Shown: one piece after another, positions 1 through 64,000 of the stretch
Layout: each line of letters opens with the position of its first letter
Position numbering within the stretch: the stretch's first letter is position 1
Assembly: GCA_031268215.1 (NCBI GenBank)
Contig: JAIRXP010000051.1
Location: forward strand, 43,992-107,991
Length of the DNA: 64,000 nt
Direction: 5' to 3'
Source of the DNA: Bifidobacteriaceae bacterium
GTDB lineage: Bacteria > Actinomycetota > Actinomycetes > Actinomycetales > WQXJ01
The notes under the pieces: model-generated
The model's input: only the letters and a program-made list of their open reading frames with translations
What the model was told of the DNA's origin: nothing
Database searches by the model: none
Position numbers and translations under genes: made by a program

Positions 1-615
1 CCACCGGACGGTGGAGCGCCTTGGGGCGCCGGGCCGGATGCGTTTGGCTCGGCCTTTGGCGGTTACCCACCGCCGGCTGAGGATCCCTGGAGCGTGGCGC
101 CTTGGCAGCCGCCTCGCGGCCGGCCGGTGCGGACGCGTTCCGCGTTGGCGGACGCGGGTTGGGGTCTGGGCGCCCAGGGACTGGTCGGGGCGGTGCTGGG
201 CCTGGTTTGGTTGGCCATTTCTCCGCGTCCGCCGGCCCAGTGGGGCGGAGGATTCTGGTACGCCGAATCGGCCGCTGGATTCAACGCTGTCCAAGACATG
301 TCTTTCGCAGCGGTAACGGTGCTACCCGCGCTAATGGTTGGGCTAATGCTGGTCTGGTGGGCGGGACGTCCCCATCCGATTCGCCGCGCCGCTTGCTGGC
401 TGGGTGGTTCATTTCTGGGCGCCGGTGCGTGCTGGCTGTCTGGGACCGCTTTGGGGGGCGGGCTGACTGTCCCGCCAGCGGAGTTAGGGGTGGCCGTGGA
501 ATCTGCCCCTCTGGCGCTGACCGCCTGGGGGCTGCTTTTCTTGTGGCCGTTCGCGGCATCCGCAGTGTTGGGGCTGTCTTTGGCGGCACGCGCCGCCTTT
601 GGTCGCACCTGGTGA
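1..615 (+). CDS. membrane protein, 5' end outside the window (Pro/Gly-rich N-terminal region followed by about 4 hydrophobic helices)
   Basis: The frame of ORF 94..615 stays open back to nt 1 (PPDGGAPWGAGPDAFG...). Hydrophobic segments: LVGAVLGLVWLAI, AAVTVLPALMVGLMLVWW, ACWLGGSFLGAGACWL, LTAWGLLFLWPFAASAVLGL. No family recognised. Confidence 0.5.
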   Translation, partial: PPDGGAPWGAGPDAFGSAFGGYPPPAEDPWSVAPWQPPRGRPVRTRSALADAGWGLGAQGLVGAVLGLVWLAISPRPPAQWGGGFWYAESAAGFNAVQDMSFAAVTVLPALMVGLMLVWWAGRPHPIRRAACWLGGSFLGAGACWLSGTALGGGLTVPPAELGVAVESAPLALTAWGLLFLWPFAASAVLGLSLAARAAFGRTW

Positions 616-649
616 GTAATGGCGGGCGCTGGCCGCTCAGCGAATAGAC

Positions 650-2017
650 TTGGTTTCCGTGTTGCGGATCATCGACTTGCGGGGGCCTAAGGCCTTGACG
701 GCTGAGCGGATTGAGGCGTCACTGCCCCGAGCCGAGGTGGATGTCGATGCCGCGATTCGGGAAGTCCGGCCCTTGCTGGAGGACATCGCCGGGCGGGGTT
801 TAGCGGCCCTGGAGGAGCAAGCGATCCGGTTCGATGGCGTCGCGCCGCCTCAGCTGCGGGTTCCGGAAAGCGAGCTGGCCAGTGCGCTGGCCGGCCTCGA
901 TCCGGCTGTACGCGAGGCCATGGAAGTGGCCATTGAACGGACCAGGCGGGTCCATGCCGCCCAGGTGCCGCCAGATGGAAGCGTTGAGGTAGCTCCCGGT
1001 GCCATCATTTCCCAGCGCTGGATTCCGGTTCGGCGAGTTGGCCTGTACGCACCTGGTGGCCTGGCCGTGTACCCAAGTTCCGTGATCATGAACGTTGTTC
1101 CTGCCCAAGAGGCGGGAGTGGGGGAGTTGGCGTTGGCATCCCCGCCGCGGAAGGACTTTGGCGGATGGCCACATCCAGCCATTCTGGCCGCCTGCGCCTT
1201 GTTGGGGGTTGAGGAAGTGTACGCCGCCGGCGGAGTCAGTGCGATCGGGTTGTTCGCCTTCGGCGTCCCGGGCGCCGTCAGAAAGGTGGATGTGATCACT
1301 GGGCCCGGCAATATCTATGTGGCGGCGGCCAAACGCTTGGTCCTGGGCAAAGCCGGGATTGACGCGGAGGCAGGTCCCACGGAGATCGCGGTGGTCGCGG
1401 ACCGGTCCGCCAACCCGGAGTTCGTGGCCGCGGATCTGGTTAGCCAGGCTGAACACGACCCGCTAGCGGCATCCGTTCTGATCACCGATTCACCGGAACT
1501 GGCTGCCTTGGTGGACGCGGCGACGGTGCGCCGCGCCCAAGCGGCGAGACACTCCGAACGGATCTGCCAGGCGCTGACTGGCCGGCAAAGCGGGATTGTC
1601 TTGGTTGAAGACTTGGACCAGGCGATTAACGTGGCCAATGTCTACGCCGCTGAGCACCTGGAGTTGCAGGTCGCGGATCCGGCCGCAGCGGCGGAATTGA
1701 TCGACTCGGCGGGGGCGATCTTTGTGGGTCCGCACAGTCCGGTGCCGTTGGGGGATTACCTAGCGGGGTCTAATCATGTCCTGCCGACTGGCGGGACGGC
1801 CCGTTTCGCCTCAGCCCTGTCGGTCACTTCCTTCCTCAAGTCTGTCCAGCAGATTGAGTACAGTGCGGAAGCGTTGGCTGGGGTCGCGCCGCTGATCGAA
1901 GCCTTTTCTCAGGCGGAGGACTTACCGGCCCACGGTCAATCCGTGGCCGCGCGCCAAGGGGGCTCATGGGCGGGGCCGGGGGGCCGGCCCGCTGCCGGCG
2001 CGGGGGCGGTCAGCTAA
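650..2017 (+). CDS. hisD: histidinol dehydrogenase
   Basis: 455-aa ORF with typical HisD length and motifs (GPGNIYVAAAK, GPTEIAVVAD, SQAEHD, GDYLAGSNHVLPTGG). First gene of the his cluster. The start could be TTG 650 or GTG 656. Confidence 0.93.
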   Translation: MVSVLRIIDLRGPKALTAERIEASLPRAEVDVDAAIREVRPLLEDIAGRGLAALEEQAIRFDGVAPPQLRVPESELASALAGLDPAVREAMEVAIERTRRVHAAQVPPDGSVEVAPGAIISQRWIPVRRVGLYAPGGLAVYPSSVIMNVVPAQEAGVGELALASPPRKDFGGWPHPAILAACALLGVEEVYAAGGVSAIGLFAFGVPGAVRKVDVITGPGNIYVAAAKRLVLGKAGIDAEAGPTEIAVVADRSANPEFVAADLVSQAEHDPLAASVLITDSPELAALVDAATVRRAQAARHSERICQALTGRQSGIVLVEDLDQAINVANVYAAEHLELQVADPAAAAELIDSAGAIFVGPHSPVPLGDYLAGSNHVLPTGGTARFASALSVTSFLKSVQQIEYSAEALAGVAPLIEAFSQAEDLPAHGQSVAARQGGSWAGPGGRPAAGAGAVS

Positions 2018-3114
2018 TGGCCAGGTTGCCAGTTCGCGAAGAAATCGCCGCCGCAGCGCCTTATGGCGCCCCCCATCCGCCGGTCCCGGTCCGGCTGAAC
2101 GTCAACGAGAACCCTTATTCGCCGCCGCCGGAGGTGGTGGAAAGCATTGTCCGGCGGGTGCGGGCGGCTGGCGTTGGGGTCAATCGCTATCCCGACCGGG
2201 ACTTCGCAGAATTGCGCTCAGCCCTTGCGGACTACCTGATCAGAGAGTCAGGCGTGGCGCACATTACGCCAGAAATGATTTGGGCCGCCAACGGCTCAAA
2301 CGAGATCATGTTGCACCTCCTCCAGGCCTTTGGCGGCCCCGAGCGGGCCCTCGTCACCTTCGAACCGACCTATTCGATGTACCGAGAAATCGCCCGGGGG
2401 ACCTTTACAGACTGGAAGCCGGGCAAGCTGGAAGCTGATTTCACTTTGGACCTGGGGCACGGCATCGGGCATATTGACCGGGCTGATCCGCGCATAGTGG
2501 TCCTGGCCAGCCCAAATAGCCCGACTGGGACGGCGTTACCGTTCGCTACCATCGAGGCGATCGTGCGGCACGTGGAAGGGCGAGCGATAGTCGTGGTGGA
2601 TGAGGCCTACGCCGAATTCCGGCGCGTTGGGACGGCCAGCGCCGTCGAACTGCTGGAAAAGTACCCGCATGTGGCGGTCAGCCGGACCATGTCGAAGGCG
2701 TTCGCGGCGGCCGGTGTGAGGCTCGGATACTTGGCCGGTGACCCGGAACTGATCGGCTACCTGAGGACCGTACGCTTGCCGTACCACCTTTCAGCCATCA
2801 CCCAGGCCACAGCCTTGGCGGCGTTGGACCATGCAGGCCTGATGCTGGCCGCGGTGACCGAATTGCGCGAGCGCCGCGACCGGTTGGCGGGCGCGCTGGC
2901 GGCGATGGGATTCGAGGTGGCGGATTCGGACGCCAACTTTGTCTTCTTTGGGCGGCTGGCGGACCGACATGACGTTTGGGAACAACTGTTGGCCCGCGGG
3001 GTCATTGTCCGGGAAGTCGGACCGGATGGGTGGCTTAGGGTATCGGTAGGTACAGAATCCGAGACCTTGGCATTCTTGCGGGCTCTGGCCGAAATCCGGA
3101 AGGAGCTGGAATGA
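2017..3114 (+). CDS. hisC: histidinol-phosphate aminotransferase
   Basis: ATG at 2017 overlaps the hisD stop (TAATG), so the track ORF 1966 is a 5' over-extension. Class-II aminotransferase with a PLP-lysine context ([17 protein letters not shown]). Confidence 0.92.
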
Positions 3115-3710
3115 GTCGTAAAGCCACAATCAAACGCCAAACAAGCGAATCGTCGGTCCAGGTGACCCTGGATCTGGATGGCTCCGGCCAGTCGCGGATT
3201 TCAACCGGCGTAGGGTTCTACGACCACATGCTGACCGCGCTGTCCCGGCACTCGTTGATCGACCTGATCGTCACCGCCACGGGCGACTTGGAAGTCGATG
3301 CCCACCACACTGTCGAAGACACGGCGATAGTGATTGGCCAAGCGATCAAACAGGCTTTGGGCGACAAAGCTGGAATCGCCCGTTATGGCGAGGCGACGGT
3401 GCCACTTGATGAAGCCTTGGCTCAGGCCGTGGTCGACATCAGCGGGCGGCCGTACTTTGTCGCTTCCGGCGAACCCGACGCGCTGGCGTTCGCGCTGATA
3501 GGCGGGCATTTCACCGGCGCCCTGGCGGGCCACGTCTTCGAATCGCTGGCGATTAACGCTGGACTGACGCTGCACATGCGCGTCTTGGCTGGACGCGATC
3601 CTCACCACATTGTGGAGGCCCAGTTCAAGGCCTTGGCGCGGGCCCTGCGAGCCGCCGTTGAGCTTGATCCACGGGTCAAGGACGTGCCGTCAACGAAGGG
3701 CCTGCTGTGA
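3111..3710 (+). CDS. hisB: imidazoleglycerol-phosphate dehydratase
   Basis: 199 aa with HisB motifs ([34 protein letters not shown]). ATGA overlap with the hisC stop. Confidence 0.94.
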
Positions 3711-4534
3711 CCACTTTCCCCAACGGCGATTGGGACGACGCGCTGGCGGACCTGCTGGCCAGCGCTTCCGGGCAGGCCCTGGACGATGCCGCCGGTTCGC
3801 CTACCAGCGCCGGTGCCGTTGGCGGGACGGACACCCAGCCGCGAGAGACTCCTGAATCACCTCCTGGGCAGGAATTCGCCTTTGAAGTGCCGCCTCTCCC
3901 ATGGGGAGACAACGCCCCGGATGTGGCCGTATTGCTGCTCGGTGTCGCCGACAAATGGCTGCTGGCAGCCATCCTGAAAGGCCCCCAGATCGCCGCCCGG
4001 GCGCTGACCGCGGAGGGGTTGGGTGTGGCGGTCTTGGATGATCCGGCGGAAGAGGCAGCTTTGGAAGCCGCCCGGACGGCATCGGACACGCTGCGGGGAC
4101 AGCAAATCCTGTTGTTGCGCCGGGGCGAATCAACCGACCTGGCGGCGGGCGACATCCAGGCCTATCTGTACACAGATGGCGATGGGCCGCAGAAGGTGTC
4201 GCCGGGACTGGTGCTCGCCCAATCGCCGCAAGTGCTTGAGGACCTCCTGATTGACCCGCAGGCGGCCGCGCCGGCTTTGGCTGGGGCCGTGGACGTGAGC
4301 GGCCTTTCAGCCGCCGAGGCGATCGCGATTATTGGTCGGTCGGTCAGCGCGGCGCGTAAGGCCAAGCGGGCCCGGCGTCCGCGACACACTAGCGGCCACG
4401 AAGGCCGGAGTCTTGGGGTCCCGCTGGACCCCGACCCGGAGGCGACCCCAGACGCCGGTCCGGACGAGGCGCCACGCGAGCCAGGCGGACCGGACGGGAC
4501 TGAATCTCCGGACCAAACAGGACCGGCCAGATGA
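3707..4534 (+). CDS. hypothetical acidic, Pro-rich protein embedded in the his operon
   Basis: 275-aa ORF. GTGA overlap with the hisB stop and ATGA overlap with the hisH start indicate translational coupling on both sides. No recognisable domain. Confidence 0.6.
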
Positions 4535-5172
4535 AGGTCGTAGTCCTGGACTACGGATTCGGCAATGTTCGCAGCGCCATGCGCGCGTTGATCCGGGCCG
4601 GTGCCAACGCCGAGTTGACCGCTGATCCCCGAGCCGTGCGAGAGGCGGATGGCCTGGTGGTACCGGGGGTGGGCGCCTTCGCAGCCGTCATGGATGGTTT
4701 ACGGCGGGTGCGAGGACCGCAACTGATTGAGCGGCGGCTGGCCGGCGGGCGGGGCGTGCTCGGCATCTGCGTGGGCCTGCAAGTCATGTTTGAACGCGGC
4801 GAGGAACACGGTAACCCTGCGGAAGGCCTGGGCCAGTGGCCGGGCGCAGTCACCCGCTTGCGGGCCCCGGTGGTGCCACACATGGGCTGGTCGCCAGTTT
4901 CCGCGCCGGTCGGCACGACACTGTTCAAGGGCGTCGAGGACGAGCGGTTCTATTTTGTTCACTCCTATGCCGCCCAGGAGTTTCCGTTGGCGCCGGCCAG
5001 CGCCGGAGCGGCGTTGGGGCCGCTGGCCCCACCCCTGGTAACCTGGGGGGAACACGGTGGTCGGTTTGTGGCCGCCGTTGAGAATGGCCCGCTTTGTGCG
5101 ACCCAATTTCACCCCGAGAAGTCCGGTGATGCCGGCGCCCGTCTACTTGAGAACTGGATTAGGACCCTATGA
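4531..5172 (+). CDS. hisH: imidazole glycerol phosphate synthase, glutamine amidotransferase subunit
   Basis: 213 aa. Class-I GATase features: [15 protein letters not shown], catalytic Cys context GICVGLQ, and C-terminal FHPEKSG. Confidence 0.93.
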
Positions 5173-5900
5173 CCGCTCCCCTTGAGCTACTGCCCGCTGT
5201 TGACGTCGCTTCCGGACAGGCTGTGCGCCTGGTCCAGGGAGAGGCCGGCAGTGAGACCTTCTACGGTGATCCGCTGGCCGCCGCCATGGACTGGCAACGC
5301 GGCGGTGCCTCATGGGTGCATCTGGTCGATCTGGATGCGGCCTTTGGACGTGGCTCCAACGCCTGCCTGCTTGACGGCGTGGTCGCCGCTCTGGACATCA
5401 AAGTTGAGCTATCCGGGGGCATTCGTGACTCGCAGTCACTGCGGCGCTCGCTAGAAACCGGAGCCCAACGGGTCAACATTGGCACCGCCGCTTTGGAGGA
5501 CCCCGAATGGACTCGGCAGATTCTGGCCGAATACGGTGACCGCGTGGCCATTGGCCTGGATGTGCGCGGTGAAACCCTGGCCGCCCGCGGCTGGACCGAA
5601 GATGGCGGCAACCTCTGGGAAGTGCTGGAACGCCTGAACGCTGATGGTTGCCGGCGTTATGTTGTTACTGATGTGACCAAGGACGGCACTCTGCGCGGTC
5701 CTAACCTGGAACTGTTGCGGGCTGTTTGCGAGCACACGGACGCTGCGGTGGTGGCCTCGGGAGGGGTTTCGTCGCTTGATGACCTGGCTGCCTTGCGCCA
5801 ATTGGTGCCTTTGGGAGTCGAGGGCGCGATAGTCGGCAAGGCCCTGTACGCCGGGGCGTTCGCGCTGACGGATGCCCTTCAGGTGGCGCAGGGCGAATAA
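5169..5900 (+). CDS. hisA: phosphoribosyl isomerase (HisA; actinobacterial PriA-type)
   Basis: 243 aa. [19 protein letters not shown]-terminus, (beta/alpha)8 HisA family motifs ([17 protein letters not shown]). ATGA overlap with hisH. Confidence 0.9.
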
Positions 5901-6116
5901 CACCAACGGCTTGGCGGGCCGCGATCGCAGGTGCCTGCCGCCCGAACGGGGTGAACGGGACTCCCGCCAGACTCTGCTATCGTTTTGCGCGGAGGCTCCT
6001 AAGGTCCATTGGAGGATCTTTAAGGCCCTTTCCCGTACCGGCTGTCTTTTCTGTATTAACGGTAGGGGGGGCATCCCGGCAGTCTCTGGTGTGACTCAAG
6101 AAGGAGACTCAAGATC

Positions 6117-6731
6117 GTGAGTCAAAACAACTACGCGCTGTGGCGGCCGAAGAGCCCGGAGCAGCGTCATGGCAAGATCAAACGGGCGTTGTCTGCCGGC
6201 GTGATCGCCATCGCGCTGGTAGCCGGAGGTTCCGTGGCCAGCTATGCCGATTCGATCAGCCCTTCGAAGGGAGCTTCGACCGCGATTTTCACCCGGTACA
6301 ACGCCAAGAAGCAACAAGAGGCCCAGGCGAAGTTTGACTACGTCAACGTGATTCGCCAAGCGACTGCGAAGACGGGCTACTACTCGGTGGCCAGGGGTTG
6401 GATTCGTGACCGCATGCCGAAAGATTCGCAGAAAGCGTATGCCTGGCAAACCGCGGAACGTGAGCAGATGACGACTAACTTCGGCGCCGGGGGCTATAAG
6501 GTCGACGTGGCGAAATGGAAGAGTGGCGGCACCCAAGAGGCCAACACGCGAACTGCGTTGGACAAAGAAGTGTCGGTTTCGGCGAACGTCTATCACTTCA
6601 AGGATCTCCCGGGAGGGCTGACCGGGCGTTGGAGGAGCAAGTTCGCGGTCTGTGTCGACGTGAAGTGGGCTCCTGACGCGTGCGCCAGCCCTTCGCCCAT
6701 CGTCTTCACGGGCCTTTGGCGGACGATGTAA
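6117..6731 (+). CDS. secreted or membrane-anchored hypothetical protein (Lys/Tyr/Trp/Asn-rich)
   Basis: 204 aa. GTG start 10 nt after AAGGAG. N-terminal basic region then a hydrophobic helix (ALSAGVIAIALVAGGSVASYA, with a possible signal-peptidase site after ASYA). By eye the composition is more A/T-rich than the neighbours. The stop abuts the next start. Confidence 0.6.
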   Translation: MSQNNYALWRPKSPEQRHGKIKRALSAGVIAIALVAGGSVASYADSISPSKGASTAIFTRYNAKKQQEAQAKFDYVNVIRQATAKTGYYSVARGWIRDRMPKDSQKAYAWQTAEREQMTTNFGAGGYKVDVAKWKSGGTQEANTRTALDKEVSVSANVYHFKDLPGGLTGRWRSKFAVCVDVKWAPDACASPSPIVFTGLWRTM

Positions 6732-7529
6732 TTGCGGCCGGAAACTGCGCTATCCCCAACTCCGCCCGTAGTCGAGGCCGACGCGATCTGTTTCGACTAC
6801 GGGCGGCGACGGGCACTCACCGAGGTGTCTTTCGCGCTGACGAGCGGCCTGTGTGCACTCCTTGGGCCCAATGGTGCCGGGAAGAGCACCTTAATCAGCG
6901 TCCTGTCTGGTCTTGTCAAGCCCAGTTCAGGTCGGCTACTTGTAGATGGCACCAGTCTGGATTCAGCCCGTGGCAGATCATTGTGGCGAGCACGGATCGG
7001 ATTCTTACCGCAGAATCCGCACTGGTCGGCGCCCATGACTAGTCGCGCCTTTCTGGAGTATTTCGGTCAGCTAAGAGGGCTGGCCAGGCCAGCGGCGCGT
7101 TCACGCGCTGAAGAATGCCTGGCCCTGGTCGGGTTGGATGACTGCGCCGGCCGGTCGTTGGATCAACTGTCTGGGGGCGAGGTGCGGCGGCTTTTCATTG
7201 CACAGAGCTTGGTGCATGATCCTCAATTGCTGGTTCTTGACGAACCCACCGCTGGCCTTGATCCTTTGGCACGCATTGAACTGCGCGAGTTGATCGACAA
7301 TATGCGTGACGGTCGGATCATAGTCATGGCCACACATCTGCTGGAGGATGTGATACATCTTGCTGCGATGGTCAAGGTCCTTGATCAGGGACGGCTGGTG
7401 TGGCAGGGGTCTGCGGCCGAACTCGGCGCGATCACGAGTCAAGCTGGCCAAGGTTCGTCGCGGCTCGGCTCTCCGGAAGAGCTCGGCTTCGCCGAATTGT
7501 TCGCTGACCACCGGGCGGAAAACGGATGA
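6732..7529 (+). CDS. ABC transporter ATP-binding protein
   Basis: Walker A GPNGAGKST, signature LSGGEVRR, Walker B LLVLDEPT. The TTG start directly follows the upstream stop. Confidence 0.88.
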   Translation: MRPETALSPTPPVVEADAICFDYGRRRALTEVSFALTSGLCALLGPNGAGKSTLISVLSGLVKPSSGRLLVDGTSLDSARGRSLWRARIGFLPQNPHWSAPMTSRAFLEYFGQLRGLARPAARSRAEECLALVGLDDCAGRSLDQLSGGEVRRLFIAQSLVHDPQLLVLDEPTAGLDPLARIELRELIDNMRDGRIIVMATHLLEDVIHLAAMVKVLDQGRLVWQGSAAELGAITSQAGQGSSRLGSPEELGFAELFADHRAENG

Positions 7530-8758
7530 GCGCCGCTAACTGGGCCCGGTGGGCGCCGGCGCCGGTCGGCATTGGGCTGGGAGCGTTCGCCCTGATTGAC
7601 GGCGGAGAGCCCGTCTGGTGGAGCGCGGCGAACGCGCTGAACGCCGTCACTGGTATCTCGATCGTTTACGGCCCCATTCTGACTGGTCTTTGCGCTGGTC
7701 TCTCGGTCTCGACAGTTCGATCAGGTGCGGTGGTCTTGGTACTGGTGCTTCCCGGGCGCGGAGCTGCGAGATGGCTGGGCCGGGAAATCCTGGGTTCGTG
7801 CGGACCGGCGCTAGCGGGCTTTGGGGTTGTCGCCGCTGCCGCACTGGCGGTGGCCGGATGGCACGGTTCGTGGCCGGGAATTGCCCCTTGGGGGCCGTTC
7901 CTCCTCGCCGCTCTGACGATTGTCGCTGCTTGTGCCGTTGGCTGGGCGCTTGGCCTGGTGGCCCCGAGTTGGTTCGCCCCGCCACTGGCGGCGGTAGCGT
8001 TCTATGTGTTGCCGGCTTTCGACATTGGCGGTTGCCGGACGCTGATCGAGTTCGCGGGTAGCACCCTGACCAATAACGCGCTGTACGGGCTCAAGCCCAC
8101 GGCGTTCTGGGCCTTCTGCGCACTGTATGTCGCCTTCCCCTTAGCCTTGGTCTTGGCGGCATTGTTCCGGTTTGGCCGAGACGGGCGGCAGGCAGTTCTG
8201 GCGGGCGTAGCGTTGGCCCTCGCCGGGGCGGTGGCCTACACGATCATCGCTCCCGGCCAGGGTGAGATCTTGCGGGCAGTGTCACGCGACGGCTGGTTCT
8301 GCGCGCCGGTGGGCGGGTCTGGTTCCACGGTCTGCTTGCCGCCTGAGCAGCGCCGCCGGGTAGGGGAGTTCGCTGAAGAACTGAGCGAGCTTGACGAGCG
8401 ACTGTTGGCCGTGGCACCCCAAAGCGGAGGGTGGCGGTACGAACCGCGAGTTGGCTTCCCGGAAGAAGGAGACGGACCAGTCATCGAGGTGGGCCTACCG
8501 GAGGGACCAGAGCCACCGCTGCGCGGTGACCTAGCCGAATTGGCTTCTTGGTCACTTGTTTGGTGCGGGCCGGACATCGAGTTGGCCCCTGAAACCGAGG
8601 AATCCCTAAGGCCGCTTCGGGCCACGGTCATGCTGTGGCTTGATCCGGGCACTTCCGAACAGTATTTGTCCTTCACCGGCGAGTATCCCGCCGCGGCCCC
8701 GACCCTGGATTCGGCCCGGGAGGCGCTGGAGACGGCAAAGTCGATATGCGGCAGTTGA
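7526..8758 (+). CDS. polytopic membrane protein with a soluble C-terminal domain of about 170 aa (putative partner of the ABC ATPase)
   Basis: 410 aa. ATGA overlap with the ATPase gene. About 6-7 hydrophobic helices in the first 240 aa, then a Cys-containing soluble region (WFCAPVGGSGSTVCLPPEQ...WCGPDIEL...KSICGS). No family recognised. Confidence 0.6.
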   Translation: MSAANWARWAPAPVGIGLGAFALIDGGEPVWWSAANALNAVTGISIVYGPILTGLCAGLSVSTVRSGAVVLVLVLPGRGAARWLGREILGSCGPALAGFGVVAAAALAVAGWHGSWPGIAPWGPFLLAALTIVAACAVGWALGLVAPSWFAPPLAAVAFYVLPAFDIGGCRTLIEFAGSTLTNNALYGLKPTAFWAFCALYVAFPLALVLAALFRFGRDGRQAVLAGVALALAGAVAYTIIAPGQGEILRAVSRDGWFCAPVGGSGSTVCLPPEQRRRVGEFAEELSELDERLLAVAPQSGGWRYEPRVGFPEEGDGPVIEVGLPEGPEPPLRGDLAELASWSLVWCGPDIELAPETEESLRPLRATVMLWLDPGTSEQYLSFTGEYPAAAPTLDSAREALETAKSICGS

Positions 8759-9375
8759 CCCATCTGCCGTGGATCAGCCGGTTTCCAGCGACCAGGGGGC
8801 AAGGCCGCGCGTTGCTTGGAGTCTTGATCGGCTTCGTCGCCGTCCTGGTGTGTCCAGCGGGCCTGGAAGACGCCCCGCTCAGAGATGGTGTTTCGGTCTT
8901 GGTGATCCAACTGTGTCCGCTACTGGGGCCGGCCCTGGCCACGTCCTGCTTCGCGTCGCCGGGCCGCCGGCTGGAGCGCCTGGTCGCGGCCCGCCGTGGG
9001 CCCAATCCGGTCGCGCTGCGGCGCGCCATGTGGGGTGCTTCGCTCTCCGTGGGCCTGGTCGCCGGGCCGGTCGCGGCGGGGTTGCTGCGGAACTTTCCCC
9101 TAGACCTGACCGCCGCTTTGGGCCGCAACGCTGTGTTCGGCATCGGCCTGGCCCTACTCAGCGCGGCACTGCTGGCACCCGCGGGCTCCTGGTGTCCAGT
9201 GGTCGCGACCGGTCTTGTTACTTGGGTGTTTGGCGGCCAGGATTCGTTCGGTTCGGTGGTTAGTTGGGCGTTCCTCTTGAAACCTTGGGAAGACTGGCCC
9301 TGGACCGTCGTCGCCGCGCTTATCCTCCTGGTTGGCTTGACTGTTTATGTCTTGTTTGACGGCCGCGAGGCATAA
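8746..9375 (+). CDS. polytopic membrane protein (hypothetical)
   Basis: 209 aa. 13-nt overlap with the previous gene. About 5-6 hydrophobic segments. Last gene of the four-gene unit. Confidence 0.55.
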   Translation: MRQLTHLPWISRFPATRGQGRALLGVLIGFVAVLVCPAGLEDAPLRDGVSVLVIQLCPLLGPALATSCFASPGRRLERLVAARRGPNPVALRRAMWGASLSVGLVAGPVAAGLLRNFPLDLTAALGRNAVFGIGLALLSAALLAPAGSWCPVVATGLVTWVFGGQDSFGSVVSWAFLLKPWEDWPWTVVAALILLVGLTVYVLFDGREA

Positions 9376-9486
9376 GCCTTGGTTCGCGCTCTGGATTGAT
9401 CGCGGTTCGCCGGCCGGCTCGTGGCTGACCCTTGCCGGTGCCGTGCCTGCTGCGGGAACGGGGCGCCCTGTACGTCGCGCCGCAGC

Positions 9487-9495
9487 TGGTATAGT
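9487..9495 (+). promoter_or_regulatory. candidate extended -10 promoter element (TGgTATAGT) for the infC operon
   Basis: TGGTATAGT sits in the 320-bp intergenic region, about 200 nt upstream of the infC start. No good -35 element was seen. Confidence 0.3.
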
Positions 9496-9694
9496 GGCCG
9501 GGACCGACCGCCGTTCTGGATGCCAGGGAGGCGGGGCGTAAGCGGAGGCCAATGGTCTTCCACCCGAACACCCACTGGGACTCGATCAGGTAGGACTGTC
9601 CCGGAATGGTCCGCGGTAGCGGCGAGGGAGTTGGGTTGGCTGGGGTTTTGACCTCCGCGCGCGCCACCAGACTACGCGCTATAAGGAGCGAATC

Positions 9695-10837
9695 ATCAGC
9701 GAACCTCGAATCAACGACCGCATCAGGGTGCCTGAGGTGCGCCTGGTTGGCCCCGGCGGCGAGCAAGTTGGGATTGTCAAACTGGATGTGGCGTTGCGTT
9801 TGGCGGCTGAAGCGGACCTTGACTTGGTTGAGGTGGCCGCGGAGGCCCACCCGCCGGTCGCCAAGTTGATGGATTACGGCAAGTACAAGTACGAATCGGC
9901 CCAGAAGGCCCGCGACGCGCGGCGTAACCAGGCCAACACCGTGCTCAAGGAGATTCGTTTTCGGTTGAAGATCGACCCGCATGATTACGGCACCAAGAAG
10001 GGCCATGTGGAGCGGTTCCTGGGACAGGGTGACAAAGTCAAAGTGATGATCATGTTCCGGGGTCGCGAGCAGTCGCGCCCGGAGATGGGTATGCGGTTGC
10101 TCCACAAGCTGGCCGAAGAAGTGGCCGAGTTAGGGACCGTTGAATCCGCGCCGCGCCAGGATGGGCGCAACATGGTGATGGTGCTGGCGCCAGTCAAGAA
10201 GAAGGCCGCTCGCGCTCCAGGCCGCAAGCGCCAGCGTGACGGCGGCTCTGGGTCGCACCACGAGCACCACGAACGCCAAGAGGCGGAGGGTTTTTCTGCC
10301 GATGCCGTCGGGGCACCTCCAGCTCCCCGCACCGAAGATTTGACGCCGTCAGCGCCCGTCGAGCCGGAGGAACTGGCTCCGGCGCAGGCAGCCGCGCCGG
10401 AGACCCAGGCCGCGTCGGCAGAAGTAAGCACGGTAGCGGAGACGGCTGAGACAGAAGCTGTGGCCGCGGTGGAAGCGGAAGAAGTAGCTGAGACAGCGGA
10501 GACAGAAGCTGCGACTACGCCGTCCACGCCGCCAGCGGAGTCCAAGTCTGCGGCGGCTCCAACTGCTGCGGCGAAGCCTGCCGCAACGCCCAAACCGGCC
10601 GCAGTGCCTAGGCCCGCCGCGGCGCCCAAGCCGGCTGCCGTGGCCAAACCGGCTGCCGTGGCCAAACCGGCGGCAGCGCCCAAGCCCACTGCGCCGGCGC
10701 CTAAGCCGGGCGGCGCCGCCAAGCCGTCCCCGCCGCCCAAGTCAAGAACTCAGCCCGCCAAGCCGAGGACGGCTAAACCGCGTTCTGCCCCCGCCGGCCG
10801 GACGCGATCAACAGAAGAACCGACTAAGGAAAGCTAA
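9695..10837 (+). CDS. infC: translation initiation factor IF-3 with a non-AUG (ATC) start and a long low-complexity C-terminal extension
   Basis: The track ORF starts at GTG 9728, but the frame stays open upstream and encodes [11 protein letters not shown], the conserved IF-3 N-terminus. AAGGAG at 9683-9688 lies 6 nt before ATC 9695. Core motifs: [31 protein letters not shown] tail of about 210 aa rich in A, P, K and E follows. Confidence 0.85.
10631..10666 (+). repeat. perfect 18-nt tandem duplication inside the infC tail (ccggctgccgtggccaaa x2, encoding PAAVAK x2)
   Basis: Read directly from the sequence. It sits within a wider degenerate PAA(x)PK and AETAETEA repeat region. Confidence 0.9.
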
Positions 10838-10841
10838 TACC

Positions 10842-11036
10842 ATGCCGAAGAATAAGACGCACTCCGGTGCTAAGAAGCGTTTCCGGGTTACCGGAACGGG
10901 CAAGATCATGCATGAACAGCCGGGCATGCGGCACAACTTCGAATCGAAATCATCGCACCGCACGCGGCGACTGTCCCAGGACAAGGTTTTGGCCAAGGCC
11001 GACCGCCGGGGCGTCAAGCGCCTGCTGGGCCGCTGA
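10842..11036 (+). CDS. rpmI: 50S ribosomal protein L35
   Basis: 64 aa, MPKNKTHSGAKKRFRVTGTGKI, canonical position after infC. Confidence 0.95.
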   Translation: MPKNKTHSGAKKRFRVTGTGKIMHEQPGMRHNFESKSSHRTRRLSQDKVLAKADRRGVKRLLGR

Positions 11037-11063
11037 GCTAGTTGAGGGTAGAGGAGTCAGACA

Positions 11064-11447
11064 ATGGCAAGAGTCAAGAGGTCAATCAACGCGCGCAAGA
11101 AGCGGCGCTCCGTACTCGAGAAGGCTTCGGGCTACCGTGGACAGCGCTCGCGTTTGTACCGCAAGGCCAAGGAGCAAGTCCAGCATTCCGGCAATTACGC
11201 TTACCGCGACCGGAAGGCCCGCAAAGGCGATTTCCGGCGTCTGTGGATTCAGCGGATCAACGCTGCGGCCCGGGCGAATGGCATGACTTACAACCGGTTC
11301 ATCCAAGGTTTGCACCTGGCTGAGATTGAGGTTGACCGTCGGATGCTGGCGGAAATCGCTGTCACCGATCCGGCGGCCTTCACGCAACTGGTGGCTGAGG
11401 CGAAGAAAGCCTTGCCAGCCGACGTCAACGCACCAGTCGTCGCCTAG
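11064..11447 (+). CDS. rplT: 50S ribosomal protein L20
   Basis: 127 aa, [15 protein letters not shown]...[22 protein letters not shown]. Confidence 0.95.
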
Positions 11448-11482
11448 ATCGCGCTGGCTACCGATTCGGGTCTGGGCTGGAT

Positions 11483-12313
11483 GTGTTGACTAATCCGGCC
11501 TCGGACCGGGTCAAGCGAATTAGGCGCTTGGCCCGGCGTCCAGGCCGCGATGACACTGGTGAACTTCTGGTCGAGGGCCCCCAGGCTTGCCGTGAAGCAG
11601 CCCTGGCCGGGTTGGTGCGGGATCTTTACGCGACGCCTCGGTCACTGGCCTTATACCCTGAGGTCGGCGCTGCCGTGCTGGCCTCAGCTGGACGGTCGCA
11701 TGAGGCCTCCCCAGATTTTGTGCGGGCGGTTTCCTTAGCTTCTCAGGGCATGGTAGCTGAGGTGCGCGATCCCTGGGCGGGGTGGACCGTCGCGGACGGG
11801 TTGGCGGCTTGCCGGCCGGCGGCCGGCTCGCCGGTTGGGCTTGTCGCCGTATTCGAACAGGTCAGGGATCCCGGTAACGCCGGTACCGTCATCAGGGCCG
11901 CCGATGCCGCCGGGGCAGATCTTGTCATATTCGCGGATCAGTCGGCTGATCCGACCGCGCCAAAAGTGATCCGGGCCTCGGCTGGCTCGTATTTCCACGT
12001 GCCTGTCGTGCGGGCAGGACCGGTGGCAGGATTGCTGGCGCAATTGCGGGCGTCCGGGCTGCGGGTGGTGGCGGCGGACGCCTCCGGATCTGTGGTCTTG
12101 GGCTCGGCCAGGCTCAGCCAACCGACCGCTTGGTTGTTTGGCAACGAGGCCCGCGGTTTGACTGCGGGGGCGCGGACTGGCTCGGACGCGGTGGTGCGGA
12201 TACCGATTTACGGGCAAGCCGAATCGCTCAATTTGGCCATGGCCGCGACTTTGTGCTTGTACGCCTCAGCGTCGCAGCGGCGGCTGAGCCCCAGCCGGGA
12301 GCGCTCCCGGTGA
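11483..12313 (+). CDS. TrmH/SpoU family RNA 2'-O-methyltransferase
   Basis: 276 aa. C-terminal SpoU methylase motifs (DPGNAGTVIRAADAAG, FGNEARGL, IPIYGQAESLNLAMA). Synteny after rplT resembles the mycobacterial tsnR position. Confidence 0.85.
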   Translation: MLTNPASDRVKRIRRLARRPGRDDTGELLVEGPQACREAALAGLVRDLYATPRSLALYPEVGAAVLASAGRSHEASPDFVRAVSLASQGMVAEVRDPWAGWTVADGLAACRPAAGSPVGLVAVFEQVRDPGNAGTVIRAADAAGADLVIFADQSADPTAPKVIRASAGSYFHVPVVRAGPVAGLLAQLRASGLRVVAADASGSVVLGSARLSQPTAWLFGNEARGLTAGARTGSDAVVRIPIYGQAESLNLAMAATLCLYASASQRRLSPSRERSR

Positions 12314-13605
12314 AGCGGTCATCCAAAGACATCTTCAAGGGCGCCCCAAGAGCGCGGACGGTCATCCTGACAGCGGTGATCGCGGTGTTGTTGGGCGCCG
12401 GCGGAGCCGTTGGCACGTGGGCACAGGCGACCGCCAAGGCTGTGGCCGCTGACTTTGGCGAGCTGGAACCCACGGATGGGCTATATGTGATCACGCCGGG
12501 CCAGTTGATCACTGTGGGCTGGTCTTCGCAGCCGGCCGGCCTATTCATGGACAAGGTCACGCTGGAGTCGGGTGAGCCCGCGGTGATACGTGTCTTGGGC
12601 GATGGCAACCAGTTCACTGTTGAGGGCGTGGCGCCGGGAGAAGCGACCATCACACTTAGTTCCGCGCGCCGCCGAGCCGTCCAGGAGTACTCGTTCGTTG
12701 TCTCAGTGCTTCCGTCTGGCCTGACCGGCCTGCCAGCGGATCTGGTACTGAACGTTGACGAAACCAGCCAGTTGGAGCCAGTGATTGAGCCGGCGGAATC
12801 CGCCTATCCGGTCGTGTTCGCGTCAGACAACGATTCGGTGGTCACCGTAGACCGGTGGGGTGAGGTGAAAGCGACCGGTGCCGGCGATGCGACTATAACC
12901 GCTGCCTGCGGCCCCATCGCGGAGCAGATCGCGGTCACTGTACGGCCCAGGGTTGAGTCAGTGGTCTTGCCGGAAGCCTCGGCAGCGCTGGTGCCGGGTC
13001 AGACCTATCAGCTCAAGCCGGTGATTGAGCCGGCCGATGCCGGTGATCAAAGCCTGACGTACTCTTCGAGTAATCCGGCGGGGGCAACGGTTGACGGCAA
13101 TGGTTTGGTCACAGCCCGGTGGGATGCCCGCTTATCGAATGATGCCACCATCACTGTGAAGTCTGCGGATGGACCCTCGGCGGAGTTCTCCGTCCAATGG
13201 TCCAATCCCTATGTGCCCGGACCGGGGAAACAAAGCACTAAGATTCCGGGCACGCCCTTCCTTGTCACGCCAATGGTCTTCGGCTCGCCGGTGCCAGATT
13301 GCGTAGGTCTGACTGTTGGCTACTCCCTGGTCGAGGCGAGTTCGGACGCCGTTTTCGATGAACTCATGAAGGGAAGCTTTGACTTGTGGGTAGCTAGCGG
13401 TTCAGCGAACTGGGCAAAGGTCGGTACGTTCAAGATGGATGGATCTGAATCGACGACAATTCCGGCCGCTTTCTCCGCCCGGCGGGTCTCTCAGTTCGCC
13501 GTTGTGCCATCCAATTCACCGGCCGAACAGGGTGCCAACTGGAACTCCACCTTCACGATCAGTGACGTGCTGTTCGCCGGCCAAGAGCTGGCCGCGGACA
13601 CCTGA
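12310..13605 (+). CDS. membrane-anchored surface protein with bacterial Ig-like (Big_2-type) repeats
   Basis: GTG 12310 overlaps the upstream stop; track ORF 12130 is an over-extension into the methyltransferase gene. N-terminal anchor TVILTAVIAVLLGAGGAVGTWA. Repeated Big_2-like segments (VVTVDRWGEVKATGAGDATITAA; ATVDGNGLVTA...ATITV). Confidence 0.7.
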   Translation: MKRSSKDIFKGAPRARTVILTAVIAVLLGAGGAVGTWAQATAKAVAADFGELEPTDGLYVITPGQLITVGWSSQPAGLFMDKVTLESGEPAVIRVLGDGNQFTVEGVAPGEATITLSSARRRAVQEYSFVVSVLPSGLTGLPADLVLNVDETSQLEPVIEPAESAYPVVFASDNDSVVTVDRWGEVKATGAGDATITAACGPIAEQIAVTVRPRVESVVLPEASAALVPGQTYQLKPVIEPADAGDQSLTYSSSNPAGATVDGNGLVTARWDARLSNDATITVKSADGPSAEFSVQWSNPYVPGPGKQSTKIPGTPFLVTPMVFGSPVPDCVGLTVGYSLVEASSDAVFDELMKGSFDLWVASGSANWAKVGTFKMDGSESTTIPAAFSARRVSQFAVVPSNSPAEQGANWNSTFTISDVLFAGQELAADT

Positions 13606-14148
13606 GGCAGGCGCCAGCGATCAGTGCCGTTGCCGTTGAACACGCGCCAGGGATTCCAGTTTTCCCAGGACGAGGAGTACCTCGGCCCGCGCCGCCGCCA
13701 GGCGAAGGCCGGGAATACGCGAAGTAGTCATCATCATGTCGCCGTACACTCGATTCAGCGGAGAGTGCGTACAACGAAGTACTGGTAAAAGGGGCCGGGC
13801 TTGGGTAGTGGGCCAAGGCGCGGTGATTCACGGGATCATGTTCGTAAGAAGGGGGGCGTAATGGATGCAGAAGCGCTGCCTCGCGTGCAGGGACTTGTTG
13901 TGTTCTGCCGGTATTTGGGCTGTTCGTCTGACCAGTCGGTGGGTGAGTCGTCCGGATACGGATTTGGGATCGAACGGCGGGTGCGGTTGGGGGAATCATC
14001 GAGGACGGTCAGACATTGGAAGCGCGGCGGCACACGGTTGAGAAGCTGCGGAAGCTTGGCGTGTTCACAACTGCTGAGAGGCTCGCCAACGTGCCAGTTG
14101 AGGTCGTGTTGCCACCCGAAGCAAATCCCGACGCGCCCGCCCGCGATT

Positions 14149-15186
14149 CTAGTTCTCCCAAGACGAGTCGACCCATTCGTTGAGCTTTGGGGCGCTCCAG
14201 ATCTCGGCATCCGCTGTGACCAGTCCGCCAGCGATCACACCGACCACAGGAACCACCGGGCCAGCCGCCGCGCCAAAGTTGAAGGCTGTCACCACACCCG
14301 ACATGGTGGCCGTCGCGAGGGCTTCGGCGCTGGTACCGGCCACAGTCCTCCCGGCCCCCTGCGACACGACGCCTTGATTAAACGATTCGCCGTCTTTCAT
14401 ATCCTCGGACACGCCCAGATCGGTGAACCCAGCTCCAACGATCACACCGGAGGCTTTGAGTTTCACGGCTTGGGAACCTAGGACGGTGGAACGCTGCGCG
14501 AGTGTCGCCAGCTCGGGCGTGTGGCTGCCGGCTGATTCCGCCAGGCCCTTTGCGACGTCCGCCAAGCGGTGGGACTTGTATTGGGTCTTGGCTGACAAGA
14601 GGGAGGCTGCCAGGCCGGAACTCCCGCCACCGACGGCGGCAAGGTCCTTAACCCCGAATTGCTCGATTTCCGCTGAAATGTCCTTGAGACGGTCGGTAGC
14701 CTGTCTCAGGTCTTCGAGGACTGTCGCGAAGCGCTTGACCATGTCGTCGAATCTCTGACTCAGTCTGGCCGCGTCCACTAGATCCCAATACCGCGAAGGT
14801 TCGGCGGAACTCAGGGCGTGATCCGGGTATTCGGCATCCGGCGGACCGGTTATGACATTACCGTCGACCTTCAGGCCAAGACCGGCTGCTTCATCCAAGA
14901 GTTTCTTGACCTGGGACTGTGCCTCTTCCAGAGCGGCCGCGTACTCGCGGATGCCAGCGCCCGCCATCTCCGCGGCCTCCATCATTCCGCCAGTGAGTTC
15001 TCGAATCTCACTCATCCGGGCGCTGAACGCCTCGGCGGCTTCACCCCTCCATCCGCCTGTGTCGATGCACCTGGTGGCCATCCTCTTGGCCGCCTCAAGC
15101 TCGGCGCCTAGGTTGTAGCGCAACCAGCTGGCGGAGGCGAAAAGGGCGTCCGGATCGCCTTCAATGCCCACGTCTATTGACATCAT
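14149..15186 (-). CDS. WXG/LXG-like putative type VII secretion substrate with a glycine-zipper hydrophobic C-terminus (candidate membrane-acting toxin)
   Basis: 345 aa. GGAGG lies 7 nt upstream of the ATG. Helical N-terminus with W46-R-G48 (IDTGGWRGEAAEAFSARM). C-terminal segments ASGVIVGAGF and GAAAGPVVPVVGVIAGGLVTA with GxxxG/AxxxG spacing. Confidence 0.55.
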   Translation of the reverse strand: MMSIDVGIEGDPDALFASASWLRYNLGAELEAAKRMATRCIDTGGWRGEAAEAFSARMSEIRELTGGMMEAAEMAGAGIREYAAALEEAQSQVKKLLDEAAGLGLKVDGNVITGPPDAEYPDHALSSAEPSRYWDLVDAARLSQRFDDMVKRFATVLEDLRQATDRLKDISAEIEQFGVKDLAAVGGGSSGLAASLLSAKTQYKSHRLADVAKGLAESAGSHTPELATLAQRSTVLGSQAVKLKASGVIVGAGFTDLGVSEDMKDGESFNQGVVSQGAGRTVAGTSAEALATATMSGVVTAFNFGAAAGPVVPVVGVIAGGLVTADAEIWSAPKLNEWVDSSWEN

Positions 15187-15216
15187 GATGGTTCCTCCCC
15201 CTGCTGGCTTGCCTAG

Positions 15217-15720
15217 CTATTCCGCAGAAACCCAGAAGAGGCTGGTGAATTGGGAGCTTAGCTGGTCCTCATGGGCGGATGCCTCTTCCTGGAAGGTATC
15301 CAATGATGCCGCCACCGCGTCTATCAGTTCCAGGAGGTTCGCGGTCGATTCGGACAAGAATAAGACTTGGCCGGCGGCCTCGACTGTTCCGGGGTCGCTA
15401 GAGGAAGGAATCCGAGGCATGGAATCCGCCATCGTGTCGACTTCCTGGGAACTCCTCCGAAGGTCCTTCAAGAGATCTTCGGTGCTGAAACGGTCTATGC
15501 CGAAGAAGCGGGGCGGTAACGCCGGGGTTCCAGGCCCCGGAGCGCTCTGAAGAGGGGGAGAAGCGGTACCGGCGGTGCCAGTCGGCGCCGGGGAAGCCCA
15601 CCAAGACGGGTCATCCTCGCCGGGTGGCCGGAGGAGATTCCCAAGCAGCCAACCGTCCCCGTTGTCTGCCATGGCCGGATCGGCGGCGGGGCCGGAGTCG
15701 GCGGCATTCGACGCGCTCAT
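15217..15720 (-). CDS. hypothetical protein (Pro-rich disordered N-terminal half, helical C-terminal half); possible secretion partner
   Basis: 167 aa. ATGA start/stop overlap with the upstream gene, 30 nt upstream of the toxin-like gene. C-terminal helix LLELIDAVAASLDTFQEEASAHEDQLSSQF. Confidence 0.5.
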   Translation of the reverse strand: MSASNAADSGPAADPAMADNGDGWLLGNLLRPPGEDDPSWWASPAPTGTAGTASPPLQSAPGPGTPALPPRFFGIDRFSTEDLLKDLRRSSQEVDTMADSMPRIPSSSDPGTVEAAGQVLFLSESTANLLELIDAVAASLDTFQEEASAHEDQLSSQFTSLFWVSAE

Positions 15721-15998
15721 GGCTGCTCCAGACCCCGCGCCTCGGGCGGGATTAATTGATCAACCAGGATCACGTCGAACGGACTGAGGTTGCGGATAGC
15801 TGGGATGCCCTCCCGTTTGACCAGAATCCATTCCGTGCCGGGGCCGGCGCCGTCCTGAAGGCGGTCTAAGGCGGTGTATGCCATCAGTGCGACCTGCCCA
15901 ATCTCGGTGCGCTGCAGAGCGATCCGCCGTTCTTCCGCCCTGGCGTCCCACAGGCACGGCACATATACAACGGGCGGTAAATCAAAGTGCTCGGTCAT
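15717..15998 (-). CDS. small SseB-like / SAV_915-like protein (tentative)
   Basis: Internal ATG (MTEHFDLPPVVYVPC...) gives 93 aa; track ORF 15717..16187 over-extends into the UbiB gene. The pattern YVP...AL.AYT.LD.L...G....W..V.....I......D.ILVD resembles small actinobacterial SseB/SAV_915 proteins (from memory). Confidence 0.4.
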   Translation of the reverse strand: MTEHFDLPPVVYVPCLWDARAEERRIALQRTEIGQVALMAYTALDRLQDGAGPGTEWILVKREGIPAIRNLSPFDVILVDQLIPPEARGLEQP

Positions 15999-16132
15999 CG
16001 GGCTTGAGTCCTTTGGTCCAAGGGTCCAGAACTGTGTTTGACCAAGCCTAGCAGCGTTAGCGGGCAGCCGAAGCTGGTTGGTGGCGCTAAGTGGGTGCGC
16101 GACGGGACCCGCCCTTAGTCCTGCGCTCCATT

Positions 16133-17980
16133 TCAGCGCCCTTGTCCGTGCGGGGACCGGCGCCGCCGTTCGCGCCCAGACGGCCATTGGAACAACATGA
16201 TCAACCCGCCAAGTCCGGTGAGGCTGGCGCCCAGGGGCACAACTAGGCCCGCGACCAGCAATTGAACACCGCTCAGGACCACGATGCCGCCGGTCACCGC
16301 CTTGACAATACGTCCCGTTTGGCGGGCTTCGGTCCGGGCCATGGAGTCGCGTTGCGCCCGCGATAGCCTGACAACCAACTCACCACGGTTGGCCTTGGCG
16401 GCCGCTTCGGTCAGGTTCCGGCCCGTGTCCAGGGCGCCGCTGGCCGCTCGGCGTGGCACCGCGAAGCTGTCCGCGCTCAGCCACCGCGCTAGCCCAGTCA
16501 GGCCAGTCAGCCATCCAGGCTCTCCCGGCGGTCCTTCGTCACCAGGCCCAAAGCCGGCTCCCGGGCCGCCGTTCCCACCCGGCCCGGATGTCCCGAGGAC
16601 GGAGTCGAGCCACCCAAGCCACGGCCCAGCTCCAGGCAGCCCACTAAGCCCACTAAGCCCACCAAACCCGCCGGCGTCCGCCACTGATTCGCGGATCAGC
16701 GGCACCAGCTCTTCCATGAGATTCATCTCCGGATCGAGTTGCAGCGCCACCCCGATCAAGTTGATCAGCGTCTTGCCCAGGAAGGCGGTCTGCCCCGGTA
16801 GCTGGAATGGCTGGGAATACATGAACAGCCGCAGTTCCTCGGTCGTCTCCTGGTCAAGCGGCTTCTTTCGGCTGCCAGCGCCCAGGATCTGGTCCACAAT
16901 CGGTTCAAGGGCCTTGGCCAGCAACTCCTGGTCAGCGTCTTTGTGCAGGAAGCCCATTCGGTCAAGTAGTTGGGCAGCGGTCCGCCAGTTGCGATTGAAC
17001 AGCGCCAGAGCGAGTCGGGGCGCGTCACCGGACAGCTTCTCCGGAACGGTCCCAACCATCCCGAAGTCAATTAGCTCAATAACCCCGTCCTGCCGGACCA
17101 GAATATTGCCCGGGTGCGGATCAGCGTGGAAAAAGCCGTCGCGCAGGATCATTCGGAGATACACGTCCAGCAGATCCCGAGCCAGTTGCCGGCGGTCAAT
17201 TCCGGCCGCGTCGAGCTGGTCGAGCGCGCTGATCTTGACCCCGCCCATTAGCTCCATGGTGAGAACTCGCCGCCGGGTCCAGTCCCAGTAAACGCGCGGC
17301 ATGTCGATATTCGGGTTGAGCAGGAAGCTGGCCTGGAAACGTTCTATATTGCGGGCTTCGGCCTCCATGTCGAGTTCGGCCAGCAGCGTGTCTTCAAACT
17401 CGGTGTAAAACATCTCCAGATCAAGATACTTGCCTGCGCTGGTCAGCCGTTCGAGCCAGCGAAGGATCGTCTTCAACGACCGCAAATCGGTTCTGACCAG
17501 TTCTTCTATGCCGGGCCGCAAGACCTTGACGGCGACTGGCGCTCCGCCCGGTAGCTGTGCCCGGTGGACCTGCCCGAGCGATGCCGCAGCGACCGGCTGG
17601 TCGTCAAAAGACCGGTACGCGACCGCCATTTCTTGGCCCAGTTCACGCTCAATCTCCGCCCTTATGGCAGCGACTGGCACCGCCGGGACGGCATCTTGCA
17701 AGCGCGCCAGTTCAATGGTGTATTCAGTGGGTAACAAATCGACCCGTGTCGAAATATGTTGGCCGAGCTTGATCACTAGTCCGCCCATCTGGGTGGCCAG
17801 TCGCACAAACGTCTGTGCTTGGGCGGCGTAGAGCCGGTGGCGCCGCTGCGCTAGCTGCTTCGGGCTCCTGAACCGACTGGTTTTCGCCAGCCACCACAGT
17901 TGCAAAGCGAAACGCATCGCTATCTGCAGCGTCGCCCGGTAACGGGCCATGCCCGTCAGACGCGAAAAGTCCTTAGCCAT
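16133..17980 (-). CDS. ABC1/UbiB (AarF) family atypical kinase with a C-terminal Gly/Pro-rich region and TM helices
   Basis: 615 aa. ABC1 kinase motifs (AAASLGQVHRA, VAVKVLRPG, FHADPHPGNILV, IDFGMVG). Confidence 0.88.
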   Translation of the reverse strand: MAKDFSRLTGMARYRATLQIAMRFALQLWWLAKTSRFRSPKQLAQRRHRLYAAQAQTFVRLATQMGGLVIKLGQHISTRVDLLPTEYTIELARLQDAVPAVPVAAIRAEIERELGQEMAVAYRSFDDQPVAAASLGQVHRAQLPGGAPVAVKVLRPGIEELVRTDLRSLKTILRWLERLTSAGKYLDLEMFYTEFEDTLLAELDMEAEARNIERFQASFLLNPNIDMPRVYWDWTRRRVLTMELMGGVKISALDQLDAAGIDRRQLARDLLDVYLRMILRDGFFHADPHPGNILVRQDGVIELIDFGMVGTVPEKLSGDAPRLALALFNRNWRTAAQLLDRMGFLHKDADQELLAKALEPIVDQILGAGSRKKPLDQETTEELRLFMYSQPFQLPGQTAFLGKTLINLIGVALQLDPEMNLMEELVPLIRESVADAGGFGGLSGLSGLPGAGPWLGWLDSVLGTSGPGGNGGPGAGFGPGDEGPPGEPGWLTGLTGLARWLSADSFAVPRRAASGALDTGRNLTEAAAKANRGELVVRLSRAQRDSMARTEARQTGRIVKAVTGGIVVLSGVQLLVAGLVVPLGASLTGLGGLIMLFQWPSGRERRRRSPHGQGR

Positions 17981-18032
17981 AGAGTCAATTCAGACGCCCG
18001 ATGCCGTCTGGGCGGTCCGCTTATCTCCTCGC

Positions 18033-18467
18033 CTAGCCGTCGGCCTGGTCCGGTCCCGGCTGGTCCGGCTTGGAACTGGACTGGGGGGACGATTCGTCAC
18101 CCGCTTCAGCCGGGGAGTCGCAGGCGGACTTGGGGCTGGAATCTGGCTCGGCGGCCGGGTCCGAGTCGTCTTGGTCGTAAAGGCCGTTCATCCGGTCGAT
18201 CCATTGCTGGCCGAGTTGGCCCAGCTTGTCCGCCTTGGCGACGAAGAACTCGGCCACCTTGGTGAAGGATTCGACTGGGACCAAGGTGGCCGAACCCTGG
18301 AGCTTGTTGGCGACCACGACGAACCGGTCGCCCGGTTTAATGCCAAGCATTTTGCGCGCGTCAGCCGGAATGACGACCTGGCCGCGCTCGCCAATGGTGG
18401 CGGTGCCGCAGATTTGGGCCGGAGGAAAACCGGCACGGTGGCCTGAGCCCGTTGAATGAGCGGTCAT
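18033..18467 (-). CDS. AbrB/MazE/SpoVT-type DNA-binding domain protein with an acidic Ser/Pro/Asp-rich tail
   Basis: Internal ATG 18467 (MTAHSTGSG...) avoids overlap with the AKR gene. SpoVT-AbrB signature IGERGQVVIPADARKMLGIKPGDRFVVV. Confidence 0.7.
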   Translation of the reverse strand: MTAHSTGSGHRAGFPPAQICGTATIGERGQVVIPADARKMLGIKPGDRFVVVANKLQGSATLVPVESFTKVAEFFVAKADKLGQLGQQWIDRMNGLYDQDDSDPAAEPDSSPKSACDSPAEAGDESSPQSSSKPDQPGPDQADG

Positions 18468-18552
18468 GGCGACTCCTATCACTGGGATGTATGAAGTTTC
18501 ACACACATCATACCCCAGTTGCCTTCGGGAGTCTGATGGCTGGCCGGCCCAT

Positions 18553-19587
18553 CTACCAGGCGTAGGACCACGGGGCCGTGGCCCGGCGCGAGGCTGGGTC
18601 GGCGCCGGTTCCCGGATCACCCGGGCCAGGGAAGACGTCATCCAGGGCGGCCAGCAGATCGGCATCGAGCCTAATTTCTGGCACCACTAGTGTTTCCTCA
18701 AGCTGTGTGGGCGTCCGGGGCCCAATGATCGGGGCGGTGACGGCGGGGTTGGCCAGAGTCCAGGCCAGGGCCAGGTTCGCCGGTGAATGGCCGGACTGTG
18801 CCGCCAAGTCATGGAAGCGGACCAGCCGAGCTTGGGTGGACTCATCCAGGCCCCGGGCGGCGGTGGATGAGCGGTCGCCGCCCTGGCCGTCAAGTGCGTG
18901 GCCGCCCAACAGCCCGCCGGCTAACGGCGACCACGGAATGACCCCCAGCCCAAGCTCCAGGGCCGCCGGCAGGACTTCCAGTTCCGGCTGGCGGGTCAGC
19001 AACGAATACTTGTGCTGTTCGGAAACCAATCCCAAGAAATGCCGGTTCTTGGCCGCTTCCTGCGCCCAGCACAGGTGGCGGGCGCCAAAGTTGGAGGCGC
19101 CAGCGTAAACGACCTTGCCCGTGGAAATCAGGTCCTCGAAGGCACCCCAAACCTCGTCCCAAGGGGCGTGGGTGTAGATGTGGTGCATCTGGTACAGCTC
19201 AATGCGGTCGGTGCCCAGACGCTTCAGTGACGCTTCGACGGAACGCTTGATCTTGTAGGCGGAATAGCCGCCCTCGTCATTGGGGCCGTCCAACGGATCG
19301 TTCATTGTGCCGAAGACTTTGGTGGCCAGGACCACCCGCTCGCGCCGGCCGTCGCCAAGGGCGAACCAGCGGCCAACGATTTCTTCGGTCCAGCCGGAAT
19401 GGGTCCTGGAATCTTGGCCCCAACTGCCGTAGACATTGGCTGTGTCGAAGAAGGTGACACCAGCGTCAATCGCCGTGTCCATGATGCGGAAAGCCGTCGC
19501 TTCATCCGTCAACGGCCCAAAGTTCATGGTGCCAAGGCACAGACGGGATACTTGCAGGCCGGTGCGGCCAAGGTGGGTGTAGAGCAT
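18553..19587 (-). CDS. aldo/keto reductase
   Basis: Start at MLYTHLGRTGLQVSRLCLGTMNFG, with AGGAG 7 nt upstream. AKR motifs: FFDTANVYG, LYQMHH. Confidence 0.88.
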   Translation of the reverse strand: MLYTHLGRTGLQVSRLCLGTMNFGPLTDEATAFRIMDTAIDAGVTFFDTANVYGSWGQDSRTHSGWTEEIVGRWFALGDGRRERVVLATKVFGTMNDPLDGPNDEGGYSAYKIKRSVEASLKRLGTDRIELYQMHHIYTHAPWDEVWGAFEDLISTGKVVYAGASNFGARHLCWAQEAAKNRHFLGLVSEQHKYSLLTRQPELEVLPAALELGLGVIPWSPLAGGLLGGHALDGQGGDRSSTAARGLDESTQARLVRFHDLAAQSGHSPANLALAWTLANPAVTAPIIGPRTPTQLEETLVVPEIRLDADLLAALDDVFPGPGDPGTGADPASRRATAPWSYAW

Positions 19588-19593
19588 GTTCAA

Positions 19594-19669
19594 CTCCTGG
19601 GATTCGGGCGAAACAAGGAACACATAGACCCTACTCCGGTCGCGGTGAGCGGGAGACACGCCTGGGCTC
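19594..19669 (+). ncRNA. candidate ZTP (pfl-motif)-like riboswitch aptamer in the glyA-folD leader (tentative)
   Basis: The 3' element ACGCCUGGGCU (19658-19668) resembles the conserved CGCCUGGGC of the pfl motif (from memory). The upstream GAUUCGGGCGAAAC (19601-19614) resembles the GACUGGCGAAC-type junction and can pair GGCG:CGCC. The 5' stems are non-canonical. Confidence 0.3.
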
Positions 19670-19702
19670 GCTGCCGGACCGCCGTTGCCCAGGCCCTGTT
19701 TT
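19660..19702 (+). terminator. leader intrinsic terminator upstream of glyA (conditional or attenuator type)
   Basis: 8-bp GC stem, gcctgggc (19660-19667) with gcccaggc (19687-19694), followed by CCUGUUUUA. It lies inside the 5' leader, 66 nt before the glyA GTG, and its 5' arm is the pfl-like conserved segment. Confidence 0.5.
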
Positions 19703-19768
19703 AGGTGCCGCCGCCCAGGCCCCTTAGGATTACTTACGGCTTTGCGGAATATATTGAGGAGTTGAGAC

Positions 19769-21061
19769 GTGACTACTGACCCGACTGACTACACGGCCTT
19801 GCCGTTGGCGGAGGTGGACCCTGAGATCGCCGCGGTGCTGGAAGGCGAACTTACTCGCCAGCGCCGGACTCTGGAGATGATCGCTTCGGAGAACTTTGTT
19901 CCCCGGGGTGTGCTGGAAGCACAGGGGTCGGTATTGACCAACAAGTACGCCGAGGGCTATCCGGGCAGGCGCTATTACGGCGGCTGCGAAGTCGTGGACA
20001 TAGCTGAGGACTTGGCGATCACCAGGGCTAAGGAACTGTTCGGCGCTGACTACGCCAACGTCCAGCCGCACTCCGGGGCGCAAGCCAACGCGGCGGCCTT
20101 GGCCGCCATGATGAACCCCGGCGAGAGGCTGTTGGGCTTGGAGTTGGCCCACGGTGGGCACCTGACCCACGGCATGAAACTGAACTTCTCCGGCAAGCTG
20201 TATGAGGTCTCCTCGTATGGGGTGGACCCAAAGACCTACCGGATTGAGCTAGATGCAGTCCGCGCGGCGGCGCTGGAGCACCGGCCGCAAGTGATCATCG
20301 CCGGATGGTCGGCCTACCCTAGGCATCTGGATTTTGCCGCCTTCCGGGCCATCGCTGATGAAGTCGGGGCCGCCCTGTGGGTGGACATGGCCCACTTCGC
20401 GGGGCTGGTGGCAGCGGGCCTGCATCCCAGCCCGGTGCCCTTCGCGGATGTCACCACTTCCACGGTGCATAAGACCCTGGGCGGGCCGCGATCCGGTTTC
20501 ATTTTGTCGCGGTCAAGCGAACAGTGGGGCAAGAAACTGAACTCGGCGGTCTTCCCGGGCCAGCAGGGCGGCCCGCTGATGCATGTCATAGCTGCCAAAG
20601 CGGTGGCCTTCAAGGTCGCCATGACGGATGACTTCCGTGACCGGCAGCTCCGCACGTTGGAGGGCGCTCAGATTCTGTCCGAACGCCTGTCCGCTGGAGA
20701 CGTCCAGGCGGCGGGCGTGGCTGTCCTGACCGGCGGGACGGATGTTCACCTAGTGCTGGTGGACCTGCGTGATTCGCCGCTGGACGGCCGCCAGGGCGAA
20801 GACCTCCTTGAGGAAGTCGGGATCACAGTCAACCGCAACGCCGTGCCGTTTGACCCGCGCCCGCCCATGGTCACCTCCGGTTTGCGGATCGGGACGCCCG
20901 CTCTGGCCACCAGAGGATTCGGCGCGGCTCAGTTCGCCGAGGTAGCGGATGTGATCGCGACCGCCCTGCGGGACGGTGACGGGGCGGACGTCGCCGCGCT
21001 GAAAGCCCGCACCGCCCGGCTGGCGGATGACTTCCCGCTGTACACAGGACTGGCGCAGTGA
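19769..21061 (+). CDS. glyA: serine hydroxymethyltransferase
   Basis: 430 aa. PLP-lysine motif [14 protein letters not shown]; [10 protein letters not shown]. Confidence 0.95.
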
Positions 21062-21945
21062 CGGCCCAAGTCCTGGACGGCCGCGCTGCCGCCGCCCAGA
21101 TCAAGGCCGACTTGGCGACCCGCGTCGCTGCCCTGGGCCGCATGGGACCGCGGCCTGGGTTGGGAACGGTGCTGGTGGGGCAGGACCCCGGATCCGTCAT
21201 CTATGTCAACGGCAAGCACCGCGATTGCGCTGAGGTTGGGATCGCCTCCATCCGGGTCGATCTGCCCCAGGATGCTACCCAGGAACAGGTTCTAGGCGCG
21301 TTGGCGGACCTCAACGCCGACCCAGCCTGCACCGGCTACATAGTCCAGCTACCTCTGCCGGAGCATCTTGACGCGGATTCAATCATCAAGGCGATCAAGC
21401 CAGCCAAGGACGCGGACGGCCTGCATCCCGCCAATCTGGGGGCGTTAGTGCTGAACGTCAGTGCTCCTGTGACCACGCCATTGCCTTGCACACCCCGCGG
21501 GATCATCGACTTGATTCAGCGGGCCGGAATTGATCTGAAGGGCAAGCACGTGGTGGTGGCCGGCCGAGGAATCACAGTCGGCCGTTCGATTGGCCTGTTG
21601 TTTACCCGCCGCGATATCAACGCCACGGTCACTCTTACGCATACCGGGACCAAGGATCTGCCGGGCCTGCTGCGTCAAGCGGACGTGATCGTGGCGGCGG
21701 CCGGCGTGCCGGGCCTGATACAGCCTGAACACATCAAACCCGGTGCGGTGGTTCTGGACGTGGGGGTGTCAAGAGTGCCTGGAGCGGACGGCAAATTGGT
21801 GATCGCGGGGGATGTCGCGCCACAGGCCGCGGAGGTGGCCGGCTGGCTATCGCCCAATCCGGGCGGCGTTGGGCCAATGACGCGAGCCATGTTGTTGACC
21901 AATGTTGTCGAAGCGGCCGAACGCCTAGCCCTACCGGCGGCCTGA
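21058..21945 (+). CDS. folD: bifunctional methylenetetrahydrofolate dehydrogenase/cyclohydrolase
   Basis: 295 aa. GTGA overlap with glyA. Motifs [40 protein letters not shown]. Confidence 0.94.
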
Positions 21946-21963
21946 CAGGTTGAGGGGCGATTC

Positions 21964-22884
21964 GTGCTTGAAGTAAGTAATGTCAGCCGCGCGTTCGGGT
22001 CATTGCAGGCCTTGACGGACGTCAGTTTTGAAGTCCGGCCCGGCCGGTTGACCGGATTCGTGGGCGGTAACGGCGCCGGCAAGACCACCGCCATGCGCAT
22101 CATTATGGGCGTGCTCTCCGCTGATTCGGGTCAGGTGTTCTATGACGGCCAACCGATTGGGCGTCAGATTGACGCGACGTTCGGTTACATGCCGGAGGAG
22201 CGGGGCCTGTATCCCAAGATGCCGGTGCGCGAGCAATTGATCTTCTTCGCCCAGTTACATGGCCTAGACCAGACCAAGGCCGGCCGCAACGCTGACCGCC
22301 TCCTTGAGCAGCTTGGCTTGACTGAACGCGCCAAGGACGCCGTGGAGAAGCTGTCATTGGGCAACCAGCAACGAGCCCAGATCGCGGCCGCGCTGGTCCA
22401 TGATCCAGCGGCATTGATTCTGGATGAGCCGTTCTCTGGCCTGGACCCGCTGGCGGTTGACACGGTGATGACCGTAATGAAAGAGTTCGCGGCCTCCGGC
22501 ACGCCCATTCTTTTCTCTTCCCATCAGCTTGACGTTGTTGAGCGCATCACCGATGACCTGATTGTGATCGCCGGTGGCCAGATCAAAGCCGCCGGGGCTA
22601 CGGCCGCCCTGCAGAGCCAACACGCTGGGTCCCGCTACCGCTTGGGGCTGCCAGCCGGGCACTCATGGGAATGGGTGTCCCAGTGGGACGGGATCACTGA
22701 AGCGCGACAAGTTGAGGACGGGGCTGGGAGTGGGGAGACGGCATCGGGAATTACGGTTTTGTTTGACGCCACGCCCGATGCCGCTCAAGCTGTCTTGCGC
22801 CAAGCCCTCACGTTGGGACCGGTGGAAGTTTTCGAACGGGTGATCCCGCCGCTTAGCCAGGTCTTCCGGGAGGTGGTCGCGTGA
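21964..22884 (+). CDS. ABC transporter ATP-binding protein (NatA/ABC-2 type)
   Basis: Walker A GGNGAGKTT, signature LSLGNQQR, Walker B LILDEPFSGLD. Confidence 0.88.
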   Translation: MLEVSNVSRAFGSLQALTDVSFEVRPGRLTGFVGGNGAGKTTAMRIIMGVLSADSGQVFYDGQPIGRQIDATFGYMPEERGLYPKMPVREQLIFFAQLHGLDQTKAGRNADRLLEQLGLTERAKDAVEKLSLGNQQRAQIAAALVHDPAALILDEPFSGLDPLAVDTVMTVMKEFAASGTPILFSSHQLDVVERITDDLIVIAGGQIKAAGATAALQSQHAGSRYRLGLPAGHSWEWVSQWDGITEARQVEDGAGSGETASGITVLFDATPDAAQAVLRQALTLGPVEVFERVIPPLSQVFREVVA

Positions 22885-24014
22885 ATTCGGTATGGCTGGT
22901 GACGAGGCGAGAGCTTCTTGCCCAGGTCAGGTCCAAAGCCTTCTTGATCGGCACGGGCATAATGCTGGCGATGGCTCTGATTTGCGGCGCGCTGCCGGGG
23001 ATAATCGGGGGATTTGACCAGGGGCCGGACGAACCAATGAAGATCGCCGCTCCAGAGCCGCTGGTCAGCGAACTGGCGAAGCTCAAGGGCTTCGCTGTTC
23101 AATCGGTCGGTTCCGCTTCGGCGGCCGAACGGGCGGTGCGGGACGGCAAAGTCGAGGCCGCTGTTATACAGGACGCTGATGTGCCCTCTGGTCTGGCGGT
23201 GATTGCGAAGGAGGATCCGCCTTCCGGTCTGGTATCAGCCCTGACCGTGACCCCTGACGTGCGGTTGCTTGATCCACCGGCGGTGGCGCAGTTTGTCAAA
23301 CAATTGGCGGCGATGGTCTTCGCGGTGATGTTCTTCGTGCTGATCATGATGTACGGCCAAACGGCCGCCCAGAACACCGTTGTTGAGAAGCAGACCCGAG
23401 TAGTTGAGATCTTGCTCGCGGCGGTGCCGGCGCGGGTGTTGCTGGCCGGGAAGATCCTGTCTAACGCGGTGCTGGCCTTCGCCACAGTGGCTGGCCTGAT
23501 CGCGGCGGTGTCTTTGGGTGCCTGGGTGAGCGGTTCTTGGGCGGCGGTGAGCGCGGAGGCGTCCGTTTTCTTGCCAACGGCCGGTGGGGCTAGCCCGCTG
23601 GCCATGGTTTCTGGTTCGTTGGGCTGGTTCCTGTTGTTCTTCGTGGTGGCGTTCGTGATGTTTTCATCTCTGATGGTTGGTTCGGCGGCGACGGTTTCTC
23701 GTTTGGAAGAGATCGGGTCGGTGTTGACCCCCACCATGATGTTGGCCATGATCCCTTACTTCTTGGTGATCATGTTCAATGACAGCGAGGTCGTGCTCGA
23801 CTGGCTCTCCTACATTCCGTTCTCCAGTCCCACGGCCATGCCTCTGCGTATTGTTACCGGGGAGGCGGCCTGGTGGGAACCGGTCATCGCTTTAGTAATC
23901 TTGGCCGTGACAACAGTGCTGGCGATTGTGTTGGCGGGCAAGCTCTTTGAGAACTCGATCTTGCGGACCGGGGCCAGAATCAGGTTCAAAGACGCGTTCT
24001 CTACTCGCGTCTGA
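22881..24014 (+). CDS. ABC-2 type transporter permease (NatB-like)
   Basis: 377 aa. GTGA overlap with the ATPase. One N-terminal TM, an extracytoplasmic loop, then about 5 TM helices. Confidence 0.75.
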   Translation: MNSVWLVTRRELLAQVRSKAFLIGTGIMLAMALICGALPGIIGGFDQGPDEPMKIAAPEPLVSELAKLKGFAVQSVGSASAAERAVRDGKVEAAVIQDADVPSGLAVIAKEDPPSGLVSALTVTPDVRLLDPPAVAQFVKQLAAMVFAVMFFVLIMMYGQTAAQNTVVEKQTRVVEILLAAVPARVLLAGKILSNAVLAFATVAGLIAAVSLGAWVSGSWAAVSAEASVFLPTAGGASPLAMVSGSLGWFLLFFVVAFVMFSSLMVGSAATVSRLEEIGSVLTPTMMLAMIPYFLVIMFNDSEVVLDWLSYIPFSSPTAMPLRIVTGEAAWWEPVIALVILAVTTVLAIVLAGKLFENSILRTGARIRFKDAFSTRV

Positions 24015-24090
24015 GGCTGGCCTGCGCCCCGTCTAGGCGCCGGTGGTCGCTGGGCAGGCTTTGAGCAGGCCTACTGGGTAGGCTGGGCTG

Positions 24091-24915
24091 GTGCCGCTTG
24101 AGATTACTTCTTTGAACGTGGGCGGGATCCGCTCGGCGATGCGTAAAGGCATGGGGTCTTGGTTGCGGGCCAGTTCGCCTGATGTCCTTTGCCTTCAGGA
24201 GGTCCGGGCACCGGCGGAGGTGCTTGGGTCATTCCTGCCAGATCGCACCAATCATCAGTCGGTTTCGCTCCTCAAGGGGCGGTCTGGCGTGGCGGTTTGC
24301 TCGTTGCTTCCGGTCGCACGGGTGCGGGAAGGACTGCCGGGATTGCCTCCGGCGGACACTCACACGGGCCGGTGGCTGGAGGCAGATCTGACCTTGGCTG
24401 ATGGTGAGGAGCTGACCGTTGTGAGTGCCTATGTTCATTCCGGTGAGGCCGGGACGGAACGGCAAGAACACAAGCTGGCCTTCTTGGCCGCGATGACCGA
24501 ACGCCTTGCCGGCCTGGCGGCCGGCCCTCGCCCGGCCGTGGTGTGTGGTGACTTCAACGTGGCCCACCGCGAAGCGGACCTCAAGAACTGGAAGGGGAAC
24601 TCCAAGAACTCCGGTTTCCTGCCGGAGGAACGGGAGATTCTGACAGGTTGGTTCGCAGAGCTGAATTGGGTGGACATTGGGCGGCGGCTGGCCGGCGAAC
24701 GCGAAGGTCCCTACACCTGGTGGTCTTGGCGGGGCAAGGCCTTCGACAACGACACCGGTTGGCGGATCGACTATCAAATCGCCACACCGGACCTGGCCGC
24801 CAAGGCCAGTAGTTTCCGGATCGACAAACCGGAAACATATGATGCCCGCTGGACTGACCACGCGCCTTTTACCGTCACCTATGACCTGCCCGGTTATCAG
24901 CCGGGCCAACGGTGA
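24091..24915 (+). CDS. xthA: exodeoxyribonuclease III (AP endonuclease family 1)
   Basis: 274 aa. LNVGGIRSA, DVLCLQE, VCGDFNVAH, SWRGKAF..DTGWRIDY, WTDHAPF. Confidence 0.88.
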   Translation: MPLEITSLNVGGIRSAMRKGMGSWLRASSPDVLCLQEVRAPAEVLGSFLPDRTNHQSVSLLKGRSGVAVCSLLPVARVREGLPGLPPADTHTGRWLEADLTLADGEELTVVSAYVHSGEAGTERQEHKLAFLAAMTERLAGLAAGPRPAVVCGDFNVAHREADLKNWKGNSKNSGFLPEEREILTGWFAELNWVDIGRRLAGEREGPYTWWSWRGKAFDNDTGWRIDYQIATPDLAAKASSFRIDKPETYDARWTDHAPFTVTYDLPGYQPGQR

Positions 24916-24977
24916 TGGTTCTTTGCGTATAGGGTCTATGCGGAGGCATTGACGCGAACCAGAAAGGTAAATCCCCC

Positions 24978-25451
24978 ATGAAGAAAGCAATCGCTCTTAC
25001 CGTGGCCTTAGCTGCCGGCCTTGGGCTGGCGGGCTGTGGACTGTTTGGACAGCCCAAGGAAGCGCCCCGAGGCGAAGACGGCGCCGTGATCAAATCAGCC
25101 GATGCGGACATCACCACCCTCAAGGTCGGTGACTGCACCGGTGCCCTGCCGGAAGGTGAGCTGACTAGCTCCCGCCTTATCCCCTGTGATGATCCGCACT
25201 ACTGGGAGGTGTTCGCGGAGACGGATCTTCCTGACGGGGAGTTCCCTGCGGACGCGAGTGAGCAAGCGGAAACGTTCTGCACTGAAGCGGTGGTGCCGTT
25301 CATGGGCGAAGAAGCGGCCCAGGACGAGCGCTACGGGGTCCTCTTCTTGGCTCCGACCAAGGATGCCTGGGACCTGAAGGATCACAGTGTGAGTTGCCTG
25401 GTCGGCACTGAAGAAGGCGGGCTGACTGGTTCGCTGAAGGTCGCCGAGTAG
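24978..25451 (+). CDS. lipoprotein, septum-formation-domain-like
   Basis: Lipobox MKKAIALTVALAAGLGLAGC. Cys/His pattern GDCTG...IPCDDPHYWEVFA...FC...SC, typical of actinobacterial septum formation family proteins. Confidence 0.65.
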   Translation: MKKAIALTVALAAGLGLAGCGLFGQPKEAPRGEDGAVIKSADADITTLKVGDCTGALPEGELTSSRLIPCDDPHYWEVFAETDLPDGEFPADASEQAETFCTEAVVPFMGEEAAQDERYGVLFLAPTKDAWDLKDHSVSCLVGTEEGGLTGSLKVAE

Positions 25452-25510
25452 CTACCGTCAAGATGGTTCCAGACGAGCCAGATTGAGCTGGGGGCTGTGG
25501 AGATGCCAGA

Positions 25511-26533
25511 ATGTTTCCCATGCCATTGCCCAGACCCCGCGCTTTTTCCGGGATTCAGCCGACCGCGGATTCCCTTCACCTTGGTAACTACCTGGGGGCA
25601 TTGAAACAGTGGGTTGAGTTGCAGGAGGACTACGACTGTGTCTACTCCGTGGTCGACCTGCATGCCTTGACCGTAGGCCCTAGCCCGGCCGAACTGCGCC
25701 AGCGGGTGCGGGCAACCGCGGCGCAGTTCCTGGCCGCCGGGGTGGATCCCGCCCGGTCAGTGCTGTTCATCCAGTCCGAGGTCTCTGAGCACGCCCAATT
25801 GACCTGGTTGCTCAACTGCTTGACCGGTTTTGGCGAGGCCGGGAGGATGACCCAGTTCAAGGATAAGTCTTCGCGATTGGGGGAGAAAGCGGTCACAGTT
25901 GGGCTGTTCGACTATCCGGTGCTGATGGCGGCCGATATCTTGCTTTATGACGCCCAAGTGGTGCCAGTCGGCGAGGACCAGCGCCAGCATCTGGAACTGT
26001 CCCGCACCTTGGCCGCCAGGCTGAACTCCAGATTTGGGCCCGGCACGGCCGTTGTTCCAGAACCGGTGATAGTGAAGGCCACGGCCAAGATCTTCGACCT
26101 GCAAGACCCTGGGGCCAAGATGTCCAAGACCGGACATCCGTCCGGGATCATTGAACTGCTTGATGACCCGAAGACCATCGCTAAGCGGATCAAGACGGCC
26201 GTCACGGATTCTGGTTCTGAGATCACCTGGGACCCATCCGTCAAGCCTGGCGTAGCCAATCTCTTGACTATTTACTCAGCGCTCACTGACCAACCGGTCG
26301 AAGCCATTGTTCAACGGTACCAAGGCAAGCTTTACGGTCACCTCAAAGTTGACTTGGCGGAAGTGGTGGTCGAATCGCTGCGGCCCTTCCGTGAGCGCAC
26401 AGCGCTGTACCTGGATGATCCGGGCCAGCTTGACCAGATCCTGGACCAAGGCGCCGAACGGGCCAGGGGAATCGCCGCAACGGTCTACGGCCGCATCGCT
26501 GGGTGCTTCGGGCTAGGCCGAGCCGGGCAATGA
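25511..26533 (+). CDS. trpS: tryptophan--tRNA ligase
   Basis: 340 aa. Class I signatures HLGNYLGA and KMSKT; [10 protein letters not shown]. Confidence 0.94.
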
Positions 26534-27156
26534 GGATTCCGCCGCTCGGCCCGGATCAGGTGTGCCTAGGAGTGGCCTTGATGGTCCCGCCCCCACAGGC
26601 TGATCGGTTGCGTCAGATTCGCCTGTTATCTGGCGACCCGCAGGGCGGCACGGCCCAGCCGCACATAACCGTTATCCCGCCCACCGCTGTCGACCGGGCG
26701 GGCTTAGGGGCGTTGTTGGACGGCATCGGGCGGCGGGTGTCCCAATTCCAGCCCTTCCAGGTCCGCCTGAGCGGGGCGGGCACCTTTCGTCCGGTCAGCC
26801 CCGTTGTCTACGCCAAGTTGGCGGAGGGCTTCGATACTTGCCAAGCGTTGGAGGCTCAGGTCCGGCTGGCCGTTGACGGCCTAGAGGACCGCTTCCCGTA
26901 CTGTCCCCATGTGACCGTGGCCCAGGACGTGCCGGAATCCGGCCTGGATGGTGCCGAGCGGGCGATAGACGGCCTGGATGAGACTTTTACGATCACCGCG
27001 GTTGACGTTTGCTGGTTGGAAACTGAGTCCGTCTGGCGGCCGCTGCGCCGGTTCTGGCTGGCGCGGTCCGAGCACACGAACACTGCCGAAGCGTCCGGGG
27101 GGTCGTGGACTAGCGGGCTCCCGGCGCGCGACCAGCCCAATGAGGAGCCATCTTGA
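26530..27156 (+). CDS. 2H phosphoesterase / 2'-5' RNA ligase family protein
   Basis: ATG 26530 overlaps the trpS stop (ATGA). Two H-x-T-x motifs (HITV, HVTV). Confidence 0.7.
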
Positions 27157-28268
27157 GTCCACTGCCGGGTTTCTTCGCGGTCATTCCCGCCGGTGGGGCC
27201 GGCAAACGCCTGTGGCCCCTGTCCCGTCGCGATGAGCCCAAATTCTTGCTTGATCTGACTGGTGAAGGCCGGACTCTGATCCAGCAGGCCTGGGACCGGC
27301 TAGAACCGTTGGCTGGGGCCGGCCAGATCGAGGTCGTCACCGGCAGCGCCCAGGGCGAGGCGGTGGCCGAGCAACTTGATGCTCTCAGCCCGGACAATCT
27401 GATCGTCGAACCTTCGCCGCGTGACTCCATGCCGGCCATAGCCCTGGCCGCCGCCATCACCGAGCGGCGCCACGGCGATGTGGTGTTGGGCTCTTTCGCG
27501 GCGGACCAGGTAGTCCACGGCTCGGAAGGCTTCGCCGCCGCCGTGGAGGGGGCCTATTTGGCTGCCCAGGAGGGTTTCATCGCTACTATTGGGATCAGGC
27601 CGGACGGTCCTTCCACCGCCTACGGCTACATCAAGGCCGGCCTGTCTATTGGCCTGTTGGAAGCCCCGCAAGTTCGCCTGGTGGAAGCGTTCAAAGAGAA
27701 GCCAGACCGGGCGGCGGCAGAGGTCTATCTGGCCGCTGGGGGTTACCGCTGGAACGCGGGCATGTTCGTTTTCAAAGTCCGCTCGCTGCTGGAACAACTG
27801 GAACTGCGTCACCCCCGGATGGCGGACGGGATTGGGCGTCTGGCGGACGCCTGGGAAACCGGCCAGCGCGAGCGGGTGGCCGCTGAGGTTTGGCCCACCC
27901 TGCCGAAGATCGCCTTCGATCACGCGATCGCCGAGCCGGTGGCAGCGGAAGGCGGCATGGCGACGGTACCCGGCGATTTCGCTTGGAGCGACATCGGCGA
28001 CTTCGCGTCCTTGGGCGAGGCATTGGGGCCCGGTCCCGGTGGCGCCGCACAGCTGGTCTCGCGCGGTGGCCCGGAGCCGGTGATTGTTGACGCGCCCACG
28101 GCGGTGGTCATATCCGGGGCAGGGCGGTTGGTCGCGGTGGTTGGCCAGCCGGGCATTGTCGTGGTGGACACGCCCGATGCCGTCCTGGTGGTTCCGCGGG
28201 ACCGTGTCCAGGAAGTCAAAGCCCTGGTTGAGGGCCTTGAGAAGAGCGGGCAAAGCGAGCGGTTGTAG
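27153..28268 (+). CDS. mannose-1-phosphate guanylyltransferase (NTP-transferase family)
   Basis: 371 aa. AVIPAGGAGKRLWPLSR N-terminus, GYIKAG, YRWNAGMFVF. Confidence 0.85.
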   Translation: MSPLPGFFAVIPAGGAGKRLWPLSRRDEPKFLLDLTGEGRTLIQQAWDRLEPLAGAGQIEVVTGSAQGEAVAEQLDALSPDNLIVEPSPRDSMPAIALAAAITERRHGDVVLGSFAADQVVHGSEGFAAAVEGAYLAAQEGFIATIGIRPDGPSTAYGYIKAGLSIGLLEAPQVRLVEAFKEKPDRAAAEVYLAAGGYRWNAGMFVFKVRSLLEQLELRHPRMADGIGRLADAWETGQRERVAAEVWPTLPKIAFDHAIAEPVAAEGGMATVPGDFAWSDIGDFASLGEALGPGPGGAAQLVSRGGPEPVIVDAPTAVVISGAGRLVAVVGQPGIVVVDTPDAVLVVPRDRVQEVKALVEGLEKSGQSERL

Positions 28269-28278
28269 GGTTTAGTGC

Positions 28279-29496
28279 GTGTCCAGTCAGCTAGGAGATC
28301 CCCCAGCTCTGGCCCCAACGACCCGCGATGCCATTGCCCAGGCGACCGCTGGTCTGGCCGCCGAACTCATCGAATTCCGCCGTGACCTGCACCGTCACCC
28401 TGAGACGGCGCGCCAGGAGGTGCGCACTACGGCGGTGGTCGCGGAACGTTTGGCGCGAGCCGGCCTGGCGCCGGTGTTGTTTGAGGGTACCGGCCTGATG
28501 TGTGATCTAGGGCCGTCGATTGATGAGGCGGGCTGGCCCCGGCTGGCATTGCGGGCGGATTTGGACGCGCTGCCAATCCAGGATGGCACCGCTACGCCCT
28601 GGCGTTCGGTCAAAGAGGGCACGGCTCACGCTTGCGGCCATGACGTTCACACCACGTCCGTGATGGGAGCCGGATTGGTCCTACACCTTTTGCACCAGCG
28701 GGGTCTGTTGCGTTCGCCGGTGCGGCTGATCTTCCAGCCGGCTGAGGAAGTTCAGCCTTCGGGGGCGCAAGAAATGATCGCCCAAGGCGCCCTTGATTCG
28801 GTCAACCGGATCGTGGCTCTGCATTGTGATCCTCGTTATCAGGTCGGTTCGGTGGCGATCAAGACCGGTTCGATCACCTCGGCGGCGGATTTGGTGACGA
28901 TCTACGCTTACGGTGAGGGCGGCCACACTTCGCGGCCTCAGCTGACTCAGGATCTGGTCTTCGCGGTGGGGCAGTTACTGACCGGTTTGCCTGCGATCCT
29001 GGACCGGCGGCTCGATCCGCGGGCCGTCGTGTCCTTGACTTGGGGGGCGGTTCACGCTGGGGAAGTCCATAACGCGATTCCTTCTTCGGCGGTGATTAAG
29101 GGTACGTTGCGGGCCGGTGACATGCGCACCTGGCATCAAGCGGCGGAAATTGTCAAACAAGCCGTGCCGTTAGTGGCCCAGCAGTACGGCATTCGGGTGG
29201 AACTGGAGTATCAGCGTGGCGTGCCGCCAGTGGTCAATGACCCGGCCGTCAGCGGGCTGGTGGCGGCGGCCGCCAGGTCCGTGTTAGGGAGCAACAATGT
29301 GCTGGTCGCGGAACAGTCGATGGGCGGTGAAGATTTCGCCTGGTACCTGCGTGAGGTGCCGGGCGCGTTGATGCGTCTGGGGGTCCGAATACCCGGAGCC
29401 CAGCCCGCTGACCTGCATCAATCCGATTTCGAGCCGGATGAGGACGCCATCCGGGTGGGCGTGTCGGTGCTTGCCGCGACGGCGGTGAGCGCATGA
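28279..29496 (+). CDS. M20 family amidohydrolase (N-acyl-amino-acid / hippurate hydrolase-like)
   Basis: 405 aa. HRHPE, ALRADLDALP, HACGHD, FQPAEE, GGEDFAWY. Confidence 0.82.
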   Translation: MSSQLGDPPALAPTTRDAIAQATAGLAAELIEFRRDLHRHPETARQEVRTTAVVAERLARAGLAPVLFEGTGLMCDLGPSIDEAGWPRLALRADLDALPIQDGTATPWRSVKEGTAHACGHDVHTTSVMGAGLVLHLLHQRGLLRSPVRLIFQPAEEVQPSGAQEMIAQGALDSVNRIVALHCDPRYQVGSVAIKTGSITSAADLVTIYAYGEGGHTSRPQLTQDLVFAVGQLLTGLPAILDRRLDPRAVVSLTWGAVHAGEVHNAIPSSAVIKGTLRAGDMRTWHQAAEIVKQAVPLVAQQYGIRVELEYQRGVPPVVNDPAVSGLVAAAARSVLGSNNVLVAEQSMGGEDFAWYLREVPGALMRLGVRIPGAQPADLHQSDFEPDEDAIRVGVSVLAATAVSA

Positions 29497-30761
29497 CCGT
29501 TTGCGATTCGGCCCAGGAGGTCCTGGCCCGGGCGGCTCCGTCGGCCGGGCTGCGGGTGGCGCTGATCTCGTTGCACACTTCGCCGCTGGCGCGGGCCGGG
29601 GTGGGGGATGCGGGCGGGATGAACGTCTACTTGCGGGCGGTCGCCGCCGCCATGGTCCGGGCCGGCCACCAGGTCGATATTTACACCCGGGCGACTTCCG
29701 CGCTTGAGCTGGCTTATGCCAGCCAGGTGGCGGATGGGGTGTCCGTCCACTTTCTGAAGGCCGGTCCGGCCGGTCCGGCTAGCAAGGCGAGTTTGCCCGC
29801 GCTGGCGCCTGAGTTCGCCGCGGCGCTGGCCCGCCGTCCCCGTCCGGATGTGGTTCATTCCCACTATTGGCTGTCCGGGCTGGCTGGCCGGGAGGCGGCG
29901 GCCGTTTGGGCCGTACCGCACGTCCAGTCGCTGCATACGGTCGCCACCATGAAGAACCGCACCCTGGCGGCAGGGGACGTTCCAGAAAGCGCTGAGCGGA
30001 TAAACGGCGAATACGACCTGGTCCGGGAAGCCGACCGGGTAGTGGCGGTCAGCGCCGCCGAGCGTGACGCCATTGTCCGCGACTACGACGCGGCCGTCGA
30101 GCGAGTGGAAATCGTCAATCCTGGGGTCGATATCCGGGTCTTCCGGCCGGGCCCGGGACCGGCCCCTGAGTCTCTGCCGCCGGCGTTGCACCGGCCGGCC
30201 GGTTACTTGATGATGGCTGGCCGGGTGCAGCCCATCAAAGGGCAGGATTTGGCGATCCGTGCCCTGGCCGCATTGCCGGCGGCGATCCGACCCGGCCTGG
30301 TGGTCACTGGTGCGCCTGGGTCGGGCCACCTTGAGTACGCAGCCCATCTAAAGACCATGGCCGCCGCCTTGGGCGTGGCCGGGGATGTGGTTTTCTTGGG
30401 GACTCAGAGCGCTGCCCGGCTGGCCGAGCTGATTCAGGGCGCGAGGGCGACTTTGATGCCTTCACGGTCGGAGACCTTTGGTCTGGTGGCGATCGAATCG
30501 GCGGCCTGCGGCACGCCTGTGATTGGGACGGATACCACTGGCCTGAGATCCTCGGTCGTTGAGTCGGTGACGGGGTTGCTGGTGCGTTCGCGGCGGGAAC
30601 AGGACTGGGCGGCGGCTATCCGCCGCCTGCTTGAGGAGCCAGGGTTGGCGGGCCGACTGAGCGCCGGCGGCATCAAACTGGGACGGGAACGGACCTGGGA
30701 TCACGCCGCCGCCGCGCTAGCGGACGTCTACACGGCGGTCGTGGCCGGCCGGGCCCGCTGA
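29493..30761 (+). CDS. mshA: D-inositol-3-phosphate glycosyltransferase (mycothiol biosynthesis)
   Basis: 422 aa GT4 enzyme. MshA-type N-terminus RVALISLHTSPLARAGVGDAGGMNVY. C-terminal PSRSETFGLVAIESAACGTPV. Confidence 0.85.
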   Translation: MTVCDSAQEVLARAAPSAGLRVALISLHTSPLARAGVGDAGGMNVYLRAVAAAMVRAGHQVDIYTRATSALELAYASQVADGVSVHFLKAGPAGPASKASLPALAPEFAAALARRPRPDVVHSHYWLSGLAGREAAAVWAVPHVQSLHTVATMKNRTLAAGDVPESAERINGEYDLVREADRVVAVSAAERDAIVRDYDAAVERVEIVNPGVDIRVFRPGPGPAPESLPPALHRPAGYLMMAGRVQPIKGQDLAIRALAALPAAIRPGLVVTGAPGSGHLEYAAHLKTMAAALGVAGDVVFLGTQSAARLAELIQGARATLMPSRSETFGLVAIESAACGTPVIGTDTTGLRSSVVESVTGLLVRSRREQDWAAAIRRLLEEPGLAGRLSAGGIKLGRERTWDHAAAALADVYTAVVAGRAR

Positions 30762-30772
30762 GGCGCTACCGC

Positions 30773-30844
30773 CCAACCACCCTGGGGACAGATCCTGCTT
30801 GGTCGAACCAGCCCGGCGGCATCGGCCAACCGCCTGGGGGACAG
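30773..30844. repeat. two copies of a roughly 19-nt direct repeat in a convergent intergenic region
   Basis: CCAACCACCCTGGGGACAG (30773-30791) and CCAACCGCCTGGGGGACAG (30826-30844). The second copy forms a small hairpin TGGGGG-acag-CCCCCA, 15 nt downstream of the VIT gene stop. Confidence 0.6.
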
Positions 30845-30864
30845 CCCCCAAATGGTTATGCACG

Positions 30865-31968
30865 TCAGGCGATGACCGTGCCGAAGGCCAGTCCAAGCAG
30901 ATAGGTGACGGCCGCCGCCCCCCAACCAATCGCGACCTGGCGCAGCCCCTTCCTCAGCGGCGAGGTGCCGGAGAGAACCCCGGCGCACATGCCGGTGATG
31001 GCGAGGCCAGCCCCAACCAGGGCCGCGGCCCAGATGATAGCTTCCAAGCCGGTCATACCGAAGAGGTACGGCAAGACCGGGAAGATGGCGCCGGAGGCGA
31101 AGAAGCAGAATGAAGCGGCAGCGGCCTTGATGCCGGATCCAACCACCACTGATTCGCTCCGCGCGCCCGGCAATGAGAACGCGGCCTCGCGGTGCAGCAC
31201 TTCGTCGGCCTGTGCCTTGGCGTCCTTAGGGTTCAGCCCGCGGGCCTGATAGACAAGGGCCAGTTCGTTGGCGTTGATGTCCAAGTGGTGCAATATCCCG
31301 GAAGTCTTAGGGTCGGGGTTGGAGGCGTCGAGGAGTGCCTTCTGCGAGTCGACCGAGACGTATTCACCGGCCGCCATTGACATGGCACCGGATAGGAGAC
31401 CCGCTACCCCGGTCAGCAGGACCACTTTGGGGCTAGCGCCGGCACCGCCAATTCCCATCACCAGCGACAGATTGGAAACCAGGCCGTCATTGGCTCCGAA
31501 CACGGCCGCCCGGAAGGTGCCAGATAGTTGCGCCCGGCCACGGGCGGCCAAGCCCCGGACAACTTCAGAATGGACTTGTTCATCCGCCGTCATTGATTCC
31601 GGTACGGACGGGTCGCGCCAGTAACGGGTGCGTGTTTCCGAACGCCCGGCTATCGCCAGGGCGAACACGAAGCCGAAGCGCTTGGCCATGAATGCCAAGA
31701 GGTCTGTCGAGAAGCGCCGGCCAATGGTCCGTTTCGCTTTGTCGCCCAGCAATCCGCGCCAGTGGTCGGCGTGGCGTTCTTCGGCCTTGGCTAGGCCGAG
31801 CAGGATAGAGCGCTCTTCTGGAGTCGAGCGTTCGGCCAGGTCCCGGTAGGTGGTAGCCTCTTGCAATTCGTCCGCCAGGTACCGGCGCCAGCGCCGGACT
31901 TGGCGGCGGGGTGGATCAGATGCGGGCCCCGGCGCGGGTGCCTCACCCGAGGAGGAATCGGTTGCCAT
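30865..31968 (-). CDS. VIT1/CCC1 family Fe/Mn transporter with an N-terminal ferritin/rubrerythrin-like domain
   Basis: 367 aa. N-terminal E..TYRDLA...EERHADHW, then the VIT signature FGANDGLVSN and 5 TM helices. Confidence 0.82.
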   Translation of the reverse strand: MATDSSSGEAPAPGPASDPPRRQVRRWRRYLADELQEATTYRDLAERSTPEERSILLGLAKAEERHADHWRGLLGDKAKRTIGRRFSTDLLAFMAKRFGFVFALAIAGRSETRTRYWRDPSVPESMTADEQVHSEVVRGLAARGRAQLSGTFRAAVFGANDGLVSNLSLVMGIGGAGASPKVVLLTGVAGLLSGAMSMAAGEYVSVDSQKALLDASNPDPKTSGILHHLDINANELALVYQARGLNPKDAKAQADEVLHREAAFSLPGARSESVVVGSGIKAAAASFCFFASGAIFPVLPYLFGMTGLEAIIWAAALVGAGLAITGMCAGVLSGTSPLRKGLRQVAIGWGAAAVTYLLGLAFGTVIA

Positions 31969-32053
31969 GGTGATTCGATACTAGGGCCCCACCGCGGCCG
32001 GTGGGGGCCGGGCGGCCGCCGTGTTCGCTGGGTGGTGGGTCGCTTGGGTGCGG

Positions 32054-32093
32054 GCCGTGTACAGCCGTGTATAGCCGCGTGAGGCCGCGCGGA
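32054..32093. repeat. four 10-bp phased units starting with GCCG (GCCGTGTACA GCCGTGTATA GCCGCGTGAG GCCGCGCGGA) upstream of the VIT gene
   Basis: Read directly from the sequence. The first two units are near-identical. The block lies 86-125 nt upstream of the VIT start codon, in the gdhA-VIT spacer. Confidence 0.7.
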
Positions 32094-32166
32094 GCGTCAA
32101 CTAGGCGCCAACCGGGCCGGCGATGGGGGCCCAGTACGCGCCTAGCTGACGTGCTCGCTGGTCGGT

Positions 32167-33726
<1,560 letters not shown>

Positions 33727-33751
33727 TTAGCGCTAGTGAGGAGGGCCGGCC

Positions 33752-34981
33752 ATGGCGCGATCCGCCACCGTGACGGCCAGGGACACCAAGAGTATCGCTA
33801 CCACCCGTGCCAGAACCAGGCCAGCGACGCGTCCCAGCCGAGCCGCCGCAAAGATAGGCCCAGGCGCTACGCCGGACGCGGCGGTGGACGCGGCGTCAGC
33901 CACCGCCAACAGCCAGCGGCTGATTGAGTTCTACCGCCTGATGCTTCTGATCCGCCGTTTCGAAGAACGCGCCGGCCGTTCTTACACCAGTGCGTTGATA
34001 GGCGGCTACCTGCACCTGAATCTGGGCGAGGAAGCCTTCATCGCCGGAACGGCCGGTGGCATGGAGCCGACTGACTACTTGTTCACCAACTACCGCGAGC
34101 ACGGTTTCGCGCTGGCTCGGGGCGCCAGCCCGGGCCGGGTGATGGCGGAGCTGTACGGCCGGACCGATGGACTGTCGAAGGGCTGGGGCGGATCGATGCA
34201 CATGTTTGATCTGAACCACCGATTGATGGGCGGATACGGGATAGTGGGCGGCCAGCTACCTCTCGCCACCGGCGCGGCACTGGCGATCGCCTACCGCGGC
34301 GGCCACGAAGCGGTGGTCGCCACTATGGGCGATGGCACCACCAACATTGGCGCCTTCCATGAGTCACTCAACCTGGCCGCGCTGTGGGACTTGCCGGTCG
34401 TCTTCGTGGTGGACAATAACGAACTCGGCATGGGCACGTCGGTCGAGCGTTCATCCGCTCAGCCTGACCTGCACAAACGGGCAGCCTCCTACAAGATGGA
34501 AAGCGCCCGGGTGGATGGGCTGGACCCACTCGCGGTGTTTGAGGCGACCCGACACGCACTTGGCCGCGCGCGGGCAGGCCATCCCTTCCTCTTGGAAGCC
34601 ATGACGGTCCGGCTCAAGGGCCATTCGGTGGTGGACCCGGCCAGTTACCGGTCCAAGGGCGAGTCAGCCAAAGCGCGGTCCCGTGACCCGCTGGCCCGCG
34701 TCTCCCGGCGGCTCTTGGAACTCGGTGCGGCCAATGAAGAGCAGCTCACAGCCTGGGAGTCCCAAGCGGACGATGCCGCCGCCGCAGCCGACAAATTTGC
34801 CCGGGCCAGTCCTCTGCCGCCAGTTGACAGTCTGTTCGATCACACCTACGCGACGCCGGTCGCGAACCAATCCCGGCGGTTGCCCGGCGATCCGTTGTTC
34901 CCGGTGCCGCCCAGACCGCTCCGTACGTTACCGGTCGGTTCTTTACCAACGGCGGGCACGGCATCGGCGGTGGTCCCGTGA
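33752..34981 (+). CDS. 2-oxoacid dehydrogenase E1 component alpha subunit (PDH/BCKDH type) with basic N- and Pro-rich C-terminal extensions
   Basis: 409 aa. TPP motif region GDGTTNIGAFHESLNLAALWDLPVVFVVDNN; YREHG. Confidence 0.88.
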   Translation: MARSATVTARDTKSIATTRARTRPATRPSRAAAKIGPGATPDAAVDAASATANSQRLIEFYRLMLLIRRFEERAGRSYTSALIGGYLHLNLGEEAFIAGTAGGMEPTDYLFTNYREHGFALARGASPGRVMAELYGRTDGLSKGWGGSMHMFDLNHRLMGGYGIVGGQLPLATGAALAIAYRGGHEAVVATMGDGTTNIGAFHESLNLAALWDLPVVFVVDNNELGMGTSVERSSAQPDLHKRAASYKMESARVDGLDPLAVFEATRHALGRARAGHPFLLEAMTVRLKGHSVVDPASYRSKGESAKARSRDPLARVSRRLLELGAANEEQLTAWESQADDAAAAADKFARASPLPPVDSLFDHTYATPVANQSRRLPGDPLFPVPPRPLRTLPVGSLPTAGTASAVVP

Positions 34982-36030
34982 CGGAACCCGCCGCTGTCCG
35001 GGACGCCGCCGGGCAAGTGACCATGACTTACCGTGAGGCGCTGCGGACCACTCTTGGTGAAGAGCTGCGGCGTGACCCCAACGTGTTCTTGATCGGTGAA
35101 GAGATTGGGCTATTCGAGGGCTCGTACAAGATCACTCAAGGATTGCTGAAGGAATTCGGGCCTCGGCGGGTCCGCGATACGCCCATCGCTGAAGAAGGTT
35201 TCACTGGCGCGGCGGTTGGCGCGGCGATGCTTGGGCTCAGGCCGGTGGTGGAATTGATGACAATCAATTTCTCGCTGCTGGCGCTCGATCAGATTGTTAA
35301 TCACGCCGCCAAAATCTACGGAATGTTCGGCGGCCAGGTGTCAGTCCCCATGGTCATCCGTACGCCTGGCGGCGGCGGGCAGCAGCTTGGAGCTACCCAT
35401 TCGCAGAACGTGGAACTGTATTACGCCTTCGTGCCGGGCCTGAAAGTGGTGGCGCCTGCCACGCCGGCTGCCGCTCGGGGCCTGCTATTAGCGGCCATCC
35501 GGGATGACGACCCGGTTCTGTTTCTGGAGAATCTGTCTCTTTACAATTCGAAAGGCGAGGTTGACCTGGCGGCGCTGCCAATGGAGATCGGCCGGGCGCA
35601 GGTGGTCCGGCCGGGCCGGCATCTGACCGTGATCGCCTATTCACGAATGGTGACGGTGGCGCTGGAAGCGGCGCGCCACCTGGCCGCCAGTGAGGGCGCT
35701 GACCTGGAGGTGGTTGATTTGCGCTCGCTCAGGCCACTGGACCGGGACACCTTCGTGGACTCGGTGCGGCGGACCCACGCCGCAGTAGTGCTGGAGGACG
35801 ATTGGCTGACCTACGGGGTCGGTGCTGAGATAGCGGCGACCATTGGCGAAGGGGCTTTCGATTATCTGGACGCGCCGGTCCGGCGAGTAGCCATGGCTGA
35901 GGTTCCCATGCCCTACTCGAAGCCACTTGAAACGGCCGCGTTGCCGCAGATGGCGGACGTTGTCCGGGCCATCAGGGAAACCCTTGATGCGACTGGCTTC
36001 AGCTATTCGAGGAGCGTGTCCCATGATTGA
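34978..36030 (+). CDS. 2-oxoacid dehydrogenase E1 component beta subunit
   Basis: 350 aa. GTGA overlap with E1 alpha. Transketolase-like motifs: VRDTPIAEEGFTG, RTPGGGG. Confidence 0.9.
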   Translation: MTEPAAVRDAAGQVTMTYREALRTTLGEELRRDPNVFLIGEEIGLFEGSYKITQGLLKEFGPRRVRDTPIAEEGFTGAAVGAAMLGLRPVVELMTINFSLLALDQIVNHAAKIYGMFGGQVSVPMVIRTPGGGGQQLGATHSQNVELYYAFVPGLKVVAPATPAAARGLLLAAIRDDDPVLFLENLSLYNSKGEVDLAALPMEIGRAQVVRPGRHLTVIAYSRMVTVALEAARHLAASEGADLEVVDLRSLRPLDRDTFVDSVRRTHAAVVLEDDWLTYGVGAEIAATIGEGAFDYLDAPVRRVAMAEVPMPYSKPLETAALPQMADVVRAIRETLDATGFSYSRSVSHD

Positions 36031-37246
36031 GATCACCATGCCCCGGCTCAGCGACACGATGCAAGAAGGGTCGATCACTTCCTGGCAGGTCGCGCCCGGC
36101 GATCAAGTATCTCCCGGTGACGTCCTGGCGGAGATCGAGACCGACAAGGCGGTCATGGATTTCGAGGCCTATGATTCGGGCCGGATCGCTGAACTCTTGG
36201 CCGAGCCGGGAACGGCCGTTGCGATTGGCCAGCCGATCGCCCTGCTGGATGATGGAACCGACCGACCAGTCGCCAAACGGGCCGAGGACCGGGACGACGG
36301 GCCGCATGACGGGCCGCGGCCGACCAAGGCGCTAGTTGAGGGGGCGGTGACGGACAGGTCAGCCGCCGTCCCTCAGCCCCAGATGGCGGCGTCGCCGCTG
36401 GTCAGACGCATGGCGCGGGATCACGGCCTGGACTTGGGACGGATTGTTGGCTCTGGTCCAGGCGGGCGGATCATCCGCGTGGACGTTGAGCGAGCCTTGG
36501 CGGAACGCGCCGGAGTGTCTGGCGGACCGGGCGGTGAAGGACCGGCGGACGCGCGCCAGTCCAGACGGGTGCCGGTCAGCCAACTGCGCCGGGTGCTGGC
36601 GCGGCGGTTGACTCAGGCGGCCCAGGAGATTCCGGTCTTTACCGTCACCATGGCGGTGCGCCTTGACGCCTTGACGAGCCTGAGGGCTCAAATGAACCAG
36701 CAACTGGCCGCCAGCGGCCAGGGCAAGGTTTCCCTGAACGACTTGATTGTCAAAGCGGCGGCCCTGGCCTCGCGGGAATACCCCGCCGTCAATGCCAGTT
36801 GGGCGGGGGACCACATTCTGCTGCATGAACGAGTCAATGTTGGGATCGCGGTCGCGACTGAGCGTGGTCTGGTGGTGCCGGTGATCAAGGATGCGAACTC
36901 CAAGACGCCGGCCCAGATTGGGGCCGAATCCAGATCCTTGGCTGGCCTAGCGGCCAGCGGCGAACTCGCGCTCGAACAAATGAGCGGCGGCACTTTCACG
37001 GTGTCGAACCTGGGAATGTACGGCGTTGAGGAATTCAGGGCCATCATCAATCCACCCGAAGCCTCAATCTTGGCGGTGGGTGCGGCCCGACCCGAACTGG
37101 CCATGGAGGGTGGCGAGGTTTCGGTCCGGGAGATGATGCGGTTGACTCTGTCCTGCGATCACCGGCTGATTGATGGTGCCCTGGGCGCTCAGTTTCTGAG
37201 CGCGGTGCGGCGTTCGTTGGAGAACCCGTGGTCATTGATTCTCTAG
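36023..37246 (+). CDS. dihydrolipoamide acyltransferase (E2)
   Basis: ATG 36023 (MIEITMPRLSDTMQEG) overlaps the E1 beta stop. Lipoyl-lysine motif EIETDKAVMDFEA. Catalytic DHRLIDGA. Confidence 0.9.
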   Translation: MIEITMPRLSDTMQEGSITSWQVAPGDQVSPGDVLAEIETDKAVMDFEAYDSGRIAELLAEPGTAVAIGQPIALLDDGTDRPVAKRAEDRDDGPHDGPRPTKALVEGAVTDRSAAVPQPQMAASPLVRRMARDHGLDLGRIVGSGPGGRIIRVDVERALAERAGVSGGPGGEGPADARQSRRVPVSQLRRVLARRLTQAAQEIPVFTVTMAVRLDALTSLRAQMNQQLAASGQGKVSLNDLIVKAAALASREYPAVNASWAGDHILLHERVNVGIAVATERGLVVPVIKDANSKTPAQIGAESRSLAGLAASGELALEQMSGGTFTVSNLGMYGVEEFRAIINPPEASILAVGAARPELAMEGGEVSVREMMRLTLSCDHRLIDGALGAQFLSAVRRSLENPWSLIL

Positions 37247-37326
37247 CGTCCGGGACTCCCGCTCCGAGCCGCCGGCGAGGTACACCGGCCGACCACTGTG
37301 GTGCGTTGAACTCCGGAACGTGTGAA

Positions 37327-37365
37327 GGGGGGCGGTTCTGGCCGCTTGAGCCAGAACCGCCCCCC
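37327..37365. terminator. 16-bp perfect GC-rich hairpin between convergent genes (bidirectional terminator candidate)
   Basis: GGGGGGCGGTTCTGGC-cgcttga-GCCAGAACCGCCCCCC. It lies 81 nt after the E2 stop and 26 nt after the LPXTG gene stop. Confidence 0.65.
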
Positions 37366-37390
37366 TTGTCCCGTCGAGGGCCCCAGCTAT

Positions 37391-39709
37391 TTAGGAGGGA
37401 CTGGCGGTCCGACGGCGGGAGACCCGGTGTAGCACCAGACCGGTGCCTATTGCGAGAATCCCGGTGCCTGCCAGGAGCGTCAGCTCGGGAGCACCCGTCA
37501 AGGGAAGGCCTGCACCTGACGGAGCAGCGCTACCCGATCCGGGCGCGGACGCTCCTTGGGCCGCTGGCGGATCCTGCGGTTCCGGGGGAGATATCCCGGC
37601 GGCGGGATCGGGATCCAGCGGATACCAGCCCAGAGGCGGGCAAACCCCGGGGGATCCCTCGTCACAAGACGGCTCGCCGGTGAAGTACTCGACGGTCACG
37701 TAGGTGTCCTGAGCGCCCGGAGTGGTCAGCGGCCACCACGAGATATCCTCCGGTCCTGGGCCACCGGCCGCCGGTACCACGGCTTCCCAAGTCCAGTAGG
37801 GATCGATTCGCGGTATGGCGACTTCCTCAAATCCGGCTTCCGATGTGCCCAGGGTCTTGCCCGTGGCCTCGTCATAGTCCAGTTGCCAAATCATCGACTG
37901 GGTGATTGGCGCTGGCGTCTGGTCACCGGCACCAATGAACTCAATGAAGCGCTCGGCCTGCACTGAGGCGTAAGTGTGGTGGTGAGTCAGGCGCACGGTA
38001 ATGACCGGTGTCTGATTCGTGTCCGCGGCGAAGGACTCAACATTCTGGATGGCGTCTATAACGTAGCCATCAGGCAGGCAAGCGAGGGCCTGTTGTTCGG
38101 TGAAGCCGACCAGTGCGGAAGGCTCACCCTTCAGCACGGAACAAGTGGCCGGATCAAGCGGCGTGACACTGAGTTCCGGCGCACCGCCGGTTTCGGTGTC
38201 AAGGTAAACCACTCGAACTTGGGCCACGCCGGGCTCAGGCGTGGGCTCTGGGCCGGATGCCGCCGTCACGGTAGTTGTGTCGGAGGCTTCGTTGTCCGCC
38301 GGTGACAGGTCGCGCTGGGCGCCATCGTCGTGGACGGAAGCGGTGGCCTGGATCACGGTTCCAACGGCGGCTTCCGGCTTAGGCGACCATTCAACCGTGT
38401 AGGTCAGGTCAGCGCCGGGGGCCAAAGAAGTGGTGGGCCAGGTGATGCGGGTGACATCCCCGGGCTGTGCTGTGGCGGTGCCGCCGCTTGAAATGGGCCC
38501 CAGGTCGACCGGGCCGGTCAGTTGCGCCTCGACTTCAACGCCGTTGGCCTGGGCTAAACCGTTGTTTGAAACCCGTATCTGAGTTGTCGCCGTCTGGCCG
38601 ACCGGAGCTTCGTCCTGGCCGTCGTCAATGGTGACGGCCAGATCCGGCCGTTGGACAACTACGCTTACGCAACCGTTCAACAGAGCGTCAAGCACCGGCT
38701 GCGGGTCTTTGGCGAAGTCCCCGATGTCGAACCAGGCGCCGTTGGAATCAAGCGCGAGCTGCTGGTAGTCCGCCACATCCACGGCGGGTTCAACAACGGA
38801 GAACAGTGTGGCGTCGTTGTCCTTCAGGGCCTTGGCCGCCTGTTCCACCGAGACGTTGTTGGTCTGGGTTTTCTCGTCGCCAATCAGGACCAAGCAGCGG
38901 CCCGCTTCAGGCCGTAACCCCATACTGGGCTGCAGGGCGTGAGCAATGGCGTCGGTACCCCATTCCAGGTAGCCATCGTCATGAAGGGTCGCGACTGCGG
39001 CGCTGAAATCGGCCAGGGAGGCAGTCGCCGGGGTCACCGTGTAGGGAGCCTGACTGGCCACCGAACTAGTTCCAAAGCCAACCAGGCCTAATCTGTGGTC
39101 AACGGACTTGGCCAGAGTATTGGCGATCGTATTGAGGTTGTCTTGAATCGCTGTGTGGTACTGCATGGTGGATCCAGATTCATCGACAACGAACACCACG
39201 TCTGCCTGGGGCTGGCCGAACTGACCGTATTCGGCGGTCGCTTCAATTGGGCCGGAGGGGCTGTTGTGTGATCCGTCTGGTGAGTCGGTCAGCCGGGCGG
39301 TCACCGACTTCGAGGGGGACCAGGGAACGCGCAATTCAGCCGTGCCATTGGCGTCAGTGACGACGGTCTGGGAGAACCCATCGGTAGTGACCAGAACCGT
39401 CGCGCCGGCCAGGTCGTTCCAGTTTGACGGGCCGAAGGCCTTGATCCTGAGTGTGACCTGGCCATTCGTCAGGGTACCCGCTACGGGATAGATCGACAGG
39501 TAGGCCTGGGCCTTCACGGTGACCTCCTGTTCTGCGGCGGCATTGGACGTGAGCGCGGAGGCGATGAATCCGGCGCCGGCCAGCGCCAGGGCGGCGCCGC
39601 CGGCCACGAAATGGGTCAATGGCCGTCTGATGGAATCGCGCAGGCGCCGGTGTCTGGGCCGCTTGGGGTCATTTCGGAGCGCATGGGCGGCGGGCGGGTG
39701 TAGTCGCAT
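37391..39709 (-). CDS. LPXTG-anchored surface protein: VWA (MIDAS) domain, DUF11-like repeat and MucBP-like repeats (paralog 1)
   Basis: Start at ATG 39709 (MRLHPPAAH..., AAGGCAG upstream). Signal/TM FVAGGAALALAGAGFIASAL. MIDAS motif VVFVVDESGST. DLAVTIDDG...VSNNG is DUF11-like. VRVVYLD...PDGYVI is MucBP-like. The C-terminus has LPLTG, a hydrophobic helix and an RRR tail. Confidence 0.8.
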   Translation of the reverse strand: MRLHPPAAHALRNDPKRPRHRRLRDSIRRPLTHFVAGGAALALAGAGFIASALTSNAAAEQEVTVKAQAYLSIYPVAGTLTNGQVTLRIKAFGPSNWNDLAGATVLVTTDGFSQTVVTDANGTAELRVPWSPSKSVTARLTDSPDGSHNSPSGPIEATAEYGQFGQPQADVVFVVDESGSTMQYHTAIQDNLNTIANTLAKSVDHRLGLVGFGTSSVASQAPYTVTPATASLADFSAAVATLHDDGYLEWGTDAIAHALQPSMGLRPEAGRCLVLIGDEKTQTNNVSVEQAAKALKDNDATLFSVVEPAVDVADYQQLALDSNGAWFDIGDFAKDPQPVLDALLNGCVSVVVQRPDLAVTIDDGQDEAPVGQTATTQIRVSNNGLAQANGVEVEAQLTGPVDLGPISSGGTATAQPGDVTRITWPTTSLAPGADLTYTVEWSPKPEAAVGTVIQATASVHDDGAQRDLSPADNEASDTTTVTAASGPEPTPEPGVAQVRVVYLDTETGGAPELSVTPLDPATCSVLKGEPSALVGFTEQQALACLPDGYVIDAIQNVESFAADTNQTPVITVRLTHHHTYASVQAERFIEFIGAGDQTPAPITQSMIWQLDYDEATGKTLGTSEAGFEEVAIPRIDPYWTWEAVVPAAGGPGPEDISWWPLTTPGAQDTYVTVEYFTGEPSCDEGSPGVCPPLGWYPLDPDPAAGISPPEPQDPPAAQGASAPGSGSAAPSGAGLPLTGAPELTLLAGTGILAIGTGLVLHRVSRRRTASPS

Positions 39710-39764
39710 AGTTTTCTGCCTTGTGGGTCGTGTCCCAGGACGCCTAAGCGGGCGGGCCCTGAAA

Positions 39765-39784
39765 CGGGGGTAATAGCACTTAGG
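39765..39784 (-). promoter_or_regulatory. conserved upstream motif shared by both LPXTG paralogs (sense: TAAGTGCTATTACCCCCG)
   Basis: 56-75 nt upstream of start 39709. Its counterpart is at 42384-42406 (sense: TAAGTACTACTACCCCCG). Promoter or operator candidate. Confidence 0.4.
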
Positions 39785-39932
39785 TCCAAAGCTATCATTG
39801 TGCGCTGGGTGGGTCAACGCGGGCTCAGCGACGTGTCTGGGCGAACCAGAGCCGGCCCAATTCGTCAAAGTTGAACTGGCCGGACGGCCCAGATGCGCGG
39901 ACGGGGCCCGCATTTTAGCAGCGAGCGGCGCA

Positions 39933-39967
39933 CTTGAATCAGAGTAATCGAAGGCGCCTGATTCAAG
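39933..39967. repeat. perfect 10-bp inverted repeat CTTGAATCAG-n15-CTGATTCAAG
   Basis: Read directly from the sequence. It sits between the two LPXTG paralogs, about 225-260 nt upstream of the paralog 1 start, in locally AT-richer sequence. Confidence 0.8.
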
Positions 39968-40032
39968 GGATGCATTTGAACCACACCATTCGCACCCGCG
40001 CTAAATGGCTCCGTGGATCCGGACAAGACAAT

Positions 40033-40069
40033 GGGGGCGGGTCAGGCACTAAGTACCTGACCCGCCCCC
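40033..40069 (-). terminator. 14-bp perfect GC-rich hairpin downstream of LPXTG paralog 2
   Basis: GGGGGCGGGTCAGG-cactaagta-CCTGACCCGCCCCC, 28 nt after the stop at 40097. The arm sequence resembles the 37327 hairpin (GGGGGCGG[G/T]TC[A/T]GG). Confidence 0.6.
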
Positions 40070-40096
40070 GGTTGGGCGCGGACGCTTCAATCCGCT

Positions 40097-42322
40097 CTAG
40101 CTGGTGACCCTCCGGCGCGAGGCCCAGCGCAGGGCCAGGCCGCTGCCAATGGCGAGGACCCCCGCCCCGCCCAGGATCATCAGGCCCTGCGGGCCGGTGA
40201 ACGGCAGGGTGTCGCCCGTACCGTCATCGCCCGCACCCGAGCCATCGCCTGGATCGCCAGCGCCGGCACCGCCACCCGCTGGCGGAATGGCCGGATCCTC
40301 CGGCGGCGTAGGCGGATCCATGCCTTTCGAGGCCTCCAGGTAGGTTACAACGACCGTCTCATCAACGGGCTCAGTGGTGCTTCCCGTGACTGGCGGAATG
40401 GCCGGCACAACCGCGATCGAAGGCTCGTAGCCATCAACTGCCGGAGAAATGACCTCCGGGTATCCGTCGGTGTTCGAGTAGGTGGTACCGCCGGTCACGT
40501 TGTCGTGATCGGCCTGCCAGACGACTGTCTGCACAACGTCTGCCGGGCGGAGGTCGTCAGGCAGACCAACGTAAACGATGGTACGGTCCACCGAGATGGC
40601 GGCCGAACTCTGGCTGTGGCCCAGATTGACCGTGATCACTTGCGTGGTGTTCGGGTCGTTATCGAAGGTGTCGACGTTGTCAATTGAGACCAGTTCGTAA
40701 CCCTCGGGCACGCCGTTGAGCGCATCGGCCTCGGTGAAGCCAACCGGATCTCCCGCGTTGCCAGTCAACTGCGTGGTCGCCCCGGCGGACGGCTCCACAG
40801 GAGAGTTGCCATTGTCGTTATCGACGTAGGAGATGTCCACTACCTGATCACCAGCGGCCGCTGAACCTTCCGTCAGGATGGTTGTGTCCGTCGCGGTGTT
40901 GTTGGCTGGGCTCAGATCCGGCGGAGCCGACGGGTCATAGGTGGTGGTGCCAGTTACTGTCACCACGTCTCCCGGCTTCGCATCAGAGGTGGTTGTCCAG
41001 TCGACTGTGTAGGTGATCGAGTCGCACGGGTCCAGGGTCGTGGTAGGCCAAGTGATCTGCGTACCACCAGCGCTGCCAGGCGTGGCTGTGCCACCACCGG
41101 ACACGGCGTTCACGGTGACCGGTCCCTGCACTTCAACTGTGGTTTCGACTAGCTCGGCTGGAGCCTGGCCCCCATTAGTGACAGTCACAGTGTGAGTGCC
41201 TGGGGTACCGATTGGGCTTTCGGCCTGGCCGTCAGTGACGGTAATGGAGAGGTCGGGTCGTTCCACCACCGAGGCGACGCAACCGGCCAGTACGGCGTCC
41301 AGAACCGGCTTCGGGTCCTTGAGGAACTGCATGAGGTCGAAGTGGGCGCCGCCGCTGTTGGTGGCGAGGTCTTGATAGGCCTTGACGTCCCAATGGGTGG
41401 GATTCACCACCGAGAACAGGGTCGCGTCGTTCGCGGCGAGAGCATTCGCCGCGTCCTGAACACTCGCGGTGTTGGTCTGGGTCCTCTCGTCGCCAATCAG
41501 CACCAGGCAAGCGGCCGCTTCCTTCCGTATGCCGTTCTTGGACTGAAGGGCGTGGACAATCGCGTCGGTGCCCCATTCGCGGCCGCCGATCGAGTCAAGC
41601 GTCGTCAGGGCCCGGCTGAAATCGCTCAGCGAGTCGGTGGCCGGGATGACGGTGTAGGGCGCCTCGTTGAACTTCTGCAACGCCCCAAAGCCGACCAGGC
41701 CGAGCTGAGGGTCGATCTCCTGGGCGAGCTTCGTAGCGATGTCTGAGACTCTGTCCTGGATCGGTTGGTGGTACGGGTAAGTCGAACCCGATTCGTCGAC
41801 CACGAAGATCACGTCAGCCTGTGGCTTGCCGAAGCTGGCGAAGTTGTTGGCGTCTTGGATCGGGCCGAAGCGGTCGTGGGAGTTGTCGGGCGAGTCGACC
41901 AGCGTGGCCGTCACTGGCAGGTTGCTGGTCCGCGGGATGCGGACTTCAGCTTCGCCTTTGTAGTCAGTGGTGACGGTGGTGCAGAAGTCGCCGATCTTGA
42001 CCTGAACCTTCGCGCCGCTGAGTTCATTCCAGTTGGAGTAGCCCCAGGCTTTGACCCGGACCGTGACTTCGCCGCCCGTGGCGGTGCCAGCGATGGGGTA
42101 GACCGACAAGTAGGGCGTGTTTTCTTTCTGGGGTGTTGTGGCGCCGGATGTCACGGCGGACGCCACCATGCCGCCGAGCGCGAGGGCTACGGCGGCGCCA
42201 CCGGCGACGATGTGGAGCATCGGCCGTTTGGCGTTGCTGCGCAACCAGCGGCCGAAGCGGCCGCGGGCCGGCTTTGGGGCACCAGAAACTGAACTGGTGA
42301 CTGTGGGATTGTGGGATGTCAT
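40097..42322 (-). CDS. LPXTG-anchored surface protein: VWA (MIDAS) domain, DUF11-like repeat and MucBP-like repeats (paralog 2)
   Basis: Start at ATG 42322 (MTSHNPTV..., GAGG upstream). VIFVVDESGST. DLSITVTDG...VTNGG. VDISYVD...PEGYEL. C-terminal LPFTG, a hydrophobic helix and RRR. By eye roughly half the residues match paralog 1 across the alignable N-terminal part. Confidence 0.8.
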   Translation of the reverse strand: MTSHNPTVTSSVSGAPKPARGRFGRWLRSNAKRPMLHIVAGGAAVALALGGMVASAVTSGATTPQKENTPYLSVYPIAGTATGGEVTVRVKAWGYSNWNELSGAKVQVKIGDFCTTVTTDYKGEAEVRIPRTSNLPVTATLVDSPDNSHDRFGPIQDANNFASFGKPQADVIFVVDESGSTYPYHQPIQDRVSDIATKLAQEIDPQLGLVGFGALQKFNEAPYTVIPATDSLSDFSRALTTLDSIGGREWGTDAIVHALQSKNGIRKEAAACLVLIGDERTQTNTASVQDAANALAANDATLFSVVNPTHWDVKAYQDLATNSGGAHFDLMQFLKDPKPVLDAVLAGCVASVVERPDLSITVTDGQAESPIGTPGTHTVTVTNGGQAPAELVETTVEVQGPVTVNAVSGGGTATPGSAGGTQITWPTTTLDPCDSITYTVDWTTTSDAKPGDVVTVTGTTTYDPSAPPDLSPANNTATDTTILTEGSAAAGDQVVDISYVDNDNGNSPVEPSAGATTQLTGNAGDPVGFTEADALNGVPEGYELVSIDNVDTFDNDPNTTQVITVNLGHSQSSAAISVDRTIVYVGLPDDLRPADVVQTVVWQADHDNVTGGTTYSNTDGYPEVISPAVDGYEPSIAVVPAIPPVTGSTTEPVDETVVVTYLEASKGMDPPTPPEDPAIPPAGGGAGAGDPGDGSGAGDDGTGDTLPFTGPQGLMILGGAGVLAIGSGLALRWASRRRVTS

Positions 42323-42383
42323 TGTCCGAACCTCAGTAGATCTAAGGCTCCCGCATTGGCTAGGGATTAGCCTCCGCGAGAGG

Positions 42384-42406
42384 CGGGGGTAGTAGTACTT
42401 ACTGGA
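42384..42406 (-). promoter_or_regulatory. second copy of the conserved upstream motif (sense: CCAGTAAGTACTACTACCCCCG)
   Basis: 62-84 nt upstream of start 42322, the same relative position as 39765-39784. Confidence 0.4.
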
Positions 42407-42572
42407 AAACCTAGCAGGCCGCGGGCGGGACGTCAAAACGGCGCGCCAGGCGCGCCTTCCGAAGCGGGTTACGCCCGTTCTCCTGCGTAGTTAGAGCGGA
42501 AATCAATCAAGTCTGGGAATCAGGGGCCTGGCATGATAGCACGGGTCCGCAAGTCCGCATACCGTGAGCAGA

Positions 42573-42604
42573 CGTCCCGCTTCGGCGGCCGCGGAAGCGG
42601 GACG
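42573..42604 (-). terminator. 11-bp hairpin immediately downstream of the acyl-CoA carboxylase alpha gene
   Basis: CGTCCCGCTTC-ggcggccgcg-GAAGCGGGACG, 14 nt beyond the stop at 42618. Confidence 0.5.
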
Positions 42605-42617
42605 CACTCTAAAGGGG

Positions 42618-44408
42618 CTATTGGACAACGCCCAGAAGATGGCCGCTGGATACCCGCTGGCCAGGTTCGGCGTTCAGTTTGGTGACGGTGCCGGCGCGCG
42701 GAGCCGTCAGGGGTTGCTCCATCTTCATGGCCTCCAGGACCACCACAAGATCGCCCTCAGCGACGGAGTCGCCCTCAGCCACAGCCACCCGTACCACGGT
42801 GCCCTGCATCGGCGCTACGACGGATCCGCTGCTGGTTCGACCACCCCGGCTACCAGCCGTCTTCTTGGGTGTGCGCCGAGGCGCCAGGGGAGCGGCCGGT
42901 CCGGTGGCCGGGCTGGCCACCGCCGAGCCAGCCAACGGGGCCGGAAGTACCACCTCAAGCCGTTTTCCGCCCACCTCAACGATCATTCGCGAAGTCGCGG
43001 GCACCGGCGGCAACTCGGGGTCCAAGGCGGTCGCCGGCGGCAAGGCCGCCACCACCGGAGCGAAATCAGTGTCCACCCAGCGGGTGTGGACGGTGAATTG
43101 GCCCGGTGCCGCGGCCGTGAAGGTCGGGTCTTCCAAGACGGTTCGGTGGAAATGTTTGACCGTGCCCACGCCCTCCACCTTCAGCTCGGCCAGGGCCCGT
43201 CGTCCTCGGGCCAAGGCCTGCGCTCGGTCGCGCCCCCGGACGATCACCTTTCCGATCAACGAGTCATAGGAACCAGTCAGGGCGTCACCAGCCTCGTAGC
43301 CAAAGTCACAGCGCACCCCCGGCCCTCCCGGCAGGCGCAGCGACCTGATCATCCCGGGGGAGGGCAAGAATCCGTTGGCCGGATCCTCAGCGTTGATGCG
43401 GAATTCGATGGCATGGCCGTAGGCCAGAACGTCCGTGTAGCCCAACTCTTCGCCGGCGGCGATCCGCAGTTGTTCACGTACCAAGTCCACGCCGGTGACC
43501 TCTTCGGTTACCGGATGCTCCACCTGGAGACGAGGATTGATCTCCATGAAGAAGACTTCACCCGCTGCGGAAACCAAGAATTCGCAGGTCGCGGCGCCGG
43601 TGTAGGCCGCCTTAGTCAGCAGCGCCCGGGAAGCTGAACGTAGCCGCTCATCCTGATCCGGAGACAAGAAAGGCGCCGGAGCCTCCTCGACCAGTTTCTG
43701 ATGCCGGCGCTGGACTGTGCAATCACGGGTAGACACCACCGCCACAGTTCCCTGAGCGTCCGCCAGGCATTGGGTCTCAACGTGCCGGGGGCGGGCCAGG
43801 AACAGTTCCACGAAGCACTCCGGGCGTCCAAATGCGGCCTGTGATTCACGTTGGCAGGTGGCCAGGGCCGGGCCCGCTTGTACCGCCGACTCAACGACTC
43901 GCATGCCGCGCCCGCCGCCCCCGTAACAGGCCTTGATCACTAGCGGATAGCCGTATTCGGCGCCGAACCGTTCAACGTCCGCGGCCGAATCCACTGGGCC
44001 ATCGCTAGCGGGGACCATCGACACGCCTGCCCGGGCGGCCAGGGCCCGGGCCGAGACCTTATTGGAGACCAGCTCCAGTGCGGCGGGTGACGGTCCTATC
44101 CAGATCAGCCCAGCCCGGCCGGCCGCCTGAGCCAGCTCGGCGGATTCGGCCAGAAATCCGTAACCGGGGTGAACGGCATCGGCGCCCGCTTTGAGGGCTA
44201 CGGCGACAATGGCCGCCGGGTTCAGATAGGTGTCCGATGCCGTCTGGCCGGGTAACGCAAAGGCTTCGTCCGCCACCCGGACGTGCATGGCGTCACGGTC
44301 TTCTGGGCTGTATACCGCCACTGAGCGGATACCGGCTTCGGTGCAGGCCCGGGCGATCCTGACCGCGATCTCCCCGCGGTTGGCGATCAAGAGACTTGAG
44401 AACACCAT
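42618..44408 (-). CDS. acetyl/propionyl-CoA carboxylase alpha subunit (biotin carboxylase plus BCCP; AccA3/BccA-like)
   Basis: 596 aa. LIANRGEIAVRI, ATP-grasp GGGGRGMR, biotinylation motif LEAMKME. Confidence 0.92.
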   Translation of the reverse strand: MVFSSLLIANRGEIAVRIARACTEAGIRSVAVYSPEDRDAMHVRVADEAFALPGQTASDTYLNPAAIVAVALKAGADAVHPGYGFLAESAELAQAAGRAGLIWIGPSPAALELVSNKVSARALAARAGVSMVPASDGPVDSAADVERFGAEYGYPLVIKACYGGGGRGMRVVESAVQAGPALATCQRESQAAFGRPECFVELFLARPRHVETQCLADAQGTVAVVSTRDCTVQRRHQKLVEEAPAPFLSPDQDERLRSASRALLTKAAYTGAATCEFLVSAAGEVFFMEINPRLQVEHPVTEEVTGVDLVREQLRIAAGEELGYTDVLAYGHAIEFRINAEDPANGFLPSPGMIRSLRLPGGPGVRCDFGYEAGDALTGSYDSLIGKVIVRGRDRAQALARGRRALAELKVEGVGTVKHFHRTVLEDPTFTAAAPGQFTVHTRWVDTDFAPVVAALPPATALDPELPPVPATSRMIVEVGGKRLEVVLPAPLAGSAVASPATGPAAPLAPRRTPKKTAGSRGGRTSSGSVVAPMQGTVVRVAVAEGDSVAEGDLVVVLEAMKMEQPLTAPRAGTVTKLNAEPGQRVSSGHLLGVVQ

Positions 44409-44483
44409 TACACGGTAAGCCGGACTGGCCTCCGCCGGCGCCGCTGCGAGGGGCGGTTTCCGGCGCGACCTTTTGTTGATCGT

Positions 44484-45125
44484 CTACAAAAGGCCGGGCC
44501 GCCACAAGTCACACACGGACAGTCCGAAGCGGCCCAGCAACTGGCGCAGCACCGGGAGGGACAACCCCACCACGCCATGGTGGTCGCCTTCCACGCCCTC
44601 AATGAATGGGCCGCCCAGACCATCAATTGTGAAAGCGCCAGCTACCGCCAAAGGTTCCCCGGTGGCGACATAGGCGGCGATCTCGGCGTCGGTGATCTGG
44701 CCGAATCTAACAATGGTGGAGGACACCTGGCCCTCGCCCCGGCGCTGGCTGGCCGCTTGGGCTGGTCCGGCCAGCCAATGACCAGTGTGCAAAGTGGCCC
44801 GGCGGCCGGACTGCTGGCGGATCCGCCGGGCCGCGTCCGGCGGGCCGGTTGGCTTGCCAAGGACTTCGCCATCCAGTTCCAGCATTGAATCGCAGCCCAG
44901 CACAAGAGCTTTGGGAGGAGCAGATGGTGCCGCGGCCTCGGCTTTGGCGCGGGCTAGGGCCAGAACTTGACCGGCCGGCCCGAGCCCAGGGCTGGCGGCC
45001 TTAGCGTCCGCCAGAACCGCTTCCTCATCTATGCCGGTGGCCAGCACGGTTGGGTCTATTCCGGCGGCGCGCAAAGTGGCCAACCGGGCCGGCGAAGCGG
45101 AGGCGAGGATTAGAAGTTCCGCCAT
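44484..45125 (-). CDS. maf: Maf-like nucleoside triphosphate pyrophosphatase
   Basis: 213 aa. LILASASPAR..L N-terminus, GCDSML, GAFTIDG. Confidence 0.85.
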   Translation of the reverse strand: MAELLILASASPARLATLRAAGIDPTVLATGIDEEAVLADAKAASPGLGPAGQVLALARAKAEAAAPSAPPKALVLGCDSMLELDGEVLGKPTGPPDAARRIRQQSGRRATLHTGHWLAGPAQAASQRRGEGQVSSTIVRFGQITDAEIAAYVATGEPLAVAGAFTIDGLGGPFIEGVEGDHHGVVGLSLPVLRQLLGRFGLSVCDLWRPGLL

Positions 45126-45226
45126 TGGGTGCTCCTTAGGTGGTGGGAGGCCAGCTCAGGGAGAGGCTGGCCAGCCGGGGTTTGGGTGCTCCGGGCTGGG
45201 CGACTAATGGCTGGCGACCGTGCGGG

Positions 45227-45706
45227 TTAACCGGTGAAAGGCCGGACGGCTTTGACGGTGGCGGAGATTTCCTTGCCCGCTGGGGTCGAATAGCTGCGGG
45301 TCTCGCCAACCTTGGCGCCAACTAAGGCGGCGCCAATTGGCGACTGTTCGGAGTAGACGGTCAGCTCAGAACCGGCGGCGACCTCACGTGAACCGAGCAG
45401 GAAGTCGCGTTGGCGGCCACCAATGTCCGCTGTTACCACCATGCCAGGCTGGACCGTTGAGTAGTCCGTTGGTGCTTCGCCAACTAGGGCGTCTTGAAGT
45501 AGCGCCTTCAGGCTGGCGATCCGTCCAGCCATCTTGCCTTGCTCTTCGCGGGCGGCGTGGTACCCGCCGTTTTCCTTCAGGTCGCCTTCGGCGCGGGCGG
45601 CTTCGATCTTCTTGACCACCTCCGCCATGCCCTCACCTTGAAGGAACTCCAATTCGTGGGCTAGGCGGTCGTACGCCTCCTGGGTTAGCCAAGTCGTTTC
45701 GGTCAT
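45227..45706 (-). CDS. greA: transcription elongation factor GreA
   Basis: 159 aa. TWLTQEAYDRL...EGDLKENGGYHAAREEQ. Confidence 0.92.
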   Translation of the reverse strand: MTETTWLTQEAYDRLAHELEFLQGEGMAEVVKKIEAARAEGDLKENGGYHAAREEQGKMAGRIASLKALLQDALVGEAPTDYSTVQPGMVVTADIGGRQRDFLLGSREVAAGSELTVYSEQSPIGAALVGAKVGETRSYSTPAGKEISATVKAVRPFTG

Positions 45707-45939
45707 CGCGATTGCTCCTGCTGTTATTGGTCATGCCGGGGCGCGGTCCCTGAGGCGGTGGCGCCGAGCCACTGCCCCAGCCGCGCCGACCGGGTGCGGC
45801 GCGGCCAGACGCCGTATTTCACCGGCGCCCCGGGGCCGCCGCGCCAATTCCGGACAGCCCAGTGTAAGCGATCCGGGGGTGGAACCGGCTGATTGCGAGT
45901 TCTGGCCGCGTCCCGAAGCCAAGACGGACGCACCGCGTT

Positions 45940-45969
45940 TTGACCATCTGGCCAAAGCCGGGCTAACCT
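45940..45969 (+). promoter_or_regulatory. candidate sigma-70-type promoter for rplM-rpsI-glmM (TTGACC-n18-TAACCT)
   Basis: TTGACC at 45940-45945, an 18-nt spacer, then TAACCT at 45964-45969. This leaves a leader of about 95 nt with complementary GCGTCCC...GGGACGC ends before the GTG at 46071. Confidence 0.35.
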
Positions 45970-46070
45970 AGAGCGTCCCGTGTGCGCACTGGCCGAGGCT
46001 GGCGCATGCCCGCCCGGAGGCGGTACGCGATGGGGACGCCACCTTGTCAATAAGTGAGGTTTAGAGAACT

Positions 46071-46514
46071 GTGCGCACGTACAACCCGAAGCCCAGTGAC
46101 GTCGAGCGAGCCTGGCACGTGATCGACGCGACTGATGTGGTCCTGGGCCGTCTAGCCACCCACGTGGCTACTCTGCTGCGAGGCAAGCACAAGGCCTTGT
46201 TCGCGCCGCACCTTGACACCGGCGATTACGTGATCGTGATCAATGCCGGGAAAGTCGCCCTGACCGGCGACAAAGCGGCCCAGAAGAAGGCCTACCGCCA
46301 TTCGGGCTATCCGGGAGGATTGAAGGCCGTCAGCTATGGTGAATTGCTGGCCAAGCGCCCCGAAGAAGTGGTCCGCAAGGCCGTGCGTGGCATGCTGCCC
46401 AAGAATCGTCTGGCCAGCCAGCAGTTGGCGAAGCTGAAGATTTACGCTGGTCCAACCCACCCCCACACCGCCCAGCAACCCGAAGCTTACGACCTAACGC
46501 GGGTCGCGCAGTAA
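46071..46514 (+). CDS. rplM: 50S ribosomal protein L13
   Basis: 147 aa. [20 protein letters not shown]... Confidence 0.95.
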
Positions 46515-46536
46515 GAAGCGATATTCAAGGAGAAAT

Positions 46537-47022
46537 GTGACCGAGACTGAACTCGACACCCACGTCGAGGAAGAGACCCCGTCCTTTTATACTTCCCAGA
46601 CCCCGGACACCCCTGGCCTAGGCCAGAGTCTGGTGGCGGCGGGGCGGGCGCTGGGGCGCCGCAAAGAGGCGATCGCGCGGGTGCGCCTGGTGCCAGGCGG
46701 CGGACAGTGGACCATCAATGGCCGCACCCTGGAGGACTACTTTCCCAACAAGCTGCACCAACAACTGGTGCGGTCACCGTTCACTTTGCTGGACATTGAG
46801 GGCAAGTTCGATGTGATCGCGCGGATTGACGGCGGCGGCATCTCCGGCCAGGCCGGGGCGCTGCGACTGGGCGTGGCCCGGGCGCTGAACGCGATTGACG
46901 AAGAGCACAACCGTCCAGCGCTGAAGAAGGCTGGATACCTGACCAGGGACGCACGCGTGACGGAGCGCAAGAAGGCTGGTCTGAAGAAGGCGCGCAAGGC
47001 GCCTCAGTACTCGAAGCGCTAG
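46537..47022 (+). CDS. rpsI: 30S ribosomal protein S9
   Basis: 161 aa. [12 protein letters not shown]...[14 protein letters not shown]...KAPQYSKR. Confidence 0.95.
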
Positions 47023-47031
47023 CAAGGACCA

Positions 47032-48429
47032 ATGGCGCGGCTTTTTGGCACCGATGGGGTGCGCGGCCTAGCCGGGCGTGTGATTACCGGTGAGTTGGCG
47101 ATGCGTCTGGCTGCGGCCGTGGCGCGCGAACTGGAGGCAGAAGAGGGCCTTGGTTATGGGGCCAATGCTGCCCCGCCAGTGCTTGATCACCGGCGTGATG
47201 GCCGGCCACGGCGCCTCCGGGGCATAATCGGGACCGATTCTCGGATTTCGGGTGACATGCTGGCGGCCGCTTGCGCCGCCGGCCTGGCCTCAGCGGGCGT
47301 TGACGTTGTTCTGGCTGGGGTCATTCCGACTCCCGGCCTGGCCTACTTGACTCGCACCGACGGCTTTGACGTTGGGGTCATGATCTCGGCCTCGCACAAC
47401 CCCTACCAGGACAACGGCATCAAGTTCTTCTCTTCCACCGGTTACAAGCTGCCCGATGCCGTCGAGGACGTTATCGAAGCCCGTCTAGCTGAGGATTGGG
47501 AGCCGGCCATAGGCGACACCCTTGGTGCCATCAAGACGGATGCCGCTGCCATTGACCGTTACATCGACTTTCTGGTTGACAGCGCGCCGCGGGGACTGGA
47601 TGGGATGAGGGTGGTCCTGGATTGCGCCAACGGCGCCTCGCACCGAGTGGCACCGGAAGTCTTTGGCCGTCTGGGCGCGGAGGTCATGCCGTTGGCGGTG
47701 CATCCGTCCGGTACCAATATCAACGCGGGAGTCGGATCGACTCATCCGGGCCTGCTCCAGCGGGCGGTTGTCGGGCTGGAGGCTCATGCGGGTTTCGCCT
47801 TCGATGGCGATGCCGACCGCTGCCTGGCGGTCGATGCCGCCGGCGAGTTGGTTGATGGCGACAAAATTATGGGCATCCTGGCGTTGGCGTTGAAGGAGCG
47901 GGGCGAATTGCCCGCCGAGACACTGGTCACCACGGTGATGTCCAATCTGGGGCTGTTCAAGGCCATGGAGGCGCACGGGATCGCAACCAAGGTGACGGCG
48001 GTCGGGGACCGTTATGTGCTGGAGGAAATGATCGCTGGAGGCTACGCCCTGGGTGGGGAGCAGTCCGGCCATGTCATCATGACCCGCCATGCGACGACCG
48101 GCGACGGCGTGCTAACGGCCGTCCAACTGGCTTGCCAGGTCCGGGCTGCGGGGAGTTCGCTGGGCGAACTGGCTGGCCAGATCGAGGCCTTCCCGCAGGT
48201 TCTGGTCAATGTGCCGGAAGTCGATAAGGGCCGGGTTCGCGCCGATGAACCGCTGAATGAGGCCTTGCGTCAAGCGCGAGCTGAACTGGGAGACATGGGC
48301 CGGGTGCTCCTGCGCGCTTCGGGTACTGAACCGTTAGTCCGGGTCATGGTCGAAGCTCCCACTATCGCTCAAGCCGAGGCAATGGCTGAACATCTGGCGA
48401 CTGTGGTCGCCCGGCGGTTGGGCCTGTGA
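47032..48429 (+). CDS. glmM: phosphoglucosamine mutase
   Basis: 465 aa. MARLFGTDGVRG, phosphoserine loop ISASHNP, FDGDADR, GGEQSGH. Confidence 0.93.
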   Translation: MARLFGTDGVRGLAGRVITGELAMRLAAAVARELEAEEGLGYGANAAPPVLDHRRDGRPRRLRGIIGTDSRISGDMLAAACAAGLASAGVDVVLAGVIPTPGLAYLTRTDGFDVGVMISASHNPYQDNGIKFFSSTGYKLPDAVEDVIEARLAEDWEPAIGDTLGAIKTDAAAIDRYIDFLVDSAPRGLDGMRVVLDCANGASHRVAPEVFGRLGAEVMPLAVHPSGTNINAGVGSTHPGLLQRAVVGLEAHAGFAFDGDADRCLAVDAAGELVDGDKIMGILALALKERGELPAETLVTTVMSNLGLFKAMEAHGIATKVTAVGDRYVLEEMIAGGYALGGEQSGHVIMTRHATTGDGVLTAVQLACQVRAAGSSLGELAGQIEAFPQVLVNVPEVDKGRVRADEPLNEALRQARAELGDMGRVLLRASGTEPLVRVMVEAPTIAQAEAMAEHLATVVARRLGL

Positions 48430-49206
48430 ATGGACCCGGACTGGATCCTCTTAGCTTTTGACCCCTTGGGGTTGGGCACCCTCTGGGATGCCATCAACGA
48501 CTTTATTCGTGGGCTCGCCCAATCGCCTTGGGCGCTCGCGGCCGTTTACCTGGTGGCCGTGATAGACGGGTTCTTCCCACCTGTGCCAGCCGAAACACTG
48601 ATAGTGGCCACCTCAGCCGTGTACTCCTCGGCTGGGCTGTGGTGGGAAGCGTTGCTCGTTTGGGTCTTGGGAGCCGCTGGTGCGCTGACTGGAGACACCA
48701 TCGCCTACTCGTTGGGACGTTGGTTCAACGCTGGGCATTGGCGGATCTTCCGCGCCGGCAAGGGACAGACGGCTCTGGCCTGGGCCCGCCGGCTGTTCGC
48801 TCGCGGCGCTGCCCCGCTACTGATGGTGGCGCGTTTCATTCCTGGCGGTAGGGTTGCGGTCAACCTGACCGCTGGAACGGTCCGGTACCCACTGCGCCGC
48901 TTCCTTCTGGTCGATGCCGCCGCCGCCGTTTGCTGGTCCGCTTACTCGGTTGGGGTTGGGCACATCGCAGGCAAGGCGGCGCGTGAAAACCCTCTGCTGG
49001 GAGTGGTCTGCGGGATCGCCTTCGCCATGACGCTCGGCATCTTGGTTCAATGGCTGATCAACCGCCACTATGACCGGACCCCAGCCGCCGGTTCAGACGG
49101 GGCTGGCGCCCCGGCCCCTGACGACACTGGGGCTCTTGGTGAAACGGTGGTTCTGGAGGACCCGGCGGCCTCGACGGAGGACGGCCAGGCGGCATCGGGC
49201 GGCTAA
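48430..49206 (+). CDS. DedA family membrane protein
   Basis: 258 aa. DedA signature region DGFFPPVPAETLIV...GDTIAYSLGR...RFIPGGR. Confidence 0.8.
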   Translation: MDPDWILLAFDPLGLGTLWDAINDFIRGLAQSPWALAAVYLVAVIDGFFPPVPAETLIVATSAVYSSAGLWWEALLVWVLGAAGALTGDTIAYSLGRWFNAGHWRIFRAGKGQTALAWARRLFARGAAPLLMVARFIPGGRVAVNLTAGTVRYPLRRFLLVDAAAAVCWSAYSVGVGHIAGKAARENPLLGVVCGIAFAMTLGILVQWLINRHYDRTPAAGSDGAGAPAPDDTGALGETVVLEDPAASTEDGQAASGG

Positions 49207-49369
49207 GCCGGGTGGCGGTGGCCGGCCCCGCCCAAAAGTATTTTGGTGCAAAGATAAATTTCCGCGTGTTGGGCTAGGCATAAGGTCCTGTTGTTCGGTA
49301 GGCTCGCATGGTCGCGGAAGCAGCGACACATCAATGCGGATGAATTTCAGCCCCAAGAGAGGAACATCA

Positions 49370-50419
49370 ATGAAGGCACTCGTTTACCAAGGACCTGGTA
49401 AGAAATCCTGGGAAGACGTACCCGACCCAACCATCCAAGATCCGAACGACGTCATCGTGAAGATCGACACGACCACAATCTGTGGTTCTGACCTGCACAT
49501 TCTCAAAGGTGATGTGCCCACAGTCGAGCCCGGGCGCGTGCTCGGACACGAAGGTGTCGGCACAATCGTCGAGGTGGGCTCAGGCGTTTCGAAGTTCGAG
49601 GCGGGTCACCGTGTGGTGGTGAACTGCATCACCACTTGTGGTACCTGCCCCTACTGCCGCGTGGGCCATCCGTCCCACTGCCAATCGGCCGGCGGGATCG
49701 GCTGGCTGCTTGGCCACCTGGTCAACGGCACCCAAGCGGAGTACGTGCGGATCCCGTTCGGTGAGACCTCGCTGCACTCAATCCCGCCGGGCCTGTCGGA
49801 CGAAGAAGTCATCTTCGTTTCCGACATCATCCCGACCGGCTATGAGATGGGCGTGCTCAATGGGGATGTCCAGCCTGGCAACGACGTGGTCGTGATTGGT
49901 GCGGGCCCGGTGGGCCTGGCCGCCATGGTCACAGCGCAGCTAAAGAGCCCGCGCCGGATCATCGCGGTGGACCTGGACGATTTCCGTCTGGAGGCCGCCC
50001 GCAAGAGCTTCGGCGCCACCCACACCGTCAACTCCGGCCGTGAAGGCTGGAAGGAAGAGGTCCGGGCGCTGACCCGCCACGGCGGCGCCGATGTCGTCAT
50101 GGAGGCTGTTGGCGTGCCGGTCACCCTTGAAGCGGCCTTCGAACTGGTACGCCCAACGGGCCGGATCGCCAATATTGGCGTGCATGGAGCACCGGTGACC
50201 ATGCCGATTGACCGGCTGTGGATCGAAAACATCACCATGACGATGGGCTTGGTGGACGCTGTAACCGCTCCAACCTTGATCGAACTGATCGAGGCGGGCA
50301 AACTCAACGTCCGGCCGCTGGCCACGCATCACTTCAAGCTCAATGAGATGCTGGACGCTTACGACGTCTTCGGCAAGGCCGCCAAGAACGAGGCCTTGAA
50401 GGTCGTCATCCAGTCCTGA
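49370..50419 (+). CDS. zinc-dependent alcohol dehydrogenase (MDR family)
   Basis: Start at MKALVYQGPG (GAGAGGA upstream); track ORF 49070 over-extends into dedA. Motifs: GHEGVG, C..C..C...C structural zinc site, GAGPVGL. Confidence 0.88.
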   Translation: MKALVYQGPGKKSWEDVPDPTIQDPNDVIVKIDTTTICGSDLHILKGDVPTVEPGRVLGHEGVGTIVEVGSGVSKFEAGHRVVVNCITTCGTCPYCRVGHPSHCQSAGGIGWLLGHLVNGTQAEYVRIPFGETSLHSIPPGLSDEEVIFVSDIIPTGYEMGVLNGDVQPGNDVVVIGAGPVGLAAMVTAQLKSPRRIIAVDLDDFRLEAARKSFGATHTVNSGREGWKEEVRALTRHGGADVVMEAVGVPVTLEAAFELVRPTGRIANIGVHGAPVTMPIDRLWIENITMTMGLVDAVTAPTLIELIEAGKLNVRPLATHHFKLNEMLDAYDVFGKAAKNEALKVVIQS

Positions 50420-50499
50420 CTGACTGGCGAGTAGTTGACGGAACGGCCGTGTCGCCACCCGGTCTGAGGACGGGCGGCGGCACGGCCGTGTCGTTGCGA

Positions 50500-51851
50500 A
50501 TGAGCGCGGTGGTATTCATCGTGTTTGGGCTTTGCGGGTCGGTGGTGGGCTGTGTAGGTACCGGTTCGACCGATGGCCTGTCTTCTACGCCGTCGGTTTC
50601 CGACCTTTCGGGGGGGCGGGGACCGGCGGCGGAAGTGGCGACGGGGTGAGACTGCGGCTCCAGGTTGATTCGCCAGTGGAGCTGCCGTACACCTCGCACT
50701 ACGAGACGGCTCGCAGAGTGGTGGCGGCGTCGTATGAAAAGCAGGAGGATGCTTGGCAGCGGTGGCAGGGTGACTCAGAGAGCTTCACAGCCAAGTGTAT
50801 GCGGGAGGCCGGATTCGACTATTACCCGGTCGAGTATGATGCGGAGACATCCGAGGAGGTCGCCGAGCGGTCCTATCCGGGGGGCGACACTCTCGATATC
50901 CCCTGGTTGCCGGACAGGCGCCAGGACGTGGAGCGTGTGGGCTATGGGGTCGTGAGTGCGGATGAGTACGGCGGCGCGGATCAGTTCACGGACCCGGAAC
51001 CTGACCAGAACTCGCGGTACGTGGCGGGGTTGTCGAGTTCTGCTAGGCGTGAGTATTACCTGGCGTGGGCGGGCTATGAGGAGGGTTCCCATGAACTAGT
51101 CAACGCGGACAACTGCGGCGACAGGGCGGCCGTGAGGTTCCCGGAGCCTGAACCGGAGGAGTTGTCTTTTCTGGACACGCTTGACCGGATGAAGGGTGTG
51201 ATGGGTGGTGGGCAGTACACGGTTGACGTTACGACTGGTTCGGCGAGAGCTGATCGGGAGCCGGCCGAATGGGAGTTGTGGGGGCACCCGGGTTACAAGG
51301 CTTTGTTGGCGGATTACACGGACTGTTTGAGGCAGGCTGACGGGTCCGGTGGGATTGGCCGCTGGCTGGGTGCTGGGGATGCGAACATTGACCCGACGGC
51401 GGTGTTAAGGCTGGCGGTCGCTACCGGGGAGGACGGTTCTGTGGCGCCGGCGGGCGGGCCGGCTCGTACAGATCTGCCGGAGGAGTCAGACTTCGCTGGG
51501 CTGGGCGTACCGTTGAGCCCGCTTCTAGCCGCGGGGGAGGACCTCCAGTTTGGCGCCGGAGGGCACCGGCGGGGTGAGTTGTTCGGGACTGGCGCCCATG
51601 ATCGCCTTGAGGCGGTCGTAGCGCAGGCTTATCGCGGCGGCGCTGAGTTGGCCCAAGGTGCCGTTCGCGGAATCCTGGAGCATGTAAAGACGGTGGCCAT
51701 GGACGGAATCGACTGTGACGCCGGCCCAGGTCATGGCTGTGACACGGGCCCCGGTGATGTCCTTGGTGATCGTGACGAACGCCACAGCACCGGTGTCGGT
51801 GTTGGGGCCGGTTACCGGATCTGTCTGGTTGGACAAGAAATTGCCCAGTGA
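50500..51851 (+). pseudogene. lipoprotein gene, apparently frameshifted at a G7 tract; 3' end uncertain
   Basis: The lipobox signal MSAVVFIVFGLCGSVVGC is in the frame of ORF 50449..50649. The acidic body (VDSPVELPY...YEKQEDAWQRW...) is in the frame of ORF 50532..51851. The two frames overlap around GGGGGGG 50609-50615, and one extra G would fuse them. The last 327 nt run antisense through capA. Confidence 0.55.
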
Positions 51852-52868
51852 ATAAACGACCCACATGCCTTGGCCGTCCACACCGCCAGGGACCAACTCC
51901 ATGGGCTGGGTCACATGCGGGTGGTCGCCAATGACGGCATCGATTTGGCCTGATGCCGCCAGTCGGGAGACAATCGCCCGTTGTTCGGCCGAAGGCACGG
52001 TCTGGTATTCGACGCCAGCGTGAATGGAAGCCAGCACCACATCTGCGCCGGCGGCACGGGCGGCCACCGCCTGCTTGGCCATGGCGGCTGTGTCGATGGG
52101 AGTGTTGACGGACCATGGCCGGGCCGGTGGCACGGCTATGCCGTTGGTTCCATAGGTGGCCGCGATGTGGGCGATGGTCAGTTCCTGGCCGTTGCCGGTC
52201 AGCCGGTAGAGCTGGGGTAGCGCGGCGTCAGCGGCGGTCAAGGCCGTGCCGGCGTAACCCATGCCATTAGCCTTCAGCGTTTCGAGCGTGTAGGACAAGC
52301 CATCCCAACCCTGGTCAAGCGAGTGGTTGGAAGACGTTGTGCAGCCATCCCAACCCTGTTCCGCCATGTCTCGGACTAACTCTGGCACCGCCCCAAAGAC
52401 GGGGTAGCCGCTGGGCTTTCGGCCCGGCGGTGCCAGGGGTACCTCCATTTGGCAGATCGCCAGATCTGCCGCCGCGATCCACCGGTCAACTCCGGCCAGT
52501 AGAGGAGTGAAGTCGTAGCCGCCGCTGGCGGCGGCTGAAGCGTTCACCGGCATGTGGGTCAGCATGTCTCCGCCAAAGGCGACGGTTGCGGTCAAAGCGG
52601 ACGGCACTTCCGGCGGCGCCTCGCGCGGCGCCGGCCGGACTGTGACGGTGACCAGTGGGGGACTTGAGGGGCCAGGTGGACTGACGCCGGCGGCATCGTC
52701 GGATTGGTATAGGACGAGTGCTAAAACTATCCCCAATCCGCCGCAAGCCGTGAGCGTTGACCCGAGTGCGGTCAGCAGGCGCCGGCGGATAGGGCTCACG
52801 GTGTCTAGCCTATTTGCCAAACCAGCGTTCGACGTGCTGGACGAACGAAGTTTCGAAAGCGTCGTCAC
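51525..52868 (-). CDS. CapA family (PGA_cap metallophosphatase-like) membrane-anchored protein
   Basis: 447 aa. TM anchor LLTALGSTLTACGGLGIVLALVLY; FGGDML; GDHPHV. An alternative GTG start at 52799 would remove the 59-nt overlap with the upstream gene. Confidence 0.8.
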   Translation of the reverse strand: MTTLSKLRSSSTSNAGLANRLDTVSPIRRRLLTALGSTLTACGGLGIVLALVLYQSDDAAGVSPPGPSSPPLVTVTVRPAPREAPPEVPSALTATVAFGGDMLTHMPVNASAAASGGYDFTPLLAGVDRWIAAADLAICQMEVPLAPPGRKPSGYPVFGAVPELVRDMAEQGWDGCTTSSNHSLDQGWDGLSYTLETLKANGMGYAGTALTAADAALPQLYRLTGNGQELTIAHIAATYGTNGIAVPPARPWSVNTPIDTAAMAKQAVAARAAGADVVLASIHAGVEYQTVPSAEQRAIVSRLAASGQIDAVIGDHPHVTQPMELVPGGVDGQGMWVVYSLGNFLSNQTDPVTGPNTDTGAVAFVTITKDITGARVTAMTWAGVTVDSVHGHRLYMLQDSANGTLGQLSAAAISLRYDRLKAIMGASPEQLTPPVPSGAKLEVLPRG

Positions 52869-53859
52869 TGTGGTGTTCGGCCAGCCAATCCGTCAGCGAC
52901 CCGCCGGCCGCCTGATCCATCTCCTGGCGGCAAGCGGCCGGATCGGTGACGGCGCGCAGTAGCATCGCCTCCGCGCCGGCCAGGTCGCGGTAAAAGAACG
53001 GGTAGCCTTCAGGCACTAGCGCTCGGGCCCAGTCCCTATCCGGGAAGATGCCAATGGCGCCGGCCAGCAGGGCTTCAATGTATTCCAGGCCGTAAGTCTC
53101 CTCACGGGCCGTGGCCAGGAAAGCGGTGGTTGAGGCGAGGGCCTCCCAGTACTGTTCGCGGGAAGGCGTCAGCGGCCCGACCCAGGCCCACTTGTTGCGA
53201 GACAAAGCCATCGCCTGATGTGAGACCAGATGCTGTTCGGTCAGCCGTGCTGCGACCTGGATGGGTGCACGTTTGGCCACCCGGGTCACCACGTCGATGA
53301 ACTGCTGTGGCTGCTTGCGTTCCGACATGTAGATGGCGGGGTAGAGCACAACGGGCCGCTCCGGTTCTTGCCGGGGCCGCAAATGATCCACGTGGATCCC
53401 CAGATTGACCCAGGAGATGCGGGCGCGCTCGGCCAGCGGTTGAACGGTCCAACGGCGGACATACTCATGAATCGCCTTGGCGGTCCTTTCCGAGTTGGCG
53501 AAAGTTGGGAACAGCGCACAGGACAGCGACAGGGTGGCCAGTTCGACAGTTGAGTCGTAGCGGGTCCAGTTCCACCACATGAAGTTCATGAGCTTGGGGC
53601 TGGCGGTATTGGCTTTGAGCGTCATCCAGGCGTCAGCTGAATCGAGCACGTCCATGTTGATGACAACGGTTTCTTCGGCGTCGACCATCTCCAAGGGGAG
53701 CACATCGAAGCTGGGGTAGCGGTGGACCTGCGGCGCGACCAGCGCGGCGCCGGGGAAGACCCTAAGCAACCGACGGACCAGAGTGGCGCCGGCGTCATGT
53801 CCGGCCACGGTCCCGTCTGATTCAATCACGATTCCGGAGTACTTGACGGCGATCTTCAT
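52810..53859 (-). CDS. hypothetical protein with a GT-B glycosyltransferase-like C-terminal motif
   Basis: 349 aa. REETYGLEYIEALLAGAIGIF resembles the E-x-FG...EA..G motif of GT4-type enzymes. No firm family assignment. Confidence 0.45.
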   Translation of the reverse strand: MKIAVKYSGIVIESDGTVAGHDAGATLVRRLLRVFPGAALVAPQVHRYPSFDVLPLEMVDAEETVVINMDVLDSADAWMTLKANTASPKLMNFMWWNWTRYDSTVELATLSLSCALFPTFANSERTAKAIHEYVRRWTVQPLAERARISWVNLGIHVDHLRPRQEPERPVVLYPAIYMSERKQPQQFIDVVTRVAKRAPIQVAARLTEQHLVSHQAMALSRNKWAWVGPLTPSREQYWEALASTTAFLATAREETYGLEYIEALLAGAIGIFPDRDWARALVPEGYPFFYRDLAGAEAMLLRAVTDPAACRQEMDQAAGGSLTDWLAEHHSDDAFETSFVQHVERWFGK

Positions 53860-53936
53860 GTGCTTCCTACCCTAGTGTTGGCGGATCGTCGGTTGGACGC
53901 TGGCCGATGGAGAGGCCGCGTCAACCCGGGTCGCGA

Positions 53937-53956
53937 AGGGCGTTGTCCAACGCCCT
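53937..53956 (-). terminator. short GC hairpin downstream of the ABC/DUF4190-like unit
   Basis: AGGGCGTTG-tc-CAACGCCCT, about 85 nt after the stop at 54041. No U-tract. Confidence 0.3.
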
Positions 53957-54040
53957 CCTAGGCTACCCGTACCGGCGGCATCGGTCTTGGACCAAAGGCC
54001 ACTTTGCTTTAGGCCGCGCTCATCGTCGCTCAATAACGTA

Positions 54041-54415
54041 CTAAAATGGGAACGTTTCTTCGAGGTTCATGAAGACCGCTATGACGATCCCCACCAACCC
54101 AATTAGGCCGGCCGGCAGACACCAACCGAGACCTCGCTCGCGGCCGTGGTGGATGCGCCATGCCGACCAGAAGGCCAGGATCACGGCGCATCCATCCATG
54201 GGTACCCCGAGGAACAGCCCGACCCAGGGAAACAACGAAAGGGCCAGGCCAATCACCGCCACTGCCAGAGAAACTAAACCGACCGGGCTGACGGGCAGCG
54301 CACCGGTTGCGTAGTCGGGGATCCGGTAAGTGTCGAGTGGTTTCAGTTCGCGGCGGAACAGGTCTTCCGGCTGGGGGCGCGCTGGCTCTTCCTGTGGGTA
54401 GCGGACTGAGTTCAT
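54041..54415 (-). CDS. small membrane protein (DUF4190-like)
   Basis: 124 aa. Pro/Glu-rich N-terminus, then hydrophobic helices VGLVSLAVAVIGLALSLF, GCAVILAFWSAW and LPAGLIGLVGIVIAVF. Preferred over the overlapping frame 54030..54419, which is Arg/Pro-rich. Confidence 0.6.
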   Translation of the reverse strand: MNSVRYPQEEPARPQPEDLFRRELKPLDTYRIPDYATGALPVSPVGLVSLAVAVIGLALSLFPWVGLFLGVPMDGCAVILAFWSAWRIHHGRERGLGWCLPAGLIGLVGIVIAVFMNLEETFPF

Positions 54416-54490
54416 GCACCTAAGCTAGGGCGCGAATGTGACGTAGATCACATTCTTGGCCGCGATGGTCACTCTTTGGACGCCCGGCTC

Positions 54491-56740
54491 CTACTCGAGG
54501 CCCTTGAGGGCCTCGACCGGTTCGATTGACCGGACCCGGCGCCTCAGGAACAAGGTGGTGGATAACGCGGAGAGGGCTGTCACGGCCATCGAGATGAACA
54601 CCGATTGCCAAGTTATGCTGGGGTAGTAGGCCGTATCCCGGGTGTCGAACATGGTGACGTAGACGGTCAAGAACCAGTACCCGACAGGCAGGCCGATTCC
54701 CAGACCGATGGCCGTCATGACGGCGTTTTCGGTTCCGACCAGCCGTCTGATGTCGGCCTTGGTGAACCCTAGTACTGAGAGCGTGGCGTAGTCGCGCGTG
54801 CGCTCCGTGAACGCGAGGGAGCCGAGCGAGTAGAGCACCACGACGGCCAAGATGATCGCGAATACACGGATCAGCATGAAGATCGATTCGAGACCTTTGA
54901 CAAGTTCGTTGCCATTATCGACCTGCAGTGATCGGTCCAGGACCTGTGCGGCCTGATCTGAATCCGAACGTTGTCCTGCGGGTGTCAAAGCGGTCGTGGG
55001 CGTGAAGGTGAGGCCTTGATCCTCCCAGTAGCTTTGGGTCACGTAGAAGCCCTGTGGCGTGGACGTGTCGATAATCGCGGTGAGATCCGCGACGACAGTC
55101 GCATCCGCCGCCGGTATTTCCAGTTTCAATTCATCTCCGGCGGCGAACGCTAAACGTTTGGCCATGGCGGCTGTGGCGTAGACGCCGGCAGCGCCTGGCG
55201 CCGCTTTTCCGTCCGCTGTTAGGTGCATAGAGTCGCCACTGCCCACCACGGTGAGGACCAAGTCTTCAAAGCCGCTGTCAGCGCGGACAATAGTCTCTTG
55301 GAGCAATTGTGTCCCCTCCGGCAACTCATCCAGAGGCGCCCCAGGGATCAGAGTAAGACGCTGCTCGTGAGTTCGTTCGACAGCGAAAACCTGCTTGACT
55401 TGGTCGTACATACTGTCGGAGACGCCGAATCCCGCGAATAGCAGCATCATGCACCCGACGGCGGCGATGATGCCCATCAGGAAGCGTACGCGGTTGAGCA
55501 TTGAGTCGCGCAGCGCCCACCTGGCGCCAACGCTAAACCGATTCCAAATACCGGCCAAACGCTCGATGCCGACGTGGCGGGCGCGGCCGATCGCTTGGCG
55601 TAAGCCCTCTGCCGGAGTCAGCGTCAAAGGCTTCGCCACCGCCAGAAGGGCGCTAGCGCAGCAGGCCGCCACGATCAAGAGAAAGACGACACCTGACAGC
55701 GGGGTGTATGCGATGGTCCAATCCGGCAAGGCGAACATGGCTTTTTGGGTCCCGAGGACGAAGAGTGAGATGGCTGGCGCCGCGAGTGCCCCGACGGCCG
55801 CGCCAACACCACCCGAAGCGAGGCCGAAGGCCAGAAAATGAAGGCGGATCTGAGAGCGAGCGAAGCCCATTGCTTGGAGCGTCGCGATTTCTAGACGTTG
55901 CATCGCCACGATTCGGCGGATGGCGGTAAACATCGCCAATAGTGCCAACAAGATAAACAGCCCACAGAACAGGTAGGACAGATTCTTGATCTGTGCCACG
56001 CGGTCAAACGCGGTGGCGACGGAGGCCCTAGTAGCGCGGCTTTGGACCGTCTGGTAGTCGGTGCCGAGGATTCCAGGAGCGGCCTTGGCGACCGCTTCTG
56101 CGTCGCCTGCGAAGCGCACCAAATTCGATGGGCCCGCGCCCAATGTTTCACTGCCCAGATAACCGTACCCATACTTGCTCGGCTCTGGGGCACCGAGCGC
56201 TGGAGTGCCGGTGAAGTACACCTCGTCGGGAGACAGCACCAACCCCAGAACGTCCAGGGTCTCTGTTTGGCCGCCGGCGTCGATTGTCACTTCGCTGCCG
56301 ACTTGTAGGTCGTGTGCCTCGGCGTAGTCGCGGTCCAGCCACAGGCCCGTCTTGCCAGGTTCCACGGGATCACCTTCGGTGACCGCGGGTCGCGACAAAG
56401 TCTGGTCGGTCGCGGATTCGACCCGGAGGTAACCGCCGTTGTCGGACTGATCGGTTACCCAGCCCTGGGTCGCCGCCTCTACCCGCTCCACGCCGGACAG
56501 ATCTGCGAATTGATCAAGCTGAGCGGGCGTGACGGTGCGAGCCTGGATCCAACCGTCGGCGAGACTGTTAGATTCAGCGAACCTGTCGAGCGAGACCTCA
56601 AGCCCATGCCAAGCTCCTTCAAGCCCCACGTAACACAAGGCCGAGAGCAGCGCCATCAGGAACACCGCGAAGAACTGCCGCCAAGCTTGGAGGAGATCGC
56701 GCATCAGCTTCCGGAGCAGGCCGCCGCTCACCAGTTCCAC
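54491..56740 (-). CDS. MacB/FtsX-type ABC transporter permease (duplicated 4-TM FtsX modules, each with a large extracytoplasmic domain)
   Basis: 749 aa. Two repeats of TM, an approximately 200-aa loop, then 3 TM. Overlaps the ATPase gene by 13 nt. Confidence 0.85.
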
Positions 56741-57411
56741 TGCTCCCGTTCAACAACAGACGCGATCTTCCCGTTGCTGACCCGTATTATTTTGTCGGCC
56801 GCACCGGTCAACGCCTCATTGTGGGTAACGATGACGACGGCGCGGGCAGGATCTTTGGCCAGATCCCGAAGGACCGCTAGAACGCTCGCCCCGGTCTCAG
56901 AGTCCAAGGCCCCCGTCGGTTCATCGCACAGCAGTAAGCGCGGCCGTTTGGCGAGGGCGCGAGCTATGGCAACCCGCTGCATTTCTCCGCCGGAAAGCTG
57001 GAAAGGGAAGCTGTCGCCGCGGTTCTCCAGGCCTACTTCCGCCAACGCCTGGCGCGGATCGATGCGGTCTTGAGCGAATTGACTGCCCAACGCGATGTTC
57101 TCGGCTGCGGTCAGAGAGCTTATGAGATTGTAGAACTGGAACACGAACCCGACGTGGTCGCGCCGGTAGGAGGTCAATTGCTCCTCTGAGGCGGTGGCCA
57201 GGTCCGATCCGTCCACCATAATCGCGCCGGAGGTGGGCGAGTCCATTCCGCCCAACAGGTTGAGAATCGTGGTCTTACCGGAACCGGATGGCCCCAGAAT
57301 CAAGGTCAACTGACCGTCATCAATGCCGAAAGAGGCCTGGTCAACAGCCCTAATCTCCTGCTCTCCCGCTTGGAAGACGCGGGTGACCGCCTTGGTCTCA
57401 ATGGAACTCAA
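56728..57411 (-). CDS. ABC transporter ATP-binding protein (MacB/LolD-type)
   Basis: Probable TTG start at 57411 ([14 protein letters not shown]), with AAGAGGAG just upstream; the track ORF extends to 57534. Walker [37 protein letters not shown]. Confidence 0.85.
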
Positions 57412-57451
57412 AGCTCCTCTTTTCTTAGTAGTTGTTTTCGCGTCACGTTGG

Positions 57452-58228
57452 CTAGAACCTGGTGGCCAACCGCAAACGCCCGGCGAGGGTCGGAGGACGT
57501 TGTTGCTCGATGATACGCCTGGCGACCGCCTCACGGCTGGCAGCTATGGCTGCTGTGGCGTGGCGGACGGCAACGTCCGGGGGCAACAGAATCGGAAGCC
57601 CAAGATGATCGGCTATGGCCTCAACGCGGTGCTCTTGAGGTCCGCCTATTACAGTGAAAGGGATCATGAGGTTATCGAACTCAGCCATTATGTCGCGGTC
57701 GGAGATCTGGCGGTACCGCTCCGAGACAGGGCGGTGACCATCGGTGTCCATCGGGAACTCGATGGGAAGATGCACCACGTGCGTGTAATAGGTCGCGGCG
57801 TGTAGGCGCACGATGTCTCCGAAGGCCCTGGTGTAGATACCGAAGAACGGCGCGAATGGAATCCCAGCGATGGCTTTCAAGAGTTGATGCCAAAAGGGAG
57901 CCCCGGGGTTGATACCGATCTTGCGGCGTACCGTGGCGTAGATCCATTCGTTAAGGACCGAGCCGTCGGAAATGAACGATCCTCGAAACAACAACTCCGC
58001 TTCCGCCCGGCACCTCTCTTCGAATCTGCGCAATCCTAGCGCCATCAGTTCCTCAGCGCTCATGTCTTGGAATCGGCGCCCCGGATACAAATCAGTGAGA
58101 ATCTCGCGGGCTGAAAGTGCGTTGATCAGCGGCAGCCCGGTGGCGATGGAGAGTGCGGTCGCTGTGGTGGTCTTGCCGGTCGAGTAAGTTCCTGAGATGA
58201 CTGCGCGTACTGGGTTAGTGTCGCTCAT
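57452..58228 (-). CDS. P-loop ATPase (AAA_28 / NadR-kinase-like)
   Basis: 258 aa. Walker A VISGTYSTGKTT near the N-terminus. ATGA overlap with the upstream AvrD-like gene. Confidence 0.6.
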   Translation of the reverse strand: MSDTNPVRAVISGTYSTGKTTTATALSIATGLPLINALSAREILTDLYPGRRFQDMSAEELMALGLRRFEERCRAEAELLFRGSFISDGSVLNEWIYATVRRKIGINPGAPFWHQLLKAIAGIPFAPFFGIYTRAFGDIVRLHAATYYTHVVHLPIEFPMDTDGHRPVSERYRQISDRDIMAEFDNLMIPFTVIGGPQEHRVEAIADHLGLPILLPPDVAVRHATAAIAASREAVARRIIEQQRPPTLAGRLRLATRF

Positions 58229-59139
58229 GCTCGTTTCCTCGCACGGGCGGCCCTGGGGGCAAGCCGGTCCGGCAAGGCGTGAGCGATGTCGGCCGAGCAG
58301 GTGAAGTGATCCGATCCTCCGGAGATCCTGAAAACACGGAATATCTGACCGCCCAGCGGCACGTCCCGGACTCGGTCGATTCCTCCCTTGACCTCGGTAG
58401 TCACTCCTGGCGCTAGTGGCTTGTTCGGCTCCATCTTGAGGTCGATCCGGCGCATCCAGAGATTGTGGGACTCTGAGCGTTCCATTTCATCGTGACAGTA
58501 GACGAGGGCCTGCGCCATCTGTGCGGCGATCAGGAGCGCCTCGGGCACCTGGACCCGGGATGACGAGGCGCCGGACACGGCCTCCACCAGTGCAGTAGCA
58601 CTGACTTTGGACGCGCCAGCGCCGATCACAAGGTCGAGAATCCGGGTAGGGCGCGACTTCCACGGATCCGCGGCGTTGAGTGGCTGGGGCGCCGCTTCCA
58701 TGAAGTACAGATCGAGGTCCAAGTTCGCTACCCGGGCCTTCACGGACAGGTCAGTTTGGGAGTTGATTCGGTCCGGCGCGTCGAACTCGACGGAAACGGC
58801 TATCTCCTCAATCGGCGCGGGTTCGTTCCCGGCTTTGACTACCGCACGGGTCATGTACAGAGTGTCAACAAGGGCTGGAGCCGGGTTCGTTACCTCGGCG
58901 AAATGTCGCTTGGTGACGTAATCTGCCAAGACGACAGCGTCCAGCGACGACACGTGCGTCGCCGCTTCCTTGCCTCCTTTGGCCGAACGGCTACCCTCGA
59001 TGGTTGTGGTACACTGGACTAGGCGGACTGTGCGGTGCTCGGAGAATGCGTACCGAACCCGGGTGTGTCCCTCGCCGAAATAGCGGGATTCCGAGTCGCC
59101 TAGCACGGCGTCGATCGTCGCAAAAGCCTGAGACATCAT
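58225..59139 (-). CDS. AvrD-like protein (tentative family recognition)
   Basis: 304 aa. The N-terminal TIDAVLGDSESRYFGEGH and THVSSLDAVVLA resemble, from memory, conserved AvrD (syringolide synthesis) motifs. GAGGAGG RBS. Preceded by a 265-bp spacer that looks lower in GC. Confidence 0.45.
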   Translation of the reverse strand: MMSQAFATIDAVLGDSESRYFGEGHTRVRYAFSEHRTVRLVQCTTTIEGSRSAKGGKEAATHVSSLDAVVLADYVTKRHFAEVTNPAPALVDTLYMTRAVVKAGNEPAPIEEIAVSVEFDAPDRINSQTDLSVKARVANLDLDLYFMEAAPQPLNAADPWKSRPTRILDLVIGAGASKVSATALVEAVSGASSSRVQVPEALLIAAQMAQALVYCHDEMERSESHNLWMRRIDLKMEPNKPLAPGVTTEVKGGIDRVRDVPLGGQIFRVFRISGGSDHFTCSADIAHALPDRLAPRAARARKRA

Positions 59140-59404
59140 TCCTCCTCGTTGGGCTGGTGGCGTGGAGTGAGGAGCTTAAGCGTGCAACTAACTCCTCGCT
59201 GGTGCCATTACCAATCCGTCTTAGTCGCCCGTTCTGGGGCACCGGAAACGCTATCATTCAACCGGCGCGTAGGCAATTCGTCCGGGCGTATAACACGCTT
59301 TACGTGCTAGGGGCTTGTTGATCGTTCACATATTTCGAGCAGCAAATTTGATCGATTGGCACAGGCTCGCCTGACCGCGAAGGACCGGTGGCGAAGCGCC
59401 ACGA

Positions 59405-60634
59405 TCAGTTCCGCGGAGGTGGCGCGTACCGTTCTGGAGGATAGGTTTCGTAAACGTAGTCAATGTCTTTGTCGCCCCGGCCGGATAGGTTGACCAGGAT
59501 CGACTGATAGGGGCGCTGAGCAGCCAGTTCGGTCGCATAAGCGACCGCGTGGGCGGACTCGAGCGCGGGAATGATCCCCTCCAATCGGGACAACTGGTAG
59601 AAAGCCCGGATCGCCGAATCGTCGGTAGCGCCCACGGCGTGGGTGCGGCGAAGGGTCTTGTTCAAGAAGGCGTGCTCCGGCCCCACTGACGGATAGTCGA
59701 GGCCGGACGCCACCGAGTGGACCGAAGCGGGTGAGCCGTCCGGGTTCTCCAGCAGTACCGACCGGAAGCCGTGGAGGCTGCCGTCATGGCCATAAGTGAG
59801 CGAGGCGGCATGCTCTCCCAAGGACGAGCCGGTGCCTAACGGCTCCACCCCCCACAGGTCGGTCGGGTCGTCTATGAAAGCGGAGAAGATGCCCATCGCA
59901 TTGGACCCCCCACCCACGCAAGCGACCACATGATCCGGCAGCCAGCCGGTCATGGCTTGGAACTGTTCACGGGCTTCGATACCAACCACGGCCTGGAAGT
60001 CCCGCACCATCATGGGGAAGGGATGCGGGCCGACAACCGACCCGATGCAGTAGATAGTGCTCACTGGATCTTCCAGGTAGGCGCCAAAGGCGCTGTCCAC
60101 GGCCTCCTTGAGGGTCCGTTGGCCAGCGCCAACCGGCACCACCTTGGCCCCCAACACCCGCATTCGGATGACATTGGGGTGTTCTTTAGCGATGTCCACT
60201 TCACCCATGTGGATCTCGCATTCCAGACCAAAGTAGGCGGCGGCGGTGGCCAGCGCCACGCCATGCTGGCCGGCTCCCGTCTCCGCGATCAGCTTCTTCT
60301 TGCCCAGGTAAGAAGCCAGGAGGGCTTCGCCCATGCAATGGTTGAGCTTGTGGGCACCGGTGTGGTTGAGGTCCTCACGCTTGAAGTAGATGCGTGCGCC
60401 GCCTACGGCATCGGTCAGGCGCTTGGCGTAATAGACCGGAGTGGGTCGGCCCTGGAAGTGTTCGCGGATGTCTCGCAGCTTCATGATGAAATCATGGCTG
60501 TTGCCGATTGTCTGGTACGCCTCATGGATTTTCTCCATTTCTTGAGCCAGTTCGGGCGGCACGTCAGCGCCGCCGTAGGGACCAAAGAAACCCTTATCAT
60601 CAGGGTATTCGCGCAGGTAGGGCTTGGATCGCAT
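59405..60634 (-). CDS. trpB: tryptophan synthase beta chain (stand-alone, no adjacent trpA)
   Basis: 409 aa. PLP-lysine motif [38 protein letters not shown]. Confidence 0.88.
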
Positions 60635-60673
60635 GGCAGGGCCTTTCTGTTGGGCGGCTAGGGCTCGTGGGGG

Positions 60674-61237
60674 TTATTCGTCTTCGAATCGGCCGGAAGC
60701 TTCCTCGGCCGCGCGGCCTTCCTCGGAGTCCGGGCTGACGGCCTCAAAGTCACGGTTAAGTAGCTGCTCGTTGACCTGGAGTTGGCGGCGCTTGACGTGG
60801 GCTACGTCGTCGAGTGCCACATCGGATTGTTGGGCGGCCGTCTGGACTTGCAGGGTCCCCGCACCGAGCAGGCGCTCAATCAGGGTCTGCTCGTAGGAGA
60901 CAGCGTGGACACGGTCCATTGGGATGTCCCGGCCGGTTCGTTTGAACACACCTTCACGGGAGATCAGCCGGTAGTTGGTTAACGTGTCCGTGCGGCAGGC
61001 CCAGCGGATGAACGGCGCCACCGTCCAGATCACTATCGCGGCCGCGGCCAGTACTAAGACCGCCCAGCGGAGCCAATCCCAGCCAGACTGATCCGGGATG
61101 ACTTTGAACCAAAAGACAAGCCAGCAGATGGCGGAAACGGCGAATACGAGCACCGGGGCGATCAGGACTATCCAATGGGCGCGGGCGTGGAAGATGACAT
61201 ATTCGCCGGAGGCGAGTTCGGACTTATTGAATCCCAT
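60674..61237 (-). CDS. membrane protein with a bacterial PH (bPH_2/YdbT-like) domain
   Basis: 187 aa. GEYVIFHARAHW, two TM helices, then YRLISREGVFKRTGRDIPMDRV. Confidence 0.7.
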   Translation of the reverse strand: MGFNKSELASGEYVIFHARAHWIVLIAPVLVFAVSAICWLVFWFKVIPDQSGWDWLRWAVLVLAAAAIVIWTVAPFIRWACRTDTLTNYRLISREGVFKRTGRDIPMDRVHAVSYEQTLIERLLGAGTLQVQTAAQQSDVALDDVAHVKRRQLQVNEQLLNRDFEAVSPDSEEGRAAEEASGRFEDE

Positions 61238-61273
61238 GGGCTCCAGTCTGTCGTAGTGCGGCAGAATAGGCCA

Positions 61274-62467
61274 GTGCGTCAGCGATCAATCACCGTGTTG
61301 GGGGCCACCGGGTCCATCGGCCGTCAAGCGGCCAAGGTCATCAGCGGCCACCCCCAGGCCCTCCGAGTCGAGGCGCTCGCCGCCGGCGGCTCCCGGCCGG
61401 CCAGGCTGGCCCGCCAGATTGTCGAGTTTCGGCCGGCGCATGTGGGCCTGCCCACTCAAGAGGCTTTAGCCCAGGTCAAACAGGAGCTGGCTGCTCTGGG
61501 TGAGTCTTGGCCAACGGACTGCCGGGCAGTTACCGGTCCGGCGGCATCGGCGGAAATAGCGGCCCTGGGTAGCGATGTAGTGCTTAACGGCATCACCGGG
61601 GCGGTGGGGCTGGAACCTACCTTGACGGCCCTCGCGGCCGGCTCGGTGCTGGCGTTGGCCAACAAGGAATCCCTGGTAATTGGCGGTGCCTTGGTCAAGG
61701 ACGCGGTCCAACGTGAGGGACAGATCGTGCCAGTCGACTCGGAGCATTCGGCGATTGCCCAGTGCCTGCGTTCCGGGCGGCCGGCCGAGGTAGAGCGCCT
61801 AATCTTGACCGCCTCCGGCGGGCCCTTCCGGGGTCGCGGCCGAGCCGAGCTAGCGTCCGTCACGCCTAGCCAGGCCCTGGCGCATCCCACCTGGGACATG
61901 GGCCCAATCGTCACCATCAACTCCTCGACCCTCATCAACAAGGCCCTTGAACTGATCGAAGCCCATCTGTTGTTTGACATACCGCCGGAACGCATTGACG
62001 TGGTGATTCACCCGCAGTCGATCATTCACTCGATGGTGGCGTTCCGCGATGGAGCCATAATCGCCCAAGCGTCACCGCCGGACATGCGCCTGCCAATCGC
62101 CCTTGCCCTGGCCTGGCCGGATCGTCTGGGCGAGGTGATCAACCCGGTCGACTTCGCTGATCCCTCGGCTTGGACCTTTGAACCAGTGGACAACGCCACC
62201 TTCCCAGCCCTGGACTTGGCCCGGCGGGCGCTCGCCGCCTCGCCGCTGCATCCGGCCGTCCTCAACGGCGCCAATGAGATCTGCGTGGAGGCTTTCCTCA
62301 ATGGCACAATTGGGTACCTCGACATTGTCGATACCGTCTCCCAGGTGGTTGGCCGGTTCGGGTCCACGATCCTGGCAGGCACTAGCCCTACTCTTGAGCA
62401 AGTGATGGAAGCTGACAACTGGGCGCGGTCTGAAGCCGCCAGGATCGTGAAGGGAAGCTGTGCATGA
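61274..62467 (+). CDS. dxr: 1-deoxy-D-xylulose-5-phosphate reductoisomerase
   Basis: GTG 61274 (VRQRSITVLGATGSIG), or GTG 61259; track start 61175 overlaps the divergent gene. Motifs: LANKESLV, PVDSEHSA, NKALELIEA. Confidence 0.92.
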   Translation: MRQRSITVLGATGSIGRQAAKVISGHPQALRVEALAAGGSRPARLARQIVEFRPAHVGLPTQEALAQVKQELAALGESWPTDCRAVTGPAASAEIAALGSDVVLNGITGAVGLEPTLTALAAGSVLALANKESLVIGGALVKDAVQREGQIVPVDSEHSAIAQCLRSGRPAEVERLILTASGGPFRGRGRAELASVTPSQALAHPTWDMGPIVTINSSTLINKALELIEAHLLFDIPPERIDVVIHPQSIIHSMVAFRDGAIIAQASPPDMRLPIALALAWPDRLGEVINPVDFADPSAWTFEPVDNATFPALDLARRALAASPLHPAVLNGANEICVEAFLNGTIGYLDIVDTVSQVVGRFGSTILAGTSPTLEQVMEADNWARSEAARIVKGSCA

Positions 62468-63948
62468 CGGTTTGGTTTGTTGTTGGGGTGATCGTTTTTA
62501 TTGTCATCCTGCTTGTCTCCGTGGCTTGGCATGAGCTGGGCCACCTCATTCCGGCCAAGCTGTTCAAAGTGCCTGTCTCGCAGTACATGGTCGGTTTTGG
62601 GCCGACTTTGTGGTCCAAGAAAATCGGCGAGACGGAATATGGCATCAAGTGGATTCTGCTAGGTGGCTACATCCGTATGATCGGCATGTATTCGCCGATT
62701 CGGTCGCGCCGGGCCGCCAAGACCGGTTGGCGTGCCCGCTTGGCCGATGAAGCTCGCGGCCTCACGAGGGAAGAGCTGGCCGAGTTCGCCGAGAAGCGGC
62801 AAGCCCTAGAGACGGCGGGAGCGGCCAACGCGCCCGAGGAAGCGGACGGGACCGTCGGGTTGGAGGCAGCGGAGGACGCCGATGCCGCCGCGCGGGCCGA
62901 GGACGCCACGGAAGTCGATGACGTCACCGAAGTCGAGGAAGCCACGGAGGACGGGGCGGACCAGACGACCGCCCCACAGGCGGCTGACGATGTCTCTGCG
63001 CGGGCCTTTTATAAGCTGTCCGCTCCGCGCAAGCTCGTGGTGATGCTGGGTGGGCCCACGATGAACCTGATTCTGGCCCTGATTCTGCTGGTCTTGTCCT
63101 TGTCTGTTGTCGGCGTCTATGAACCTTCCACAACTATCGCCACGGTCAACCGATGTGTCACCGAGGCCGGGCAAAGTGCGCCGGATTGTGAACCCGGAAC
63201 CCTCATGACACCAGCGGCGGCGGCCGGGCTGAAGGCTGGCGACAAGATAGTGGGCTGGGACGGTAAGAAAGTGCGCGATTGGAGCCAGTTCCTGTCCCTG
63301 GTGGCGAACGCCGAGTCGAAACCAACGACTATCACCGTGGAGCGTGACGGCGAGCGACTCGAATTGGATATCACACCAATGGTGATAGGGGAGGGAACCC
63401 CCAACGCCCGGTCGCTCATTGGCGTCACCGCCGGTTTGCTTGAGCTGACCAAGAAGCCGCCCACTGACGCTCCGGTTGTGCTGTGGGAACAGGTGACCGC
63501 CTCAGCGAAGCTGTACGCGTCCTTGCCGGTGTCAGTCTGGAACACTGCGGTTGACCTGATTGAAGGCAATGAGCGTAGCCCGGATTCGCCGGCCTCGATT
63601 ATTGGCATAGCTCGGCTCTCCGGCGAGGTAGGTCAGATCGAGATAGAAGACCAGGGAGTAGATGAATCGAGAGTCCGATGGAGCACCTGGCTGGGATTGG
63701 GGGCATCCGTGAACATTGCCCTGTGGCTGTTCAACCTGTTGCCATTACTGCCGTTGGACGGCGGCCACGTGGTCAACGCCCTGTTTGAGGGCATCCGGCG
63801 GACGGTGGCGCGGCTGCGCGGCCGTCCCGATCCGGGCCCAGCTGATTCGGCCCGCTTAATGCCGCTGACCTACGCGGTTGTGGGGCTACTAATTCTGATG
63901 ACGCTCATTCTGGTGGTCGCGGACGTGGTTAATCCGTTCCAGCTTTGA
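62464..63948 (+). CDS. site-2 (RIP) zinc metalloprotease, RseP/Rip1-like, with a PDZ domain and an acidic insertion
   Basis: 494 aa. HELGH, PDZ region GLKAGDKIVGWDG, NLLPLLPLDGGH. ATGA overlap with dxr. The dxr-rip1 synteny matches that in mycobacteria. Confidence 0.9.
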   Translation: MTVWFVVGVIVFIVILLVSVAWHELGHLIPAKLFKVPVSQYMVGFGPTLWSKKIGETEYGIKWILLGGYIRMIGMYSPIRSRRAAKTGWRARLADEARGLTREELAEFAEKRQALETAGAANAPEEADGTVGLEAAEDADAAARAEDATEVDDVTEVEEATEDGADQTTAPQAADDVSARAFYKLSAPRKLVVMLGGPTMNLILALILLVLSLSVVGVYEPSTTIATVNRCVTEAGQSAPDCEPGTLMTPAAAAGLKAGDKIVGWDGKKVRDWSQFLSLVANAESKPTTITVERDGERLELDITPMVIGEGTPNARSLIGVTAGLLELTKKPPTDAPVVLWEQVTASAKLYASLPVSVWNTAVDLIEGNERSPDSPASIIGIARLSGEVGQIEIEDQGVDESRVRWSTWLGLGASVNIALWLFNLLPLLPLDGGHVVNALFEGIRRTVARLRGRPDPGPADSARLMPLTYAVVGLLILMTLILVVADVVNPFQL

Positions 63949-64000
63949 CGTTTAGGAGTAGGGCGCGGATCGCCGGCCGGGCTGGCATACTGGCATGGTG

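Follow-up and report, generated by a model that had tools for sequence, protein, structure and literature searches.

Our results support a model in which three minus-strand genes of a Bifidobacteriaceae bacterium, g1, g2 and g3, represent, standing alone, an effector cassette conserved in actinobacteria, g1-g2-g3(-g4), which on balance probably encodes a type VII-secreted protein with a membrane-inserting tail. The genes lie within the 64-kb stretch of DNA that was analysed as a whole (the window; Table 1). An earlier sequence-only reading had singled them out as tightly linked, and the ORF list together with direct reading of the junctions confirms their overlap, their spacing and the GGAGG site before g3: the g1 stop and g2 start share four nucleotides ('ccATGAgc'), and 30 nt separate g2 from g3 (15187..15216). 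The longest g1 frame runs over 15717..16187(-), and an internal ATG at 15998 yields the 93-aa product; this is the start annotated by NCBI (LBJ02_06155), and it leaves no overlap with the UbiB/ABC1 gene at 16133..17980(-). All three frames are intact, with GC3 values of 0.69–0.72, and, judged by the GC3 of the g3 ORF (0.72) and the homologues found for all three proteins, these are real genes. The true start of g3 may be its second ATG, giving 344 aa, because the family consensus opens 'MxIDT'. The cassette sits among housekeeping neighbours and shows no GC anomaly; a plasmid-borne element was rejected on both these grounds and for want of a plasmid match, and an anti-phage defence system was rejected because PADLOC returned no match.

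Table 1. Coordinates of the cassette and its parts in the 64-kb window
Feature	Position	Strand	Source or remark
g1, 93-aa SAV_915/SseB-N-like small protein	15717..15998	-	ORF list and NCBI annotation
g2, 167-aa protein	15217..15720	-	ORF list
g2, conserved EspC/EsxB-like helical hairpin (residues 73-167)	15217..15504	-	
g3, 345-aa protein	14149..15186	-	ORF list
g3, N-terminal WXG100/T7SS_signal/PPE-like helical bundle with small beta-sheet (residues 1-186)	14629..15186	-	
g3, W46-R-G48 WXG motif	15043..15051	-	turn between helix 12-41 and helix 49-102
g3, middle helical linker (residues 187-242)	14461..14628	-	
g3, C-terminal domain (residues 243-345 and stop)	14149..14460	-	
GGAGG ribosome-binding site, 7 nt before the g3 ATG (15186)	15194..15198	-	read directly
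543-bp gap with no convincing gene; position of g4 in relatives	13606..14148	.	

The largest of the three proteins, g3, belongs to a family for which at least 120 cluster representatives were found at E ≤ 1e-3; full-length alignments were obtained for many of these. The family surfaced only in an exhaustive HMMER search; word-indexed searches started from g3, the family alignment or g1 returned almost nothing. All members for which the source names an organism come from Actinomycetota. The window g3 has only two close relatives, at 36% and 31% identity, and a metagenome scan seeded with three Bifidobacteriaceae family proteins recovered only two unrelated WXG proteins.

The sequence-only reading had assigned g3 a WXG-type N-terminus, and several lines of evidence agree with it. 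The segment 'IDTGGWRGEAAEAFSARM' includes W46-R-G48, in which W46 and G48 are kept in at least 90% of the 37 homologues in the family alignment; the near-invariant columns of the family are G10, W21, W46, G48, A83, A100, G104, L105 and P115. Window g3 matches Pfam T7SS_signal (PF21725) at E = 3.4e-5 (24.3 bits against a cutoff of 27, over model positions 69–154 of 241), WXG100 (PF06013) at E = 6e-4 (20.4 bits, below the cutoff of 27.3), TIGR03930 at 21.8 bits (below the cutoff of 44.85) and EspA_EspE at E = 9e-3, such that every one of its Pfam and NCBIfam matches falls below the curated cutoff. Matches to PF21725 at E ≤ 0.01 recur in 18 of the 37 homologues, the best at 6.4e-7. When compared with the PDB, the family profile matched several EsxA/EsxB structures, including EsxA 2vs0 at E = 7e-5, which supports relatedness to the WXG100 superfamily rather than membership of the family: g3 is a 345-aa multidomain protein in which the WXG hairpin is only the first part, not a stand-alone WXG100 protein of about 100 residues. 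In the AF2 model, 10-residue means of pLDDT are at least 89 over residues 1–170, except for 70 at residues 121–130, and fall to 78 at 171–180. Foldseek matched the modelled N-domain to PPE15 (5xfs_B; probability 0.99, TM 0.59, E = 0.28), with PPE4 and EspB also matched. In the models this likeness to PPE proteins is structural only; a weak PPE Pfam match occurs in just one g3 relative, and window g3 has no PPE (PF00823) match and reads G-D-P, not Pro-Pro-Glu, at residues 10–12. The linker that follows is poorly conserved in the family alignment, with helices predicted at residues 190–219 and 224–263 (pLDDT 50–74).

One part of the sequence-only reading did not survive. It had likened g3 to LXG-type toxins, but no LXG (PF04740) match at E ≤ 1 was found in window g3 or among the families of the 37 homologues, and the partner genes are not Lap genes. 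Its remark that no existing family could be named for this domain combination holds, in that no curated family covers the 345-aa protein over its full length.

The gene directly upstream of g3 provides further indications of a type VII-type partnership. Window g2 has no Pfam or NCBIfam match. The orthologue at locus L001 shares 45% identity with it over 69 aa (E = 1.3e-15), and window g2 matches a g2 HMM at E = 7e-32, the window sequence being among the eight seeds of that HMM. Residues 1–72 form a Pro/Ala/Gly-rich extension that is specific to the window copy and absent from the homologues, which are 93–106 aa long. Against Pfam T7SS_ESX_EspC (PF10824), the g2 orthologues at L004 and L007 scored 23.4 and 20.7 bits, respectively, with a cutoff of 23.5, and the g2 profile aligned with EsxB/CFP-10 end to end but weakly (E about 0.1). 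A Y-x3-D/E motif stands 12–18 residues from the C-terminus in 30 of 37 g2 proteins, and FxxxE takes the place of YxxxD/E at L006 and L022. In window g2 the Tyr position is occupied by Ala ('EEASAHED'), so that YxxxD/E is a feature of the family and not of this copy; the Tyr-less variant is shared with two Bifidobacteriaceae relatives. Compared profile to profile, g2 and g3 showed no significant similarity (probability 23%). The WXG and YxxxD/E motifs suggest that the export-signal layout of the family is that of type VIIa rather than LXG/Lap, and an EsxA/B or PE/PPE pair would be the better analogy.

The assignment of one of the upstream small proteins as SseB/SAV_915-like is borne out by g1, which matches NCBIfam NF042914 SAV915_dom at E = 3.8e-14 (52.2 bits, above the cutoff of 40) and whose orthologues at L004 and L006 exceed the Pfam SseB cutoff. 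It is 45% identical to its Sanguibacter orthologue (E = 1e-22). The AF2 model of g1, built on a shallow alignment, is unusable (pLDDT 43.6), and the g1 profile found no meaningful solved-structure relative. The gene appears to be dispensable, at least in the two closest relatives, because both lack it.

The location of the cassette bears on whether it is linked to type VII secretion at all. No type VII core genes (EccC/EssC, EccB, EccD, mycosin) were found within the 64-kb window, which has no ORF of more than 840 aa, and none was found within 10 kb of the roughly 35 related loci. Together with the sub-threshold nature of all WXG-type matches, and with the BAR-domain and other long helical bundles that appear at similar E-values among the top Foldseek matches of the g3 model, this would fit a cassette unrelated to type VII, with g3 acting in the producer itself as a coiled-coil protein that is tail-anchored or associated with the membrane, for example in envelope stress or membrane organisation, and with a WXG likeness that is only that of a generic helical hairpin. 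We consider this very improbable. A generic hairpin would not readily account for the near-invariance of W46 and G48 exactly at the hairpin turn, for the specific matches of the family profile to several EsxA/EsxB structures, or for a partner that carries YxxxD/E at a fixed position in most of the family and has a borderline EspC match, and WXG100, EspC and YbaB genes lie within 3–5 kb of the cassette in the Sanguibacter and Schaalia loci.

The C-terminal domain of g3 is the candidate payload. The sequence-only reading had described a Gly/Ala/Val-rich, hydrophobic, glycine-zipper-type tail, and direct reading and composition agree: Val and Ala each make up 15% of the last 105 residues and Gly 14%, Kyte-Doolittle hydropathy averaged over 19 residues peaks at 1.87, centred on residue 314, and strict 9-residue zipper motifs start at residues 247, 301 and 316, with two further motifs at 183–195 in the linker region. 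The domain comprises a short hydrophobic helix, the conserved motif D-x3-G-E-S-x2-Q-x3-S and a hydrophobic stretch of Gly, Ala and Val that is kinked by Pro, and its family alignment contains an invariant D, an invariant S, several invariant G and a final invariant D. Window g3 carries the family consensus at every listed invariant or near-invariant column (alignments A1 and A2), including D262, G266, E267, S268, Q271, S275, P313, G320 and D340, with the sole exception of A272, which is Gly in the window. Its extended zipper is present but weaker than the family consensus GxxxGxxxGxxxG: GVIAGGLVT (GxxxGxxxT) is followed by the acidic stretch ADAE and a 4-residue insertion (SAPK). Across the family, the C-termini have only weak Pfam matches, all to glycine-zipper or membrane families (Gly-zipper_Omp, Gly-zipper_YMGG, DUF1269, Bacteriocin_IIc and Rick_17kDa_Anti). 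The domain has no confident AF2 structure (pLDDT below 50), and its profile found no meaningful solved-structure relative. A sub-threshold match of the Schaalia g3 C-terminus to the T6SS effector BTH_I2691 family (NCBIfam; E = 0.007) was not used as evidence.

In related genomes the cassette takes the form g1-g2-g3-g4, on one strand and in constant order. It occurs in Actinoplanes, Salinispora, Pseudonocardiaceae, Sanguibacter and Schaalia, and also in Bifidobacteriaceae MAGs. In all 26 independent loci whose g3 is complete or nearly so (27 cassettes), both g1 and g2 lie upstream of g3, with g1 immediately upstream of g2 in every one, and g4 lies downstream of g3 in 22 of 25 independent loci; these counts were made with HMMs from 6–9 seed loci on loci retrieved with the Actinoplanes/Pseudonocardiaceae subgroup alignment (A5), so they are clade-specific and not bifidobacterial. 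This conservation of both small upstream genes across family cassettes upholds the earlier view of them as partners of the 345-aa protein. The downstream gene, g4, encodes about four transmembrane helices and a soluble domain; its match to the STM3941 family (NCBIfam; E = 0.001) is sub-threshold and was not used as evidence.

Several arrangements in the relatives are of the toxin–immunity type. Schaalia carries four tandem g4 paralogues whose membrane halves are 37–45% identical and whose soluble halves are 77–93% identical, Actinoplanes lobatus carries two complete cassettes in tandem, and two loci (L031 and L035) hold orphan cassettes consisting of a g3 C-terminal fragment and g4. In protein P0105, a g3-type N-domain is fused to Abhydrolase_8; its gene is preceded by that of a g2-like YxxxD partner and followed by a lipoprotein gene. 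The idea that the family encodes toxins is strengthened because of these tandem g4 arrays, duplicated cassettes, orphan fragments with g4 and the hydrolase fusion. The same arrangements make it unlikely that g3 is a type VII substrate but no weapon, a protein exported with g2 that would insert into the producer's own membrane or envelope, for instance as a channel, envelope-remodelling or developmental factor, with g4 as a partner or receptor in the membrane: arrays of g4 in which divergence is confined to the membrane half, and an N-domain re-used with a hydrolase payload beside a lipoprotein gene, speak against a harmless g3. Such a protein would nevertheless bear the same type VII-type signals as a toxin, and it is consistent with a chromosomal cassette scattered among housekeeping genes with no compositional anomaly, with a C-terminal domain that is conserved across the family rather than hypervariable, and with the absence of g4 from some copies, which would be easier to tolerate if g3 were harmless.

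The hallmarks of polymorphic toxin–immunity systems (head re-use, orphan payload–immunity cassettes and immunity arrays) are found at the family level only, and the window copy has no immunity gene immediately downstream of its putative toxin gene. Neither tblastn with three g4 proteins nor a g4 HMM run against the six-frame translation of the 64-kb window found anything better than E = 0.15, and the ORFs in the gap after g3 are non-protein-like, fail a codon-position GC filter and include no membrane-protein ORF. Four relatives likewise have no g4 homologue. An RNA element in the gap was rejected, as Rfam gave no match.

The window copy could thus be read as a decaying orphan, a non-functional or silenced remnant that has lost its immunity gene and perhaps its secretion system. 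Intact frames with normal GC3, translational coupling and a strong ribosome-binding site are hard to reconcile with decay, as is the retention of family-consensus residues in g3, and the occurrence of a Tyr-less g2 in two other Bifidobacteriaceae suggests a lineage-specific form rather than recent loss. We therefore judge decay to be quite unlikely, although the empty 543 bp at the g4 position, the Tyr-less motif and odd 72-residue low-complexity extension of g2, the zipper shortened by acidic substitutions and an insertion, the scarcity of close relatives and the only sporadic presence of type VII systems in Bifidobacterium (PMC4965825) are all in its favour.

In the effector cassette model that we favour, the EspC/EsxB/PE-like g2 would pair with the WXG/PPE-like N-domain of g3 to form an elongated helical bundle, which in most family members would present a two-part type VIIa export signal, with WxG contributed by g3 and YxxxD/E by the C-terminal arm of g2. 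The SAV_915/SseB-N-like g1 would act as a cytoplasmic chaperone or adaptor that holds the hydrophobic g3 tail in a soluble or harmless state until export, and an EccC/EssC-type ATPase encoded elsewhere in the genome would export the complex. The C-terminal domain, with its D-x3-GES-x2-Q motif and proline-kinked glycine-zipper hairpin, is predicted to insert into a membrane, where it may oligomerise and dissipate ion gradients in the manner of the Firmicutes toxins TspA, TelE and EsxX; the g4 membrane protein downstream in relatives would then be the immunity factor. Given its lack of g4 in 64 kb, of the g2 motif Tyr and of a full-length zipper, the atypical window copy may be a weakened, re-purposed or orphan version.

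This model draws on the glycine-zipper type VII toxins, which depend on small helical partner proteins, on neutralising proteins in the cytosol and on polytopic immunity proteins in the membrane (PMC12744356, PMC10434224, PMC7456083, PMC12478183). With TspA, TelE, EsxX and LXG-T2 of the Firmicutes type VIIb systems, g3 shares its layout, in which a helical targeting domain at the N-terminus is followed by a linker and then by a Gly-rich hydrophobic domain at the C-terminus (PMC7456083, PMC10434224, PMC12744356). The cassettes also share one or two small helical partner genes directly upstream, a small extra cytosolic protein and, in the family, a downstream gene for a polytopic membrane protein, which, like that for TsaI, sometimes forms tandem arrays. 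In contrast to these toxins, g3 has no LXG match and its partner carries YxxxD/E instead of a Lap FxxxD arm; g2 matches none of DUF3130, DUF3958, DUF5344 or DUF5082, such that its partner role would be analogous and not homologous; g1 is SAV_915/SseB-like rather than DUF5085 or DUF4176; and g4 is a new family, distinct from DUF443, DUF5079 and DUF5080. The host phylum is Actinomycetota, and the window copy has no immunity-like gene.

The type VIIa pairs (EsxA/EsxB, PE/PPE with EspG, EspB and EspC) offer a second comparison. Here the shared features are the WxG hairpin on g3, YxxxD/E near the C-terminus of family g2 proteins, a modelled g3 N-domain that superposes on PPE15, PPE4 and EspB, a borderline EspC match of a g2 orthologue and the weak end-to-end alignment of the g2 profile with EsxB. 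A chaperone role similar to that of EspG could be played by g1, although no g1–EspG relationship was detected. Unlike these pairs, g3 has no PPE motif and the cassette lies outside any ESX locus; g3 also joins a candidate membrane-inserting payload to an immunity-like neighbour, a combination of which the literature searched yielded no type VIIa example. According to a 2023 review, T7SSa has no associated LXG proteins (PMC10765036). The WXG-headed polymorphic toxins of actinobacteria (Zhang et al. 2012, PMC3482391; PF21725) likewise have a WXG-type trafficking head and a C-terminal payload, and resemble the relatives of the window cassette in their downstream immunity-type gene, orphan cassettes and head re-use, here with Abhydrolase_8. 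That catalogue, based on comparative genomics, lists mostly enzymatic toxin domains (PMC3482391), with zero occurrences of a glycine-zipper payload or an SseB/SAV_915 partner.

Finally, these findings have implications for the function of type VII secretion in Actinomycetota. Experimental proof of type VII-delivered antibacterial toxins exists only in Firmicutes; in the literature searched we found none for Actinomycetota, nor experiments on any g3-family member. We suggest tentatively, as a possibility that falls somewhat short of the probable, that g1-g2-g3-g4 is the first antibacterial membrane-depolarising toxin system of the actinobacterial type VII pathway, combining a SAV_915 chaperone, an EspC-like YxxxD/E partner, a WXG/PPE-headed toxin and a new g4 immunity family. 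The value for the window itself is smaller, because its copy is atypical and without an immunity-like gene. More broadly, the cassette provides a test system for whether ESX-type machines are also used in competition between bacteria, by soil actinomycetes as well as by host-associated Schaalia and Bifidobacteriaceae, and for how a hydrophobic payload is kept harmless before export. If the proposal is true, three protein families that lack annotation (SAV_915, the g2 hairpin and g4) would each gain a role.

The three linked minus-strand genes that the sequence-only reading had described, encoding proteins of 93, 167 and 345 residues (g1, g2 and g3), were recovered in the ORF listing, and NCBI annotates the same 93-aa product for g1 (P0131, LBJ02_06155); a longer version of g1 would overlap the neighbouring UbiB/ABC1 kinase gene. 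The junctions also read as that account had them: the g1 stop and the g2 start share an ATGA, 30 nt separate g2 from g3, and a GGAGG (15194..15198) stands 7 nt 5' of the g3 ATG. Because g3 has a GC3 of 0.72 and all three proteins have homologues, we regard them as genes rather than chance ORFs. The UbiB/ABC1 gene, which has the same orientation, stops 134 nt short of g1, so that co-transcription is possible, and the gene for a protein with Big_2 domains is convergent with the 3' end of the cassette. Farther away, two adjacent genes encode large surface proteins that look like adhesins or pilus-tip-type proteins.

Coordinates of the three genes, of other features in the window and of features at related loci (L-numbers)
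Locus	Coordinates	Strand	Feature
Window	14149..15186	-	g3, 345-aa ORF
Window	15217..15720	-	g2, 167-aa ORF
Window	ORF 15717..16187, internal ATG 15998	-	g1, 93-aa product
Window	7526..8758	+	Hydrophobic 410-aa protein, multi-pass in appearance; no Pfam match
Window	8746..9375	+	Hydrophobic 209-aa protein, multi-pass in appearance, gene overlapping the preceding; no Pfam match
Window	9728..10837	+	infC (IF-3) homologue, 369 aa by translation reading: normal ~165-aa IF-3 core, then ~200-aa repetitive tail, acidic then Ala/Pro/Lys-rich
Window	10842..11036		rpmI, after the infC homologue
Window	11064..11447		rplT, after the infC homologue
Window	12130..13605	+	491-aa protein: N-terminal hydrophobic segment, tandem Big_2 Ig-like domains (E=1.4e-24)
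Window	16133..17980	-	615-aa UbiB/ABC1 atypical-kinase homologue with Gly-rich stretch and C-terminal hydrophobic segment
Window	37391..39913	-	840-aa surface protein: VWA, DUF11/CARDB
Window	40097..42436	-	779-aa surface protein: VWA, DUF11/CARDB, MucBP_2, Muc_B2
L001	10288..10599		103-aa TipC-family (PF28027) gene, 6.4 kb from cassette
L002	10001..11134		P0003, second-closest g3 homologue
L004	14047..16056		YbaB-like, 308-aa WXG100_2, EspC-family and second YbaB-like genes, 3 kb from cassette
L005	11323..12096	-	CPBP/Rce1-like multi-pass membrane protein adjoining g3
L033	11196..12077	+	Unrelated 4-TM ORF adjoining g3
L039	6001..7596		ORF called as 532-aa P0079

A word-indexed homology search with g3 returned only g3 itself, annotated as hypothetical in a Bifidobacteriaceae MAG, whereas an exhaustive HMMER search gathered 120 cluster representatives at E<=1e-3. 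Many of these relatives are 340-425 aa long and alignable end to end, the top match being 36% identical; their source names are 'hypothetical', 'WXG100 family type VII secretion target' or 'YukE', and the organisms named include Bifidobacteriaceae MAGs, Schaalia, Sanguibacter, Haloechinothrix, Actinoplanes and Pseudonocardiaceae. Across 37 full-length members, the invariant or near-invariant columns are G10, W21, W46, G48, A83, A100, G104, L105, P115, S275, P313 and G320. The W46-R-G48 turn, found as first noted, lies within 'IDTGGWRGEAAEAFSARM'; in P0003, F-x-G ('FFEGQ') takes the place of W-x-G at the hairpin turn.

The proposal that the g3 N-terminus is WXG-like held up. Its Pfam matches are sub-threshold and all fall on residues 8-95, comprising T7SS_signal (E=3.4e-5; 24.3 bits, cutoff 27), WXG100 (E=6e-4) and EspA_EspE (E=9e-3), and NCBIfam WXG100_ESAT6 scores 21.8 bits against a cutoff of 44.85, but the profile of the 37-member alignment matches EsxA crystal structures at E=7e-5. 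The LXG-type label had to be dropped, with no LXG match listed in the Pfam or NCBIfam scans. In the AlphaFold2 model, 10-residue pLDDT means are at least 89 over residues 1-170, except for 70 at 121-130, and 78 at residues 171-180; the elements are a strand (3-5), a helix (12-41), the WRG turn, a second helix (49-102), a beta-hairpin (106-113) and a third helix (130-186). The highest-probability solved structure in Foldseek was PPE15 in the PE8-PPE15-EspG5 complex (probability 0.99; TM 0.59, target), and PPE4 and EspB were also among the matches, at weak E-values (at least 0.28) and with generic long helical bundles reaching similar scores. Those helical-bundle matches would suit a membrane-associated coiled-coil protein unconnected to type VII secretion; beside the EsxA profile match, we consider this reading of g3 very improbable.

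Although g2 itself has no database match, residues 73-167 share homology with proteins of 93-106 aa at the equivalent position in relatives (E=1.3e-15 to L001, the contig of the closest relative). Those relatives reach 23.4 bits against Pfam T7SS_ESX_EspC (cutoff 23.5), the g2 profile gives a weak, end-to-end alignment with EsxB/CFP-10, and 30 of 37 g2 proteins have a Y-x3-D/E motif at a distance of 12-18 residues from the C-terminus. In mycobacterial type VII substrates, the composite export signal combines a WxG turn in one partner with YxxxD/E in the other. WXG100 dimers carry an analogous bipartite signal, according to a 2023 review that also reports that T7SSa has no associated LXG proteins (PMC10765036). 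The suggestion that one upstream protein is SseB/SAV_915-like proved apt for g1, which on its NCBIfam score of 52.2 bits (cutoff 40) is a bona fide SAV_915-family protein, and whose orthologues exceed the Pfam cutoff for the SseB N-terminal domain. No functional account of either domain was found in the literature searched.

At its other end, g3 has the Gly/Ala/Val-rich tail with zipper spacing that was first remarked on: Val and Ala each make up 15%, and Gly 14%, of the last 105 residues, hydropathy peaks at 1.87 (19-residue window centred on residue 314), and strict glycine-zipper motifs begin at residues 247, 301 and 316. AlphaFold2 pLDDT is below 50 across the C-terminal ~100 residues, a profile search found no solved-structure relative of this domain, and in family members it draws only weak Pfam matches, to glycine-zipper or small membrane families. 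The family consensus, [basic]-G..G..LT..GI..D...GES..QA..SN..G.AAS.AAGAA.GT.IP.P.VGTV.GA.VG..VGIFTSG.VD...EN, runs from a short hydrophobic helix through a conserved polar motif to a proline-kinked GxxxGxxxGxxxG helix.

We surveyed the contexts of 7 homologues and 28 further loci from species-representative genomes, with HMMs built from the first loci only. Of these, 26 independent loci (27 cassettes) have a g3 that is complete or nearly so, and in all of them g1 and then g2 lie directly 5' of g3 on the same strand, usually overlapping, which bears out the view of the small genes as conserved partners. The two closest relatives, L001 and L002, have g2 and g3 with no g1 within 10 kb. A homologous gene, g4, directly follows g3 in 22 of the 25 loci having downstream sequence, and L001 and L002 also have g4 after g3; g4 encodes 247-343 aa with about four hydrophobic helices and then a soluble domain, and belongs to no Pfam or NCBIfam family. 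A Schaalia sp. has four tandem g4 paralogues (37-45% identical in their membrane halves, 77-93% in their C-terminal halves), Actinoplanes lobatus two complete cassettes in tandem, and a Streptosporangiales MAG two g1-g2-g3 sets. In L031 and L035, g3 is a C-terminal fragment followed by g4 or a g4 remnant. The N-domain of g3 (IDT...GDP...WLR...WxG...GLxVxGxxIxxP) also occurs joined to an Abhydrolase_8 domain, in P0105, between an upstream g2-like gene with YRRAD and a downstream gene opening with a lipoprotein signal peptide. All of these arrangements are typical of toxin-immunity systems. Beside them, it seems unlikely to us that g3 is instead a type VII substrate without toxic action and g4 its partner.

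Individual loci vary. Two without a g4 homologue have another membrane protein adjoining g3 (L005 and L033), and these may be alternative immunity genes. In L039, P0079 starts as a g3 (residues 1-268) and, apparently by frameshift, continues as the membrane half of g4; the ORF is a pseudogene or else reflects an error of sequencing.

The window copy departs from the family in several respects. Neither tblastn with three g4 proteins nor the g4 HMM found g4 in the six-frame translation of all 64 kb, and the 543 bp downstream of g3 (13606..14148) hold no credible ORF, RNA family or terminator. Its g2 has Ala instead of Tyr in the Y-x3-D/E motif, a variant common to both Bifidobacteriaceae relatives, and a 72-residue Pro/Ala/Gly-rich N-terminal extension unseen elsewhere. 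In place of the family's GxxxGxxxGxxxG, the last zipper helix of its g3 reads GVIAGGLVT-ADAE and carries four inserted residues (SAPK). The window copy is thus an atypical cassette member that lacks the proposed immunity gene. It could be a decaying orphan, a reading that overlaps the toxin model at the family level; apart from A272 -> Gly, its g3 has the consensus residue at the listed conserved columns of both family alignments (A1 and A2), and we hold decay to be rather improbable.

The largest ORFs in the window encode VWA/DUF11/MucBP surface proteins, biotin carboxylase, an FtsX permease and housekeeping enzymes. Because type VII core genes are absent from the 64-kb window and were not seen within 10 kb of any of the related loci, it is from homology and motifs that we infer a putative type VII dependence of the cassette. 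In Bifidobacterium, type VII loci are reported in only some genomes (PMC4965825). Hints of a type VII link do occur near some cassettes: the gene cluster near the Sanguibacter suaedae cassette (L004) looks like a different type VII-substrate module, a WXG100 gene lies 4.4 kb from the Schaalia cassette, and L001 carries a TipC-family gene, TipC being the immunity protein to the type VII toxin TelC (PMC12744356).

Of the explanations considered, the best supported is a model in which g2 would pair with the WXG/PPE-like head of g3 to give an export-competent bundle, with g1 acting as a cytosolic chaperone or neutraliser; an EccC/EssC-type machine would export the complex; the glycine-zipper tail would then enter membranes and dissipate ion gradients; and g4 would shield the producer together with its kin. 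In this scheme pairing, export, insertion and immunity are inferred, and we slightly favour the model as an account of the gene products. It follows the logic established by experiment for EsxX, TelE and TspA, toxins whose small helical partners bear an export motif, whose zipper is bound in the cytoplasm by soluble proteins, and whose immunity proteins are polytopic membrane proteins (PMC12744356, PMC12478183), although unrelated proteins are proposed for those roles here, with a signal layout of the type VIIa style. In its proposed working the cassette is an actinobacterial counterpart of the Firmicute LXG glycine-zipper toxins, but not in its parts: an LXG domain and Lap-family partners are absent, and the putative immunity family is a different one. 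Its fold and signal layout are like those of EsxAB and PE-PPE pairs, but g3 is not a PPE protein.

WXG-headed polymorphic toxins of Actinobacteria were predicted computationally in 2012, in a study from which the terms 'glycine zipper' and 'SseB' are absent (PMC3482391), and no publication on the g3 family was found in the literature searched. With secretion and toxicity putative, the g3 family makes a good candidate, and one open to testing, for antagonism mediated by type VIIa.

Follow-up and report, generated by a model that had tools for sequence, protein, structure and literature searches.

A mobile AvrD–kinase–ABC transporter cassette proposed to make and export a butenolide

What does a compact operon do for its host when it joins an AvrD-like enzyme to a P-loop protein and an ABC transporter? 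The initial annotation of the 64-kb stretch of DNA analysed here (the window) had read such a locus as a horizontally acquired cassette that makes and exports a syringolide- or butenolide-like signal, or confers resistance to one. We analysed its genes, their relatives in other genomes and the known systems that resemble them.

Organization of the locus

Four minus-strand genes, for an AvrD-family protein, a P-loop protein, an ABC ATPase and an FtsX permease, form one tight unit. The features of the locus are as follows:

59140–59404, minus strand: upstream spacer and leader, 265 bp, with the ribosome-binding site GAGGAGG, a GAGGAG/CUCCUC hairpin and two TTGATCG motifs (from sequence)
58225–59139, minus strand: protein of the AvrD/MmyD family, 304 aa, double hot-dog fold, predicted butenolide synthase (Pfam and AF2 model)
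57452–58228, minus strand: MmyX/MmyK-type P-loop kinase-like protein, 258 aa, AAA_28 (Pfam, AF2 model and identity)
56728–57411, minus strand: ABC transporter ATP-binding subunit, 227 aa from TTG, MacB/LolD/DevA-like class (ABC_tran, NCBIfam)
54491–56740, minus strand: fused double-FtsX permease, 749 aa, type VII (MacB-superfamily) ABC permease (two FtsX stretches, hydropathy)
54041–54415, minus strand: small membrane ORF, 124 aa (two to three hydrophobic segments by hydropathy)

The AvrD ORF is preceded by GAGGAGG and overlaps the kinase gene by ATGA, indicating translational coupling. For the ABC ATPase, the start judged most plausible from the sequence is the TTG at 57411, 40 nt past the kinase stop, and the ATPase and permease genes overlap by 13 nt. 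These ORFs and junctions had been annotated correctly to the base, and the families assigned to them (AvrD, AAA_28, ABC_tran and, twice, FtsX) were all recovered with Pfam. Within the 64-kb window we found no regulator, ketosynthase, ACP or phosphatase dedicated to the cassette, and no TetR, sensor kinase or response regulator anywhere. A known anti-phage defence system was rejected, as PADLOC gave no match for the AvrD protein, the kinase or the small ORF; the ABC ATPase drew generic ABC/AAA matches only.

The small ORF starts 75 nt (54416–54490) downstream of the permease gene and is possibly co-transcribed with it. It lies outside the conserved cassette unit, and no counterpart was detected in any related locus among those retrieved from reference genomes. 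Its product had been described as DUF4190-like, a label that we withdraw: Pfam yielded no DUF4190 match even at E ≤ 10, and the sole match at that threshold, DUF7520 (E = 0.14), is meaningless.

The AvrD-family protein

The 304-aa protein matched Pfam PF05655 over two stretches with 88.1 bits (cutoff 25, E = 1e-24), which secures the AvrD assignment. AF2 modelled it with confidence as a double hot-dog (pLDDT 90.6); among PDB structures, TesB-type thioesterases, acyl-ACP thioesterases and PKS DH domains have the closest folds. The protein is 28% identical to MmyD (E = 6e-23). An exhaustive phmmer search gave a family set of 404 representatives, and the family-invariant residues S52, K54, H62, D67, Q207, Y214, D217, R221 and W228 are all retained in the window copy. 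By analogy with AvrD and MmyD, we predict that the protein is a butenolide synthase; all AvrD-family members studied so far either are synthases or are needed for synthesis.

Site 51 of the family is a near-invariant W. Among the 149 aligned representatives, the window copy is unique in carrying R at this position, against W in the 148 others (W51R).

The P-loop protein

The product of the second gene matched Pfam AAA_28 (PF13521) with 51.6 bits (cutoff 27) and carries a Walker A motif, GTYSTGKT, that is invariant in 29 homologues. It had been called a Walker-A ATPase; the P-loop stands, but identity and fold mark the protein as a putative kinase of the MmyX/MmyK type rather than a generic ATPase. 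Its identity to MmyX is 42% (E = 4e-48) and to MmyK 36% (E = 2e-32), both of which are themselves putative kinases. The best fold matches of its AF2 model (pLDDT 91.1) were deoxyadenosine kinase, the ribosylnicotinamide-kinase domain of NadR and thymidylate kinase, at E = 5e-6 to 1e-3 and TM scores of 0.5–0.7. Sequence and model together thus characterize it as a nucleoside-kinase-like enzyme. At 52–63% identity to its counterparts across phyla, it is the most conserved component of the cassette, and the motifs SGTYSTGK, FISDGSV and DGHRPVSE are invariant across phyla.

The ABC transporter

The ABC ATPase scored 116 bits against ABC_tran, and its best NCBIfam models were DevA, LolD and the MacB ATPase, all under their equivalog cutoffs. 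Hydropathy of the permease indicated about eight TM segments, arranged as TM1, a loop of about 200 aa, TM2–4, TM5, a loop of about 170 aa and TM6–8. The permease thus has two large extracytoplasmic domains in a duplicated FtsX pattern, and the closest solved sequences are LolC, LolF and YtrF. An FtsX permease with extracytoplasmic domains and a separate ATPase is the architecture of type VII transporters. All scores fell far short of the curated equivalog cutoffs for MacB, LolCDE, FtsEX, DevCA and ADOP (39 versus 622 for ADOP and 189 versus 966 for MacB), and we therefore assign the pump to the superfamily only. In other cassettes, the ATPase is 47–55% identical and the permease 34–43%, with 66% in one locus (L003).

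A Bce-type peptide-antibiotic module was considered and rejected. BceB-like permeases have 10 TM segments and one extracellular domain, in contrast to the two extracytoplasmic domains and about eight segments found here; the window contains no BceRS (OmpR-type) two-component system, and the regulator of the Firmicute relatives is of the LuxR type.

Upstream spacer and base composition

The 265-bp spacer had been noted as low in GC, and measurement agreed, giving 0.57 versus 0.638 for the window, the second lowest value of the 20 spacers of at least 80 nt. The TTGATCG pair is present at 59318 and 59348 as annotated, but is no more than expected by chance and unremarkable: the motif occurs 22 times across the window, and the spacer contains several other two-copy 7–9-mers. 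No sigma-70 consensus promoter was detected on the minus strand of the spacer, Rfam gave no match for it, and its predicted RNA fold was no better than that of shuffled sequences (z = −0.72).

The first two genes had also been judged less GC-rich than their surroundings. This applies to the kinase gene, the one clearly GC-poor gene (0.592, z = −1.96), but not to the AvrD gene (0.621, z = −0.76), which equals the neighbouring trpB (0.618). The whole cassette, at 0.609, is the lowest 4.6-kb stretch of the window and falls in the lowest 2.3% of such stretches. The GC dip is thus mild, yet measurably under the window average.

Recurrence, mobility and decay of the cassette

Reference genomes yielded 80 loci for comparison, and in 78 of these the AvrD gene immediately precedes the kinase gene. 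The order AvrD–kinase–ABC–FtsX recurs in most of the 80 (about 60), in different phyla and with short or overlapping junctions, and outside Nocardia the ABC and FtsX genes follow the AvrD–kinase pair in most loci. This co-occurrence places the gene arrangement far beyond chance. Of the three outcomes named in advance as refuting the initial reading (no significant AvrD-family match, no co-occurrence in other genomes, composition like the average), none was observed. Among the hosts are the Streptococcus mitis group, lactobacilli (on plasmids too), Listeria and Enterococcus and, among actinobacteria, Micrococcales; metagenomic relatives carry the same cassette.

Regulators vary by host. Actinobacterial copies are accompanied by a TetR, of the TetR_C_21 and TetR_C_6 types, and others by a two-component system; a multi-TM histidine kinase with a LuxR-type regulator was found in 10 of 27 representative loci, mostly in Firmicutes. 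The window copy has neither. Phosphatases (HAD, His_Phos_1) recur beside AvrD homologues, a pointer to phosphorylated intermediates. Some relatives retain AvrD and the kinase while replacing the exporter by one of the MFS class, which argues that product export is the selected function.

The proposed horizontal acquisition was supported. The kinase is about 60% identical across phyla, plasmid-borne cassettes occur in Lactiplantibacillus and Lactobacillus (one between IS5 and ISL3 transposases), the chromosomal surroundings vary from host to host, and the AvrD tree is incongruent with that of the kinase. Horizontal transfer is supported better by this distribution and plasmid/IS context than by GC. 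AvrD is only 21–30% identical between cassettes and evolves much faster than its partners; together with the tree incongruence, this indicates that its partnership is loose.

The synthase gene was disrupted in 20 of 42 S. mitis-group genomes, whereas the kinase and ABC genes were intact in all 42 and FtsX in 41. In two further loci (L031 and L061), the synthase is cleanly absent and the remaining cassette genes are intact. Intact copies of AvrD persist in roughly half the streptococci and in the majority of other genera. The retention of kinase and pump where the synthase is broken suggests that these also form a protection module, and lends more weight to the resistance clause of the initial annotation.

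The AvrD–kinase pair also occurs inside biosynthetic clusters. The methylenomycin cluster contains MmyD–MmyX together with MmyK and MmyP (L091), Nocardia has type I PKS–AvrD–kinase–methyltransferase loci and a KS-AT-ACP-AvrD fusion protein, and Ralstonia PSI07 has a kinase–AvrD–HAD trio. The combination had not been recognized as a described system. This does not hold for the pair, in view of the methylenomycin cluster, but no description of the four-gene cassette was found in searchable literature.

Proposed function and alternatives

We consider it fairly probable that the locus works as a self-contained, horizontally mobile operon whose product is a butenolide of fatty-acyl and pentulose origin. 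Beyond the family memberships, folds, operon anatomy, conservation and mobility observed above, we infer its chemistry, transport direction and biological role as follows. By analogy with AvrD and MmyD, the double hot-dog enzyme would form a butenolide by condensing a beta-ketoacyl thioester and a pentulose, free or phosphorylated. Housekeeping fatty-acid synthesis probably supplies the acyl donor as beta-ketoacyl-ACP, since neither a ketosynthase nor an ACP is encoded in the cassette. The coupled P-loop enzyme, judging from its fold and from MmyX and MmyK, may phosphorylate a sugar-derived hydroxyl on the substrate or the product, and gene linkage suggests that the MacB-type pump carries the compound out of the cell. 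A second, protective role of kinase and pump, which would phosphorylate the compound and expel it, is most likely, given that both persist in genomes with a decayed synthase. Cassettes of other hosts would be expressed under the control of the adjacent TetR repressor or of the multi-TM histidine kinase and LuxR-type regulator.

Butenolide synthesis is favoured by the AvrD match, the conserved residues, the hot-dog model, the recurrent gene order and the presence of the pair inside true biosynthetic clusters. Several observations count against it: the W51R substitution could impair the window copy, the partnership of AvrD is loose, MmyX and MmyK are themselves no more than putative kinases, and the window lacks a dedicated regulator, ketosynthase, ACP and phosphatase. 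In addition, the streptococcal decay indicates that the other three genes do not need the synthase, and a TetR or two-component system beside a MacB-type pump is the typical layout of pure resistance. The last two points, the strong conservation of the kinase and the fact that many hot-dog folds are thioesterases would suit a module for resistance or detoxification, in which nothing is made, the kinase inactivates a toxin, the pump expels it and AvrD is an accessory hydrolase or binder. We regard this as unlikely, in view of the synthetic role of the studied AvrD-family members, the family-invariant residues kept in the cassette copies, the intact AvrD of most genera, and the placement of AvrD and kinase behind a PKS and in the methylenomycin cluster and of AvrD in fusion with KS-AT-ACP.

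Streptomyces is known to use butenolide and butyrolactone signals that are sensed by TetR receptors. With this precedent, and with the mmf genes adjoining the mmy cluster, the butenolide might instead be a diffusible autoinducer (like A-factor, SRB and the methylenomycin furans) that is released by the pump and sensed by the TetR or two-component system flanking the actinobacterial and Firmicute cassettes, respectively; the loss of production with retention of the downstream genes resembles signal 'cheating'. However, no candidate receptor accompanies the window copy in 64 kb, the known receptor TetRs are of the ScbR/ArpA type rather than those found beside cassettes, and a TetR beside a pump is equally typical of efflux regulation. 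Butenolide hormone systems are not known to include a kinase or a dedicated ATP-driven MacB pump. A signalling role of this kind therefore appears quite improbable. That the AvrD–kinase pair merely lies next to an unrelated housekeeping ABC transporter might be argued from the 40-nt gap between kinase and ATPase, and from Nocardia, Ralstonia and the mmy cluster, where the pair occurs without this transporter; the recurrence of the four-gene order in different phyla, on plasmids and in varied contexts effectively refutes such a chance juxtaposition.

The window locus is a single representative of a cassette that is widespread and mobile and has yet to be studied; its hosts include human oral streptococci and lactobacilli. 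It probably serves Gram-positive bacteria to make, modify and export, or to protect against, a lipid-sugar lactone.

Comparison with known systems

The AfsA, ScbA and MmfL systems rely on a double hot-dog enzyme that links a beta-ketoacyl thioester and a small sugar phosphate, with phosphorylated intermediates. The cassette is alike in outline, and a TetR adjoins its relatives. However, the co-substrate of AfsA-type enzymes is DHAP, as opposed to the pentulose proposed here, and these systems have no kinase or ABC pump, whereas the window has both but no receptor. An AfsA-type hormone system was rejected, as the AfsA Pfam model (PF03756) gave no match at E ≤ 0.01, the window has no TetR and the TetRs of the relatives are TetR_C_21 and TetR_C_6.

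AvrD of Pseudomonas syringae, which directs syringolide formation, belongs to the same Pfam family as the window protein; AvrD homologues in other genera are reported as only about 30% identical to AvrD, a published figure that is not specific to the window. AvrD has been proposed to condense a beta-ketoacyl thioester with xylulose, with substrates from host primary metabolism, and the cassette, having neither ketosynthase nor ACP, must likewise draw on primary metabolism. The P. syringae operon is HrpL-regulated and continues with a phosphoglycerate-mutase-family protein, a sulfotransferase, an aminotransferase and an oxidoreductase; in contrast to the window, it has no P-loop kinase and no ABC pump.

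From version 5 on, antiSMASH labels AvrD-containing regions 'furan' (PMC11195616). Genome surveys report clusters with this label sporadically in Ligilactobacillus agilis and in cheese metagenomes, and the kinase is present in L. agilis (P0245). These calls in lactobacilli are candidate counterparts of the cassette, although the survey papers analyse neither genes nor product.

Like MacB, LolCDE and YtrF, the pump pairs an FtsX permease that has large extracytoplasmic domains with a MacB/LolD-like ATPase on a separate chain, but it differs in that the half-permeases are fused in one 749-aa chain and no adaptor protein is present.

The methylenomycin cluster of Streptomyces coelicolor SCP1 has, in addition, KAS III, an ACP, a HAD phosphatase, several redox tailoring enzymes, the MFS pump Mmr and hormone-based regulation. 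A cluster of this type was rejected for the window, from which KAS III, ACP, phosphatase and redox tailoring enzymes are all missing; with a synthase, a kinase and a MacB-type ABC pump only, the product cannot be a methylenomycin. The core arrangement is nevertheless the same in both: an AvrD-family synthase is followed directly by a P-loop 'kinase' of the same subfamily, with an exporter nearby, and the window kinase shares the motifs SGTYS.GKT, F.SDGS and DGHRPV with MmyX and MmyK.

Organization and composition of the cassette

In the window, the ORF list reproduced exactly the gene anatomy and junctions described in the initial annotation, with a cassette of four genes followed by one small ORF. 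Its proteins were identical to database entries of a Bifidobacteriaceae metagenome-assembled genome.

58225-59139, minus strand: AvrD-like ORF, 304 aa (Pfam AvrD), here called the synthase
57452-58228, minus strand: P-loop ORF, 258 aa (Pfam AAA_28), overlapping the AvrD-like ORF at ATGA, here called the kinase
TTG at 57411 as the most plausible start, 40 nt past the preceding stop, minus strand: ABC ATPase ORF (ABC_tran)
54491-56740, minus strand: permease ORF, 749 aa, with a 13-nt overlap with the ATPase ORF and FtsX matched twice
54041-54415, minus strand: small ORF, 124 aa
59140-59404: spacer, 265 bp, in the minus-strand order trpB, spacer, AvrD-like gene, ending in GAGGAGG-N-ATG

The proposed family of the 304-aa protein was confirmed by the Pfam AvrD model (88 bits against a cutoff of 25), and the 258-aa protein matched AAA_28 (51.6 against 27). 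The small ORF, previously described as DUF4190-like, gave neither a DUF4190 match nor any other significant match, and had no counterpart in the related loci compared. None of the anti-phage defence models fitted the cassette.

The GC content of the cassette was 0.609 against 0.638 for the window, the lowest of any 4.6-kb stretch within it, and that of the spacer was 0.57. The GC dip over the cassette is thus real but mild; a strong compositional island was rejected because the deficit is only approximately 3 GC points and the AvrD gene is ordinary in composition. The expectation that the first two genes are GC-poor was correct for the kinase gene (0.592, z = −1.96) but not for the AvrD gene, which at 0.621 equals trpB (0.618).

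The two TTGATCG copies noted in the spacer were found at positions 59318 and 59348 but were not distinctive; a role as operator was rejected since the window contains 22 copies and the spacer holds other two-copy repeats (7-9-mers) of equal length. Across the whole window this motif was approximately three-fold over-represented (22 versus 7.2 ± 2.8 in shuffled sequences). A riboswitch or structured leader in the spacer was also rejected, given no Rfam match and a fold z-score of −0.72. On the minus strand at 59166-59200, the leader contains a 9-bp hairpin in which GAGGAG is paired with CUCCUC, approximately 15 nt upstream of the true Shine-Dalgarno sequence GAGGAGG. Alternatively, the CUCCUC arm could pair with the real Shine-Dalgarno sequence and mask it; the fold energy was no better than that of shuffled sequences.

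Conservation and distribution of the cassette

For the genome scan, the kinase alignment was used as the probe because the kinase is strikingly conserved, the AvrD alignments being too divergent with few conserved stretches. Kinase relatives were detected in at least 230 reference species genomes or loci, from which the best 80 were retrieved. The conservation of the AvrD neighbourhood was evident in these 80 loci: the AvrD gene was located immediately upstream of the kinase gene in 78, and the ABC and FtsX genes followed the kinase gene in most loci outside Nocardia. The order AvrD, AAA_28, ABC and approximately 750-aa FtsX permease was common to the closest AvrD relatives, at 33-43% AvrD identity. 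The 80 loci included Streptococcus (mitis, oralis, pseudopneumoniae, equinus, parasanguinis and others), lactobacilli (Limosilactobacillus, Lactobacillus, Fructilactobacillus and Lentilactobacillus), other Firmicutes (Listeria fleischmannii, Enterococcus termitis, Sporolactobacillus and Pseudolactococcus), and Luethyella, Nocardia and Acidothermus. Of the window proteins, the kinase was closest to these partners (52-63% identity), ahead of the ATPase (47-55%) and the permease (34-43%), and AvrD was the most distant (21-30%). The kinase is thus the component under the strongest constraint, and the synthase evolves fastest.

The regulatory genes were variable. Actinobacterial copies carried a TetR gene, which was divergent and upstream in a Micrococcales metagenome-assembled genome (MAG), with MFS and HAD genes downstream of the cassette; and downstream in a cassette from an isolate genome. 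A variant with the layout TetR/AvrD-MFS-AAA_28-HAD was also seen. A histidine kinase of approximately 595 aa (approximately eight transmembrane segments) and a LuxR-type response regulator were located directly upstream in 10 of the 27 representative loci, these 10 representing five Firmicute genera and a Culicoidibacterales MAG. The regulators are interchangeable between cassette hosts. No homolog of the TetR, histidine kinase/LuxR-type regulator, MFS or HAD partners was found in the window, whose copy is unremarkable within the cassette family, lacks a regulator and bears a suspicious W51R substitution in AvrD.

Properties of the synthase, kinase and pump

Exhaustive HMMER search yielded 404 AvrD-family representatives, compared with four relatives by word-indexed search. 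Only three of the 404 reached E ≤ 1e-30 with the window protein, which is thus a divergent member of the family. A sequence search for an AvrD relative with a solved structure gave none. The predicted model (pLDDT 90.6, pTM 0.91) was a double hot-dog fold, and its best solved matches were TesB acyl-CoA thioesterases, acyl-ACP thioesterases and PKS dehydratase domains, all of which act on acyl thioesters. The family-invariant residues were all present: in the model, the first central helix carries H62 and D67 at its N-terminus, the second (198-216) contains Q207 and Y214, and D217 and R221 come just beyond it. Codon 51 (58987-58989, minus strand) is CGT for Arg, at a position occupied by Trp in all 148 other aligned representatives; since CGT is two changes from TGG, R51 is not a single-base error. 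General degeneration of the window AvrD was not supported, as it deviates at four of the 31 conserved columns, a number within the range of the family.

The kinase model (pLDDT 91.1) matched deoxyadenosine kinases, the ribosylnicotinamide-kinase domain of NadR, thymidylate kinases and AbmG; several of these P-loop kinases phosphorylate a ribose 5'-hydroxyl. Sequence identities among the kinases compared were 79%, 58% and 44%, and long motifs were invariant. The topology of the permease is of the duplicated MacB/LolC type, with LolC, LolF and YtrF as the nearest solved sequences, and neither it nor the ATPase reached a curated equivalog score.

Relationship to methylenomycin and other biosynthetic clusters

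A plasmid search with the kinase detected the methylenomycin cluster on an SCP1-like plasmid, in the order AvrD-family MmyD, AAA ATPase, KAS III, ACP, HAD-IB, ATP-binding protein and MFS. The window kinase was 42% identical (E 4e-48) to the protein beside MmyD and 36% identical to the second one, and the window synthase was 28% identical to MmyD. In this cluster MmyX and MmyK are listed as 'kinase', MmyP as 'phosphatase' and MmyD as 'butenolide synthase' (Table S1 of PMC12593393), and mmyD deletion abolishes production (PMC12593393). Other AvrD homologs are located beside KAS III, ACP and histidine phosphatase genes without the kinase, both in our searches and in a published description (PMC11195616). 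The recurrence of phosphatases beside AvrD argues for phosphorylated intermediates.

One representative, a protein of 1450 aa (P0019), consists of KS-AT-ACP fused to an AvrD domain, and this architecture suggests that AvrD may act as a chain-release domain. Nocardia barduliensis (locus L071, 2607-11464) has AvrD, an MmyX-like kinase and a methyltransferase, in that order, behind a type I PKS of 2127 aa (KS-AT-DH-ER-KR-ACP). A kinase-AvrD-HAD trio, left unannotated, is present on the megaplasmid of the beta-proteobacterial plant pathogen Ralstonia solanacearum PSI07 (locus L092, 6809-9247).

Mobility of the cassette

Lactiplantibacillus plantarum plasmids carry the cassette with the two-component system, the kinase also matched Lactobacillus gasseri plasmids, and the chromosomal neighbours of the cassette differed in every genus. 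On a 31.5-kb L. plantarum plasmid (NZ_CP035117.1, locus L090, 2339-12089), the two-component system and the four genes are flanked by an IS5 and an ISL3 transposase. Trees of AvrD and of the kinase disagreed: the Micrococcales MAG locus (L003) was closer to the AvrD-MFS-kinase-HAD variant (L001) in AvrD (68% identity, against 41% between the window and L003) and closer to the window in the kinase (80%, against 45% between L003 and L001). Past its cassette, L003 (WRMB01000015.1, 12862-15932) contains a weak AAA_28-like remnant, an MFS transporter and a HAD hydrolase. The latter two are closely related to those of L001, which suggests that two cassette types merged or recombined at this locus.

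The borders of the window cassette showed neither a tRNA nor flanking repeats, whether direct or inverted. No usable empty site emerged from the comparison: the 349-aa downstream protein had no relatives in the metagenome scan, and 80 metagenome loci with trpB 67-79% identical shared none of the neighbours of the window trpB. That trpB (59405-60634; TIGR00263, 490 bits) is canonical and stands alone, with no trpA beside it. The 349-aa ORF (52810-53859, minus strand) was assigned to no family, its one weak match being Glyco_trans_1_4 (E 0.012), and it shares 59 nt with the start of the PGA_cap gene downstream (51525-52868). Taken together, the plasmid and IS context, the differing neighbours and the tree conflict indicate that horizontal acquisition, as initially proposed, has good support from the distribution of the cassette and weak support from its composition.

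Decay of the synthase gene in the Streptococcus mitis group

We analysed the AvrD gene, located approximately 900 nt upstream of locus position ~9980, in 42 species-level genomes of the S. mitis group (loci L011-L056). It was intact in 21, frameshifted in 15, interrupted by a premature stop in five and cut by a contig end in one, so that AvrD was disrupted in 20 of 42 genomes, at several independent positions. The frameshifts include about eight genomes with a repeat of ~110-160 bp inserted at codon ~30, resembling the pneumococcal BOX element. The kinase was intact in all 42 genomes, the ATPase in 42 and the permease in 41. Two further loci cleanly lack AvrD but retain the genes for the kinase, ABC and FtsX proteins together with the two-component system. 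Synthase disruption with a retained kinase and pump (the ABC ATPase and FtsX permease) indicates that the latter have a selected function for which a synthase in the same cell is not needed.

Possible function and significance

The initial interpretation of the locus is supported, with the corrections given above. By homology, the synthase would most likely form a butenolide by condensing a pentulose, or its phosphate, with a beta-ketoacyl-ACP from housekeeping metabolism. The kinase would then phosphorylate the sugar-derived part, and the ABC pump would export the compound; kinase and pump probably double as self- or cross-protection. Lactone intermediates from late methylenomycin biosynthesis have potent activity against Gram-positive pathogens (PMC12593393), and related products may therefore be bioactive.

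Chance adjacency of the genes is highly improbable, being effectively excluded by the gene order seen across the 80 retrieved loci. A module for resistance only, in which the hot-dog protein is an accessory, would accommodate the intact kinase and pump in genomes with a disrupted AvrD; we regard it as unlikely. A hormone system, with TetR or the histidine kinase as receptors, appears slightly less likely still, the window copy having no such regulator. A further reading, possible though doubtful, is that AvrD-type butenolides may be a competition currency among Gram-positive commensals (oral streptococci, lactobacilli and termite-gut actinobacteria): the synthase would make a membrane-active lactone, the kinase (by phosphorylation) and the fused MacB pump (by efflux) would form a transferable immunity module, and lineages would repeatedly lose production and keep immunity. 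If true, this reading would assign the MmyX/MmyK kinase family its first function and reveal a new system of antagonism by small molecules in the human microbiota.

The minimal synthase, MmyX-type kinase and dedicated ABC pump form a conserved, mobile cassette, hosted by many human-associated S. mitis-group species and by lactobacilli of food and the gut, which also carry it on plasmids. It offers a simple genetic route to AvrD-type butenolide chemistry in Firmicutes and to the role of the MmyX/MmyK kinases, and allows one to test whether cells that have lost the synthase but kept the kinase and pump are immune to a metabolite made by their neighbours. In the open-access literature searched, no description of the four-gene cassette or of its product or phenotype was found. 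Genome-mining surveys sporadically list antiSMASH 'furan' clusters in lactobacilli, leaving the genes unanalysed; these may be this cassette.

Only two pathways with AvrD-family enzymes have been studied, those for syringolide plant elicitors and methylenomycin antibiotics. AvrD/MmyD-type butenolide biosynthesis is thus known, and it is the compact synthase-kinase-MacB cassette that is without prior description, together with its breadth among Firmicute commensals, its interchangeable regulators and the decay of the synthase with a kept kinase and pump. Under the competition proposed here, this loss of production with retained immunity would be analogous to orphan bacteriocin-immunity genes.
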